Shown in pieces: positions 1 through 64,000 of a DNA stretch of 64,000 nt. A program made the position numbers and the translations under genes. Every line of letters starts with the position of its first letter. The first letter of the stretch is position 1. The notes beneath the pieces were generated by a model that was not told the DNA's origin, made no database searches, and saw only the letters and a list, made by a program, of their open reading frames with translations. Location of the stretch: the NCBI RefSeq assembly GCF_018977255.1, contig NW_024704807.1, positions 124,001 to 188,000 on the forward strand, given 5' to 3'. The DNA comes from Callorhinchus milii (Eukaryota).

Positions 1-596
1 GCTGGAGCTTGTAATTGTATAATTACACTGCAGATAAACATCCTCCCCTTCATTCACTGTTACAGCAGATAGGAAATGTGTCACTGCGTCTCCTGCACAA
101 TGTCCTGCAAACGAGATACAAAACAGCGTTCAGTCCAATAACAATAATAATGATGATAACGCTTACAATTTATATACAGACTGATCACATCTTTGAGGTG
201 TCCATGTGCTTCATGTAATACGCATGAAATGTATTTTCTGGGCAAAGCACTGCAGCCAATTCGCACAGAATTAACCCATAGAAGTCCAGGTTAACGTGCC
301 CATATTATCACAGGAAAAATGTTGGTAACCAAAGATTGGCGTGTGTGTGGAGTAAGGAAACTTGCCTAAGTATTTGACCTGTGCCGCCCGGGAATCGAAC
401 ACAGCTCCTCTCGCTTGTGAGACAAAAACTGAACTACAGTACTCCAGGTCCACAAATATCCGACAGCGTATTAGTTGCTTTGTGCAATAAAACTTAGGCA
501 TTGGATTTTATTTGCAAGAACCAGACTGATGAAGCGAGCTGATCGCTTACCTGACAATATAATGATGGCTGCTGCCACATAGATATACAATGTCAT
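1..596 (-). CDS. TRAV: TCR alpha/delta V segment, family B, partial (runs off window start)
   Basis: Leader 596-551 (MTLYIYVAAAIILS-G, donor GTAAGC); acceptor, then V exon from 104 (GHCAGDAVTHFLSAVTVNEGEDVYLQCNY...). Inverted paralog of the truncated gene at 43086-43845, so it may also be a pseudogene. Confidence 0.75.
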
Positions 597-1259
597 ATGT
601 ATTCAATATCACTGGAAGTTGAGAGAGCGTTGATGGTGCAGTTGGAGAATGTTGGCTGCGAGGCTGTAAGATACCTTGAATGGGGCTGAACAGGACACAA
701 CATACAGAAGCTACATACACTGTGAAGGAATAGGTCTGAAGGTTATGTACAAAAACCTTGTGTCACTGTCATTTTGGGTCATCTTCTCTGCTCTGTCATC
801 TCGCTCCTCCATGGCTTCTCTTCCATCGCTGACATTCATTTCTTCAGCTGAGGGTCTGACACCTGCAGCAAGTTACACGCATATGGAAGTTGATCCCAAA
901 CTCGTCCATGAGTTCCAAAAACGTGTGCCATCTGCGAAGTCCTGAAGCTGAATGCTTAAAGCCCTCGACACACAAGCGAGAGACCTCGGTTCGATTCCCG
1001 GCGATGTGAAATGTTGGACGTGTTACGTTAATCCCCAAACACAACTGTTTACAGATGAGTAAGTAGGAAACTTGTTGTTAGTCGAATGTTAGTTTCCTTT
1101 GTGGGGATAATAATCCCGTTTCGTATTCAAAATGCAGTCACATCACTTTACAGTATATTCTGTGAAGCGCTTTGAGACGTCTCAGAGACGAGATAAGGCG
1201 CTGTTTAAAATGCAAGTCTTATTAATATATATAGTCAAATAAAGGTAGGAGGAGGTATT

Positions 1260-1500
1260 CAGTGGAAGCCCCTGAGTGCGTTCAGACGGCTGGAAAATGG
1301 ACTACTGTGTGTTGGCTTCATATCCCCGGAGGCAGATGTCAATTTGGTAACGAGGTGAAACGAGCGATTGGAAGGTTTCAAAGCGAAAGAGGAGGAATCA
1401 AGTAACGTCAGCAGTTTCTCGGATGTCTCTGCACCAGTTAGTGGAAAGTTTCTTTCCCGCCCCTTTCCGGTCTTGGTTTCTGGGTTACAGCAGTTTGGGT
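1260..1500 (-). other. Conserved intergenic module 2 (inverted copy)
   Basis: Reverse complement of 42190-42430; related to 21030-21270 and 31220-31460. Confidence 0.6.
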
Positions 1501-2179
1501 GCAAAATACAAGTTGACTTATCCATTTCAAAGCTGCAAGTTATTGTGTTTTACGGTTTATTTCGCTGAATGATACTTCATATTTTAAAACTGTTGTTTGT
1601 AACATGTGTGTCTGACACAAGAGGCAACACATCACCATGATTTTACGTAATCAAAACAAACCGTGAAATATAACGATAAGCTTTGCTGTTGCTATCATCT
1701 TCTTGACGCCTCAAAGAGCTTTACAGCTATACTTAAAAATGTAATCACTGTGTTTTTTGTTGACGAAACTTGGCAGTCAATTGCGCACAGTTGCATTTCA
1801 AAAACAGTTGCTCAAAGAGTGTCCACATTATCTTTATTTAGTTTGAAGGAACCAGTCGATTATCAACCAGTTTCCTACTTAAAGCTGGTTAAAAATTCGT
1901 GTGTGGATTAAGAAAGTGTACTGACTTTGGATGAAACGCAGCAGTAAATTTCGCTAATAGTCGTGTGACCGATTGAGTAAACTTTTGTTTCTTTTTCATT
2001 TTTTTAAGGAATTATTACCCTACGAAAAGCGTTCTGCCAATCGACTAACAGCCGTGTTTGCCTTTGCTGCCGGGAAACGAACCCATTTGTCTCGCTTGCG
2101 GGGCGAGTGCTCTAACCATTGAGCAGCAGTAAACGCAGCACGTTTTTGTACAGGTCCCTCATAGACACACAGCACTGTG

Positions 2180-2631
2180 CTCGCTGCACAGAAGTAAGTG
2201 GCGGTGTCTGTCACTCGCAGGTTTTGGATGGTTAGAGTGCAGTTTCTCTGTCTTGTATTCGCCAAAGCTCTTATCCTTTCCTTCACACTGATGTCACTTG
2301 TTCCCAAAACCAAGAAACGGATGGAGCCGTTTCCATACTGTGTGTACCACTGAAAGGCATTCGTGGATTCAGTGGTTGTACACTCCACAGATACATTCCC
2401 ATTTTCATTCTCTGTCACGGCCTGAGGTCTCTGTGACACATTGATTTCAGCAAAGACACCTGAGAAGAAAAGTAAGTTGTTGAAAAGAAATTCGGAGAAT
2501 ATTTGCCAGGACATTTAGCAATTATTTAACAGGAATATAAGAATGAGTTTGCCCTAACTCATAACCTACTTACAAGGTAGAGATATTATTAAATTCAAAA
2601 TAATATACGTTCTGCTGTATATCTGCTTCAT
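2180..2631 (-). CDS. TRAV: TCR alpha/delta V segment, family A, intact
   Basis: Leader 2631-2574 (MKQIYSRTYIILNLIISLP); V exon 2459-2180 with C23, W41 and YFC; RSS CACAGTG 2179-2173, 23 bp, ACAAAAACG 2149-2141. Confidence 0.93.
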
Positions 2632-4141
2632 TTTCAACTCTCGTCGATTCACGTCAGAATCTTTGGTTGAAATGCCAGAGGGAATAATCTAAATGCAGAT
2701 CCTCGATTATGAACGCTTCTTCACTTGACGAGCTGTCTCTTAGCTCTGCGACGTTGTCTTGTCTCTGGAGGAGTATTGCGACACCTCCTATCGTTTAAGT
2801 TCAGATTCCCTTTCCCTCACTGTGGCAAACCAGAGTAATTTGTGAAAGAGACAGTGTAGAGAGACCTAGTTACAAAGACTCAAGGAAAGATACAAATAAT
2901 AATAATAATCCTTGTATTTGATACACCGCCTTAAAGTGTCTTGGATACGTCTCGAAATGCTTCGCGGAAAATGCAGTGAAATTAATTGGCTCTATTTATA
3001 GAGCGATGCGTGGTAGCCACGTTTGCATTGCAGAAGCACACAAACAGTCGATGATTGGGTGAACAATTCACAACATTTTGTAAGTTACTATTACCCCGGA
3101 TACCGATGCGCCATTCGTTTTCCTGCTTGCGAGGAGATAGTTCTAACCATTAAACTATAGGACCAACATGTAGTTCGGCGGAGACCCCGTATCTTGATAA
3201 TTGGTAGACTTGCAGGAATAGTGTGTGAAGAACTTTGTGATGAAGGGAATGAGATAAAGAGTTTCTCTGGGTTCCGTACAAACAGGTTTAGGATAGTATA
3301 GGTTATAAGGAATAATTTTCCAGTGAAAGTGGGAGCAGAACAGTGAGAAAATCCTGATACTCCCTATCATTGTGTTGACTGTGATCGCCTACAATTTTGT
3401 AATAAACTTGGTTTCCAATACTCTACCTTTCGAGTGTATCTGTTGTTCAGAATGGAAAGTGTAAACCAAGCAAAGGTATGCGGCTGGTAACACTCTGAAA
3501 ATGATTAGAAGTGGGGAACAGAAACATGCTTTATTGAACCATTTTTCGCAGGTTTTCAAGCCAGTGATGTCTGGTCAAAATACCAGCGAACCAGTGTCAC
3601 CCAGTGTTCAGGGAGTGAAATATATTTGTTACGGTGAACTCATAAATGTTTTCACTTGGTGCCATGCCATACCTTACCAGGCCGTTGAGACGTCTTATTT
3701 GCTTTGCAGAATATACAGTACAGTGTTGTGATTGTGAAATTTTGGGGGTGAAAAGTGATAATATATTGCCCACAAACAGTTACAGATTGAGAGAACACAT
3801 TTTTTTTCAATGAATTGATGCTACTGGAAAAGCCATCCACCAGTCGACTTACAAATCGTGTTCATATTACTGCTAGGTATACATGTGGAGCAAAGAATTT
3901 AGGCCACTGTTTAATCCCACCGGGAATCGAACCCAGGTCTTCTTGTTTGCGAGGTAAATACTCTAACCTGCAACCAATGACTACAGGACTTTCGACATGT
4001 TCCACTCTAATTTATTAGAATGATCATGTTTTAAGTGCAGCTTGCATTATAAAAGAATAAACAATACTTTTTCATGTGTCTCCAACTGCTTGACCGGTTT
4101 TCTCTATATTTAAACAGATATAAAGTCAGTTTTATGCAATG

Positions 4142-4155
4142 GCGCCCCCTGGCGG
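4142..4155 (-). promoter_or_regulatory. CTCF consensus site 3' of RSS (inverted copy)
   Basis: Reverse complement reads CCGCCAGGGGGCGC, 24 bp beyond the nonamer at 4188-4180. Confidence 0.6.
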
Positions 4156-4218
4156 TTCAGCAGCAAAACAACCAGTTGGAGTTTTTGTACGGAGTCGCCA
4201 TAGCTCGGCAGCAGTGTG

Positions 4219-4518
4219 GGCCTCTTGGCGCAGTAATACACGGCACTGTTACTGATAAGGACGGTGACAATACTCAGTTCGAAATCTTCATTAGTTTTAT
4301 TGACTTTGGAGGAAAATCGATCTGGGAAGTCAGGGCTCATACAATCCTACCTGCAATAGAGTAAAGTATGTAGACAGGAGCGTTTCTGGAAGCTTGTCTG
4401 TACCAGTAAAGATGTAGGCATCACTTATTTTCTTTAAGGTGCAGGATAATTTCACATCTTTCCCTCTTCAACTGATATTTCAGCAATCGGTTGATTCCAA
4501 TGTCTTGCAGGCTGTTTC
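4219..4518 (-). pseudogene. TRAV: TCR V segment, family E, frameshifted; leader missing (cut by gap)
   Basis: Aligns to the intact exon at 39153-39456 with four 1-nt deletions; RSS CACACTG 4218-4212, 23 bp, ACAAAAACT 4188-4180. The indels could be assembly errors. Confidence 0.8.
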
Positions 4519-4883
4519 CTGTGATTTAAAAGAAAATATTGTTGAGCAGCAAGTTTGTCTAATATGGAGACTGTAGTGTGTTGTGAGAGCATTCGCCTCA
4601 GAAGCAAAGTTATGCTGGCTTTGATATCAGGAAAGGGAAAGCTGAGGAAATTTTCCCTACTCCATACGCCTTTGTTTAAGAAGCAGTAAATAGGAACACG
4701 TTTACCAGTCGATTGGCGCCTCTCTTTTCCAGGGGTAATTAGCCCTTCAATAATGAATCAATAATGAAACAGATAATAATTTGGTCATTCAATCCATGAT
4801 TATTTGAAGAAAACTGCTGTGCACAATCGGCTCGAATAAGGATAAGCACTATATCAAATGCAATGATTATTAATATTATAATG

Positions 4884-4913
4884 NNNNNNNNNNNNNNNNN
4901 NNNNNNNNNNNNN
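4884..4913. other. Assembly gap (30 N)
   Basis: Run of N. Confidence 1.
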
Positions 4914-5246
4914 AACCAAAGGGCATAGCAGGTTGCGTGTGTTGATCGATACTTGCTCATTGCTGTCCCTATGCCAACATTGTATTTCCACAAATTGTAA
5001 TGCACCTTGTTAATCACTTTCAGCCGTTCTCTCAACGTGAAAAGCTTCAAAAGCATGAGCTTGTGTATCTGTCTACGTGTCTGTGTCTGTCTCTCAGTGT
5101 GTGTGTCTACCTTTTTGGCAGTGTCTGTGTGTGTCATTGTTTGTATGTGTGTTTGTGTTTAAGTTGTGTGTATGAGAGAGAGAGTGTCTCGATGTCTGAG
5201 TGCATCTGCGTTTACTTTTACGTTCAAACAACGTCGTTCACCTCAG

Positions 5247-5428
5247 AGGAGAACCTTAAACGCCAGACTATTGTCACTATTCTTGGCTCCGGTTTATCTA
5301 CGGGGGGATTTATCAATATACTTTATTCCACTTGCTGGTAATTTAACATGTGTAGTACTCCTGGTGTGGGGAAGGGGAACCAAACACCCTCACACACTGG
5401 AGATATGAGTCGAGGTCTTCAGGGAGGG
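5247..5428 (+). other. Candidate transmembrane/juxtamembrane exon upstream of the ITIM exon (contains an in-frame stop)
   Basis: Acceptor TTCACCTCAG; reads ENLKRQTIVTILGSGLSTGGFINILYSTCW*FNMCSTPG...LQGG. The donor GTGGGT at 5429 is in phase with exon 5498, but there is a TAA at 5339-5341 and hydrophobicity is weak. Confidence 0.25.
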
Positions 5429-5497
5429 GTGGGTGGGTGGGTGGGGGTTACTCCCAATGAACGTCTGCAGATATGTTGAGTGTTGCCCTGTTTGCAG

Positions 5498-5602
5498 AAT
5501 GCTGACATCATCTACGCCAATCTGATGTTAGGAAACAGGATTGAGAATGGCCGTGAAAACGGTGAGAATGATGGTCCAATCTACGCTACAGTCAGCGTGT
5601 AG
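5498..5602 (+). CDS. Probable terminal exon of an inhibitory immune receptor (ITIM plus ITIM-like motif)
   Basis: Acceptor CCCTGTTTGCAG; translates NADIIYANLMLGNRIENGRENGENDGPIYATVSV*. IIYANL fits (I/V/L/S)xYxx(L/V), and PIYATV lies 23 residues later just before the stop. Confidence 0.6.
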   Translation, partial: NADIIYANLMLGNRIENGRENGENDGPIYATVSV

Positions 5603-5719
5603 CACGGAGGCCGGTGGCCATCTCCTCGCTCCAGCTCCTCATCAGCAATTATATTCAATACCAGCTTCAGTTTGACGACAACGGGTCACTCACTACACTT
5701 GTCTATCTGACATAGGTGG

Positions 5720-5945
5720 AGATTGAGTTACATACTGAGATAGAATGAGTGAGTGCGTGTGAATGAGTTAGAGAGAGAGACTGAGTAAGATATAATGAGA
5801 CCGATGGTGAGAGACGGAGCGAGGGATTGCGAGAGGTAGTGAGTGAGAATGAATGTGAGAGAGAGTGATTGAATGAGACTGAATGGGAAACTGAGTGAGA
5901 GAAGGAGATAGAGTGAGACATCGGGACTGCCTGCGAGAAAGAGAA

Positions 5946-5981
<36 letters not shown>

Positions 5982-6790
5982 GAGAGAGATACTTAGTGAG
6001 AGAGTCAGTGAGAATCAGAGACTAAGAGAAAGATAACGAGAGTGAGAGCCTGTGTGGTAGAGGGTGAGAGAGTAAAAGAGAGCAAGGCAGGTTGTGAGAG
6101 AGATGGAGAGACAAAACACGAGGGGTGTGAGTGAAAATTGGAATCAGAAATGTTAGTGCTTAATTTACTGGATGGCCCAACAGTGAGCGTGTTTGAGAAA
6201 CAGTGTTTGATAGAGAGAGAATGTAAGGGGGGATCGGGAGAAAGGGGGTGAGCAGAGAAAAAGTGATGCAGAGAGAGTGTGAGAGGGACCCGAAAGATTG
6301 CGGGAGGGTAAGAGGGGGATTGAGAGCGATCAACTGCGAGCAACAGGAAAAGAATGACTGTTGAGTAGAAAGTTAATGTGCGATTCAGAAATAAGTTTGA
6401 AGTATGAGAGAAGGAGAGAACAATTGAGTTAGAGAGAGTGTCACAGAGAGAGAGAAACAGGGGTGACACGGAAGGAGAGAGACGGGGTTAGGAGAGAGAG
6501 ATTCAGAGGTTGAAGGTGAGCGATCGATTGAGAGACCGATTATGATGGAGAGCGGCAGAGAGAGGGACAGAGCAGGGGAAACAAACAAGGAGGAACAGAG
6601 CATAGAGAGTGAGAGATGGCAGAGAGAGTGTGTGTGGGGTAGGTGGTGGGGGGTTGGGGCGATGCACGTGGGAAGCGAGGTATTGAGAGACAGGAACGGA
6701 AATAGGGAGAAATAAGGGAAAAGAGTATGAAAGGACAAAGAGTGAGAGAGAGGGGGGAAATGTGTGAAGGTACAGAGAGAGAGTGAACAT
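5720..6790. repeat. Purine-rich (GA)n/(GT)n low-complexity tract
   Basis: Near-continuous GAGA/GTGA degenerate microsatellite. Confidence 0.85.
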
Positions 6791-7269
6791 CTGCAGCTCT
6801 GTTACTTGCTCATGTAACTGTCTGTGTTGTTTAACCATAATCATCTGATGGGAACCGAAACGCGAGCGTTTCCTGTATTAACGCAAGTGTATTGACCCGA
6901 TCAACTCATTGCAATTAAATATAATATCCCATATTCAGCATTAATTTGATTCGATGAAATGTATCAGTTACATTATGCGTCAGCTTAGCAATCTTTTATT
7001 AAATTTTACTACTGAAAAAGAAATGTGTATCAACTCGTACTTCAGCGCAAGGTCACGAAATAAATAATTCTTGCACTTTACGTAAACCAGACTGAAAACA
7101 GCTATCAGAGTAAGAATGCGTCGCCACCATGGTTTTATTTATGAACTGGTCATTATGATGTTAGTGCTGGTCACTATGACAGGGAGGAGGTGTGTGTGGT
7201 TGAGGTGGGAGAGGGGCTGGGTGTGTTGACAGGGTAAGGGCTATGTGTGAATGAGAAGGGAAGGGGCTG

Positions 7270-7580
7270 GGTCTGGGCGAGAATGGGGTGAGGCTTGGTG
7301 TGGGTGAGGATTTGGCGTCGCTGGTGCAAGTGAGGTTGGGGTGGAGCTGGGTGTGAGTGAAGATGAGGTGGAGCTGGTTGTGAGTGAAGATGCGGTGGTG
7401 CTGGGTATGAGTAAAGATGGGGTGGAGATGGATGTGGGAGAGGATGTGGTGGAACTGGGTGTGGGTGAAGATTGGGTGGGATTGGGTTTGGGGGAGGATG
7501 GGGTGGAGCTGGGTGTGAGTGACGGTGGAGTATAGCTGGGTGTAGGTGAGGATGGAGAGGGGCTGTTGTGGGTGAGGATG
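7270..7580. repeat. Degenerate ~27-nt tandem repeat (S/T/P-rich on the minus strand)
   Basis: Unit similar to GGGGTGGAGCTGGGTGTGAGTGAAGAT; 9-aa periodicity in translations on both strands. Confidence 0.75.
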
Positions 7581-9049
7581 GGGTGTGGAAAGAAGGTGAG
7601 TATTGGCAACAAAATTATACAACAACAAATTACAGTTTTGTAGCGCTCTCCACGAAGCAAACGCTTCCCAATTGAACCCCTGAACGGCCACATATTTGCA
7701 GCTTCCTGGTTCCCCAAATCTGACAATAATTACGCACTGAATGGCGCGAATTTAAAATGCCCCCAAGTCCAGTCAGATAAGAATGGCTGTAAGGCCTACA
7801 GTTACAGGCACATGCCCAGCGGGTAGTGGTGTTGCACTGTAACTCCTCCCTGTGTTCACCGTACAACATCGCCGCCCAGAGGCTGACATCGGTATTACAG
7901 CTCCACGGAAATCCACTTAATAATTTCTTACTTTTTCAACAAAACAGCAAATAATCTGCATGTAGTTAGACTCCTTCACATAGTATAACGAATCGGAGCT
8001 GTTCTTCGGTAATTTACTGTACCTCAAAAATACATTCTCATTCCATTTTCAGCTTTATGTCAATAAATTGTTACCCACTGAATCCAATTTCACAAAATTT
8101 ATTGTTCATTCTCTCGGTCCGGTGATCACCATCTAATGCTGGAGAGCGGAAAGGCAGTATAAACAATTCATCGAGTCCTCCTTTCTCTCGATGATTGTTG
8201 TGCATCAGATGTTATATTCTTTCACTGACTAACTGTGTTCCAATTTAAAATAAAAACCTGAAACACCACACTACTGCCACTAGATTTTCGCGTTGCACTG
8301 TTTAACTTCCTGTAATGATCTGACTAAAACTACACGTCTTCCTTCAGTCTCACTGTCTCACTGGAGTTGATCTGGAGTTTATTGACGAATGTCAAAATGG
8401 AGACAGCACTGTGTGAGTGTCTCCCAACTGATTCCTTACCAGGCGTTTTCGCAATACTCCGGGACACTGCTCGGGGTAGAGCATCAGACTGCCTCATCGA
8501 CAGAATTTGGAAGGGCACACCAGTCACCAGGGACAGGGAATGCGACCTCGCAGTTTCTGATAATCAACGCCCTAATGTGCAGTGTGGTCGTAGGAATGGG
8601 AAATGCTCATTCTCCAATCATTAAACGACTAGGAGCACACGTACAACTCACCCCAAGGAACTCACCAGCCTTCACGCACACACATGTTCAACCCCGTGGT
8701 GTGCATGTGCAGATCCAAAGGTGTGCATGTGTGCACTTACATCTTTCTCCACGCAAGCGGGCAAGCATAAACACGCTTTGGTTTGCACAGCAAATGGATC
8801 AAAAAAGAGACACTCACAATAATATTTGTTACGACATCAGGGTTGATGTGTCATTGAGTATTATGATGGCTCTATTCAATAACGAAAATAATAGTACTCA
8901 ATGATTTTGATACATTGGCTTATCCCATATTTCTCACGTATTAAACAGCTTCATAGAATATATCGGAGAATGAAATAATTGTTTATTTTGTTGTCGAAAT
9001 ATTGTTTGGAAGACTGTCTTTTCCCCTTTATTCATGCAACTACCTGGTT

Positions 9050-9400
9050 AATTTTCAATCCAATATGTTACTTATGCGCCTTTCACTTCGAGAGGACGTC
9101 CCAAGGCGCTGAAGTGTCAGGATGGCGATTGGGATGGCGTCCGCGGGGATTGGAGAGGTTGGAGGGCAAAGGATGTGATGAGGGTGAACGGCCGCAAAGT
9201 CAAAGAGGAGGATCTTGAGATGGGTCTTGAAGGAGGCAAAAGAGGGGATGAGACGGAGTGACTGCACCCAGAGAGCGGGGAAAGCGTGGCTGATGGCCCG
9301 CCCGCCAATGGTGGGACAGACTAGCCATGGAACGTGAAGCAGCAGAGATCTCTAAGTGGAGGAAGCCAGGAGGTTGCGAGGGAGTTAAGAGTTCTCTGAG
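9050..9400 (-). mobile_element. L2-type LINE 3' fragment
   Basis: Reverse-complement 3' tail (GCGCC...GGACGTCCCAAGGCGCT) followed by L2-like ORF2-end/3'UTR sequence; family not verified by a database search. Confidence 0.55.
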
Positions 9401-9819
9401 TTAAGGAGAATAATAATATATTTATATTATATTAACGTTATTATAACAATAATATTATCAGGTGGTGAGAAGTACGTAATGCAAATGCTACTTAAAAATT
9501 TCATTCATAAACATAATCCTTGCATTTGTTACGCCACCTTTTCTCAAACGCTTCGCACAATATACTGGAAAGTGAATTGCCTGGGTGTTTTGCGGTGAAA
9601 GGTGGCACTCGATTGCGCACAGCAGTGTCCCGCGAATAATTGTGAATTGAGTAGAATTATCATTGTTAATCTTAAGGTATTATTACACCCAGAAAGCGAT
9701 CCCCCAGATTCCACGACTCCTCTCAATATTGGCGGTGGACCCTCCAGCGGTTCCCGCTGCAATCTTCAAATCAATCAGCGAGAAGTCCTGTTAGTTCGCA
9801 GTTGGAGAGTGTAACAGTG

Positions 9820-10026
9820 AGAGAGACGAAGAGATAGAGCGTGTGTGTGAGAGAGACAGACTAAGAGAGAGACAGACTGAGAGAGAGAGAGAATGAGATA
9901 CAGTGAGAAAGAGGGAGGTATAGAGGGAATGTGGGTGTGAGAGATAGAGACAGAGAGAATGAGTGAGAGAGACTGTGTCTAGGAGAGAGAGTGACTGACA
10001 GAGAGGGAGACTGATTTAGAGTGACT

Positions 10027-10057
<31 letters not shown>

Positions 10058-10110
10058 TGAGATAGAGAGAGAGGAAGAGAGAGAGGGAAAGAGATAGGTG
10101 CATCATAGGG
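9820..10110. repeat. (GA)n-rich microsatellite tract
   Basis: GAGA runs visible directly. Confidence 0.85.
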
Positions 10111-10401
10111 GAGAGGAACTTTGCTCACTATCCAAGCAGAGAGAAAGGTATGTCTGTTCATTTCATACACCCAATCGGTTCTGATTACATAGCATTAAAT
10201 GGGAATACTGGTGTTAGTCGATTTGTGAATTAAATTTAGCACAAGCAAACATACAGGAAACGAGCAGTTCGTGAAGGCGTCACCGAGAGTATAATTATAA
10301 CTGCACCATTAGCGGCGCTCCACAAACGTTACCAATTTTTATCAGAATTCAGCTGATTTCTGGCTGCATTTCAACCAGAAATTTTGACGTGAGAGTTGAG
10401 A

Positions 10402-10899
10402 ATGAAGCAGAATTTCAATGCAAAGTATAATTATTTGGCATATAATGATATCACTGTTATGTAAGTAGGCGATGAGTCTCTCTCTCTCTCTCTCTCTCTC
10501 TTCATCACTGTCTCAGTCTCCAACAAAATACGTAGTCACTGCAATTAATAACATATTCTCTCTCAGTCATTCTCTCGCTCAGTCTCTCATTTTTCTTATG
10601 CTAATGATTATCACCTCAGGTGTTTGTGTTGAGAGCGATATATCACAGAGTCCACAGGACGTGACAGAGAATGAAAACGGGAAAGTGTCTACGGAGTGCA
10701 CCACCACGGGGAACCTTCCTGTCTTTCACTGGTACACATGGTATGGAAACGGCTCCGTCCGGTTCTTGGTTTCGGGGAAGAAAGCGACATCAATGTGTCG
10801 GACCGGATAAGTGCTTTGGCCGAGCGAACAGAAACACAGCACACAGACAGTCAAAGCCTTGCGAGTGACAGACACCGGCACTTACTTCTGTGCGGACAC
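10402..10899 (+). pseudogene. TRAV: TCR V segment, family A, frameshifted
   Basis: Leader 10402-10460 is 59 nt (58 in paralogs); V exon 10620-10899 shifts frame after FR2; intact RSS CACAGTG 10900-10906, 23 bp, ACAAAAACA 10930-10938. Confidence 0.85.
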
Positions 10900-11121
10900 C
10901 ACAGTGGTGTGTGTCTAAGAGAAGGCTGTACAAAAACACCCTGGGATTACTGTAACTCAATGGTTAGTGCTCGTCGCCTCTCAAGTGAGATACATGGGTC
11001 CGGTTCCAGTCCGGTCACAACTTTGGACCAGTTTCCTTGATCCAACTGTTTCTCTTTCACAAGCAGTGAGCAGAGAACCGGTTGTTAGTCGACTGACAGA
11101 ACGCTTTTCCCGGAGTTAATC

Positions 11122-11442
11122 ATAATAATAATAATAATCCTTGCGTTTGATATATCGCTTTTCACATCGGGAGGACGTCCGAAAGCGCTTCACAGAACAC
11201 ACTGTAAAGTGAATTGACTTTATATTTGTAGGCGAACGCGGCAGCCAATTGCGCACAGCAATGTCCCACAAACAGTCGTAGATTGAAAATGACCAACTTG
11301 TTATTGTTTAGGGTTTTGGAGGGATTAATATTAGGTGCGTGGAGTTAGGAAACTTGCCCAAGGTTTCGCCTGGTCTGGAATTGAACTCAGGTCTCTCGCT
11401 TGCAAAGCGAGTGCTCTAACCACTGAGCGACAGGACTCCACA
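11122..11442 (-). mobile_element. tRNA(Ala)-like SINE with L2-like tail, near full length
   Basis: Minus strand begins TGTGGAGTCCTGTCGCTCAGTGGTTAGAGCACTCGC (A box) ...GAGTTCAATTCC (B box) and ends GCGATATATCAAACGCAAGG(ATT)n. Dozens of degraded copies occur across the window. Confidence 0.8.
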
Positions 11443-11926
11443 AATAGAATTTCTTTAAAATATTCAATAGAAATTTATTCAATCGGTTCCACGACTATTT
11501 GTATGACGCTTTTGTGCGAAATTGGATGCAGGGTTTCGCCCACAAAACGCTGAATCACGACACTTGTCCTCCTCCGCAAAACTCTGCTGCCTGTCAGTAA
11601 GTAGGAAACTGGTTGGTGATGGATTGGCGGTTCGCTTTTCCACTGGCAATAGTTCCTTCAAACTAAATATAGATAGTTTGGAACCTCAAACTTTGACTCC
11701 TGGTCGGACGATGCTGTTCGCAATTGGCTGCCAGGTTTCGTCTAGGAAAAAAAACAGTCACTACACTTGAACGTATAACCGTGAATCGCTTTGAGAGGAT
11801 CCGCAAATCGACGAACAGACGGTTTCCTACGTATTATTCGGTCGACAGAGGGGCGTGGAATAAGGAAACCTGCCTTAGGTTTAAAGGAAACTTGCATTTC
11901 TTCACTAAAGCGTTGAAAGATTGGCT

Positions 11927-12375
11927 ATGAATCGCGAATATACTTTACTCTTCATCCTCCTGAAAGCTGCCGTGTTCTTTTGGGGTGAGTATGTTTCACA
12001 GACAAATGTCGCTTGCCCTTTGTGAGAGATTGTGTTTAGTTCGACCACAATTAACGAGTGAGTTTCATTAACAGATTTTCTTTCGTTTACCAGGAGTCAG
12101 TGGTAAGGAGAAAGTCTACCAGACGCCACTCTCTGTGATTGTTGGGGAGAAGGAACAAGTTTTTATCAGCTGTTCCACAACAGATACCAATCAGGCCTTA
12201 CAATGGTACAGACAGTATCCGAACCAGGCTCTCAGACACTTGGTAACAGGAAAGACAGGAAAGCAGCAGAAGGAGAGGATCACAGCAACAATGAACTATA
12301 AAGAGAAGGGCAGTAACCTGAGCATCACAGGCACAGAAGTGACAGACGCCGCCACCTACGTGTGTGCACTGGAGA
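11927..12375 (+). CDS. TRAV: TCR alpha/delta V segment, family C, intact
   Basis: Leader 11927-11984 (MNREYTLLFILLKAAVFFW-G); V exon 12094-12375 ending TYVCALET; RSS CACAGTG 12376-12382, 23 bp, ACATAAACC 12406-12414. Confidence 0.93.
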
Positions 12376-12994
12376 CACAGTGAGACAATCGCATAGAGAG
12401 GCCGTACATAAACCCCCAGTGATCAGTCAGCAATTCCCCTCTTGTTCATCACAATAACTGCTCAGCACTCATTGCCTCCCAGTTTCCCTCCATTTCCTTG
12501 TAAATGACGGGATGTCCATGTCATGTCTGCAGGACATGTGGTGTCATATAGCTCAGTGGTGAGAGCGAAAGGACTTTGTTAGATTAGGGACAGATGGCTT
12601 TTACAGGGGTAAAGTTTCCTTCAATACTGATAACAAATTAGTCACTCAACTCAATGGGACACAGATGCGAACGATTGGCTGCTGTGTTTCGCTCACACAA
12701 TGTGCAGCCAATTCGTATACCGTGTAATATGTGAAGTACTTTGCGGCGTCTGGAAGGTGTAACAATATGCAACAGCGAATGAAAAGATTATTATTATAAT
12801 TAAATTTAATCATGTTATTGTCGCAGTAATAATTTCAAAGTCTTGCTTTCTGGGGCAATGCCCCCACATGTACGAGCCTTTCTGTGGGGTATTATTCAGC
12901 AGGATATCATCAAACACAACAACTCATATTCAAGTACTGCCATACACAACGGGAAATAAAAAATAGGCTGAAAAATATTTGCCATCAAATGTCT

Positions 12995-13200
12995 CCAATT
13001 GTACAGGTGATGTAGCTGCAATTCACCAGCAGAAGGCGAAGCAAACACATGTACAACATGAGCTGCAACTTGTACAACTTGTCACTTTCCTTTCTGCAAC
13101 GATCTTCCTTGGCAACACTAACAGCTGCTTCCTGTTATATTTAACATTGGTTCACTCATACAATATTGCTGCTTCAGCTGAAAGATACAAAGTTTTCTCC
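12995..13200 (+). promoter_or_regulatory. Conserved intergenic module 1 with CTCF-like core
   Basis: CCAGCAGAAGGCGA at 13026-13039; the module recurs six times. Confidence 0.55.
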
Positions 13201-14566
13201 AAAGCATAAGTAACAAAAGTTTTAGTTTACTCAAGAAGCAGCTTCTGTGTCACTTTTTCTAGATTATTGCCTGTCTCCCAAATAACCAGTCGCCCATAAT
13301 CCGATCTCTCTGCTGTATAATGCTTCTCTCCTGAAATGTTGTCGATATGGCTACCACCACCCTTTCAGGCAATATATTCATGCAGCATAATGTGGGAAGC
13401 GCTTTCAGACGCATCACCGGCATCATATGTCAAAGGAACACATGCAAACATATATATTAATATTCCTGGTTCAGGGTAACATTTATATTGCAGTGTCTTA
13501 CCACTGAGTGTCTCTCGGGCGCTGATATTCTGACAAGACACCACTGACTTGAAAGCCTGTGAAAAATGGTTCAATAAAGCATATCCCTTCACACGTCTTC
13601 TAATCGTTTTCAGAAGGTTGCCAACCGCATCCCATTGCTTGGTTTGGACTTTTCATTCGGAACAACAGATGTACTCGAAACGTAGGTTATTGGAATCAAA
13701 ATTTATTGTAGGGTATCAGTCGACATAACGGACGGATATTTCAGGATTATCTGACTGCTCTGCTCCCACCATTACTGGAAAACCTATTCGTTATATCCGT
13801 ATCTATCCTAAACCTGGTTTGTACGGAATATAGGGATTTTGGGGATCTCTTTTCCTGAAACACAAATTTCTTCATACAGTATTCCTGCAAGCAGACCAAT
13901 TATCAAGATCTGTGCTCTTTGCATCTGGGTCCTGTAGGCTGGTGGTGAGAATACTCGCCTCGCAAGCAGGATACACGGTTACGATTCCAAGCATTGCGAA
14001 AGGTTGGGCAAGTTTCCTTACTCCAATCGCTTCTGTTTAACCGAGCAGTAAATAGCAACCCTGGTGTTAGTCGAATGGCGGAAAGATGGCCGATTTAACA
14101 ATAACTTTAAAAAATGATCAGTTGTTGATTCAATCCAAGACTGTTTGTGTGACAATGCTGTGCACAATTTGCTGCCTATCGTTACGCTGTAAAAATGCAG
14201 TCAGTTCGTTTGACAATATATTCTGTGAAACAATTCGAGACGTTTCCAAGCTGCGATGAGGCGCTATACCAAATACAAGGATTATTATTTTTATTAGTTG
14301 TCTCGTTCCTTGGGTCATTGTAAATCTTCCTCTCTACACTATCTCTTTCACACACCACTGTGGTTTGGCACAGAGAGGCGAAGGAATCTGCACATCAACG
14401 ATAGGAGGAGTCGCAATACACCTCCAGCAATGACCAGAGAAAACATAATGACGCGGGGATCAGCGATAACTCCTCAAGTTAACGTTCATAAACCAGACAC
14501 TACCTTTGGATGATTTTCCGTTGCATTTCAACGAAAGATTTTGACGTGAATCAACGAGTTTTGAGA

Positions 14567-15021
14567 ATGAAGCCGAATTACGCAGCAAAATATATGATTT
14601 ATAGTTTAACAGTATTTTTGCGGTGTAAGTAATGTATGAGTTGGGACACATAAATGCTTGTTTTACTGCTGAATAATTGCAAATTTTTGTTGCAGATATG
14701 TTCCGAATTTATTTCTAAGAATGTTCATTTCTGTTTTCCAGGTGTTTTAGCTGAAAGCGATGTATCACAGAGACCTCAGACCGTGACAGCGACCGAAAAT
14801 GGAAATGTATCTCTCGAGTGCACCACCACTTTGCTTAGCCCTACCTTTCAGTGGTACATACAGTATGGAAACGGCACCATCCGGTTCTTGGTTTTGGGAA
14901 CAAAAGATATCAACGTGAAGGACAGGATAAGAGCTTTGGTTAATAGCAAAGAGAAAAACAGCACTCTAACGATCCAAGACGTGCGAGCGACAGACACCGC
15001 TTCTTACTTGTGTGCGGCGAG
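14567..15021 (+). CDS. TRAV: TCR alpha/delta V segment, family A, intact
   Basis: Leader 14567-14624; V exon 14742-15021 ending SYLCAAS; RSS CACAGTG 15022-15028, 23 bp, ACAAAAACA 15052-15060; TGACGTGA upstream of the ATG. Confidence 0.93.
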
Positions 15022-15225
15022 CACAGTGCTGTGTGTCGAAGAGGCACCTGTACAAAAACATCCTGGAGGTACTGCAACTCAATGGTGACAGCACTCGCTC
15101 GCAAAAGGGGGCCTCGGTTCAATTCCCGGTAAGGCAAAACGGTGGGCAAATATCCTTACTGCACATGCGCCTGTTTACCTGTCGATATGTAGGAACCTTT
15201 TTGCAAATCGATTGGTGGAGAGAAT

Positions 15226-15436
15226 GAAGCCATACAATGGTACAGACAGTATCCGAACCAGACACTCCAACACTTGGTAAATGGAACGCCAGGAGAGTAG
15301 CAGAAGGAAAGGATCAAATGAATGCAATGAACTGCAGAGACAGGAGCAGTAATCTGAGAATTACGGGCAAAGAAGGCACCTTCTGGTAAAGGGCAGACAC
15401 GGTGAGTCAATCACATAGAGAGGCCTTGTAAAAACA
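15226..15436 (+). pseudogene. TRAV: 5'-truncated family C V remnant with degenerate RSS
   Basis: Reads EAIQWYRQYPNQTLQHLVNGTPGE*QKERI; CACGGTG 15398-15404, 23 bp, GTAAAAACA; 3' flank matches the family C genes. Confidence 0.8.
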
Positions 15437-16420
15437 TCCAGAGATCAGCCAGCAATTCCCCTTTTGTTCATCACAATAGCTGATCAGCCTCAACTTTCTT
15501 GTTAATGACGGCACTTTCGTATTATGTCTGCAGGATTGTGGTTTCTTTATGCTTATTTTGTTTGAACGAGAGGACCTGGGCTCAATTCCAAGGCGAGACA
15601 GGAAGAAACAAATTTCTCTACTCCACACGCAAACTTCGTTTTACATAGCAGTAAGAAGGAAAAAGCTCGCTCAGTCGATTGTCAGATTGCATTACTGCGT
15701 GGAATAATCCCTCAAACCTGCTTTTAAAAGTATAATAATTGAGAGAATTTAGTCATTCCACACAAGATTGCTCAAGGGACATGGCTCAGCTGAATTGGCT
15801 GCCTTATTTCGCCCGAAAAATAATCAATGATTTCGCTTGAAGGTAATACAATTTAAAAATGTATCTTTGTTATTGTTGCATACTCGCTGAGGTCCGTTGA
15901 GACTACTAGAAGATGTGACTAGGCGGCATATGAAACCCAATAACTGTTATAATGATTGTTACCATTATATTCTGTGAAGGCCTTTGCGAGATCTTGATGT
16001 CATGAGGGAGAGATATGTCAAATGCTTTCATAGCTATTGTCTTAGATGCAAATTTGTGGATACTCTGTATATTCTGAAGGGAAGGAGCGGTAACCATGCA
16101 GACAGTTGGCGTAAACAAGACTAGACATTAATAATAAAAGTGAATCATTGATTACATAATCTGAATGTAGCTCAAGATAGATTTGCCTCCCCAAGTCATG
16201 TTTCTTGCCATTCTGCGCCAAGCAACGTTCCAAATATAACAAACCAGGGTCATCAAGCAAGTTCCTTCCCATAGGATCATTTGCATGCACAGATGTCATT
16301 CATATGCGGAACGCATGTATGTGATTTGGATGAACCTAAAAACGGGTGTAACTTGCAGCTGGTATCAGATAATCGGCTGAAAGAGAGTCATGACAGTGAT
16401 GGAAAAGAACAAATAATATT

Positions 16421-16745
16421 AATAATAATAATAATAATCCTTGCATTTGATATAGCGCTTTTCACGTCAGGAGGACGTCCCAAAGCGCTTCACAGAACAC
16501 ACTTGAAAGTGAATTGACTGTATACTTGTGGGCGAACGCGGCAGCCAATTGCGCACAGTAATGTCCCACAAACAGTCGTAGATTGAAAATGACCAATTTT
16601 TTTGTTTTTGGTTTTGGAGGGATTATTATTAGGCTCTGTGTGGAGTAACGAAACTTGCCCAAGGTTTCGCCCTCTGCCTGGAATTGAACTCAGGTCTCTC
16701 ACTTGCAAAGTGAGTGCTCTAACCACTGAGCTACAGGACTCCAAA
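16421..16745 (-). mobile_element. tRNA-derived SINE, near full length
   Basis: Closely similar to 11122-11442 from head to (ATT)n tail. Confidence 0.8.
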
Positions 16746-16965
16746 CACAAATGGAGGAGCGAGATGACAGAGCAGAGAAGATGACGCAAAATGACAGAGA
16801 TACGAGGTTTGTATATAACCCAAACAACTGCTCCTTCGCAGTAAACGGAAACTTCTGCATGTCATTTGCTGTTAAGCCCTCCTCACGATATCCTACTGCC
16901 TTCAAACCAGCATTCTCCAACTACACCATCAACTCTTTCTCAACGATCCGCTCCAATACATACAA

Positions 16966-17847
16966 ATGACAATGTATATCTATGTGGCAGCAGCCATCAT
17001 TGCCTTGTCAGGTAAGCCATACATTAGATCTATCCGTCTGGTTACTGCACATATCCTGCAATGCCTATGAGTTATTGCACTAAATATCCAACATGCTGCA
17101 TGACTCGTGGAGTCCTGTTGCTCAGCGGATAGTGAACTGGCCTCGGAAGCGTGAGGATATGGGTTCGATTCCCGGGCGAGACATGCGGCAAGTTTCCTTA
17201 CACTACAAATACAAACCTCTGTTTACCCAGCGCTAAGTAGCTACACGTTTTTTAATTGGATCAGATTTCGGGCGGAAATAATGCTTTAAAAATAATTGTA
17301 ATTTTGATAACAATAAGAATGCGTTCATTCAATGCAATGCTCTTTGTGGGAGAATGTTGCGCGCAATTACCTGCCACGTTTCGCCCACAAACTACAAAGT
17401 AAAGATATATTCTGTGAAGCATTTGCTGACGTCTGAGCCATGTGATAAGTGGCCATAACAAATCCAATTATTAAATCGATTTGTATTGCTGTTGTTGCTG
17501 TTGTGTTGAACGCTGATATCTCTCTGTTTTTCAGGACATTGTGGAGCAGAATCTGTGACACAGCTCCAATCTACTGTAAGAGTGAAAGAAGGGGAAACTG
17601 TTTATCTGCAGTGTAATTACACAGCTACAAACGACAATAATCCCTATCTGTTCTGGTACCGTCACTGTCCCAACAAACCTCCAGAATATATCCTTAGAAC
17701 AGACTCCAGCAACAAGTTCCCGGATCACGCGGACTTCGCAAAGGAACGCTTTTCAACGAATGTGTCTAAAGCGGAGCGAACCGTCCCATTAAATATATCT
17801 CATGTGAGAGTTACAGACACCGCGGGGTATTACTGTGCACTGAGCCC
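16966..17847 (+). CDS. TRAV: TCR alpha/delta V segment, family B, intact
   Basis: Leader 16966-17011; V exon 17535-17847 ending GYYCALSP; RSS CACAGTG 17848-17854, 23 bp, ACAAAAACT 17878-17886. Confidence 0.94.
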
Positions 17848-18464
17848 CACAGTGGCGTAGATCAGTGACTTAGCTGTACAAAAACTGACAAGTGCAGTCG
17901 TGTAGCTCAATAGCTGGAGGACTCGCCTCGCAAACGACACCACCAGAACCAATCAATGTGCAAGTTTCCCTTCTCCACGCAGCAACACACCTCTGGTTAA
18001 CTTGCAGTGTGGTTGTTGGTCCAATGTTGAATCTCTTTTCCAGCTGTGATAAGTTCTTCAACATAGTAATAATAATAAATTGATCCCTCAATCCAAAGGG
18101 ATTGACGTGAGCAATATGGTGCTTTGCTTCGGCTACACAATATGCAGTTAACTGGTTTACAACATATTCTGCGAAGCACTTGGAGGCGTTTCGCAGACGT
18201 GATGAACGCTATATCAAATGCAAGGATGCAATGATTATTATTACATATAATCGACGTGAAAAGCGCTATATCAAATGGAAGGATTATTATTATATTATAT
18301 TCACAGAAATAACCTCAAAAGTCTTACATTCTGAGAAGTTCTACCATATGCATTTGTTTTCCTTTGGCAACTTAATAAGTACGAAAACGTCAAAACAACT
18401 TAGTACTATATAGCGCCGTTCACAATTCTAAATATAAAATGGTGTAAAACAATTTACAATCAGA

Positions 18465-18660
18465 TGTCTCCAATTGCACTCGTACTGCAGCTACAGTCCT
18501 TCAGCAGATGGCGAACTAAATATAGAACAGGAGCTGCAACTCTCATAAATTGACACGTTTCTTTCTGTAACTAACTTTCTTGGAAGCAACAACAGGTGCT
18601 TCCTGGTACAGTTGACATAGTTCCCTCATACACGCTATGGCTGCTTCAAACGTAAAGTAC
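18465..18660 (+). promoter_or_regulatory. Conserved intergenic module 1 with CTCF-like core
   Basis: TCAGCAGATGGCG at 18501-18513; ACAGGTGCTTCCTG downstream. Confidence 0.55.
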
Positions 18661-18944
18661 AAACTTTGTTTACAGCATGGCTTTAGACTGCTCAGGAAGC
18701 AATTTCAATTGCATATTTTGTATTTTATTATCTTTCTCCCAAATAAGCAGCGGCCCTTCAGTGGATGTCACTGCGTTAATAAATGCGTTTGCTTTTATTA
18801 ACGGGAATATGGTCGTTAGCTTTTGTTTAATTTCAGAAGATGATTAAAGCTCACTTTGTTTAATTTAATTTGGATATCTGAGTTTGCAGATTCCTTAGTT
18901 TGATGCAATGCTAAGAAGGACGGGAAAACGATAATAATCACAAT

Positions 18945-19135
18945 AATTATAATAACTATAACAGTAATAGTAAAGATAATAATAATTATAATAATAATTA
19001 ATAATAATAATTATAATAATAATGATAATTATAATAATAATAATAATAAATATAATAATTATTATAATAAATATAATAATTAATATAATAATTATAATAA
19101 TTATAATAATTATGATAATTATAATAATCATAATA
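18945..19135. repeat. Degenerate (AAT)n microsatellite
   Basis: About 190 bp of AAT/ATT units adjoining a reverse SINE/L2-type tail. Confidence 0.95.
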
Positions 19136-20111
19136 CTTGCCTCTGATACAGCGCCTTGTAAGTTGGAGGCTGTGGCCAAGCGTTTAATATTCGTTTCTGT
19201 AAAAAAGAATTCACAGTATGGTGTAGGCCAATACACGAATCAATTTTCACACATTAAAATGATTTGTTTTGTATTAATTTGGGAAGAAGATTAACACTGA
19301 CCTAATTTATTTTGATATTGGAATTGAAGAACTATCTTATATAGTTGCTCTGTCTTCGACGTAAATCAAAACAGAACTGGACAGCGATAAAATATAATAA
19401 TCGTTGCCTTTCATGTAGCGTCTTTCATGTTGGCGGTGTTTCAAAGAGATTAATGTCAGCAACTTAAAAATACGTTACTGCAATTCATAGGCAAGCAAAC
19501 TAGGGCATTTGCATACGCTAATTTCCACATAAATATTATAAATTGAGTGATGGCCTTTATCTGGGGGATACTGTCAATACAGCCCTCATGGAGTGTTGAC
19601 TTTGATTGTATGTCTGGAGTGTGAGCTCAAAGTGTCGACGTGGGTCCCGAGACAACATCATTGTGACTCCACATATTACCAGCAATAAAGGCGCATATTC
19701 ACCTCAGCCGTGATGAGAGAAAGTAAATCTGTTTTCCTTAAGGCTAGGCTGCATGATTCAACACCAACAACATTAATGCAGTGACAATAACCGTAATGAT
19801 CCATGCGTTCGTTATAGCGTATTATGACTTCTTCGAAGCGTGTCAAAGCACTTCACAGAATATACTGTAAATATGTAGTTTGTCGATGAAACGCTAATCT
19901 ATGACTCCAACCAACTCAATGCACATTGCTTCCGAATCACCAGAAAATCAAGTTCAAGGTCCTCTGGTTAGTGGGTAACGCCTACAATTGGAGACAATAA
20001 ACCACTGATCCCGTCAGTTCAGCCGCTTCCTCACAACTTGACACAGAAACAGCAACACAGCGATATACAAAGGAAGAGATTACATTATCTGTCCACACCT
20101 CAGCAGCCAAC

Positions 20112-20957
20112 ATGACAGCTCTCTGCGAGTTACTGATAGCAATCCTCACCATAGCCAGTAAGTGTGTGTGCACATGTCCAGCGCACGACCTTTACATTAC
20201 ATTATATCTGATGCTTAATATTCAGAGCAATCGCCTCGCAAGCTACAGGACCTCTGATCGATTCTCGGGCAATCGAGACTTTCAGCAAAGTTTGCTTGCA
20301 CCTCACGCCTCTGCTTATCAGATTTAAGTGGAAACCCGGTTTTTAGTCGAATCGTGGACCGCTTTCCGACGGTAATAACGCAATTTTAAAAAGAATCAGC
20401 TGACAATAATTTGATTACTCAATACATGGTTTGTTGTTTTTGCTGATGTTGTTGGACATGGCTGTGTTTAATCGCCTGACAGGGTTCTCCCAAAAAAATT
20501 CGTCAATTCGCTTTTAAAATATATTCTCTGGGCTCTTTGAGACGTCTGAACTGTGTGATAAGGCGCTGTACAAAAAAATATAATTATTATCATTATAGTG
20601 ATTTGAATTTATCACTGAACGTTGCTGAGCAAAATGTGTTGTTTTTTGTGTACTTGCAGAAGTCGGCGGACAAGATGTTGTATCCCAATATCCTCCGGAG
20701 ATAACAGATTTTGAAGGAAAAGACTTGACACTAAAATGTAATATTTCAAGTTTGGACACTGCCTTCTGGTACAAGCAATATCCCGACGGAAAAATTCAGT
20801 ACTTACTCAGGATATATATCACTGGAAAGGTAGACAAATCTCCTGATCTACCTGAACGTTTCACAGCCGAGCTGATCAAGGAGAATAAAGTAATTGAGCT
20901 GCAGATACTCAGGGCTGTTGTGGGTGACAGCGCTGTGTATTGCTGTGCCATGGAGCC
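20112..20957 (+). CDS. TRAV: TCR alpha/delta V segment, family D, intact
   Basis: Leader 20112-20157; V exon 20660-20957 ending SAVYCCAMEP; RSS CACACTG 20958-20964, 23 bp, ACAAAAACT 20988-20996. Confidence 0.92.
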
Positions 20958-21029
20958 CACACTGATAGAGGAGGGCAGGTTCCCCGTACAAAAACTCTGC
21001 AAACACTCATAACTTGCTCTCACAATCCA

Positions 21030-21270
21030 AAAGCCCAGAGCGCAAAGCGGAAGGAAGAAACTTTCAACTAATTGGGGTAGAGAAATCTGATCTTCTGCTG
21101 ACGTCACGTGGCGCCTTCTGTTTCTCTTTGAACCCTCTCAATGGCTCGTTTCCCCTCGTTACCAAATTGACAGCTGCCCCCGGGGGCGTGAAGCCAACAC
21201 ATATTAGGCCGTTGTCGAGCCGTCGTCACACACTGAGAGGCTTCCGCTGAATACCTCGTCCAAACTGTCT
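21030..21270 (+). promoter_or_regulatory. Conserved intergenic module 2 (CRE, E-box, GC palindrome)
   Basis: TGACGTCA 21099-21106 overlapping CACGTG 21105-21110; GCCCCCGGGGGC 21176-21187; homologs at 31220, 42190 and 1260. Confidence 0.5.
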
Positions 21271-21590
21271 ACTTCATAAAATTCCTTGACATTTGAGACA
21301 GCGCCTATCAAATCAACGAGTCACTTGAAATCGCTTGAAAGACTATACTGCAAAGTGTAGTGACTGTGTATTGTATGAGCGAAACTCGAGTACGAATTGG
21401 ACACAGCAGAGACTCTGAAACAGTCGTGGATTGAGTGACAATTTTCTTTGAGGGAAAATTACCCTTGGAAATGGATCAGCAAATGGACTAACAACCGGGT
21501 TTGCTACGTGTTATTCGGTAGACAGAAGGGTGTGGAATAAGGAGACCATCCTAAGGTTTAAAGGAAACTTGAATCACGGAAAGTATCGCT

Positions 21591-22038
21591 ATGAAGTGCG
21601 AATACACTTTACTCTTCATCCTCCTGAAAGCTGCCGTGTTCGTCTGGGGTGAGTAGGTTTCATCGATAAACCCCGCTTGCGCTTTGCGAGAAATTGTATT
21701 TAATTCGACCACAATTAACGAGTGAGTTTCACAAACAGATTTTCTTGTATTACCAGGTGTCAGTGGTCAGGATACAGTCTCACAGTCGCCACTCTCTGTG
21801 ACCGCTGAGGAGAAGGAAGAAGTGCTTCTCAGCTGTTCCACGACAGTATCGAATCAAGTCTTACAATGGTACACACAGTATCCGAAACAGGCCCTCAAAC
21901 ACTTGGTATCAGGAATGACAGGAGAGCAGCAGAAGGAGAGGATCACAGCTACAATGAACTATAGAGACGGGAGCAGTAATCTGACCATCACACGCACAGG
22001 AGTGACAGACGCCGCCACTTACTTGTGTGCAGTGGAGA
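21591..22038 (+). CDS. TRAV: TCR alpha/delta V segment, family C, intact
   Basis: Leader 21591-21648; V exon 21757-22038 ending TYLCAVET; RSS CACAGTG 22039-22045, 23 bp, ACACAAACC 22069-22077. Confidence 0.93.
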
Positions 22039-23578
22039 CACAGTGAGACAATCACATGGAGAGGCCGCACACAAACCCCCAGTGATCAGTCAGCAATTCA
22101 CCTCTTGTTCATCACAGTAACTGCTCAGCACACACTGCCTCTCAGTTTCCCTCAATTTCCTTGAAAATGACGTGATATTCCTGGCGTGTCTCAAGGAATG
22201 TGATGACATGCAGCTGTGGAGCGAGAGGTTCTGGGATCAATTCCCGGGCGAGACAGGGAGAAACTTTAGTCAAGTTTTCTTACTCCACATAAACTCCTCT
22301 CTTAACTGAATAGGAACCCGGTTGTTTGTAAACTGGCGGAATGCTTTTCCAGAATAATAATTCATTAAAAAGATAATCATTTGAAAATATGTGGGAAATC
22401 AGTGGCACAATTTTGGGGTCAATTGAATATGAAAATACATTTCAAATAATTGCATTACATTATGGCCTTTCACAGCAGATGAATATCCCAAGGGAATATT
22501 CGGAACGCTGCTGTGTGTAACTTCCTTCCACTCTGCGCCCAACTAATATATAATCATTTCATATTACATGAGATCGCGTGAGTCGAATTGAGACAACTCG
22601 ATGATGTGATCAGTTCATCTATTAAACTCAATGTTTAACATAATGTTTATTGTTATTATTATATGCTGTGAAGCGCATCGACAGATCTCGAATGCATGAT
22701 TAGGTGCTATGTCGAAGGCAATTATTATTATTATGTTTACCGAGATGTTTATATTCTTTCGCTTCTGAAGACAAATGTATGGTTATTCTGCAAGTAGTCA
22801 GACGGTGTTTCAATCCTGGATATTAGTAATAACAGTAAATTTAAAGCGCTTCATCTGAATTTAGCCTCACATCGATTTATCTCCCTTCGTCTTGGCTCTT
22901 AAAATAATAGAAAATGATCCTTGCATTTGGAATAGCGCTTTTCACGTCTTCAAGAGGTCTCAAAGCGCTTAACAGAGTTTACTGTAAAGTGTATTGACCG
23001 CATATGTGTGGGCGAACCGCGGGAGGCATTTGCGCACAGCATAGTCCCACAAAGAGTCTTGGAATGAATCTGACCTACTTATTATTGCTTTGGATGGATT
23101 ACTGTTAGGCGTCTGGAAAAAGGAAACTTGTCCAAAACACGTGACGGTCTTTGCCTGGAGATCTGCGAAGATAATTAATCAGGATGTGTCCTTCGAAGAA
23201 GAAAGCAAGTTCATTTACACAGGCACATTGACATGCACAGATGGCACACAGATATGCAACTCACGCAATTGTTTTGGATGAACTGAAATAAGGGTGTAAC
23301 TTGCTGCCGGTGTCAGACACCTATTCGGCTGAACGAAGACATGTCAGTGATGGAGGAGAACCAATGGACGAGTCAGATGGCAGAGAAGAGAAGATGACGC
23401 GCAATGACACATACACAAGGTTTGTACATAACCCTCAGACTTGCTCCCTCACAGTATATGGCAACTTCTACAGATTATTTCCTGTTCATCCCTCCTCATG
23501 GTATCTTAGTGACTCCCAGCCAACATTATCCAACTACAAGATCAACGCTCTGTCAACGCCACCTGCCGTTAAATACAT

Positions 23579-24394
23579 ATGGCAGTGCTTATCTATGTGA
23601 CAGCAGTGATCATTACCTTTTCAGGTAAGCGATAAACTCGTCTGTCGGTCTGTTTCTTGACTGTATTAACCAATCCTTATGTCTTGTAGACTAAAATAAG
23701 CAAAATCAAGCATGCCTCGTAGAGTCTTGTAACTCACCAAACAGTAACTCACCGGAGTGAATTGGCCTCCCAAGTGAGAGGAACTGGGTTCGATTCCCGG
23801 TTGAGACACAGTGAAACCTTAAACAAGTTTCCTTACTCTACACATGTATGAACATGTTTACCCATACTAAGTACATGCCATTTCCGTAGTCGATTGATGG
23901 AACGCATTTCGGGGCAAATAACCCCTGAAGAAAACTCCTATTAATAATAATGGGGTCACAAAACGTACAATCACATTATATTCTGTGAAGTGTTTGGTGT
24001 CGTCTTAACGGCTTTATAAGGCACTGTGTCAAACACAAGGATAACTATTGTCATTGATGTTATTGTTTTGATGGTTCCCAGGATTTTGTGGAGGAGACAG
24101 TGTAACACAGCTCCAATCTATTGTGACAGTGACTGAAGGGGAGGATGTTTCTCTGCAGTGTAATTATTCAGTTGCAAGCGACGGCTCTGACTATCTGTTC
24201 TGGTACCGTCACTTAACCAACAAAGCTCCAGAATATATCCTCAGAACATCCACCATCAACAGGAACAAGGACCACGCGGAATTCGCAAAAGAACGTTTCT
24301 CAACGAATGTGTCTAAAGCGGAGAGAACCGTCCCATTAAATATATTGCACGTGAGAGTTACGGACTCCGCGGGGTATTACTGTGCACTGAGCCC
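23579..24394 (+). CDS. TRAV: TCR alpha/delta V segment, family B, intact
   Basis: Leader 23579-23624; V exon 24082-24394; RSS CACAGTG 24395-24401, 23 bp, ACAAAAACT 24425-24433. Confidence 0.94.
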
Positions 24395-25509
24395 CACAGT
24401 GGCACAGATCAGCGATTCCACCCTACAAAAACTGCCATGTGGAACCCTGTAGCTCAGTGGTTATAGCACTCGCCACACAAGGGAGAGACTTTGGTTCAAT
24501 TCCCAGCAGAACGAAGCATTGTGCAACTTTCCTTATTCTACACACACATCTCTGGTTACCAGCAGTAAGTGGGAAGCAGGTTGTTAATAGATTGGCGTTT
24601 CGATTTTCCAGAGATAACAATTCCTTCGGAATATTAGCGTTGATAATAAATTGGGCACTTCATGCACTGGGATAGCGATGTGTACAATTTGTAGCAGTGC
24701 TTTGCACTCACAATATACAGTCAATTCATTTACGGTATATCCTATGAAGCACTGTGTGGCGTCCCGAAGATGTGATACGGCGTAGTATCAAATGCAACTG
24801 TTATTGCTATTAATGTTATTAACTGTAGTCATGTTATCATCCAAGTAATAAGTAAAAAATGTCTTGCCTCTGGGGAACGTTGTCACTTGCACGATTCTTT
24901 CTGTGCTGCTTTATTCAGTAAGAAAACATCAAAATAAACAAGTTCCATTTATGTAGTTTCCCAAAAAAAATTTCCTCTATTTATAGAGAAACTGTTTATT
25001 CTGGTTGGTTGGGGAATGTAGAAGAAAAGTGCATTATCCAGTCCAGTTAGCAGAGACAATTAGAAAAAAAATTATGAAAAATGTAAGGAAATCTGGAAAA
25101 TTTCCACAAAGATTCTGGGGATGTTAGTTCCGTTCCTATTATCCAGACGAAGTTGGATACATTTATTTTAGGACAGAATTTCAATCGATTGGGGGAAACG
25201 GCTGGAATATGAGCTGAGGGATATATCAGCCAAGATATGAATTAACGTTGGAAATGGCTCAAGGAGCAGAATGGCCTCTTGGTATTCCAATTTAGCGCTT
25301 TCCACTTAGGGGAGCGTTTTGGCGATGAACTAAAAAGGCAAGTCAGGCAGCAAATGTTTGCACAGAGAAATGACAAATTAAGGAATGTGACCGACGTTGC
25401 ACAGTAATGTTCCAGGGAAAAACAGAAGATAGGAGTAACGAGCAGGAAAATGTGACAAATATATCAAATTCCAGTGCAAAAACAAAAACAACTATGCTGC
25501 GAAACCCCA

Positions 25510-25710
25510 CCAAATGTATATGTGCTGTAGCTACAATCCATCAGCAGATGGCGCACCAAACAAACACATGGAACATGAGCTTCAATTAACATAACTTGTC
25601 ACGTTGCTTTCTGTCACTAACTTCCTTTGCAGCAGTAACAGGTGCTTCCTGTTGCAGTTAACAGTTTTCACTCATACACACTATTGCTGCTTCAACTGAA
25701 ATTTCCAAAT
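25510..25710 (+). promoter_or_regulatory. Conserved intergenic module 1 with CTCF-like core
   Basis: TCAGCAGATGGCGC at 25541-25554. Confidence 0.55.
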
Positions 25711-26859
25711 ATTTGCCTAAAGTATTCACACAAGGCTTAGGTTGATGAAGAAACAATTTCTATGCCGCATGCTGAATATTATTGCCTTCATCCCAAATAG
25801 CAGCCGCTAATAAATAGTTTTATCTTCGGCAAAACAATTCGCTCTTGAAAGTTGTAACCGTAACGGCTTCAGTCGCCCTTTCAGGCAACGCGTTCAAGAT
25901 CGGAATAACTTGCTGTGTGAAAAAANTATACGTCTCCACTCCTCAATGTTTGGTCAGGTAACTACATTAAACGTGAGCATTAAGCTACTTAATAGGTATA
26001 TAACTGTATAATAAAAACATTGATATTTCATCCCGCAACTGACATATTGAAATGCGACTGAAAAGATCACTGTGTAATATGTATTGGATTATTTTATTCT
26101 GTTCTGGGCTGACACTCTAGAGCAGACCTGGCTGTCTTTATTGTCGGTGAAGCTCGTCCTACCGAGTTAATATTAAACCCAGGTCCAGGCGGCTTGTTTG
26201 AAGGGACTATGAAAATGCCATTGCACTGCTCGAGAAATAACCAGGTTTCTACCGCTGTCTGGGCAGACTTGCATCTATAAAATTCATCCTTCATTCATAG
26301 CTGTTTGCGGGACAGTGTTGTGCACAAATCGGGTGCCAAGTTGATAAACACGCTGTCTCTGTACTCGACATTAAAACCAGCAAGGAGTTTTGTGGCGTAT
26401 TGACAAAATGACAAGGCTGTATATGATAAAAGCATTTCTCAAACACGGTTAATGAACACAAATGTAAGGGTATGTCTTATTCAACACTGTGATAATAACG
26501 ATAATAATAACAAAGATTGCATTTGATATACTGCCATATTATGTCATTGAGATGTCTGAAACCTCTTCACAGAATACCCTGGAAAGTTGAGTGACAATAT
26601 TGTATGATGCCAATTGTGTACAGCAGTGTCCCACAAAATGTTGTGGTTTGAGTTGCCTTACTTTGCGGCACTGTGGGAGATTGTGGGGTGTGGGGTGGAG
26701 GGGCGGAGGGGTTGGATGGGTCGTTAGATTGTAATGGGGGGAAGGACAAACTTGGTAGCCAACTGTATAAAACAGTGGCCCATACATTGTTGTGGATTGA
26801 GTGACTTGATTGTGTGGCACTGTGTGTGTTTGTGTGGGGGGAGTGGAGGAGGCGGGGCG

Positions 26860-27260
26860 CTGTGTGGGCGGGGCGCTGCGATGTAACGGCAGTGATTGGG
26901 TGATGCGTCTCAGTGCGGTCGGGGCAGCGACTGAGTGACGTAGCTCTGTGGACGTGGCAGAGGCTATGTGGGCGGGGCTCTGTGTGGGCGGGGCGCTGTC
27001 CATTAGCGGCATTGATTCGGCGATGCGGCTCAGTGCAGGCAGGGCAGTGACTGAGTGACCTACCTTTGTGGGCGTGGCAGTGGCTGTGTGGGCGGGGCTC
27101 AGTGCGGGCGGGGCAGTGGCTGATTAACGTAGCACTGTGGGCGTGGCAGTTGCTGTGTGGGCGTGGATCTGTGTGGGCGGGGCAGTGACTGAGTGACGTG
27201 GCTCTGTGGGCGTGACAGTGGCTGTGTGGGCGGGGCTCTGTGTGGGCGGGGCTGTAACTG
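26860..27260 (+). repeat. GC-box/CRE-like minisatellite at a family E promoter
   Basis: About 8 GGGCGG motifs in TGTGGGCGGGGC units interleaved with CTGAGTGACG(T); ends ~70 bp before the ATG at 27333. Confidence 0.8.
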
Positions 27261-27332
27261 TGTGGCTGCTGAGCCCAAAAGCCCCATCAATCCACATTGG
27301 GGAGTTAATGTCAGACACGGGATCAGGTGCTC

Positions 27333-28104
27333 ATGTGGGAGATATATGCTGTGCTCTCAATCACTCTCAGCTTACTTTGCCGTTAGTATCTTTTGTATAT
27401 ATTTTTTAATATCTTGTTTTACCTTTTACAACATTATAGTATTAATAATCGTTTGATTATATATTGTGCCTTTCCATATATTCGAGACGATTGTCAGCAG
27501 CACTTTTGATCAAACAGTCATTGATTGAGTGTCCAAATTGTTATCTATTTTATTATTGATTTATTATTTAAGTGTTAATTACCCCTGGAAAAGAGAGATG
27601 CCATTCAACAAACAACCTTGATCCTATTTACTGCTTATTAAACAGCGGTGTATGGACCAAGAAAATTGTCTGAAGTTTCGCTGTGCCCTGATTCAAAAGC
27701 CAGATAACTCTTGCTTCTGAGGCGAATGCTCTCACCAATACGTTACAGTCTCCACATTAGACAAACTTGCTGCTCAACAATATGTTCTTTTAAATCACAG
27801 GAAACAGCCTGCAAGATATTGGGAATCAACCGATTGCTGAAATAACAGTTGAAGAGGGAAAAGATGTGAAATTATCCTGCGCCTTACAGAAAATCAGTGA
27901 TACCTCCTATCTCTATTGGTATAGACAAGTTTCCAGGAACGCTCCTGTCTACATTCTTCTGTCTGTTGCAGGGAAGGATAATAAGAGCCCTGACTTCCAA
28001 CAACGATTTTCCTCCAAAGTCGATAAAACGAAAGAAGATTTCAAACTGAGTATTGCCACCGTCCTGATCGGGGACAGTGCCGTGTATTACTGCGCCAACG
28101 AGCC
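27333..28104 (+). CDS. TRAV: TCR alpha/delta V segment, family E, intact
   Basis: Leader 27333-27381 (MWEIYAVLSITLSLLC, donor GTTAGT); V exon 27801-28104 ending YYCANEP; RSS CACACTG 28105-28111, 23 bp, ATAAAAACT 28135-28143. Confidence 0.9.
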
Positions 28105-29923
28105 CACACTGCTTCCGTGGTGTGGCGACTCCGTATAAAAACTGCAACTGGTTCATTTGCTGCTGAACAGCGAGGCGGAACCATTGCATCAAGTAAAATT
28201 AAAACAGCATTTATATCTGTTGACTTATATAGTCCAGTGCTATATTGGTTTGACCTGAGCTAATTCAGCTCGCAAGCGTGAAGACTTGGGTTGGATTCCC
28301 GGGTGGGACAAAACATTGGGCAAATTTCTTTGCTCCACACACATTCCTCTGCCTTCCTATCAGTTGTAGGAACACGGTTGGCATTCCATCAGCGTAACGC
28401 TTTTCCAGGAGTAACAATTCCTTAAAAATTATAACAACAGTTTGGTAGCTCAATCGTTTACTCTTTGTGTGCAATAGACTGCCACGTTTCAACTGTCACA
28501 ATCACAATATCGTTGCTACACATAATATAATATAACATAATTGTTATTTTGCCTCTGTCTTTCTCGCAGACGCAGGAACACGGTTGGTAGTCTCTTCGCT
28601 GATCGCTTTTCCAGAATTAATAATCCCTTAAAAAAATAACAGCAAGTTGGTCACTGAAAATATGAATACTCGTGTGCAGCAGACGACCCGCTTCGCCCCC
28701 AGTAATCTCTGTACATCATAATGCTGCACATTAAATTCTGCGAAAAGCTTTCTGTCGTCCCAATGGCACTATACGGCGCTTTATCAAAGGCAATCATTAC
28801 TGTAATCATCATTGTTAATTTGGGTTAAGTGTAACAATTATAGTGAGGTGTTTAACCACTGGGTGTCGCTGATATTTTGTGGAGACACCACAGGCTGAAA
28901 AGGTTGTGATGAGTGGTTCAACAACGCATTATCGTGCAATTCAATCGTACTCAGAAGCTTGTCAACCTCGTCCGTTTCCTTGGTTTATACTTTCCATTCA
29001 GAAGGACAGATGTACACGAAATATAGAGAGTCGGTATCACAGTTTTTTACAACGTGTAGGATATCAGTCCGCACAATGTAAGCGAGCATCAGGAATCTGT
29101 GACTGTTCTTCTCCCACGATTAATGGAAAACATCTTCCTTATATCCTAATCTATCTTAGATTTGGTTTCTACGGAACCCTAGGAACCTATTGATCTCATT
29201 CGCTTAATCACAAAGGTCCTGATACACTATTCTTGCAATTCGCCAAGCTATCAAGATCTGGGCTCATTCCTCAGGACATCTGGACGTATAGCTCAGTGGT
29301 TAGAGCACTCGCCTCGCAAGGAGACATATGTTCGACTCTTATTCGGGCAAAATTTTTTGGCACTTATCCTTACTCCACACGGTTTGGCTTAACATTGCAG
29401 TAAATAGTAACCCGGTTGCTACTCAGATGGCTGATAGATTTCAGTGGTAACATTCCCCCAAAAAGGGCTAAATAAGTCATTCAAGCCACAAATATTTGTG
29501 GGCGACGTATGTGCGTAATGATCTGCCGCACTGTCCTACAACTTATGCCGTCAATTGACTTTGCAGTATACTGCATGTAGCGCTTTGAGACGTCTCAATG
29601 ACGTGATAAGGCGTTGTATGAAAAGCAAGCAAGGGTTATTGTTATTTTTACCTTTATCTGCTTCAATCTTTGTAACTCGCTTCCTCTTCACTGTCTCTTT
29701 CACACATTGCTGTGGTTTGCCTCTGCGAGGCGGAGGGAATCTGAACTTAAAAGATAGGAGGAGTCGCAATACATCTCCAGCAATGAACAGAGACAGAGTA
29801 ATGACGCGGGGATAAGAGTCAACGTCTCAAGTGAACCAACGTTTATCCATCAGACGCTGACTTTAGATGATTTCTGGTTGCAATTCATCCGGATACATTG
29901 ACGTGAATCGAAGGGAGTCGAGA

Positions 29924-30382
29924 ATGAAGCAGATTTTCAGCGCAACGTATATTATTTTGAATTTAACAATAAAGCTTTGCTGTAAGTAGTGCATGAATTT
30001 GGATCAACAAATTCTTTTTTACCTGCTAAATAATTACAGTTTATCGCGCCAGACACTATCTTAATTCCTTTGCGAGTATGTTCATTTATATTATCTTTCC
30101 AGGTGTATTGGCTGAAAGTGACGTTTCACAGTCACCTCAGGTCGTGACAGGGAATGAAAATGGAAACGTATCTATGGAGTGCAACACCACTGTGTCCGGC
30201 CCAACCTTTCATTGGTACACACAGTATGGAAACGGTTCCATCCGGTTCTTGGTTTTGGGAACAAAAGACATCAATGTGAAGGACAGGATAAGCGCTTTGG
30301 CTAATACAAGACAGAGAAACTGCACTCTAACAATCCAAGACCTGCGAGTGTCAGACACCGCCACTTACTTCTGTGCGGAAGG
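29924..30382 (+). CDS. TRAV: TCR alpha/delta V segment, family A, intact
   Basis: Leader 29924-29981; V exon 30103-30382 ending YFCAEG; RSS CACAGTG 30383-30389, 23 bp, ACAAAAACA 30413-30421. Confidence 0.93.
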
Positions 30383-31219
30383 CACAGTGCTGTGTGTCTA
30401 AGAGGTACCTGTACAAAAACATGTTGGTTTTACTGCAACTCAACGGTTAGAGCACTCGCTTCGCAAACGAAATAATTGGGTTCAATACCGGGCAGTGCCA
30501 AATGTTGGCCAAGTTTCGTTACTCCACATGCGTCTGTCTATCCAGCAGTAAGTCGGAATATGGTTGTTAGTTGATTGACCGATCGTTTTTCCGATGGTGA
30601 TAATTCCTATAAAGAGAGAAAAAATTTCAATGCACAACTGTGTGTGGGACACTGCTACGCGCAAACGGCTGCGACATTTCGCCGTTAACATAAACAGTCA
30701 ACTTACTTCACCGTACAACCTACCAAATGCTATGTGTCATCGAATAGGTGATGAAGCGCTGTATTAAATGCAAAGATCCTTATTATTTTTAATGGTTTAC
30801 TGAGGCGGAACGAGGAACCCGATTCACAGCAGTTTGGATGATCTCTTTTTTCGGGTGTAATAATCCATCAACAAAATGGATCACTCGATCAAAGACTGTT
30901 TGAGAGACGCTGCACTATGCACTTGGCTGCCGGGTGTTGTCCACAAAATACACTGTCGATGCACTTTACACGGTACCCTCGGAGGACCGTACAGTCGACT
31001 CGGACAAGTGGTAAATCGTTATGTTAATTACTTTTATTATAACCCAAAGGTTGGTTTAGATAATCATATGCATGGAAATGGTTTCCACATATGTCAGACA
31101 CCAGTTTAACAAAAATACATGATTATGTATGTAGGATCATTCCGCGAAATAAATCGTAAAACACAGTAACTTGAAGAAATGAGTTATCGTAGAAAACTTG
31201 TACTTTGTACCCAAACTGC

Positions 31220-31460
31220 TGAAACCCAGATGCATAGAGCGGAAAGTGACGGAAGGGAAACTTTCAAATAATTGGGGCAGAGACATCTGAGAAACTGCTG
31301 ACTTCACGTGGCTCCTCGCCTTTCGCTTTGAACCCTCTCAATGGCTCGTTTCACCTCGTTATCAAATTGACAGCTGCCCCCGGGGATGTGATGGCAGCAC
31401 ACATTAGACTTGTGTCTCTAGCCGTCTGCACACACTCAAGGCTTCCACTGAATACACCGT
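31220..31460 (+). other. Conserved intergenic module 2
   Basis: Homologous to 21030-21270; retains CACGTG. Confidence 0.55.
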
Positions 31461-31889
31461 CCTGCCTTCTGGTGATTGTCTATAACACAATAATCCTTGA
31501 CATTTAGTAGAGCGAATAATTTCGCCTCTGAGATGTCTCAATGCGCTTCACAGAATATACTGTAACATAGAGTGACTGTGCATTTTGAAGACGAAATGCG
31601 TAAATGCATTAAAAATGCGTGTAACTTGCTTCGGGTTTCAGACACCCGATTGAGCACAGCACATCACTGCTGGAAGAGAACCAATCAAAGAGTGAGACGG
31701 CAGAGCAGAGAACATGACGCAGAGACTCAAGATTCTTACGTAAACCTCAGACCTGATCCCTCACAGTATAGGGTAACTTCGGTAGATTACTTCCTGTTCA
31801 GTGCTCCTCACTATATCTTACTCTCTGCCAGCCAACATTCTCCAACTAAACCATTATCGTTCTCTCAACGTCCGTGACATTAAATGCAC

Positions 31890-33015
31890 ATGATAATGTA
31901 TATCTGTGTGGTAGCAGCTATCATTGCCTTGTCAGGTAAGCCATAAAATCATTCTATCATTCTATTTCCTGCACATATTATCAAATGCTTATGTTTTATT
32001 TAAGGATTTTATGAAATACTCTACCGTAGAAGGCTGTAGATGCTCAGTCCATGTGCAGATTCAAGGCTGCGATTGAGAGATTTCTAAAGGATGGAGGGAT
32101 TAAGGGACATGGGGCAAAAGCGAGCAGATGGAGTTAGGTTAGAAGATGAGCCATGTTATTATTGAATGGCGAGGCAGGCTCGAGGGACCGGAAGGCCTAT
32201 TCCTGCTCCTAATTCCTATGTTCCTATGTTTTTCTGTTTATTGCATAAAAAGCCAATACGGTCCATGCCTCATGGAGACATCTAGCTCAACGGATAGCGA
32301 ACTGGCCTCGCAAGCGAAAGGATCTGGGTCCCGATTCCCGGACAGACAGGGCGTAACCTTATGAATTTTTCCATACACCACAAATACACACCTCTGTTTA
32401 CCTTGCAGTCAGTTGGTAGCCGTTTGTTAAGCGATTGTTGGATCACATTTCGACGGCAAATCACCCTTTAGAAAAACATATACTGATAATAACATTAAGA
32501 ATGCTGAAATTTATTCAATAGCTATTTTGGGGAGAATGTTGTGCGCAATTAACTGCCACGTATCGCCCACAAACTACAAAGCAGATGTATATTCTGTGAA
32601 GCATTTGCAGATGTCTCAACCAAGTGATAAGCGGTTATGTCAAATCCAATTATTATTTTTATTATTATTGCTGTTGAACTCTGATATCTGTCTACTTCGC
32701 AGGACATTGTGGAGGAGATTCTGTGACGCAGCGCCAATCTACTGTGATAACGAATGAAGGGGATGATGTTTATCTGCAGTGTAATTACACAACAACACGC
32801 ATCAACACTCCCTATCTGTTCTGGTACCGTCACTATCCCAACAATGCTCCAGAATATATCCTGAGCACAGACACCAAAAACAGGATCAAGGACCACGCGG
32901 ACTTCGCAAAAGAACGTTTCTCAACGAATGTGTCTGAAGTGGAGAGAACCGTCCCATTAAATATAATCCAAGTGAGAGTTACAGACTCCGCGGGATATTA
33001 CTGTGCACTGAGCCC
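31890..33015 (+). CDS. TRAV: TCR alpha/delta V segment, family B, intact
   Basis: Leader 31890-31935; V exon 32703-33015; variant RSS CACAGAG 33016-33022, 23 bp, ACAAGAACT 33046-33054. Confidence 0.9.
32001..32230 (+). mobile_element. 5'-truncated CR1 LINE 3' end inserted in a V intron
   Basis: Ends GAATGGCGAGGCAGGCTCGAGGGACCGGAAGGCCTATTCCTGCTCCTAATTCCTATGTTCCTATG, a CR1-type 3' terminus; absent from the paralogous intron at 17012-17534. Confidence 0.75.
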
Positions 33016-33384
33016 CACAGAGGTACAGATCAGCGATTCTGCCCGACAAGAACTGCCTGTAGCTAAATGTTTATAGCACTCGCATCGAAAGCAACCAAGC
33101 AAGCAAGATACGTGGGTTCGATTCACGGCAAAGTGTTTTGTGGCGTTTCGAAGATCTGATTGTGCACTGTATTAAATGCAACGATACTTATTATTATTAA
33201 GTACGATCATGTTATTTTCACATAAGTAACTTCATATATTTTGCATTCTGCGGAGAACTGCACATGGAATTGTCTTCCTCTGATATTTGAATAAGTAGGA
33301 ATAAATAAGAAATATTAACTTGCATTTACGTAGCGACACTCATAACGGGAAAGCTATGATGGGCCGAAATCAATTCGCTATCAA

Positions 33385-33570
33385 CTGTCTCCAAACCTAC
33401 ATGTGCTGTAGCTGCAATCCACCAGCACTAAAATCACACATAACATGAGCAGCGACTGACATAACTTGTCATGTTCCTTTCTGTAAGTACGTTCATTGGC
33501 AGCAATAACAGGTGCTTCCTGTTACAGTTCACATAGTTCACTAATATACACTGTTGCTGCTTCAGCTGAC
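33385..33570 (+). promoter_or_regulatory. Conserved intergenic module 1 (CTCF-like core deleted)
   Basis: Module body matches, but the core reads CCAGCACTAAA and lacks GATGGCG. Confidence 0.5.
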
Positions 33571-34817
33571 ATTTAAAAAACATGATTATCACAAAACTTA
33601 GCTGGTGCAAGAAACATTATTTGTGTCAATTTTTATGTTTACTATCTGTCCCCCCAAAAAGGCAGCCACCTTTATGTGGATCTCACGACGGTAACAAAGG
33701 TAGTACATTTTGATATGAGCAATATCGTCATTTATATTGGTTTAATTGGAAAAATAATATAATAATAATAAACTTTGCATTTGATATAGCGATTTTCACG
33801 TCGGGAGGACGCCCCATAGCGCTTCACAGAACACACTGTAAAGTGAATTGACTGTATATTTGTGTGCGAGCGCGGCAGTCAATTGCGCACAGCAATGTCC
33901 CACAAACAGTCGTAGATTGAAAATGACCAACTTATTATCGTTTTTGGTTTTGGAGGTGTTAAAACTGACCTATTTAAACTTAATGGAATAACTGAAGAAT
34001 TGTCTTGGATATAATGTGAGCTCAAACTGCAGAACTGGGTCCAGAACCAACAACATTCAGAATCACAAGTGAAATTACGAGTAACAGAGAGAGATTATCT
34101 CTTCAGCCTTAATGATAGAAAATAAAACGTTATTTTCTTAAGCTAGGCTGCATGGTTCAAAATAAACCAAATGAATGCGTTTATAAAAATAAAGAAAATA
34201 ATAAGCAGCTTTACGTTTGATATAGCGCCTTATCGTGTCATGGGGCCGTGTGACAGTGCTTCACAGCGTATACATTAAAGAAAATTGTGAACGGGTGAAA
34301 CGCGACTACTCACACCCTAGCCCAGATCCATTGGCTTCCAATCCGCGGCAGATCAATTTGACGATCCTCATAAGAGAAAGTAACAACAACAGATGAAGGT
34401 TGTCACTCAGCCTTGAAGAAAGAAGTTGACACTTGAGATGAGGTTGTATGGGTCATCGATTCATCAAATAAATGCATTCATTATAACATTTAAAATAAAA
34501 ATAAGGTTTTAATTTGATGTCGTGCTGGATCACGTCTTGGAGATATCACAAAGCGTTTCACATACTACACTATAAAGGTAATTGTTAGGGGTTGAAACGT
34601 TCGTCAACGTTCCCATCCAAGCCCAGACCCAATGGCTCCCAATCGCCAGCAGATCAAGTTCAAGATTCTCTGGTTAGTGGGAAATGCCTACAATTGGAGA
34701 CGATAAACCACTGAACCCGTCACGTCAGCCGCTTCCTCACAACTTGTCACTGAAGCAGCGACACAGCGATATACAAAGCAATTGAGTCCATTATCGGTCC
34801 ACACGTCAGCAGCCAAC

Positions 34818-35631
34818 ATGACAGCTCTCTTCCAGTTACTGATAGCAATCCTCACCATAGCCAGTAAGTATGTGTGGACATGCCCAGCGCATGATTTGTA
34901 CACTATAAAATATCAGTTGCTTAATATTTAGAGCAATCGGCTTGCAAGCGAACGGACCTGTGTTCGTTTCTCGGGCAATCGAAACTTTTAATAAGTTTCA
35001 CGCTTCTCTTTTTATTGGGAAACCGATTGTTCGTCGATTAGCGAATCGCTATCCGAGGGTAACAACCCATTAAAAAAAAATCAATTAACTGTAATCAGAT
35101 CATTCAATCTATGATCTGTTGTTAATGTTGTTGGACAATGCTGTGTTTACTTAGCTGTTCAGTTTCGTCTAAAATATTTAGTCAATTCGGTTTACAATGT
35201 ATTCTCTGGGCTCTTTGAGACATAAACTGCGTGATAAGGCGCTATATAAATAGAATAATTATCAACAGTACAACTCATTGAAATATCACTTAAATTTGCT
35301 CAGCAAAATGTGTTGTTTTTGCTGTTCTTGTAGAAGTCGGCGGACAAGAGGTTGTATCACAATATCCTCCGGAGGTAACAGATTTTGAAGGAAAAGACGT
35401 GACACTAAAATGTAATATTTCAAGGTTGGACACTGCCTTCTGGTACAGGCAATATCCCGATGGAAACCTTCAGTACTTGTTCAGGATATATGGCTCTGGA
35501 AAGGTGGACAAAACTCCTGATCTACCGGAACGTTTCACAGCCGAGCAGATCAAGGAGAATAAAGTAATTAAGATGCAGATATACGGGGCTGTTATGGGTG
35601 ACAGCGCTGTGTATCACTGTGCCCTAAACCC
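34818..35631 (+). CDS. TRAV: TCR alpha/delta V segment, family D, intact
   Basis: Leader 34818-34863; V exon 35334-35631 ending VYHCALNP; RSS CACACTG 35632-35638, 23 bp, ACAAAAACT 35662-35670. Confidence 0.92.
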
Positions 35632-37044
35632 CACACTGCTACAGGAAGGCAGATACCCCGTACAAAAACTCAGCAGACAATAATATCTTGCTCTCACACA
35701 TTTAACATGTGCTTTAAACAGACTGAAATATGCAATTAAAACAGGGAGATTGGTGTAGCTCTGTGTTTATAGCACTTGCCTCACAATCGACAGACGTGGG
35801 TTTATTGCCAAGAGAACTGATCATGGTGCAACTTTCCTTATTCCACCTTCCCGTCTCTGTTTACCATCAGAAAGTAGGAAGCAGGTTGTCAATCGATTGG
35901 CCGATCGATTTTCCAGAGTTAATAATTCCTTCAGAATAATCGTGTTAATAGTAAATTGTTCACTTCATCCAATGGGACACCGATATTTACAATTTGCTGC
36001 CGTGCTTGGCCCTCACAATATGCAGTCAATTGATTGACTGTATATTGAAGGAAGCACTGTAGTGGCGTCTCGAAGATGTGATATGGCGCTGTATCAAATG
36101 CAACTATTATTTTTCTTGTTATTAACTGTAGTCATGTTATCATTCCAGTAATAATAAAAAAATGTCTTGCATTCTGCGGAGCGCTGCCATGTGCAATATT
36201 CTTACTATGCTGCATTAGTAAGTAAGAAAACATCAAAACAAACAATTTCCATTTATATTGCTGACACAGAAACTATTTTCTCTATCTATAGAGAAACTGC
36301 TTCTTCTGGTGGTTGGCGGCATGCAGAATGAGGTTGCATCGGAGCCAGTCCAGTTCGCAGAAAAAAATTTCAGGAAAAAATTCAAGAAATCTGGAAAACT
36401 TCCACAAAGATGCTGCAGAGATTGATTCCATTCATGTTTCCCAGACTGAGATGGATACATTTATTTTAGCTCAGAATTTCAAGGAATACGGAGAAAAGGT
36501 TGCAATGTGTGTTGAGAGATAAATCAGCCATGATGTAATGTAACGTTGGAACAGGCTCAAGGAGCTGATGGTCTGCTCCTATTACTATTTAGCGCTTTAC
36601 ACGTTGGGGAGCGTCTTGGTGAATCAAAAAAGAAAGAAACCAATTTGGGGAATTTACGTTAAAGAAGGATGAATTTTAACTTTCATTTTAAGTTTATTGA
36701 GCACATTTGCCTCGGGACGTCCGCCTGACACGAACGGACTTACCTGAATGCCCCTCTGATGTTACTCTGTTTTAAAATGCTATACGTCAGCGAAGTGTTC
36801 AGTCAAATAATCTAATCGATGAAGTAAAAAGTTAGTGAATTGAATTAAATTGGGGGAGCAAGTGTTTGCACAGAGACACGTCAAATTAAGGAAATGTGAA
36901 TGACATCGAATGGTCGAATGCTCCAGGGAAGACCAGAAAATATGAGGAACGAGAGGGGAGATGAGACTAATGTATACAATTTCAGTGGAGAAACAGCACC
37001 AGGGAAAGTCAAGTCGGGACCATAGCAAATATGCTTCGAACCCT

Positions 37045-37240
37045 CTCCAATTGCAAACGTGCTGTAGCTACAATCTACCAGCAGATGGCGGACTAAAGAA
37101 ACACATGCAACATGAGCTGCAACTTACATGACTTGTCACGCTCCATTCGGTAACTAGTTTCCTTTGCAGCAGTAACAGGTGCTTCCTGTTGTGCTTGACA
37201 TAGTTCACTCATATACACTATTGCTGCTTCAAATGTAATT
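37045..37240 (+). promoter_or_regulatory. Conserved intergenic module 1 with CTCF-like core
   Basis: CCAGCAGATGGCGG at 37078-37091. Confidence 0.55.
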
Positions 37241-38387
37241 TACAAATGTTGTCTAAAGTATTAACACAAGGCTTAGGTTTCTCAGGAAATAATTTCTATC
37301 TCACATATTTTATATTGTGCCCTTTTCACAAATAGCAGCCGCTGTTAAGTTGTATTCTCCACTGTATTGCAATTCTCTCTTGAAAGTTGTTATATTATCG
37401 GCTTCTGCCACCCTTTCAGGCAATGCATTATAGATCAGAACCACTCGCTGTGTGAAAAAAATGCTTCTCCTCTCCTCAATGCTTATTCAGGCTACTACAC
37501 TAAACGTGAATATTAAGCTATTTAATACGTTTATTACCATATAATTAAAATATACTTTGATATTTCATCCCGCAACTGAAACATTGAAAAGCCACCGAAG
37601 TGCTCACTGTGTAATACATATTGGATTATGTTCTGATGTTCTGGGCTGACACTCTAGGGCAGGCCTGGCTGTCTGTATTGTCGGTGAAGCTTGTCCTACC
37701 GAGGAGATACTAAACCGAGGTCCAGACATCTTGCCTGATGGGACTATAATGATGCCATAGCACTGCTCGAGAAAGGACAAGGTTTCTACCGATGTCTGGA
37801 CAGATTTTCTATCGGTAAAATTCGTCTTTCATTCATAACTGTTTGTGGAACATTGTTGTACACAAATTGGAGGCCACGTTGACAAACAATCTGCCTCTGT
37901 ATTCGACATTAAAACCTGCGAGGAGGTTTGAGGCGAATCTACGAAATGACAAGACTGTGATCGATGAAAGCGTTTCTCAAACACGAATAATCAACACAAT
38001 TGTAAGGTCATGTATTATTCAATATTGTAACAATATCGATAATAATAACAAAGGTTGCATTTGCTATACTGCCATATTAAGTCATTGAGACGTCTCAAAG
38101 ATCGTCACAGAATATACCGAAAAGTGGAGTACTATATTCTTTTATGCCAATTGTGTACAGCTGTGTACCACAAAAAGTTGTGGGTTGAGTTGCCTTATTT
38201 TATGGCACTGTGTGTGTGGCAGTGTGTGGGGGGTGAGGTAGAGCGGGGGATTGGGTAGTCATGGGCGTTAGATTGTATTGTGTGGGACAAACGTGGTAGC
38301 TAACTGTGTAAAAGATCGGCCCACAAAAATTTGTGGATTGAGTGACCTGATTTTGTGGCACTGTGTGTGTTTGTGTGGGGGAGGGGA

Positions 38388-38610
38388 GGGGGCGGGGCGC
38401 TGTGTGGGCGGGGCGTTGTAATGCAACGGCAGTGATTGGGCGATGCGGCTCAGTGCGGGCGGAGCAGAGTCTGAGTGACGTATTTCTGTGGGCGTGGCAG
38501 TGGCTGTGTGGGCGTGGCTCTGTGAGGGCGGGACAGTGACTGAGTGACGTAGCTCTGTGGGCGTGACAGTGGCTGTGTGGGCGGGGCTCTGTGTGGGCGG
38601 GGCTGTGACT
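38388..38610 (+). repeat. GC-box/CRE-like minisatellite at a family E promoter (shorter copy)
   Basis: Same units as 26860-27260, with fewer copies. Confidence 0.8.
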
Positions 38611-38684
38611 GTGTGGCTACTGAGCCCAAAAGCCCCATCAATCCACATTGGGGAGTTAATGTCAGACACGGGATCAGGATGCTC

Positions 38685-39456
38685 ATGTGGGAGACATGTG
38701 CTGTGCTCTCAATCACTCTCAGCTTACTTTGCCGTTAGTATCTTTTGTATATCTTCTTTTGTTAACATCTTGTTATACCTTTCTCAACAATATAACATTA
38801 ATAATCCTTTGATTAGATGTTGCGCCTTTCCATATATTCGAGACGATTGTCAGCAGCTCTTTTGATCAAATAGTCTCATCGATTGAGTGTCCAAATTATT
38901 ATCTATTTTATTATTGATATATCATTGAAGGGCTAATTACCGCTGGTAAAGAGAGATGCCAATCGAGTAGCAAACTTGTTTCTATTTACTGCTTGGTAAA
39001 CAGGGGCGTATGGAGCAAGTAAAGTTGCCTAAGCTTTCGCTCTGCCCTGCTATAAAAGCCAGATCCACTTGCTTGTGAGGCGATTGCTCTCAACACTACA
39101 CTGCAGGAATCCACAGAAGACAATCTCAACACTATTTTCTTTTAAATCCCAGGAAACAGCCTGCAAGACATTGGGAATCAAACGATTGCTGAAATATCAG
39201 TTGAAGAGGGAAAGGATGTGAAATTATCCTGCACCTTAAAGAAAATCAGTGATGCCAACTATCTTTACTGGTACCGACAAGCTTCCAGAAACACTCCTGT
39301 CTACATACTTTACTCTATTGCAGGGAAGGATTATATGAGCCCTGACTTCCCAGATCGATTTTCCTCCAAAGTCAATAAAACTAATGAAGATTTCGAACTG
39401 AGTATTGTCACCGTCCTGATCAGGGACAGTGCCGTGTATTACTGCGGCAAAGAGCC
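38685..39456 (+). CDS. TRAV: TCR alpha/delta V segment, family E, intact
   Basis: Leader 38685-38733 (alternative ATG at 38679); V exon 39153-39456 ending YYCGKEP; RSS CACACTG 39457-39463, 23 bp, ACAAAAACT 39487-39495. Confidence 0.92.
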
Positions 39457-39519
39457 CACACTGCTGCCGAGCTATGGCGACTCCGTACAAAAACTCCAAC
39501 TGGTTGTTTTGCTGCTGAA

Positions 39520-39533
39520 CCGCCAGGGGGCGC
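39520..39533 (+). promoter_or_regulatory. CTCF consensus site 3' of RSS
   Basis: CCGCCAGGGGGCGC, 24 bp after the nonamer. Confidence 0.6.
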
Positions 39534-41053
39534 CATTGCATAAAACTGACTTTATATCTGTTTAAATACAGAGAAAACCGGTCAAGCCTTTGGAGACGCA
39601 TGAAAAAGTATTGTTTATTCTTTTATAATGCAAGCTGCACTTAAAACATGATCATTCTAATAAATTAGAGTGGAACATGTCGAAAGTCCTGTAGTCATTG
39701 GTTGCAGGTTAGAGTATTTACCTCGCAAGCAAGAGGACCTGGGTTCGATTCTCGGATGGGATTAAACAGTGGCCTAAATTCTTTGCTCCACATGCACGCC
39801 TCTGTATACCTAGCAGTAATATGAACACGATTTGTAAGTCGACTGGTGGATGGCTTTTCAAGCAGCATCAATCCATTGAAAATAAAATATGTTCTCTCAA
39901 TCTGTAACTGTTTGTGGGCAATATATTATCACTTTTCACCCCCAAAATTTCACAATCACAACACTGTACTGTATATTCTGCAAAGCAAATAAGACGTCTC
40001 AACGGCATTGTTAATAAATGGCATGGTACCAAGTGAAAACATTTATGGGTTCACAGTAACAAATATATTTCGCTGTCTGAACACTGGGTGACACTGGTTC
40101 GCTGGTATTTTGACCAGACACCACTGGCTTGAAAGCGTGCGAAAAATGGTCCAATAAAGCATGTTTCTGTTCCCCACTTCTAATCATTTTCAGAGTGTTA
40201 CCAGCCGCATACCTTTGCTTGGTTTACACTTTCCATTCTGAACAACAGATACACTCGAAACGTAGAGTATTGGAAACAAAGTTTATTACAAAATTGTAGG
40301 CGATCACAGTCGACACAATGATAGGGAGTATCAGGATTCTCTCACTGTTCTGCTCCCACGTTCACTGGAAAATTATTACTTATATCCTATACTATCCTAA
40401 ACCTGTTTGTACGGAACCCAGAGAAACTCTTTATCTCATTCCCTTCATCACAAAGTTCTTCACACACTATTCCTGCAAGTCTACCAATTATCAAGATACG
40501 GGGTCTCCGCCGAACTACATGTTGGTCCTATAGTTTAATGGTTAGAACTATCTCCTCGCAAGCAGGAAAACGAATGGCGCATCGGTATCCGGGGTAATAG
40601 TAACTTACAAAATGTTGTGAATTGTTCACCCAATCATCGACTGTTTGTGTGCTTCTGCAATGCAAACGTGGCTACCACGCATCGTTCTATAAATAGAGCC
40701 AATTAATTTCACTGCATTTTCCGCGAAGCATCTCGAGACGTATCCAAGACACTTTAAGGCGGTGCATCAAATACAAGGATTATTATTATTATTTGTATCT
40801 TTCCTTGAGTCTTTGTAACTAGGTCTCTCTACACTGTCTCTTTCACAAATTACTCTGGTTTGCCACAGTGAGGGAAAGGGAATCTGAACTTAAACGATAG
40901 GAGGTGTCGCAATACTCCTCCAGAGACAAGACAACGTCGCGGCGCTAAGAGACAACTCGTCAAGTGAAGAAGCGTTCAAAAGCGAGGAGCTGCATTTGGA
41001 TTATTCCCTCTGGCATTTCGATCAAAGATTTTGATGTGAATCGAGAGTTGAGA

Positions 41054-41508
41054 ATGAAGCAGATATTCAGCACAACGTATATTATTTTGAATTTAATAAT
41101 ATCTCTACTGTGTAAGTAGGTTATGAGTTCGGGCAAACTCACTCTTGTTTTCCAGTTAAATAATTGGCAATTGTCCTGGCAAATATTCTACGAATTTCTT
41201 TTCAACAACTTATATTTCTATTTCTCAGGTGTCTTTGCTGAAAGTGCTGTCTCACAGAGACCTCAGACTGTGACAGAGAATGAAAATGGGAATTTATCTG
41301 TCGAGTGCACCAACACTGAATCCACCACTGCCTTTCATTGGTACAAACAGTTTGGAAACGGCTCCATCCGGCTCTTCGTTTTGGGAACAAAAGACATCAA
41401 TGTGAAGGACAGGATAAGAGCTTTGGCGAATACAAGACAGAGAAACTGCACTCTAACAATCCAAAACCTGCGAGTGACAGACACCGCCACTTACTTCTGT
41501 GCAGCGAG
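41054..41508 (+). CDS. TRAV: TCR alpha/delta V segment, family A, intact
   Basis: Leader 41054-41111; V exon 41229-41508; RSS CACAGTG 41509-41515, 23 bp, ACAAAAACG 41539-41547. Confidence 0.93.
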
Positions 41509-42189
41509 CACAGTGCTGTGTGTCTATGAGGGACCTGTACAAAAACGTGCTGCGTTTACTGCAGCTCAATGGTTAGAGCACTCGCCTCGCAAGAGAGATA
41601 AATGGGTTCGTTTCCCGGCAGCAAAGGCAAACACGGCTGTTAGTCGATTGGCAGAACACTTTTCGTAGGGTAATAATTCCTTAAAAAAATGAAAAAGTGA
41701 CAAAAGTTTACTCAATCGATCAACCGACTATTAGCGAAATTTACGGCTGCGTTTCATCCAAAGTCAGTACACTTTTCTTAATCACAGACGAATTTTTAAC
41801 CAGCTGTAAGTAGGAAACTGGTTAATAATCGACTGGTTCCTTCAAACTAAATAAAGATAATGTGGGCACTCTTTGAGCAACTGTTTTTGAAATGCAACTG
41901 TGCGCAATTGACTGCCAAGTTTCGTCAACAAAAAACACAGTGATTAAATTTTTAAGTGTACATTTAAAGCTCTTTGAGGCGTCAAGAGGATGATAGCAAC
42001 AGCAAAGCTTATCGTTATATTTCAGTTTGTTTGAATACGTAATATCATGGTGATGTGTTGCCTCTTGTGTCAGACACACATGTTACAAACATCAGTTTAA
42101 AATATAAAGCATCATTCAGCGAAATAAACCGTAAAACACTATAACTTGTAGCTATGAAATAGATAAGTCAACTTGTGTTTTGCACCCAA

Positions 42190-42430
42190 ACTGCTGTAAC
42201 CCAGAAACCTAGACCGGAAAGGGGCGGGAAAGAAACTTTCCACTAACTGGTGCAGAGACATCCGAGAAACTGCTGACGTTACTTGATTCCTCATCTTTCG
42301 CTTTGAAACCTTCCAATCGCTCGTTTCACCTCGTTACCAAATTGACATCTGCCTCAGGGGATACGAAGCCAACGCGCAGTGGTCGATCGTCCAGCCGTCT
42401 GAACACACTCAGGCGCTTCCACTGAATACC
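42190..42430 (+). other. Conserved intergenic module 2
   Basis: Homologous to 21030-21270 and 31220-31460. Confidence 0.55.
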
Positions 42431-43085
42431 TCCTCCTACCTTTATTTGACTATATTTATTAATAATACTTGCATTTTAAACAGCGCCTTATCTCGTCTCT
42501 GAGACGTCTCAAAGCGCTTCACAGAATATACTGTAAAGTGATGTGACTGCATTTTGAATACGAAACGGGATTATTACCCCCACAAACGAAACTAACATTC
42601 GACCAACAACAAGTTTCCTACTTACTCATCTGTAAACAGTTGTGTTTGGGGATTAATGCAACACGGCCAACATTTCCCATCGCTGGGAATCGAAACGAGG
42701 TCTCTCGCTTGTGTGTCGAGGGCTTTAAGCATTCAGCTTCAGGACTTCGCAGGTGGCACATGTTTTTGGAACTCATGGACGAGTTTGGGATCAACTTCCA
42801 TATGGGTGTAACTTGCTGCAGGTGTCAGACCCTCAGCTGAAGAAATGAATGTTAGCGATGGAAGATAAGCCATGGAGGAGCGAGATGGCAGAGCAGAGAA
42901 GATGTCCCAAAATGACAGTGGCACAAGGTTTGTACGTAACTCTCATACCTACTCCTTCACAGTGTATGTAACTTCTGTACGTTGTGTCCTGTTCAGCCCC
43001 ATTCAAGGTATCTTACAGCCTCGCAGCCAACATTCTCCAACTGCACCATCAACGCTCTCTCAACTTCCAGTGATATTGAATACAT

Positions 43086-43845
43086 ATGACATTGTATATC
43101 TATGTGGCAGCAGCCATCATTATATTGTCAGGTAAGCGATCAGCTCGCTTCATCAGTCTGGTTCTTGCAAATAAAATCCAATGCCTACGTTTTATTGCAC
43201 AAAGCAACTAATACGCTGTCGGATATTTGTGGACCTGGAGTACTGTAGTTCAGTTTTTGTCTCACAAGCGAGAGGAGCTGTGTTCGATTCCCGGGCGGCA
43301 CAGGTCAAATACTTAGGCAAGTTTCCTTACTCCACACACACGCCAATCTTTGACTACCAACATGCAGGATTTCGGATAAAGGCCGATAGGCAGATGACTT
43401 TTATGGTGGTGACAATCCTGAAAAAAATTTATAACCCGTGATAATATGGGTACCTTAAGCAGGACATTTATGGGTTAATTCTGTGCGAATTGGCTGCAGT
43501 GCTTTGCCCAGAAAATACATTTCATGCGTATTACATGAAGCACATGGACACCTGAAAGTTGTGATCAGTCTGTATATAAATTGTAAGCGTTATCATGATT
43601 ATTATTGTTATTGGACTCAACGCTGTTTTGTGTCTCGTTTGCAGAACATTGTGCAGGAGACGCAGTGACACATTTCCTATCTGCTCTAACAGTGAATGAA
43701 GGGGAGGATCTTTATCTGCAGTGTAATTATGCAGTTACATGCTCCAGCAATCCCGGTGTGTGCTGGTACCCTCGCTATCCCATCAAAGCTCCAGAGTGTA
43801 CCCTGAGCACATCCATCAACAACAAGATCAATAAACATGCAGACT
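43086..43845 (+). pseudogene. TRAV: Family B V segment, 3'-truncated, no RSS
   Basis: Leader 43086-43131; V exon from 43645 reads to ...NKINKHAD, then joins sequence that normally follows the nonamer; FR3, C104 and the RSS are absent. Confidence 0.85.
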
Positions 43846-44294
43846 GCCATATGGATTCCTGCAGTTCATTAATTATTGCAATCGCCTCGCAAGAGAGTGC
43901 ACCTGGTTTTGCTTCCTGGCAGTAAAAGTAGGAACCCTGCTGTTAGTCGATAAGTGGATCCCGTTCCGGTTTAATAAATCCTTAAGATAATATTAATAAT
44001 ATAGTGGTCACTTAATCCAATGGGACACTGTTGTGTGCAAGTGGCTGCTTCGCACACAATATGCAGATAATTCGATTACAGTACATTATCTGAAGCGCGT
44101 CTCGAAGATGCGATTTGGCACTATATCAAATGCGAGGATTATTATGAAATATGATCAGATTATTGGCACAGAAATAACTTCATGTGTCTTACTTTCTGGG
44201 CGGACCTGCCTATGCACTTGTTAGCCTCTGTTTTTTTTAATCAGTGGGACAACATAAATAACAACTAATTGTATTATTTAACAATTTGCTGTCA

Positions 44295-44500
44295 AATGTC
44301 TCCAATTGTACACTTGCTTTTGCCACAATCCATCAGCAGATAGCGCACTATACACACATATAACATGAGTTGTACTTACAAAACGTGACAGTTTCCTATC
44401 TGGAACTAACCTCCTTGGCAACAATAACAGGTGCTTCCTGTTACAGTTGGTGTTGGTTCCCTGACACAGACTATTGCTGCTTCAGCTTAAATGTACAAAT
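44295..44500 (+). promoter_or_regulatory. Conserved intergenic module 1 with CTCF-like core
   Basis: TCAGCAGATAGCGC at 44333-44346. Confidence 0.5.
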
Positions 44501-45059
44501 GTTGCCCTAAAGCATTAACACAAGGTTTAGTTTGCTCAAGAATCAATTTCTGTTTCAGCTTTTCAATGTTATTGTCGCTCTCTCAAACAAGCAGCCGCTC
44601 TTAAGTGGATATCACTGCGGTAATCAACCGGCGAGACTTTGTTAAGGACAATATTGTTTTTTGTCTTGGTTAGTTTGGGTAGAAAATTTAAACTGACATT
44701 GTTTAATTTAATTTAGGAATTGAGTAACTATCATAGGTATACATTCATTGGCTTTTGTCTCAATTTTATACCGGAATTTGCAGCAATAATAATACTCCAT
44801 ATCTCTAATATAGTGCATTTCATGTTTGAGGTGGGAGAAACGAGGATGCTGTCAGCTGCTGTAAAATAAATCATACAATAGGCAATTTGCGCATATTAAT
44901 TTCCCAACATGTGTTCATAAAATGAGAGATGGCAAATTGTCGACTTGGATCCTGAACCGAAAATGTTCTGACAGATAAGAGACTGTTCAAGTAACTGAGA
45001 GAGTTTGTCACCTCAGACTTGATGATGGAATGCAATCATTTATTCATACAGGCTTGGCT

Positions 45060-45410
45060 GCACTATTCCATGATTCTACATCTAACTTCTTGCGTTGATC
45101 ATGTCGAGGCAAGATTACACCAACTGTCTGCTCACTCTATAACCTGCCCCGTCCATTCGCAAATTGCAGACTATCCAAACATCTGTATGTTCTGTTATTT
45201 TCACACACGATTACGCAAATTTTTTATCTGAACCTATCCCAACCTACTGGCTCCCAATCAATCGACTCAGATCGAATTCAAGATCATCACCATCACCTTT
45301 GAGTTCCTATATGGTTATTCCCAATCCTGCCTCTGTGATATTGTGGAAACCAACAAATCTGGTCTTCATTTCAGTGCCAAGTCGGTCACCAAATCGAATT
45401 GGCTCGTAGG
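45060..45410 (+). mobile_element. L2-type LINE ORF2 C-terminal fragment
   Basis: Degenerate translation ..YWLPI.. / QIEFKIITITFEFLYGYSQSCLCDIV resembles the L2 HWLP-RIDFKI-LHG motif. Confidence 0.55.
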
Positions 45411-45603
45411 AAATTCGCTCGCCCCTCCCCCCAGAAAATAAACTGTGAAACTTTAACTTCCCTCCAACGTTGAGCAGAGAATGCTCATGTCACTTGATTC
45501 GGAAGTGAGGTGATAGAAAACAAGTATCACCTGAAAAAAAGCCGTACACCTCCAATCAACACAAATATCTTATCCACACAAGAGCTCAGCGGTGGAGTGA
45601 ATA

Positions 45604-46641
45604 ATGGGGATGGAGAGAACTGTTGTGTTTCTGGCTCTTGGTGCCTTCTTATTAGGTAAATCTTTCCATCAAATTTTAAAATCATTTAACTGAGTCTGTT
45701 TCACTTTCCTTCTCATATTAGTAATCACAATTATATTATATTTATATTTGTAATGGCGTTTTATGTAGCGTTTCAACATGTTTTCGAGAAGTCTAACGGC
45801 GTTTCGCAGAATATACTGTAAAGTGCAGTGACTGTGTATTTCTTGGGGGAGAATCGGTAGCCAATTCCACAAAGTAGTGCTCCCCAAATAACCAAAAGTG
45901 TTTTGCTCTATTTTTCAAAGGATAGTCATCCCTGTAAAGCGATCGGTTGATTGAATAACAAAGAGTTTTCTATTTCGTGTTGTGTAACTAGAGGTGTGCG
46001 CGTTAGGGAAAGTTCCCTATAATTGTGCACTATCCTGTCCAGGAATCGAACCCTTGCCGTTTCTCTTGCGAGGCGAGCGCTCTAACCACTGAGCTACAGT
46101 ACTCCACGTCCTTTTATTTTCTTTTTGAACGGAATATTATTCCCGGATAGGGATCAGCTAATTGTGTAACCAACAGATTTCTACTTAGCGTTGGGTAACA
46201 AGAGGAGTGTGCGTTAAGGAAACTTGCTTAAGATTGTGCCCTGTCCTCTCCGAAAATCGAACCCGGGTCGTATCTCTTACGAGGCGACCGCTCTAACCAC
46301 TGAGCTACAGGAATCCACGCTCTTGTCTTTCAGGCCTGACCCAGGGAGACTCTGTGACACAGAAGGTGGCTTCGTTGATTAGGAAAGAAGGAGGAAGTGT
46401 GACCATGGAATGCCATTATGATACGTCTCTGAGCAGCTACTATTTAAGCTGGTATCGAGAACAACAAGAAACACAACCACAGTATGTGCTCCAAAAGCAT
46501 TCCAGTGGTAGTACATATAAAGCAGACTTTGCTAACAAGTGGTTCGCTGTTGAGCTCTAAACCTCGACAAAATTCACCAGTTTAACCATCTCCCTGTTGG
46601 AGCTGTCTGACAGCACTGTATATTACTGTGCTCTCCAAACA
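45604..46641 (+). pseudogene. TRAV: TCR V segment, family F, single in-frame stop
   Basis: Leader 45604-45655; V exon 46334-46641 with TAA at 46558-46560, then the frame continues to YYCALQT; RSS CACAGTG 46642-46648, 23 bp, ACAAAAACT 46672-46680. Confidence 0.88.
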
Positions 46642-47450
46642 CACAGTGACGGGAACCAGTCAGAGACTCGTACAAAAACTAACAGCGTTTAGTGGGTTTG
46701 TGCTCTCGTCTCTCTCGGCCGCAGCAGCGATTTCCTGTGGGAAGGGAAACGAGAAAAAAACACAAAGAGAACATCACATTCACAGCTCATCCGACTTTCA
46801 CGCAAACAACTTAATGATCCCATGATCCCAACTGATCATGCAGTAACCGTAGTTAGAGCACAGGCTTCGAAAGCGAGAGACCTGGTTTGGATTCCCGTTA
46901 GGGCGAAATATTTGCAAGTTTCCTTATTGTACATATCTATGTTTAGCTTGCAGTATGTTGGAACCTGATTGGCTGATTGCTTTTCCGACGATAGCAATTA
47001 CTTCAAAATAATAACTATAATAATACATAATTTGGTCACTTAATCCACAAATCTTTATGATCCACTTTTTGTGTGCAACTGGCTGCCGAGCTTCTCGCAC
47101 AGAACATACAGCCACTACACAGTATTGTGTATTCTATGAGGAATTTTGAGGCGTTTGCATAGTTTTATAAGTTGCTATAACAAACGGAAGATTAAACATT
47201 ATATTTTTATTATGATCGTCCTTCTCGTTAATGCTATGCCTTGCACGACTACAAGAATCTGAGTGAGAGGAATGTTTGTCACCAGTGACTGGTGAAAATC
47301 GCTGTACAAAAGCAATTGGTTGTTGTATTGAGACGCAGCTGAGATGCCAATGAGGTGACGTGAGACTTTGGCTCCGCCAATGCCGACAATCACTGCGGGT
47401 TATCAGCAAACTGATGGCACAGACACAGCCACACAGACTGAGGAGCAGCA

Positions 47451-48410
47451 ATGAGGCTGTTTGCTGTCTGTCTGGTGCTGGGAACCCTTAGGTCAGGTTA
47501 ATTTAATACAGTATTGATGCTGAATGTCATCTCCAATTCAACAACACTTGTTGGAGGGAGGGAGACCTGTAGCTCAGTGGTTCGTGTCCTCGACTCGATA
47601 GCGATAGGAAGTGTATTCGATTCCCGGACAAGACATGGCTGAAGCACGGGCATGTTTTCTAACACCACTCACACGCCTCTGCTTACCAAGAGGTAAGTAG
47701 GACAATGTTTGAACAAATGGGGTAATAATAACCTCCAAATAATAATAGTTTATCAAGCATTTTTAGTGGATAATATTCAGGGTTTAATCGTCGCTGAAAA
47801 ATCTCTAAATTATATTTTGATAACTCTTTCCACGATTAAAATTGGTACACCGTTGTACGCAATTTGGTGCTTCATTTCACCAATAAATATATGCAGCAAT
47901 TCAACTTTACAATATATTATGATTAGCTCTTTCAGCAGAATCAAGTCTGCTATACCAAAATACTTTGCTTATTATTATTTCATTTTTAACAAATTGCGTA
48001 TGTATAGCATTTCTCTCATAAGGATATCCTCCCAAGGGAATATCAATTGAGAAAAATAGGAAATAATATATCGTCGTGTTCTTGCATGTTTATTACAGAT
48101 CTGTGTGTCGGTGACTCTCTCAGTCAGAAATCTGCCACTATGGTTCAGAAAGAAAGAGAAACTGTGACGTTGCAATGTACTTATTCTACGACTCAAAGTG
48201 CTTACGGTCTCCTCTGGTACAGGGATGACCAAGACAAACAACCTGAATTTATAGTTCGGAGAGATACTTGGAATGACAGTCATGTCACGGGAACAGGATT
48301 TGGAAACCGTTTCTATGCTAAACTGCACAAATCCATTTCTACCACCAGCTTATCCATCACTGATTTGTTGGTGGATATAGCGCTATGTACTGCTGTGCCT
48401 TTAGCCTCAC
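47451..48410 (+). pseudogene. TRAV: TCR V segment, family G, FR3 frameshift
   Basis: Leader 47451-47496 (donor GTTAAT); V exon 48099-48410 has a -1 shift before the DSA motif; RSS CACAGTG 48411-48417, 23 bp, degenerate ACAACAAAA. Confidence 0.82.
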
Positions 48411-49129
48411 CACAGTGACAGACTGCACTTCAAGTATCGTACAACAAAATGCTTTCAATTTTAAACTTAGCGATGAACTGTCTGTTGAAGTGTGTGCGGA
48501 ACCTTGGTCAGGCCTTGAGGCCCTTCGAGGAGATGACATGTCTGTAGCCAGAATCAGGGGAGACCACATTCACCTGACACCAAATTGTTAGCTGATCGTT
48601 CAAAACATTACCTGTCGCGATAAACGTAGACAGCAATTAATGAATCAGTTAGTCATCACAGTTCCAGTTGCAGTTGATTTGTTTCCGTTTGCAAATATAA
48701 TAAACAGAAATGTTTGTTTGACAATACATCAAAGTTTTGGTCATATTTAGCACATATTTTTGAACAATTGGCCAATTATTCATTGAATGATTTGTGGACA
48801 ATGTTGTGCTCAATTGGCTGTTACATTTCGCCAACATCATAAACAGTCAATTCGCTATTCGGTGTATTTTGTGATTTGGCTTGAGACGTCTCAAAGACGT
48901 GATGAGGCGCTATATCCAATGCAAACAGTAATATTATTTTTACTCAGTGTGTGGGAGACGTGGCATCACCTTCTTTGTCGTTACAATGGCTGTGAGCGGC
49001 CTGAGTTATTGTAATCTGAGACTCAGTTGATATACGCAACTGGAAACAACAACAGATTTCTATTTCATTCACTGTTTTCATTCAGGTTTTGCATCAAATA
49101 TGAAGCAATGCTGAAATGTGGCATATTCG

Positions 49130-49143
49130 CCATTAGATGGCGA
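49130..49143 (+). promoter_or_regulatory. CTCF-like site
   Basis: CCATTAGATGGCGA; the paralog at 53748-53761 reads ACATTAGATGGCGA. Confidence 0.4.
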
Positions 49144-50331
49144 CAATGTAATATTAATTTCCAACTAACCAAGACGTTAAAAATATATGCCAACTAAATT
49201 ACCGACTTGAAAATTGCATTGTTAATAAGCATGCAGGCGCAAATTCATTTATATTTGAATTTGAGGGAACTTGGAAGAAAAAAGAATATCCGTGCTTTGG
49301 ATTATTATCCCGAGTCTAATAATTCATTCAAAAGAAGAATAATCGCAATTTGATAACTTAATCCACGGCTGTTTGTGAACTTACTGTGGGAAATTGGATG
49401 ACGCATTTCACCCACAAAAGAGAATCAATTCGCATTATATTCTGTGAAGCGCTTGGAGGTGACTCGAAGGCGTGATGATACGCTTTACCGCTCTATCACT
49501 AATGCAAGTATTACTACTACTATTAGACTGAGATCCGGTCTGCTTGTTCAGGAGGACAGCAAAAATTGCATGGCACTGTTGGAAAAGATATTTCCAGTAA
49601 CTCTTTCCTTTTCCATACAGACACGGCTGGAAAGGCTTTCAGGAGCAACAGTTCGTCCAGAATTTTTGGTGTATGATCAAATAAAGTTCAGAACGCACCA
49701 TTAATGTAATCAGCGAAGAGTGAGAATACTTTACAAGGAACCACTGATAATAAATTAAAATGTTGATACTTTTAATATAGCCGTTTCAGTCTGTCTCTCT
49801 GTTATTTTGTGGGAGACAATAAATGAACAAAACAATCACTGTGCTTATGAATATCCAAAGCAAAACTGCCATTTCCATGTTTTCCACGTACACATGCAAA
49901 TCTCAAAGACAAATTATTGGAATTGAATGTAAACTCTCTCTCTGCTTACTTAATTCTGAAGAGTATTCGGCAAGACCCAAAACGTGGGGCCTTCCGAGTG
50001 TGCGTTGGGGAATCTGCTGTAATCTAAGTTGCTCAAAGAACAAAGCTTGTTATTGGTTTCGTTTTGACAAGCTTTCCCACTGTTTGTCAGGCTATCACCA
50101 TCCTTCGAGTTCGCACTTTGGCTTGCAGGTTTAACAGTAGGTGAGTGAGAGTATTCCCTGCCCCAGTGACTGGTGAAAGCCGCGGTATAAAAGCAATTGT
50201 TTGTTGTATTGAAACGCGGCTGAGATGCCAATGAGGTGACGTGAGACTGTGGCTCCGCCAATGCCGACAATCACTGCGGGTTATCAGCAAACTGATGGCA
50301 TAGACACAACCACACAGACAGAAGAGCAGCA

Positions 50332-51263
50332 ATGAGGTTGTTTGCTGTCTGTCTTGTGCTGGGAACCTTAATGTCAGGTGAGGCCCTATTGAGCTAATTC
50401 ACTGTTGGTGATGATGCTAAGCTCCATTTAAACGACAAATGTGGAGTGAAACCTATATCTCAGTAGTTGGAGCTTCCGCCTCGCGAGAGGAGCTGGGATC
50501 GATTCCCCAGCAGGGAGAAATCTAAGGCAAATTTCGTTACTCCACAGAAACGCCTCTCTATACCTTGGACGAAGCAGGAACCCGGATACTTTATAAAACT
50601 GAGCAATACACCTTCCAAATATCAATTTCTCCATTCATTGGTTTTGAGTCGTTAGGCCGATCACTTTTTCGCGGGCAATAACCATTACTTGTCTGTAAAT
50701 AATAATTTGCTAACTCTTTCCACAACTGTTCTTGCGAAACTGCTGTGCGCAATTTCCCTCACAAAAATACACAGAAATTAAATGGATAGAACATTCTGTA
50801 TAGTGCACACTGACGTCTCAACACCGTGATAATGTGCTCTATAAATTATACAGATTATTGTGTAATTATAAACAAATGTCAAATGTATAACTCGTTTATT
50901 TTCAAACCTAAATTAAGTAACATATTGTTGTGCTCTTCCTTGTTTAATACAGAATTCTGCGATGGGGACTCTGTCACTCAGAAAGCTGCGACGATGGTTA
51001 AGAAAGAAAGAGAAACGGTGATTTTACAATGTACCTATTTAACGACTGAAAGTGATTACCTTCTCCATTGGTACCGGCATTACGCAGGCAAACAGCCAGA
51101 GTTTATAATATGGAGATATTCTGGGAGTGAACTTGAAGAAAAAGGAGTTGGATTTGGAAACCGTTTCTCTGCTCAGCTTCACAAATCCAATTCTTCCACC
51201 AGTTTATCCATCTCTGAGCTGGTGGTGTCTGATAGCGCTGTCTATTACTGTGCGCTCCAAGTG
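50332..51263 (+). CDS. TRAV: TCR V segment, chimeric family H body with family F 3' end and RSS, intact
   Basis: Leader 50332-50377; V exon 50953-51263 ending YYCALQV; RSS CACAGTG 51264-51270, 23 bp, ACAAAAACT 51294-51302. Confidence 0.92.
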
Positions 51264-52044
51264 CACAGTGATGGGAACCAGTCAGAGACTCGAACAAAAA
51301 CTAACAAAGTTTAGTGGGGTTTCCGCTCCTATCTCTCTCGACCGCAGCAGCGATTTCCTGTGGGAAAGGAGACGAGATAAAGACACAAGAAGAACATCAC
51401 ATTGACAGAACATCTGACAGTCACACAAACAACACAATCATTCCACGATGTCAAAAACTCTTGCCATAACCGTGGTTGAGGTCCATAGCTGCTTCCAATT
51501 CCCGACAGGGCGAAATGTTGGGCAAATTTGCTTCATACACAAACCTCTGCTCAGCAGTAGGTAGTAACCTGATTGGCGGATTGCTTTACCACCGCTAAAA
51601 CACCCTAAAAAAAGGATAATAAATAAATTGATCACTCAATGTACGACTCTTTATGGGACACTGATGTGCGTAATTGGCTGCCGCTTTTCGCTCGCAAAAC
51701 ACACAGTAACTACAATTTATTTTTTATTCCGTGAAGCGCTTTGAAACGCCTGGATGATTTGATAAAATGCGATAGCCAAAGGAAGAATTATTATTATATT
51801 ATTATTATGATCATCCTACCAGTTAATGCTACGGCTTCCACGATTACCACGAGCTGATTGGGAGGGAACCCTATCACCAGTGACTGGTAAAGCCGCTGTA
51901 TAAAAGCAATTGGCTCCTGTATTGAAACGCGGCTAAGATGCCAATGATGTGACGTGAGACTGTGGCTCCGCCAATGCCGACAATCACTGCGGGTTATCAG
52001 CAAACTGATACCACAGACACAACCACACAGACTGAAGAGCAGCA

Positions 52045-53034
52045 ATGAGGCTGTTTGCTGTCTGTCTGGTGCTGGAAACCTTTATATCAGGTGAGGCCGT
52101 GTTGAGCTAATTCAGTGTTGCTGCCGATTGTCAGCTCCATTTCAACAACAATTGGTAGCGGAGAACGAAAGCAGAGTGATTTGAGCGCTCGCCTCGCTAA
52201 TCGAGAAGACCTGAGTTAATTCCCTAATAGGATATGCCGAAACGTTAGTCAAGTTTCCTTACTTCCCTCACACATCTCTCGTTGCCAAGCGATAAGAAGG
52301 ACACTGTTTGCTTCATCACCAGCCTGAACCTAAGGGTTAAGATTACAATCGAAATAATAATAGATTCTCCAACATTTTAGTGGATTGGCGGATTTCTTTA
52401 ATAATCCCTTAAAAAAAATTAAATAATAATTTGATAACTCATTCCACAAGTAACTGTGCGGAATCGCTGTGCGCCATTGGATGCGGCATTTCGTCGATAA
52501 AAATACACCGCCATTCATTTTACAATATATCATGTGTAGCGCTTTCAGCAGAATCAAGTATGCGATAGTCTGCTATAGCAAAATACTTTGATTATTATTA
52601 GTTCATTATTAACAAATGGCAAATGTGTAGCGCCTCTCTCATAAGGATAGCCTCCGAAGGGAATAATAATTGAGACAAATAATAAATAATATATTGTCGA
52701 GCACTTCCATTTTTATTCCAGATCTGTGTGTCGGAGACTCTCTGTGTCAGAAAGCTGCCACTGTGGTTCAGAAAGAAAGAGAAACTGTGACGTTGCAATG
52801 TACTTATTCTACGACTCAAAGTGCTCACGGTCTCTTCTGGTACAGGAATGACCAAGACAAACAACCTGAATTTATAATTCGGAGAGATACTAGGAATGAC
52901 AGTCATGTCAGTGCAACAGGATTTGGAAAGAGTTTCTATGCCAAACTGCACAAATCCATTTCTACCACCAGTTTATCCATCTCTGCGCTGGTGTTGTCTG
53001 ACAGCGCTGTGTATTACTGTGCCTTTAATCTGAC
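52045..53034 (+). CDS. TRAV: TCR alpha/delta V segment, family G, intact
   Basis: Leader 52045-52090; V exon 52722-53034 ending YYCAFNLT; RSS CACAGTG 53035-53041, 23 bp, ACAAAAAAA 53065-53073. Confidence 0.92.
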
Positions 53035-54952
53035 CACAGTGGTAGGCTTCACTGCAAGTCTCGTACAAAAAAATGCCTTCAATTTTAAACACAGCAAACT
53101 TTGTCTGTTGAAGTGTGTGCGGAACCTTGGTCAGGCCTTGAGGCCTTTCGAGGAGATGACATGTCTGTAGCCAGAATCAGAGGAAACCACATTCACTTCA
53201 CATCAACTTGTTAGCTGAACTTTCAAATCATTACCTGTCACGATAAACGTAGACAGCAATTAATGAATCAGTTAGTCATTACACATCAAGTTGCTGTTGA
53301 TTTGTTGCCGATTGCAAATATAATAAACACAAGTGTTTGTTTAAAAATACATCCACGTTTGGTCGTATTTAGCACATAATTTTAAACAATTGGTCAATTG
53401 TTCGTTGAATGATTTGGGAACACTGCTGTGCTCAATTGGCTGTTACATTTCGCCAACTACGTAAACCGTCAATTCGATATTCAGTAAATTTTGTCATTTG
53501 CCTTGACACGTCACGAAGACGTGATGAGGCGCTATATCAAATACAAAAATAATATTATTATTGCTCAGTGTGTGGGAGGCGTGGCATCACCTTCTGTGTC
53601 GTTACAATGGCTGTGAGCGGCGCCTATTATTGTAATCTGAGCCTCAGCTGATATATGTCAGATACGACAATAGATTTTTATTTCATTCAATGATTTCATT
53701 CAGGTTTTGCATCAAATATGAAGCAATGCCGAAATGTGGCATATTGGACATTAGATGGCGACAATCTACTATTGCTTTCCAACTAACCAGCACGTTAAAA
53801 GTGCATGCCAACTAAACTAACGATTTTATAAACTGCATAGTTAATTAGCATGAAGGTGCAAATTCATTTATATTTGAATTTGAGAGAACTTGGAAGAAAG
53901 AAGAATATCTGTGCTATGGATCATTATCCCGGGTCTAATAATTCATTCAAAAGAAGAAGAATAGCAATTTGATAACTTAATCCACGGCTGTTTGTGAACT
54001 TACTGTGGGAAATTGGATGACGCATTTCACCCACAAAAGAGAATCAATTCGCATTATATTCTGTGAAGCGCTTGGAGGTGTCTCGAAGGCGTGATGATAC
54101 GCTTTACCGCTCTATCACTAATGCAAGTATTACTACTACTATTAGACTGAGATCCGGTCTGCTTGTTCAGGAGGAAAGCAAAAATTGCATGGCACTGTTG
54201 GAAAAGATATTTCCAGTAACTCTTTCCTTTTCCATACAGACACGGCTGGAAAGGCTTTCAGGAGCAACAGTTCGTCCAGAATTTTTGGTGTATGATCAAA
54301 TAAAGTTCAGAACGCACCATTAATGTAATCAGCGAAGAGTGAGAATACTTTACAAGGAACCACTGACAATAAATTAAAATGTTGATACTTTTAATATAGC
54401 CGTTTCAGTCTGTCTCTCTGTTATTTTGTGGGAGACAGTAAATGAACAAAACAATCACTGTGCTTATGAATATCCAAAGCAAAACTGCCATTTCCATGTT
54501 TTCCACGTACACATGGAAATCTCAAAGACAAATTATTGGAATTGAATGTAAACTCTCTCTCTGCTTACTTAATTCTGAAGAGTATTAGGCAAGACCCAAA
54601 ACGTGGGGCCTTCAGAGTGTGCGTTGGGGAATCTGCTGTCATCTAAGTTGCTCAATGAACAAAGCGTGTTATTGATTTCGCTTTTGAAAAGCTTTCCCAC
54701 TGTTTGTCAGGCTATCACCATCCTTCCAGTTCGCACTTTGGCTTGCAGGTTTAACAGTAGGTGAGTGAGAGTATTCCCTGCCCCCAGTGACTGGTGAAAG
54801 CCGCGGTATAAAAGCAATTGGTTTTTGTATTGAAACGCGGCTGAGATGCCAATGAGGTGACGTGAGACTGTGGCTCCGCCAATGCCGACAATCACTGCGG
54901 GTTATCAGCAAACTGATGGCACAGACACAACCACACAGACTGAAGAGCAGCA

Positions 54953-55885
54953 ATGAGGCTGTTTGCTGTCTGTCTTGTGCTGGGAACCTTAATGTCAGGT
55001 GAGGCCGTATTGAGCTAATTCAGTGTTGGTGATGATGCTAAGCTCCATATAAACGACAAATGTGGAGTGAAACCTATATCTCAGTAGTTGGAGCTTCCGC
55101 CTCGCGAGAGGAGCTGGGATCGATTCCCCAGCAGGGAGAAATCTAAGGCAAATTTCGTTACTCCACAGAAACGCCTCTCTTTTCCTTGGAGGAAGCAGGA
55201 AACCGGATACTTTATAAAACTGAGCAATACACCTTCCAAGTATCAATTTCTCCATTCATCGATTTTGAGTCGTTAGGCCGATCACTTTCTCGCGGGCAAT
55301 AACCATTACTTGTCTGTAAATAATAATTTGCTAACTCGTTCCACAACTGTTCTAGTGAAACTGCTGTGCGCAATTTCGCTCAAAAAATACACAGAAATTA
55401 ACTGGATAGAACATTCTGTATAGCGCACACCGACGTCTCAACACCGTGATAATGTGCTCTATAAAATATACAGGTTATGATGTAATTATAAACAATCGTC
55501 AAATATATAACTCGTTTCCTTTCACGCCTAGATTAAATAGTACATTGTTGTGCTCTTCCTTGTTTATTACAGAATTCTGCGATGGGGACTCTGTCACTCA
55601 GAAACCTGCGACGGTGGTTAAGAAAGAAAGAGAAACGGTGATTTTACAATGCACCTATTCCACGACTGAAAGTGATTACCTTCTCCATTGGTACCGGCAT
55701 TACGCAGGCAAACAGCCAGAGTTTATAATATGGAGATATTCTGGCAGTGAACTTGAAGAAAAAGGAGTTGGATTTGGAAACCGTTTCTCTGCTCAGCTTC
55801 ACAAATCCAATTCTTCCACCAGTTTATCCATCTCTGAGCTGGTGGTGTCTGACAGCGCTGTGTATTACTGTGCCCTTAGTCTCAG
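54953..55885 (+). CDS. TRAV: TCR alpha/delta V segment, family H, intact
   Basis: Leader 54953-54998; V exon 55573-55885 ending YYCALSLS; RSS CACAGTG 55886-55892, 23 bp, ACAAAAACT 55916-55924. Confidence 0.93.
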
Positions 55886-57192
55886 CACAGTGATAGAGTG
55901 CACTGCAAGTCTCGTACAAAAACTGCCTTCACTTTGTGCATAGGGATGATCTGACTGTTGAAGTGTGTGCGGAAACTTGGTCAGGCCTTGCGGCCCTGCG
56001 GGGAGCAAACATGTCTGTAGTTTGACAAAGAGGAAACCACATTCAACTCCCATAAACTTGTCAGCTAAACGTTTACCTCATTATCTGTCACAATAAATGC
56101 AGACAGCAATTAATGAACAGTTACAGTTGCAGCTGCTATTGATTTACTTCGGTTGGCAGGTAAAATAAACACGAATACTGATTCTAATGCTTTATGAAAC
56201 GGAGCCCTATAACGAAGTGGGAACAGCATTCACCTCACAAACGAGAGGTCCCGAGTTCCATCCCGGGCCGGGTGAAAGCTTAGACAATTTTTCTCAATCC
56301 ATACACATTTCTCTATTTATCTTGCATTGAGTAAGAACCCGATTGCAAACCGATCGCTGGATTGCTTTTCCGGGTTTGTAGTATTCCCTTCAAAACATAA
56401 TGTGGGTCACTCAATCCATTTCTGTTCAGGTGGATGTTAAATATCCCAAGGAACGACTCGAAAGAATTAGCGATATCCTTGCAGATGGAAGTGAGTGTCC
56501 GGGTTGGTAGTTTTTGTGGAGGTCGGTGTGGTTGGGCGGCGGAACTATGGTAACAATGAAAGGTGGAATAGGATCTATGACATCTATTAAAATGTTTGTG
56601 TCCCCTTGGCTCATTCAATGCCCGTCTGAAGACCATCTTTCTCAACCGAGTCTTCAATGATCATCATTCCTCTACCCACCATGCTCTCACCCCTCTCCCA
56701 TCCCGCGTGCAAAACCATTCACTTTCCAGCGATTTGCGACGTCCTCCCTATGTGAAAAACGCTACCTATGGCAATTTATTGCTGTAATTGGTGTCTCAAC
56801 GATGCATTATCAAATGCAAGTCTGTGATATTTTCTCAACAAAGTTTTACCCACAACAGCTTTGACATAATTTTGGGGTCAGTTTGAAATGAATGTACAGG
56901 TAAATGAGTGTAGCGCAACACTTTTTCACGTGCAAGGATTATTATGATTCTCTGTCTCCAAACTTTTATCCACAAGAAATTTAACATCATCTTATGGTGG
57001 CTCTGATATCATTGAACATGAAAATGGGTGTAGCCCAACGCACATATTTAGCAGCTGGACAAGGTGACAGGGTAAATTTGTCAAGGAAACGCTGCTGTGG
57101 GGTCACGGATGTGATGGTGAAACCCGTCATCCTCGACAAACACTTTCTGTCATCAAACTCTGATGGTAAAGGCTTCTTAAAGAAGAGCGACA

Positions 57193-57890
57193 ATGTGGTT
57201 GCTCACCGAATGCCTTCTCCTGTTGAGCTTTATGTCAGGTGAGCCTGTGAAATCTACAGGACACGTTAACATTGATTTAGAGATTTTATTTATCTGAAGG
57301 ACGGCTCATTGTGTTTGGCAGTCCGGGCTGATCCCCCGAGCTGGGCTTGGGAGTTGAAATGTAGGAATGCAAAGTTAATGACAGTAAATCTTGTATTTGA
57401 TAAAACGCCTTAAACTAAACGAGATGTCTGTTGAGCGAAAAGCGTTTGGCAACTGCACAAGGAAACTAGTTTAAGATTCCGCCCTGTCCAGTAAGGGAAA
57501 AGATCCCAAATCCTTGCGCGGCGAGTTCACTAAGCACTGAGCTACAGGACTTGATGTTTATCTTATACCTCTCGTTGCAGATGTGGTACTGGGAGATTCA
57601 GTCAGACAGCAGACAGCGGGGCTGAGCAAACAAGAGGGAGACACAGTGAGTCTGAGCTGCTCATATACCACCAGCTCGTCCTATGCTGCTCTGAACTGGT
57701 TCAGACATCAACCAGGTCTCGCTCCCCAATACGTTCTCTACAGGGATACTGCTGGAGGAAGCAACACTGCAGATTTCGCCGCACGTCGTTTTTCTTCACA
57801 GCTTGACGAGAATCAGAGACAAACCACTTTAATAATACGCAGCGTCGTTATCACTGACGCTGCCGCATATTATTGCGGCTTAACATCAAG
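57193..57890 (+). CDS. TRAV: TCR alpha/delta V segment, family I, intact
   Basis: Leader 57193-57238; V exon 57581-57890 ending AYYCGLTSS; consensus RSS CACAGTG 57891-57897, 23 bp, ACAAAAACC 57921-57929. Confidence 0.94.
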
Positions 57891-59389
57891 CACAGTGCTG
57901 CAAAGCAATGACTTCCCTGTACAAAAACCGAGCCAACGTGGAGCCTTTTAGCTCTGTGGTTAGAGCACTTGCCTCGAAAGGGAGAGACTTGTGTTTGATT
58001 CCCACTCGGGGAAAATTGTGGGCAGGTTTCATCACTCCACCCACCTCGGTTTGCTGAGCAGTAAGAAATAACGTGTGGTTAGTCGATTGACAGTTTGTTT
58101 TTCTGGGGATAATAAACCCTTAAATTAATAATAATAAATTGGTCACTCAATCCATGACACGTTTTTGAACTTCGCCGAACTCAATTGGCTGCCACGTACC
58201 ATCCACAAAAGATATAGTGAATTCACTTTACATCATATTCTGTGATTTGTTTTGGGATGTCTGAAAGTCGTCATCAGGCGCTATATCAAATGCAAGGATT
58301 ATTATTGGCAATATTATTCCATAATGTGTTTCTGTCAGACTACCTCACTGTACATAAACTGCTGAAAATGAGACAGAGAATTTCATATGAGTACAGATAT
58401 TAGTTTTGACAGTTGACCTATTTAACAAACTTCGACATTGCTGCAGTATCTCTCACAGGAATCACGTGACTGATTTCCAAACAAAAGTGAAAAGAAAACA
58501 GTTGTTCATGTAAGTAAAGAGTGAAATAAATGAAAATAATCCTTATATTTTCTGTAGAACTTTTCTCGTCTTCGAGACGTCACAAAGTGCTTCACAAAAT
58601 ATGCTGTAAATTTTACTTACCGTGCATTTTGTGAGCTAAACATGGCAGCCGATTCCTTACAACAGTGTCACGCAAATAATAAAGGATTAATGTGACAAAA
58701 TTATTATTGAAATACCAACTGCAACGATTATTATTAGAACAACAACGTTTGAGAAAAAAAATTACAAAATCATCATTGCAGGTAATTGAGTCACTCACAA
58801 TTATCAAATGTAATTTTATGATCTATTTATTAAGCGTAGAAATAAAAGTAAAGCTTTGGTAACTGTAATTTTTTCGCTGAAAAGACATTACTTGCTAACG
58901 TCTATTATAGAGACAAACAATTAAATTTTCTCAACTGATCAACGAAGCGTAGCGCTTCTAACTTTAGAATGATAAAATAATAAAAATGATAATGATGCAA
59001 TTTTTATTTGCTTGATGGTTCCAGAAATGAAAATGAAGATAGAATCCTGTGGAATTAACCCCTATTAACGCTAGCAAGAAATGTGATTCTATCGTTGAAA
59101 GTTATGTGCACATGTTTAAATAACTTGGTATTCACTTTCGTTAACTTATTTCTACTTGATGATTAGATTTAGATACACTTTGCTCATCGTATCATAGAGT
59201 GAAACTGAGGAAAGTGTGTCGACATTCAGAGGTAAATTACAAAATATATTAGTAGTATTGTCTCACATCGATTAATATGAGGCAATAGCTAATACCATAC
59301 GTATGTACATACACACTAACGAGCCCCATGTTGCGACCCAGCATTGGATTGGATTAAATAGTTTATTAAATGAAAGACACCATTGTCAG

Positions 59390-59655
59390 TCATGAATTCA
59401 GTATCTCTGCCCCACCCTCTGGAAATCTATCCCGCAAACACTCCACCTCACCACATCTCCTGACTCTTTCAAGTCCCAGGTAAGAAATGTCCCTTCGAAC
59501 ATCCTTCATCCATACTCCCATCCAAACTCTCTTTCCCTTCACCCATCCTGACCCCAACTTCCAGGTCGTATCTAAAAAACCCTGACTCTCCAGCGTCCTG
59601 GGACGAATTTCCGTCGTGCAGGTATCTATAGAAATGTAATTTGTTGTTGTTAATG
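59390..59655 (+). mobile_element. L2-type LINE 3' end
   Basis: CCCTCTGGAAATCT...TTCAAGTCCCAGG..., ending TATAGAAATGTAATTTGTTGTTGTT, the L2-type tail. Confidence 0.55.
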
Positions 59656-61266
59656 TTGTTATTGATTCCCTTCACAACCATTTCTGCAATCTCGCTTATC
59701 ATAAATTGGCTGTCAAGCTCCCCTATGTATGCACAATCACTTCACTTCGCAGTAAGACAAAGTCACATGTATAATGTGCCTTTCTTTTCAACAACAACCG
59801 CAACAAATTGCATTTCCCTTACGCCATTCATGTTGGACTGCGACTCGGAATGTTGAATTTTAGGATAACGTCCGAAGACGACAGAGAGGTCTTACTTGAA
59901 TCCGAACTTGAGTTGAATTGAGGTGGGAGCTGTGGGGGTGGTCGTCCGTGGAGGAAAGCTGTCTTAAATGGTTGGGTTAAAGAGGATAGAGTTGAGGTGG
60001 AATGCCTTTACTTTCGTGGAATATTAATATTAATGATGTATGACTTGTCCTGCGTCCAATGGACACCCGGGTAATTCTAAAACAAAGTGCACGTTTCAAA
60101 AATAAACTGATACCAACACAAAACATACACTGTCATAAGATTGCAATGCCATTAGTTGTCACCATATAGCAATGCAATAAAACTGACTGTTATACAGTAG
60201 CTTTCTTATCAGCAGGACACCGCATTATTGCTTAGATGTGCAAATAATGTGGAGTCCTTTAGGTTAGTAGTTAGAGCAACAGTGTCCCAAGCGAGAGGGC
60301 ATGGGTTCGATTCCCGAGTGGGGAAAAATCTTTTGCAATTTTCCTTGCTTCAAAGGTGTCTTTGTTTCACTAACAGTAAGTAGGAACCCACACGATTGTC
60401 TATTGGAGGATATCTAAATACTTTTTTTATTTAAAATATAAAAGAAATTCATTGTGATTGTTTTAAAACATTAAATAAATCGTAAGTAAAATACTAATTC
60501 GGTAATTCAATCTGCGACACTTTGTGCGATACTCATGTATCCATTTGGCTGATCAATTTTTCCAACAAAATATAAAATAGTTCGACTCTACCGCATATCT
60601 CTGAATCGCTTTGGAACGTGAAAAGAATCCATAGAATACGCATCATATTCGCTGCCTTCTCATCCTCCTCCATGTCCCCCCGCAGCCCTTCATCTCTTTG
60701 TCACCGCCTCTATCCCCACGAAATATATAACACCCCAACCCATACTCCTTGACCATTATTATTCCCTCCTCCTTCTTACCCATCATCACCCATATCTCAC
60801 TATCTCACTGCTGCATTGACCGGCTTCCCCGTCCTGCTGTTGGTCATTGCAACAGAACTCACTACAAGTCAACTGTGTGTAAGTAGTTTCTTCATGTGTC
60901 TTTCCCAATTCTCAGTGAAGTCCCTCTCTACATCACACAGCCTTTGTCCCTCTCACAGTGTCAGTTTAAAGTCCCTCTCGTTGGCTTCCCCGTCAATTGT
61001 CCATTTAAACCTCAATGAGACTCGAGCAGTCATTCCCAAATCCCCTTCTCTCCCCAATGCTCTCAGGCACAGTTAGTCAGTCCCTTTCCTCATGTATCTT
61101 CTTCCACTCCACCCCCACACGTCCCCCGCCCACCACTCAAAGCCGCTGTCACCAGCTATGATGTGACGCTGTTCATCTCAAATGAACCAAGACTCCAACG
61201 CTCTTACAGAACAGCCCTGTGTTACTCACAGTCACTCTGAGGTGTCCGGGGCTGACGGTATCTCCC

Positions 61267-61986
61267 ATGGTTGAGAGAATGTCTCTCCTGTATGTCTGCA
61301 TGTGCCTCCTCTTCTTACAATGTAAGTGTGTGTTTCCATTACACAGCAATGTTGAAAGTCATCATTACAATGTGCGATATAATAATAATCCTTGCGTTGA
61401 TATAGCGCCTTATCACTTCGATGAGACGTTTCAATGCGCTTGCGGGAATACACTGTGAAGTGAGATGACAGTTTTATTTGTGGGGAAATTCAGCAGCGAA
61501 TTGGTATCATTAATATTATGACAACTATGTTATACGTTAAAATTATTCGTCTCAATTAACACAATAATGGTATTGTATGTCGTGATAATATTATATTAAT
61601 TGGTGTCAATCAAAATCAAGCCAAGGCTCGGGATAAAATTTCCGTAGCAGTTGACCTTGCTGAAGACTTCTTAAACTAATGTTATGTTGTGTATAATTTT
61701 CAGATGCTTTCAGTGCCTCAGTAAAGCAGACGCCATCCGCTATTAGGAGACAAGAATGCGAGTCTTTGACCATCAACTGTGTCTTCGAAGCAGAGTCTTA
61801 TGAAACTTTCAGTAAGATGCAATTTTATAGAAAATTTCAGAACGAAAGAGACTGGAAGCGGATCCCTCTTGAAGCACGCTTTGTTGTAAAGACAGACAAG
61901 GAATCGATGTCGTCTTCACTGGAAATTAATGCTTTGCAAGTTCAAGACAGCGCTGACTATAAATGTACAGCTCGGTACTGGGATAC
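61267..61986 (+). CDS. NTCRV: VNAR-like variable segment of a NAR-TCR cassette
   Basis: Leader 61267 (or 61279)-61321; V exon 61704-61986: ASVKQTPSAIRRQECESLTINCVFEAESYETFSKMQFYRKFQNERDWKRIPLEARFVVKTDKESMSSSLEINALQVQDSADYKCTARYWDT. It has the ESLTINCV and YKC motifs, only 61 aa between the canonical Cys residues, and no CDR2. Confidence 0.9.
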
Positions 61987-62024
61987 CACAGTGCTGTATC
62001 TGGCCTTCTTTTAATACAAGAAGC
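61987..62024 (+). other. RSS of the NAR-type V, 22-bp spacer
   Basis: CACAGTG 61987-61993, 22 nt, ACAAGAAGC 62016-62024. Confidence 0.8.
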
Positions 62025-62349
62025 CCCGTCACTAACTCAAAGGATAAACAGAGAGTCTGTGAACTTCCAATAAATTCAAAGCACATTCATCATTTGTGTT
62101 TGATGCACAATGATGTTTAATAACACTTCTTTTAGGAAACAACAATTACTTATGGATACGTCGGAAAAGAATGTCGGTATGTATGCACATTGGAAATCTT
62201 CTAGGATTCACATAACTAATTAATTATTCCACGAGACACGCGGCATATCAATGTCCAACTATCACAATATTTAAAAGATTGTTAAATGTTGTATCATTGA
62301 TTGACCATTTGTGAACGGCTGACACATTTCAACAGTATTTCAAACCATT

Positions 62350-62421
62350 GGTTTTTGGATTTACAATAAACACTGTGTTGGGATTGGGACGATCACATTG
62401 GCAACCATCAGCACAAATACT
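62350..62421 (+). other. NTCRD: NAR-TCR D segment with 12/12 RSSs (coding 62378-62393)
   Basis: GGTTTTTGG 62350-62358, 12 bp, CACTGTG 62371-62377, then TTGGGATTGGGACGAT, then CACATTG 62394-62400, 12 bp, ACAAATACT 62413-62421. Confidence 0.88.
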
Positions 62422-62737
62422 GCGCAACTATTTTCTTGGAAACACATGAGACTTGATCACTGACAACCGTATACTATTTAATGTTCCTGAATGTGTCGAC
62501 ACTTTGCTTTCAAAATTACTTATTTCAAACGGACATTTCTGGATTTATTTGTAGAGAGGTGTTCTTTGTGCCGTACACTTTGTCTCTGTTTGGGAGGAAA
62601 TAATATTGAAAATAAACATGTTTTATACAAAAGAATAGTACGAAGATGGAACCACTGGTGAATCGGTAAGGATTAATGGCCAATTTGTCAGTGTTTGTTT
62701 GCGTTAGTGACAGTGTTAAACAGTGATCTGACAGAAC

Positions 62738-62823
62738 AGTTTTTGCGCCTCAGAGAATGAGTGTTGTGTGACTGTGGTTCTTTAACGAAGACGGATCAGG
62801 AACCAAAGTAATTGTAACAAAAA
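62738..62823 (+). other. NTCRJ: NAR-TCR J segment with 23-bp RSS (coding 62777-62823)
   Basis: AGTTTTTGC 62738-62746, 23 bp, GACTGTG 62770-62776; translates FFNEDGSGTKVIVTK; phase-1 donor GTGAGT at 62824. Confidence 0.88.
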
Positions 62824-62891
62824 GTGAGTGAATCAATAATCGATCGAAATTAATTGAAATTAATAGAAACAAAAAGCAACTGGCGAAGAAA

Positions 62892-63111
62892 NNNNNNNNN
62901 NNNNNNNNNNNNNNNNNNNNNNNNNNNNNNNNNNNNNNNNNNNNNNNNNNNNNNNNNNNNNNNNNNNNNNNNNNNNNNNNNNNNNNNNNNNNNNNNNNNN
63001 NNNNNNNNNNNNNNNNNNNNNNNNNNNNNNNNNNNNNNNNNNNNNNNNNNNNNNNNNNNNNNNNNNNNNNNNNNNNNNNNNNNNNNNNNNNNNNNNNNNN
63101 NNNNNNNNNNN
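62892..63111. other. Assembly gap (220 N)
   Basis: Run of N. Confidence 1.
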
Positions 63112-64000
63112 TATGTTTTATTCCACAAGTGAAACTGCTTTGAGCTGCTCACAGACTGAGAGAGAAACTGATACTGGCAGCAAACCAGAGAAAAAACCTC
63201 CTCCAGCAGCGGTCTTAAAGTAAAGATATTTACAGCAGGAAACTCTCCAGTTGCCTAAACTGTAAACCCGCAGAGTTAACGGTACAATCTGACACCTGAT
63301 TCTTTGCTAAACATTCCCATGATCACAGACACCCAAAGCCTCAATGTGGATAATCAGCTTCAGCAAACAAATATATGATTAGAGGAACAAATCTAAATTA
63401 AATGGTGCATTTAAGAGAGATCATGTCAATTGTGTCACACGAATAGTCACACTGTCTGTGCTTGCATTAAATATGGTTCATATTTGGAGCGGATATGCAG
63501 GAGCAGAGCACTGTATACTTAATCCATTCAGAATGTCTTAATTTCACTGTTACAACAGTAATCCTTTTATTTGGTGAAAAGAATTTCACGTACAAATTAC
63601 GAATGATGCCAAGGCCTTCGAACAGGAATCCAATGGGTTTTTTTTCCACAGTGATTACAGGGAAGAGTGGCTTCATTTATGTGAAGAGACTATTGTCTGG
63701 CAATGTTCTCCGAAGAGCACCGAAGGTTTAGAGGAGATTTAATTCAAATGTTCAAAATTGTGAAAGAGATTTGATAGGGTGGATCAGGGGAAAATGCTTC
63801 CACATGCAAGTGAATCAGTTTCCAGTGGACACATGTTGAACTTAATTGGTAAAAGGACAAGAGGGGAGATGAAGAGAATTTTATTTACCTGCAAAGATTT
63901 TACAATCTGCAATGCAGTGCCTAAAATTGTACTGCAAACAGATTGTATCATAAAGCTCAAACGGGAATTGGAAGAAATACATTGCGACGCTAGGGGTTAA

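Follow-up and report, generated by a model that had tools for sequence, protein, structure and literature searches.

The tails of mammalian LILRB and PIR-B receptors hold several ITIMs and end in an xIYAT[LV] motif (SIYATL at the terminus of the LILRB1 tail), and these receptors have short-tailed relatives with an arginine-containing (NxxR) transmembrane (TM) segment. Teleost LITR and chicken CHIR form species-restricted multigene families comprising inhibitory and activating forms together with fragments and pseudogenes. Siglec, CD300 and NITR proteins, for which a V-set domain at the N-terminus is the defining feature, belong to the type I receptors of the Ig superfamily and have tails combining an ITIM with an ITIM-like motif. 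Group B SRCR proteins include CD163, WC1 and SCART; of these, WC1 serves gamma-delta T cells as a co-receptor and has tyrosines in its tail. FCRLS carries Ig domains of the FcR-like type and a C-terminal SRCR domain. Mouse FCRLS is a soluble protein lacking an ITIM tail that unites domains of the Ig-like and the type B SRCR kind (PMC4016189). Shark genomes, that of the elephant shark included, were reported to have no homologues of LRC or FcRL (Akula et al. 2014, PMC4016189). An antigen-receptor complex around TCR alpha/delta was described in cartilaginous fish (Flajnik et al. 2025, PMC12227049), in a text from which the terms ITIM, SRCR and LRC are absent.

We analysed a stretch of 64,000 nucleotides of the Callorhinchus milii genome (contig NW_024704807.1, positions 124,001 to 188,000 of the forward strand), hereafter the window, which contains an array of V genes and one short exon encoding a tail with two tyrosine motifs. 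Judging from homology, window positions 4985-6986 very probably represent the 3' end (i.e. end of the last intron, last coding exon and 3' UTR) of a paralogue of a C. milii receptor family. This family is like LILRB/PIR-B in its Ig domains (matches to PirB, LILRB2, LILRB1, NKp46 and OSCAR), in its several ITIMs, in its terminal xIYAT[LV] motif and in having short-tailed NxxR relatives. It is unlike them in that many members bear an N-terminal SRCR domain and that the last motif has Pro, and not Ser, Ile, Val or Leu, at position -2; the tails have only motifs in common, and the likeness described here is one of domains and motifs. The multigene organization with both signalling forms, fragments and pseudogenes recalls, by description, that of LITR and CHIR, which however lack SRCR heads and are unreported inside a TCR V array. 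In a PDB search, the SRCR part of XP_042201732.1 matched CD163 with E 2.5e-193, whereas neither CD163 nor WC1 contains Ig domains, and the window tail bears no relation to theirs; the window itself contains no SRCR exon. Given a location within a TCR alpha/delta-type V array, the parallel with WC1 may nevertheless be regarded as suggestive. The Ig-SRCR combination is also that of mouse FCRLS, and the presence of an ITIM tail distinguishes the C. milii family from it (PMC4016189). Siglec, CD300 and NITR share the ITIM plus ITIM-like tail layout with the family of the window tail, but the C. milii paralogues show C2-type Ig and SRCR domains above the Pfam cut-off in place of the V-set domain defining these receptors.

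The tail exon lies on the forward strand at positions 5498-5602 (34 codons plus TAG) and encodes NADIIYANLMLGNRIENGRENGENDGPIYATVSV, starting right after an acceptor at 5497/5498. The polypyrimidine tract and AG of this phase-0 acceptor (ttgccctgtttgcag, 5483-5497, forward strand) are directly followed by AAT. For comparison, three paralogous loci were fetched from assembly GCA_018977255.1, namely L001 on scaffold MU249862.1 and L002 and L003 on scaffold MU249905.1. The acceptor tract shows no difference from L002 and one substitution relative to L003, and the junction falls at the same position in all three loci as well as in the annotated gene models P0006, P0002 and P0004. The clean acceptor of the two-tyrosine tail exon proposed by the sequence-only reading is hence placed as at the last exon of annotated paralogues; a family HMM alignment also begins precisely at 5498, the first codon past the predicted acceptor. 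The exon is confirmed as genuine and correctly delimited. It is located in an island in which, as proposed, no V gene occurs (4914-10470).

Read directly from the sequence, the exon contains a canonical ITIM ([ILVS]xYxx[ILV]), IIYANL, at 5507-5524 and an ITIM-like C-terminal motif, PIYATV, at 5576-5593, both on the forward strand. The latter has Pro at -2, which makes it neither a canonical ITIM nor an ITSM (TxYxx[VI]). The two tail tyrosines are separated by 23 residues, a spacing equal to that of PECAM-1. The paralogues, in which IIYANL comes after the TM helix, would place this motif in the cytoplasmic part of the protein. IIYANL had also been taken for a membrane-proximal ITIM, which does not hold for the family: full-length paralogue tails have three tyrosine motifs, VTYATV, IIYANL and P[IV]YATV, with VTYATV first and split over two small upstream exons, and the window exon encodes the second and third.

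Both motifs of the window exon are retained in long-tailed family members, a few of which have degenerate versions. In the seven listed models whose tail is canonical, the first of these motifs reads IIYANL or IIYANF, and in P0022 it reads VIYANL; it is degenerate in P0018 (TYTNL), P0021 (TFADL) and P0017 (ITNANL). That of PIYATV is P[IV]YATV, AVYATV or PVYAN[TI] in paralogues, PVYATN in P0017 and a canonical SVYSSV in P0022. The sole amino-acid change specific to the window, and the one that distinguishes its copy, is an Arg-to-Ser replacement of the penultimate residue: the window has AGC (Ser) at 5594-5596 on the forward strand, a position occupied by Arg in all seven listed models that end canonically in ...YATVRV, with AGA as the codon in the three paralogous exons read as DNA.

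The layout of the motifs by itself is not above chance and cannot support the claim of a receptor tail. When the six frames were scanned for an ITIM followed, at 12-35 residues, by Yxx[ILV] and by a stop within 8 residues, 7 two-tyrosine tails were counted in the window, against 5.0±2.3 expected from 200 second-order Markov simulations. Such numbers, together with the TG- and GA-rich low-complexity DNA flanking the exon, are what a chance ORF with two YxxL/V motifs, or part of an interspersed repeat, would lead one to expect. As layout alone proves nothing, the question was settled by homology. A phmmer search of the 34-residue peptide against 1.84 billion representative proteins gave three real matches, all of them C-termini of C. 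milii gene models: XP_042201735.1 (450 aa; LOC103172721), identical at 33 of 34 residues with an E-value of 3.4e-12, XP_007910466.1 (654 aa; 73% to the tail peptide) and XP_042201132.1 (206 aa; 67%). In XP_042201732.1 (616 aa), a neighbour of XP_042201735.1, 32 of the 34 tail residues are identical. A 5007-aa bacterial repeat protein (P0001) heading the phmmer list has no aligned stretch and was discarded as a composition or repeat artefact.

By tblastn, the tail exon matched five family members at 62-97%, the three other than the closest two being at 62-71%. An HMM of the family TM plus tail, run against the six-frame translation of the window, matched only the tail ORF (1.3e-15). The exon conforms to the pattern common to the family, [DN]A[DE]IIYAN[LF] ... 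G[PA][IV]YATVRV, apart from its penultimate residue, and its DNA is identical to that of the paralogues at 100 of 105 (L002) and 101 of 105 (L003) bases. No second copy of the tail segment was found within the 64-kb window. Elsewhere in the genome, where a search for paralogous tails had been proposed, the exon occurs once at each of the three fetched loci, always as the last exon of a family gene. The low-complexity flanks argue in the same direction: the TG-rich intron and the GA-rich 3' region align co-linearly with the paralogues and are therefore features of the family rather than random simple sequence. Against this evidence, we consider a chance or repeat origin of the exon to be practically negligible.

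The family to which the exon belongs consists of proteins with CD163-like SRCR and/or LILR/PIR-B-type Ig domains, one TM helix and a cytoplasmic tail with three tyrosine motifs. Its models, including those of LOC103172721, LOC103191288 and LOC121851362, bear automatic names such as IGSF1-like, A1BG-like, OSCAR-like, DMBT1-like and M130-like. A search for full-length homologues returned 22 clusters, all composed of C. milii models or metagenomic-catalogue entries, with no other species named; the conservation of the tail motifs described here is accordingly one among C. milii paralogues. Pfam assigned SRCR, Ig_2, Ig_3, ig and Ig_C19orf38 (C2-type Ig) to P0006, P0009 and P0019. No V-set domain was above the cut-off in these three proteins, V-set_CD47 being sub-threshold with no stretch passing alone. 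In the PDB, the Ig part of P0009 matched PirB (1.3e-8), LILRB2 (1.2e-7), LILRB1, NKp46 and OSCAR, and no Fc receptor was among its matches. Pfam gave no match for the tail peptide or for the largest ORF of the island (8389-8901).

Short-tailed relatives carry an NxxR motif, i.e. NTMR before and within the TM segment in P0019/20 and NVAR in P0026/27. This TM motif is a hallmark of activating receptors of the LRC (PMC6557307). Based on the PirB/LILRB matches, the SRCR domains and the coexistence of long tails with short-tailed NxxR forms, the family looks like a lineage-specific expansion of LRC-type paired receptors, often SRCR-headed. The proposal of an inhibitory-type Ig-superfamily receptor gene or pseudogene thus agrees with the 33/34 match to a receptor C-terminus and with the canonical ITIM. 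Among the receptor types that had been listed as models, PIR/LILR is the one borne out by the PDB matches (PirB, LILRB), whereas Siglec, CD300 and NITR are disfavoured by the lack of a V-set domain above the Pfam cut-off. As for the suggestion that the receptor is undescribed, we found no published description of the C. milii SRCR/LRC-type-Ig family in the open-access literature, but about 20 automatic RefSeq/Ensembl gene models of it exist; the window exon belongs to a family that is already modelled and apparently unpublished.

Two further layouts were observed among the models. P0023 is butyrophilin-like in its layout, with an N-terminally truncated SRCR domain and two LRC-type Ig domains joined to a domain of the PRY/SPRY (B30.2) type. 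The models P0010 and P0014 terminate in ...NVTCE at a stop codon, which corresponds to read-through of the donor of the first small cytoplasmic exon and to an isoform without any tail tyrosine.

Homology to the family extends well beyond the exon. Window positions 4985-6677 align to L002 28232-29910 with 88.6% identity over 1706 aligned columns, with abrupt limits at both ends, and, for about 1 kb, positions 4985-5981 align to L003 with 86% identity; a weaker homology to L001, likewise co-linear, extends to 6986. Upstream of the exon, the 3' part of the last intron (4985-5497, forward strand) is 84.8% identical to L002 28232-28729 and aligns to L003 28466-28968. It includes the TG-rich stretch (about 5062-5170), has stops in all frames in the window and is intronic in the annotated paralogues. 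Downstream, the GA-rich, family-specific 3' flank (5603-6986, forward strand) is presumably the 3' UTR, given its co-linear homology; its 5603-6677 part differs from L002 28835-29910 by 8.1% substitutions. The homology to L002 stops at 6677, whereas the window retains beyond this point an older flank common to L001. The first predicted poly(A)-signal-like hexamers past the stop codon are ATTAAA at 6914 and 6998 and AATAAA at 7059 (span 6914-7064, forward strand).

The genes for XP_042201735.1 and XP_042201732.1 on the unplaced scaffold MU249905.1 use the same acceptor as the window and are 86-89% identical to it in the last intron and the 3' flank. They differ from the window copy in having Arg, not Ser, as penultimate residue and in being complete, with exons for SRCR, Ig and TM parts plus three cytoplasmic ones, where the window has the last exon alone assembled. 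At L001-L003 the 3' end of the paralogues starts from a TM exon, which is followed by a small exon with ...NVT at its end (phase 1), by one of 43 nt that encodes (Y)ATVRKVPRSVPPM and ends in phase 0, and by the tail exon, which begins with AATGCTGAC after an intron-terminal cag, a junction equal to that of the window.

This gene structure bears on the segment 5247-5428, which had been put forward as a candidate TM exon splicing in phase to the tail exon and carrying one stop. These features are present as described from the letters. If used, the segment would be spliced to the tail over a 69-nt intron and would form a minimal TM-plus-ITIM pseudogene, an arrangement with which the compatible phases, the presence of GT and AG and a moderately hydrophobic stretch in frame are consistent. 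In the annotated paralogues, however, the segment is intronic and the TM exon lies further upstream, separated from the tail exon by about 4.2 kb and two small exons. The alignment of 5247-5428 to the last intron of L002 and L003 (87-92% identity) shows the same conservation as the surrounding intron; stops occur in all three frames in the window, in L002 and in L003, and L002 has a frameshifting 1-nt indel. No similarity to the family TM exon was found by tblastn or HMM. We conclude from these alignments that 5247-5428 is part of the intron and not a TM exon, and consider a two-exon pseudogene to be highly improbable.

No other exon of the family (SRCR, Ig, TM or either of the two small cytoplasmic exons) was detected in the six frames of the 64 kb, using tblastn (E<=5) and HMMs of the Ig and TM/cytoplasmic parts. 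An assembly gap of 30 N at 4884-4913 lies 584 nt upstream of the tail exon. In the paralogues, the preceding exon is about 980 nt (L002) or about 1740 nt (L001) from the tail exon, distances exceeding these 584 nt, so that the expected upstream exon falls behind the gap. The 30-N run is a placeholder length, found also in L001 and L002 of GCA_018977255.1. The sequence-only reading had placed the ectodomain exons in or beyond the gap, in agreement with their expected position and with the absence of any of them from the assembled window.

We lean slightly towards a receptor gene, functional now or recently, that continues into the gap at 4884-4913. The upstream exons (SRCR, Ig, TM and the two small cytoplasmic exons) would then lie inside this unsequenced gap, and the gene would be intact or have been so until recently. 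The other reading is that of an orphan relic, in which a partial duplication or rearrangement brought only the terminal exon, with the last 0.5 kb of intron before it and the 3' UTR after it, into the V array, leaving an unexpressed or non-functional fragment; we give it a substantial, though less than even, chance. Homology to both closest paralogues breaks abruptly at 4985, 71 nt from the gap, and the 71 nt at 4914-4984, searched for a deletion or rearrangement partner, had no match in any fetched locus, which counts on the side of a relic. Just upstream of the equivalent point, however, L001 and L002 have 50 nt and 533 nt, respectively, before homology between them resumes. Since these two loci themselves diverge near the same point, the break at 4985 is uninformative; it may correspond to an indel-prone part of the intron.

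The missing exons and the setting also speak for a relic: no further family exon occurs in the 64 kb, and as assembled the sequence left of the gap is an inverted V block and not receptor sequence, so that V genes stand on either side of the island. The length of the gap is, on the other hand, a placeholder. Gene fragments are frequent in this receptor family, whose fragments and pseudo-exons exist elsewhere, e.g. an Ig exon with an in-frame stop at L001 6931-7221. The Arg-to-Ser change, unique at a position conserved among the models with a canonical tail, likewise counts for a relic, and no annotated protein with exactly the window tail was found among proteins of 248-787 aa.

The substitutions within the exon point the other way. 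ORF and acceptor are intact in the window copy despite a neutral divergence of 10-14% in the flanks. The exon differs from L003 at 4 of 105 bases (3 synonymous, 1 nonsynonymous) and from L002 at 5 of 105 (3 synonymous, 2 nonsynonymous), giving a pS of 13.6%, comparable with the flanks, and a pN of 1.3-2.5% (pN/pS 0.09-0.18). Summed over both lineages of each comparison, the deficit of nonsynonymous changes relative to the flank rate has Poisson P values of 0.0002 and 0.015. On the window branch alone, 1 nonsynonymous change stands against about 4-5.6 expected under neutrality, for an estimated P of about 0.02-0.09. These values suggest purifying selection on the exon over both lineages combined, are suggestive for the window branch taken alone, and mildly favour a gene that works or recently worked. 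Gene conversion as the cause of the exon similarity was rejected because synonymous divergence equals flank divergence.

Linkage of the tail exon to V genes is real, both here and on MU249905.1. In the window, the exon and the V genes found from 10.5 kb onward lie on a single gap-free stretch (4914-25925). A second case is provided by L002, where a V pseudogene on the reverse strand (30874-31237; stop in ...DAAT(stop)YC), whose DNA is 83% identical to the window V gene at 57583-57951, is located 2 kb downstream of the stop codon of the gene for XP_042201732.1 and ahead of the next SRCR gene, in gap-free sequence; about 2.7 kb around it are co-linear with window 55945-58475. The neighbours at the fetched loci are only GBP, SRCR and V genes. 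While the claimed linkage to TCR-type V genes is thereby upheld, its placement at the array edge is not exact: in the assembly, V genes flank the exon on both sides, since window 1-4883 repeats 38788-43748 in inverted orientation (93.8% identity, two V genes included). Either a genuine palindromic duplication or a contig placed in the wrong orientation could account for this copy. The left contig breaks off at the gap, at the point where the forward copy runs into a repetitive low-complexity region (38268-38865).

Assignment of the V array to the TCR alpha/delta type is supported indirectly. The best matches of the window V genes are C. milii V-set proteins, all named "Ig-like domain-containing protein", and no TCR identity was obtained from these database names. 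When the V genes were compared with single-V PDB chains, the best matches included human Vdelta1 and TRA. In addition, an 82-aa ORF on the forward strand (61766-62011) aligns, from residue 1 to about 70-78, to shark VNAR/IgNAR variable domains (PDB, E about 1e-7); it looks like a V segment of the NAR-TCR type, which would fit a TCR delta context.

Considered alone, the window exon is one more paralogous tail of a family already modelled by RefSeq, and as such ordinary. The family and its location have wider implications, as they confront the survey reporting no such receptors (PMC4016189) with a chimaera possessing an expanded LILR/PIR-type Ig paired-receptor family, often a SRCR-Ig mosaic, whose members adjoin TCR-type V segments in two independent cases, each on sequence free of gaps. 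By analogy with LILRB, PIR-B, PECAM-1 and SIRP-alpha, ligand engagement might draw the receptor close to an activating receptor, and Src-family kinases would phosphorylate the tail tyrosines on co-ligation. The motif pair, with its 23-residue spacing, could then dock the tandem SH2 domains of SHP-1 or SHP-2, which would dephosphorylate proximal signalling proteins and damp activating signals. Phosphatase recruitment by the IIYANL/PIYATV tail is inferred here from these analogies; the short-tailed relatives with an NxxR TM segment may act as the activating partners, paired with an ITAM adaptor.

A working cluster of non-rearranging inhibitory and activating LILR-type receptors, often headed by CD163/WC1-like SRCR domains and physically intermingled with TCR alpha/delta V segments in a holocephalan, is a tentative proposal that we regard as rather unlikely as a whole. 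If it were true, LRC-type paired receptors would date back to the base of jawed vertebrates, contrary to the earlier survey (PMC4016189), and would belong to the region that, as the "antigen receptor complex", now figures in discussions of how rearranging receptors arose (PMC12227049). They might also serve as T-cell co-receptors in the manner of WC1. If the genes are expressed, they would provide a candidate inhibitory co-receptor of chondrichthyan lymphocytes and a testable example of an ancient linkage that joins innate receptors of the ITIM/ITAM type to rearranging antigen-receptor genes.

Repeats were also encountered within the V array. ARAGORN called tRNA-Ala/tRNA-Thr genes at 2062-2133, 11367-11436, 16669-16739 and 46242-46315, all on the reverse strand. 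A dispersed repeat of 100-250 nt, located near many V segments and present also in L001-L003, overlaps at least three of these four calls and is most likely a SINE derived from a tRNA. Upstream of one V subfamily, two similar proline/threonine-rich low-complexity ORFs (...PPTQSPAH...ATPTE[LI]RHS...) were observed on the reverse strand at 26539-27012 and 38268-38669, probably reflecting a tandem repeat that troubles the assembly.

Follow-up and report, generated by a model that had tools for sequence, protein, structure and literature searches.

The question raised by this locus was how a V segment could come to combine the body of one V family with the coding end, recombination signal (RSS), and 3′ flank of another. 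The window, that is, the whole stretch of 64,000 nucleotides analyzed here (elephant shark, Callorhinchus milii; NCBI RefSeq assembly GCF_018977255.1, contig NW_024704807.1, positions 124,001 to 188,000 of the forward strand), carried on its plus strand a run of V segments, every one with a consensus heptamer, a 23-bp spacer, and an A-rich nonamer, and all of them translated to a V-set domain. Several public gene models were exact translations of pieces of the window, and the protein relatives found in a large protein collection were all from C. milii except for a V-J-C sequence, P0024. This protein used the G/H family described below and was not derived from the hybrid segment; it is evidence that the G/H family is expressed, and its constant region has a transmembrane segment with a weak resemblance, at weak E-values, to that of TCR delta. 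There was neither a constant region nor a J-alpha within the window. The top solved relatives of a NAR-type V exon at 61721–61984 were all shark VNARs. A V array with 23-RSSs and an adjoining NAR-type V is the expectation for a cartilaginous-fish TCR alpha/delta locus, and the window was taken as a putative stretch of the elephant shark TCR alpha/delta V array.

An RSS-like site at 61987 followed the NAR-type V exon. Next came a short D-like stretch, preceded by a 12-RSS-like site with the nonamer GGTTTTTGG and with its heptamer, CACTGTG, ending at 62377; a J-like exon at approximately 62777–62823 (..DGSGTKVIVTK, then GTGAGT) lay just ahead of an N gap at 62892. Positions 61721–62830 look like a NAR-TcR V-(D)-J cluster, and NAR-TcR in the elephant shark is reportedly taken up in a published paper (PMC1845163). 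At the other end of the window, a large inverted duplication of approximately 94% identity paired 1–4883 with 43748–38788 and reached an N gap at 4884–4913; through it, a minus-strand V gene (RSS at 2179) mirrored the V gene at 41509. Older duplications of multi-V blocks (homology units) with 70–87% identity occupied 10600–43400, for example 13468–15177 / 28823–30540 / 40048–41595 and 24448–27122 / 35754–38611, and RSS spacers were family-specific throughout them. Three tRNA-Ala-like elements lay on the minus strand (2062–2133, 11367–11436, and 16669–16739); the tRNA-like elements of the window are probably the heads of tRNA-derived SINEs.

The hybrid segment, termed HF here, lay on the plus strand with its leader exon at 50332–50377, which encoded the hydrophobic peptide MRLFAVCLVLGTLMS followed by G, with the donor CAG/GTGAGG. 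The leader intron was 575 bp long and in phase 1, with the acceptor ..aatacag/A at 50953 and the split codon GAA. The V exon (50953–51263) encoded an intact V-set domain (C23, W41, and YYC; Pfam V-set E = 3.8e-16) in which LQC, WYR, and YYC were all present, with an H-type body and the F-type coding end CALQV; its top solved relatives included TCR delta and alpha V domains and also antibody V domains. The 23-RSS (51264–51302) consisted of the heptamer CACAGTG at 51264–51270, the 23-bp F-family spacer ATGGGAACCAGTCAGAGACTCGA, 21 of whose 23 bases were as in F, and the nonamer ACAAAAACT at 51294–51302. The exon start, heptamer, spacer length, and nonamer were all as the initial annotation had described them. 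Since HF has a leader, GT/AG splice sites, an open V-set domain, and a consensus 23-RSS, it looks usable as a germline V segment, and it presumably takes part in V(D)J recombination. Upstream of its leader, positions 50226–50300 contained two CCAAT motifs and TGACGTGA (CRE-like). This block was common to the leaders of G, HF, G′, and H, and its counterparts at approximately 47330–47430, 51925–52025, and 54845–54925 were 90–98% conserved even between old copies; it is probably the V promoter.

HF was flanked by four further V segments, all on the plus strand. The leader exon of F (45610–45655; MERTVVFLALGAFLL plus 1 nt, donor G/GTAAAT) was found by tblastn with an F-family leader and by reading of the sequence, and its leader intron contained a tRNA-Thr-like element on the minus strand (46242–46315, ARAGORN), probably a SINE head. 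Translation of the F V exon (46334–46641) identified it as a pseudogene with a single in-frame TAA in FR3 in place of the family CAA (Q); the F-family paralogues read IELQTSTKF at this site. Its 23-RSS (46642–46680) comprised CACAGTG, the spacer ACGGGAACCAGTCAGAGACTCGT, and the nonamer ACAAAAACT. G was also a pseudogene: its leader exon (47451–47496; MRLFAVCLVLGTLRS) had a donor with a 10-bp deletion relative to G′, its V exon (48099–48410) had a 1-nt deletion in FR3 that put YYC out of frame, and its 23-RSS (48411–48449) had an H-type spacer and the degraded nonamer ACAACAAAA. G′ had an intact open reading frame in its V exon (52722–53034), with a leader exon at 52045–52090 (MRLFAVCLVLETFIS) and a 23-RSS at 53035–53073 carrying an H-type spacer and the nonamer ACAAAAAAA. 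The leader exon of H (54953–54998) encoded the same peptide as that of HF, and its V exon (55573–55885) was intact with the coding end CALSL(S). The 23-RSS of H (55886–55924) had the spacer ATAGAGTGCACTGCAAGTCTCGT and was followed by a G/H-type 3′ flank that was common to G and G′ and absent from HF.

At the protein level, HF differed from H at three residues (A/P and M/V in FR1; L/S in CDR1), reading KAATM and TYLTT where H reads KPATV and TYSTT. The initial annotation had credited HF with a different CDR3 start and RSS. This held for the germline coding end (CALQV in HF versus CALSL plus 2 nt in H), the RSS spacer, and the 3′ flank, but not for the heptamer CACAGTG and the nonamer ACAAAAACT, which were the same in H, HF, and F.

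To locate the change from H-type to F-type sequence, HF was compared with H and F by the three-way alignment that had been proposed as a check. As claimed, the exon was nearly identical to H up to SDSAVYYCA, with 293 of 301 positions identical up to TGTGC (97.3%), compared with 58% identity to F, and it then switched to an F-family coding end, spacer, and flank. Over approximately 210 aligned bases after the switch, HF was 81% identical to F (85–88% in the first 200 bp, against 46604–46810) and 47% identical to H, the level of unrelated sequence, so that its flank was not equally similar to H. At sites differing between F and H, HF had the H base at all but one of approximately 120 before the switch, the last being 51237, and after it the F base at 104 of approximately 117, the first being 51257, with the H base at approximately 13. 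One breakpoint accounted for 224 of the 238 informative sites, and this analysis placed a single switch in the interval 51238–51256 (ctgtCtattactgtgcGct), in the V-Y-Y-C-A codons and inside an FR3 stretch in which F and H are 83% identical over 60 bp. The F-like part of HF was not a short chance match, as it opened a 4.7-kb collinear alignment with the sequence downstream of F.

Self-BLAST gave this alignment as one HSP of 4785 columns pairing 46575–51302 with 51197–55924 at 86.4% identity, with a period of approximately 4622 bp (4.62 kb). In the first 3 kb of the unit, BLAST with strict penalties dropped plainly homologous blocks, and global alignment was used there instead. From self-BLAST and the identity profile, copy 1 was placed at 46604–51256 (the F tail and flank, G, a spacer, and the H-type leader, intron, and body now in HF) and copy 2 at 51257–55875 (the F-type tail and flank in HF, G′, a spacer, and the leader, intron, and body of H). 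The homology had its left edge at approximately 46597/51219 in FR3 of F and its right edge at approximately 51255/55875 in FR3 of H. Upstream of F, nothing matched the sequence upstream of HF or H beyond FR3 (60–64 bp, 83%) and a weaker FR1 block, and the sequences downstream of H and of HF had nothing in common. The layout was therefore a left flank (the F body), two units in tandem, and a right flank (the H tail), with the sole new junction inside HF; on either side of the hybrid lay a collinear copy of the intervening segment, with the two parents retained beyond them. This arrangement agreed with the initial annotation's proposal that F-G-H became F-G-(H/F)-G′-H, and it supports an origin of that order by unequal exchange between F and H.

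In such a scheme, the array would originally have read F - G - H, where F is a member of one V family and G and H are older paralogues in another. Pairing between the 3′ ends of H and F would have led to an exchange, whether through homology or microhomology, and whether as a crossing-over or as a template switch during replication. With the 4.62-kb stretch that begins with the F tail and closes with the H body now present twice, the order would have become F - G - (H body/F tail) - G′ - H. HF would thereby have inherited its promoter, leader, intron, and V domain from the H type, and its final two codons, the spacer of its RSS, and its 3′ flank from the F type. The initial annotation had added that the event saved the 3′ end of F, a gene now dead. 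This was a figure of speech, as F retains its own 3′ end and its sole coding defect is the one TAA.

A mis-join, or a falsely duplicated haplotype, could produce a chimera of this kind during assembly, and the region is repetitive, with parts of the copies 99% identical over 600 bp. The tail of HF, however, differed from that of F by approximately 15%, so reads from F cannot have been its source; the two copies were 13.6% apart overall, and there was no gap (N) in 44000–62800. The public gene models gave a further line of evidence. UniProt A0A4W3IXC2 was an exact translation of G (48101–48370) and then of 51219–51311, LVVSDSAVYYCALQVHSDGNQSETRTKTNKV, which is the hybrid junction; in a piecewise search, its N-terminus came from a third piece. 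A0A4W3IEH6 was exact for 133 residues, joining HF (50883–51126) to H (55768 onward), and then shifted frame, requiring one extra A in the nonamer A-run relative to the window. The junction and the order G-HF-H thus recurred in models whose underlying assembly version has an indel relative to the window. Because the exact junction peptide occurs in a model of another assembly version, a mis-join, which the initial annotation had named among the findings that would overturn its reading, is unlikely. Taken together, we consider an assembly artefact highly improbable. As proteins, these two models and A0A4W3H0G0, in which a gene of F type and one of G/H type from another part of the genome are fused, are annotation artefacts, mis-spliced across neighbouring V segments with RSS read-through. 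The A-run in the H nonamer (55916–55924) has five A in the window and six implied by A0A4W3IEH6, a mismatch that is either a homopolymer sequencing error or a polymorphism.

To determine which of the two tails had moved, we read tails from the public elephant shark gene models, many of which run through the RSS. Eight H/G-family models had ..(S/T)V(I/M)(D/E)..(S/R)L(V/L)QKLPSLCT-like tails (TVIDCTASLVQKLPSLCT-type), as in G, G′, and H, and five F-family models had CAL(Q/E)PHS(D/E)GNQSE(T/S)RTKT.(S/T)V-like tails (CAL(Q/E)PHSDGNQSETRTKT.SV-type), as in F; two further models, P0016 and P0023, ran on into the F-type flank WVCA.VSLGRSSD. Within the window, the RSS spacer tracked the V family across all groups of related segments (A, B, C, and G/H), with HF as the sole exception. 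Because tails are family-specific genome-wide, HF is read as an H-family gene with an acquired F-family tail and not the reverse, and F as the chimeric gene was rejected on the same ground. Outside the window, P0001 (A0A4W3IBB4) was a third close H-type gene with an H-type tail and 91% amino acid identity to HF. It had KAATM and the intron-end reading NILLCSSLFNT in common with HF and not with H, so H has derived states at these positions.

The donor of the tail need not have been the neighbouring F. A normal H-type gene could have received tail and flank, by conversion or exchange, from a non-neighbour F-family gene in a larger array of F-G/H blocks, and other parts of the genome also contain F-type genes with a G/H-type leader after them (P0010 and P0016). 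At the translated level, moreover, the tail and flank of F were nearer to those of the F-family paralogue P0023 than to those of HF, which also counts against a direct exchange between F and H. Against a distant donor, the entire 4.6-kb unit, starting at the tail, was collinear in its homology with the neighbouring copy; G and G′ were each other's nearest relatives among all models found; and KTN followed by TAG after the final V occurred, among F-type tails, only in F and HF. The sister relation of the F and HF tails follows mainly from the collinearity and these two shared states, and with this evidence a non-neighbour donor appears very unlikely.

For the exchange between F and H itself, the homology available today amounts to approximately 60 bp at 83% across FR3, together with the same heptamer and nonamer. 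Classical NAHR usually needs longer homology than this, and the short substrate stands against the unequal exchange proposed here; minimal-homology crossing-over or a microhomology-mediated template switch would be possible with so short a pairing substrate. The consensus RSSs on both partners also suggested a germline RAG-mediated joining of H to F sequence, comparable to the germline-joined Ig genes of sharks, and cartilaginous fish are known to have germline RAG activity. In HF, however, the switch fell within the coding sequence, 8–26 bp before the heptamer; the RSS was intact, with no P/N-like additions; and both RSSs had 23-bp spacers, against the 12/23 rule. With the breakpoint not at the heptamer, a RAG-mediated origin was rejected, its probability being close to nil.

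The two halves of HF were not equally diverged from their parents, with 2.4% in the exon versus approximately 15% in the tail. Between the two copies, K2P was 0.17 in the F-type tail, 0.14 in the G promoter and leader, 0.12 in the G exon, and 0.135 in the 0.9-kb spacer after G, and it reached 0.39–0.44 in two repeat-derived patches. These patches (46811–47250 and 47501–47900 against 51434–51850 and 52100–52510) were 30–33% diverged, with 12–17% in their surroundings, possibly through faster decay of a CpG-rich repeat or through independent rearrangement. At 49345 divergence dropped sharply, and K2P was 0.008–0.064 in 49351–51237; as raw differences, there were 5 in the 610 bp of 49351–49960, 6% in the leader intron, and 2.4% in the V exon. 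With the neutral parts of the copies 13–17% apart, the duplication is old, and a recent duplication of 2–3% was rejected because divergence is 12–17% in the tail, in G versus G′, and in the spacer. A single duplication predicts even divergence along the unit, whereas the observed values ran from 0.8% to more than 30%; this weighs against an unequal exchange as the only event, and extra events (conversion, and faster decay of repeats) must be assumed with it.

The low-divergence tract (49345–51256, partner 53964–55875) was itself a mosaic, with successive values of 0.8%, 7.8%, 2.0%, 5.6%, an island of 16.7%, and then the V exon at 2.4%. The island (50846–50947) lay directly upstream of the HF V exon in a gap-free alignment, differed from the rest of the tract (Fisher p = 9e-9), and matched the baseline of the unit (13%). 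An unconverted island at the old divergence level means that the introns of HF and H were already homologous at that level. The simplest reading of the near-identity of HF and H is that, after the duplication, the final 1.9 kb of the unit was made alike again in patches: gene conversion or unequal exchange would have acted in several tracts that together took in most of this part, including the V exon, and since such tracts end where homology ends, that is, at the hybrid junction, the F-type tail would have survived.

The drop at 49345 also suggested a different order of events, in which an older duplication of an F-G block left a full second F whose upstream region and body were then overwritten by those of H, through gap repair or conversion anchored on the left in the spacer downstream of G and on the right in FR3. 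This would account for the jump in identity at 49345 and for the younger age of 49345–51256. A single recent replacement, however, predicts neither a tract as uneven as this one (0.8–7.8%) nor the gap-free island within it; no trace of F-type upstream sequence was left near HF; and approximately 1.9 kb of non-homologous DNA would have had to be swapped on a 60-bp anchor. We regard such an overwriting of a second F as unlikely. An old unequal exchange in F-G-H that gave HF, followed by patchy re-homogenisation, is probably the origin of this gene; its mechanism, the conversion events, and their direction we infer from the patterns of identity described above. A misalignment of F and H at the D-S-A-V-Y-Y-C codons, as initially suggested, fits the present switch, but because of the later overwriting of the V exon, the strict limits on the original crossover are no tighter than 50948–51256. 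The present FR3 switch is its likeliest site, because FR3 is the best block of homology between F and H.

As the heptamer and nonamer are alike in H and HF, the effect of the RSS change on recombination of HF is likely modest. It could also be supposed that HF, with its RSS spacer, coding end, and flank swapped, came to differ in how, when, and with which partners (delta versus alpha) it recombines, and that repeated conversion by H kept the V domain intact because HF is used. We give little credence to this proposal; if it were true, V families could change the repertoire by exchanging RSS modules, here in a jawed vertebrate of an early-branching lineage.

Hybrid (Lepore-type) genes formed by unequal crossing-over in tandem families are represented by the KIR hybrid genes (PMC2816608), which, like HF, have the 5′ part of one paralogue and the 3′ part of another with a single switch, and are found where two tandem copies meet, with the junction falling in a stretch that the parents share. 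HF differs from them in that its parents belong to different V families (58% identity) with approximately 60 bp of FR3 and the RSS motifs to pair, and in that the swapped part is mostly non-coding (the RSS spacer and flank) with two codons. Duplication of homology units, or blocks, of TRAV/TRDV genes has been described for the cattle TRA/TRD locus (PMC4289303), where, as in the window, multi-gene blocks of mixed V subgroups were copied in tandem and pseudogenes were carried along (F and G in the window). Unlike the cattle blocks, the block edge in the window cuts through two V genes and so yields a new gene; the words hybrid, chimeric, and unequal do not occur in the text of that report (PMC4289303). 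Interlocus gene conversion between duplicated V blocks was reported for the proximal and distal copies of human IGK (bioRxiv 10.1101/006866), with sharp-edged tracts of raised identity inside older duplicates, as in HF and H, whereas the tracts in HF and H are short (0.1–0.6 kb) and patchy, and they stop where the hybrid junction ends the homology. A literature search found neither a published annotation of elephant shark TRA/TRD V genes nor an account of the HF hybrid. Block duplication, unequal-exchange hybrids, and interlocus conversion are all established, and the elephant shark case combines them.

The general significance of HF is modest, because the mechanism is a textbook one. It is a resolved case, in an early-branching jawed vertebrate, in which the birth and death of a V array would have made a new segment in one step, with an intact V domain now joined to the recombination signal and flank of another family. 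In HF and H, patchy conversion (concerted evolution) appears to overlie an old duplication, so that near-identity of V exons can mislead on the age of a duplication. In studies of the elephant shark repertoire, HF should be counted as a separate germline V segment with a CALQV end.
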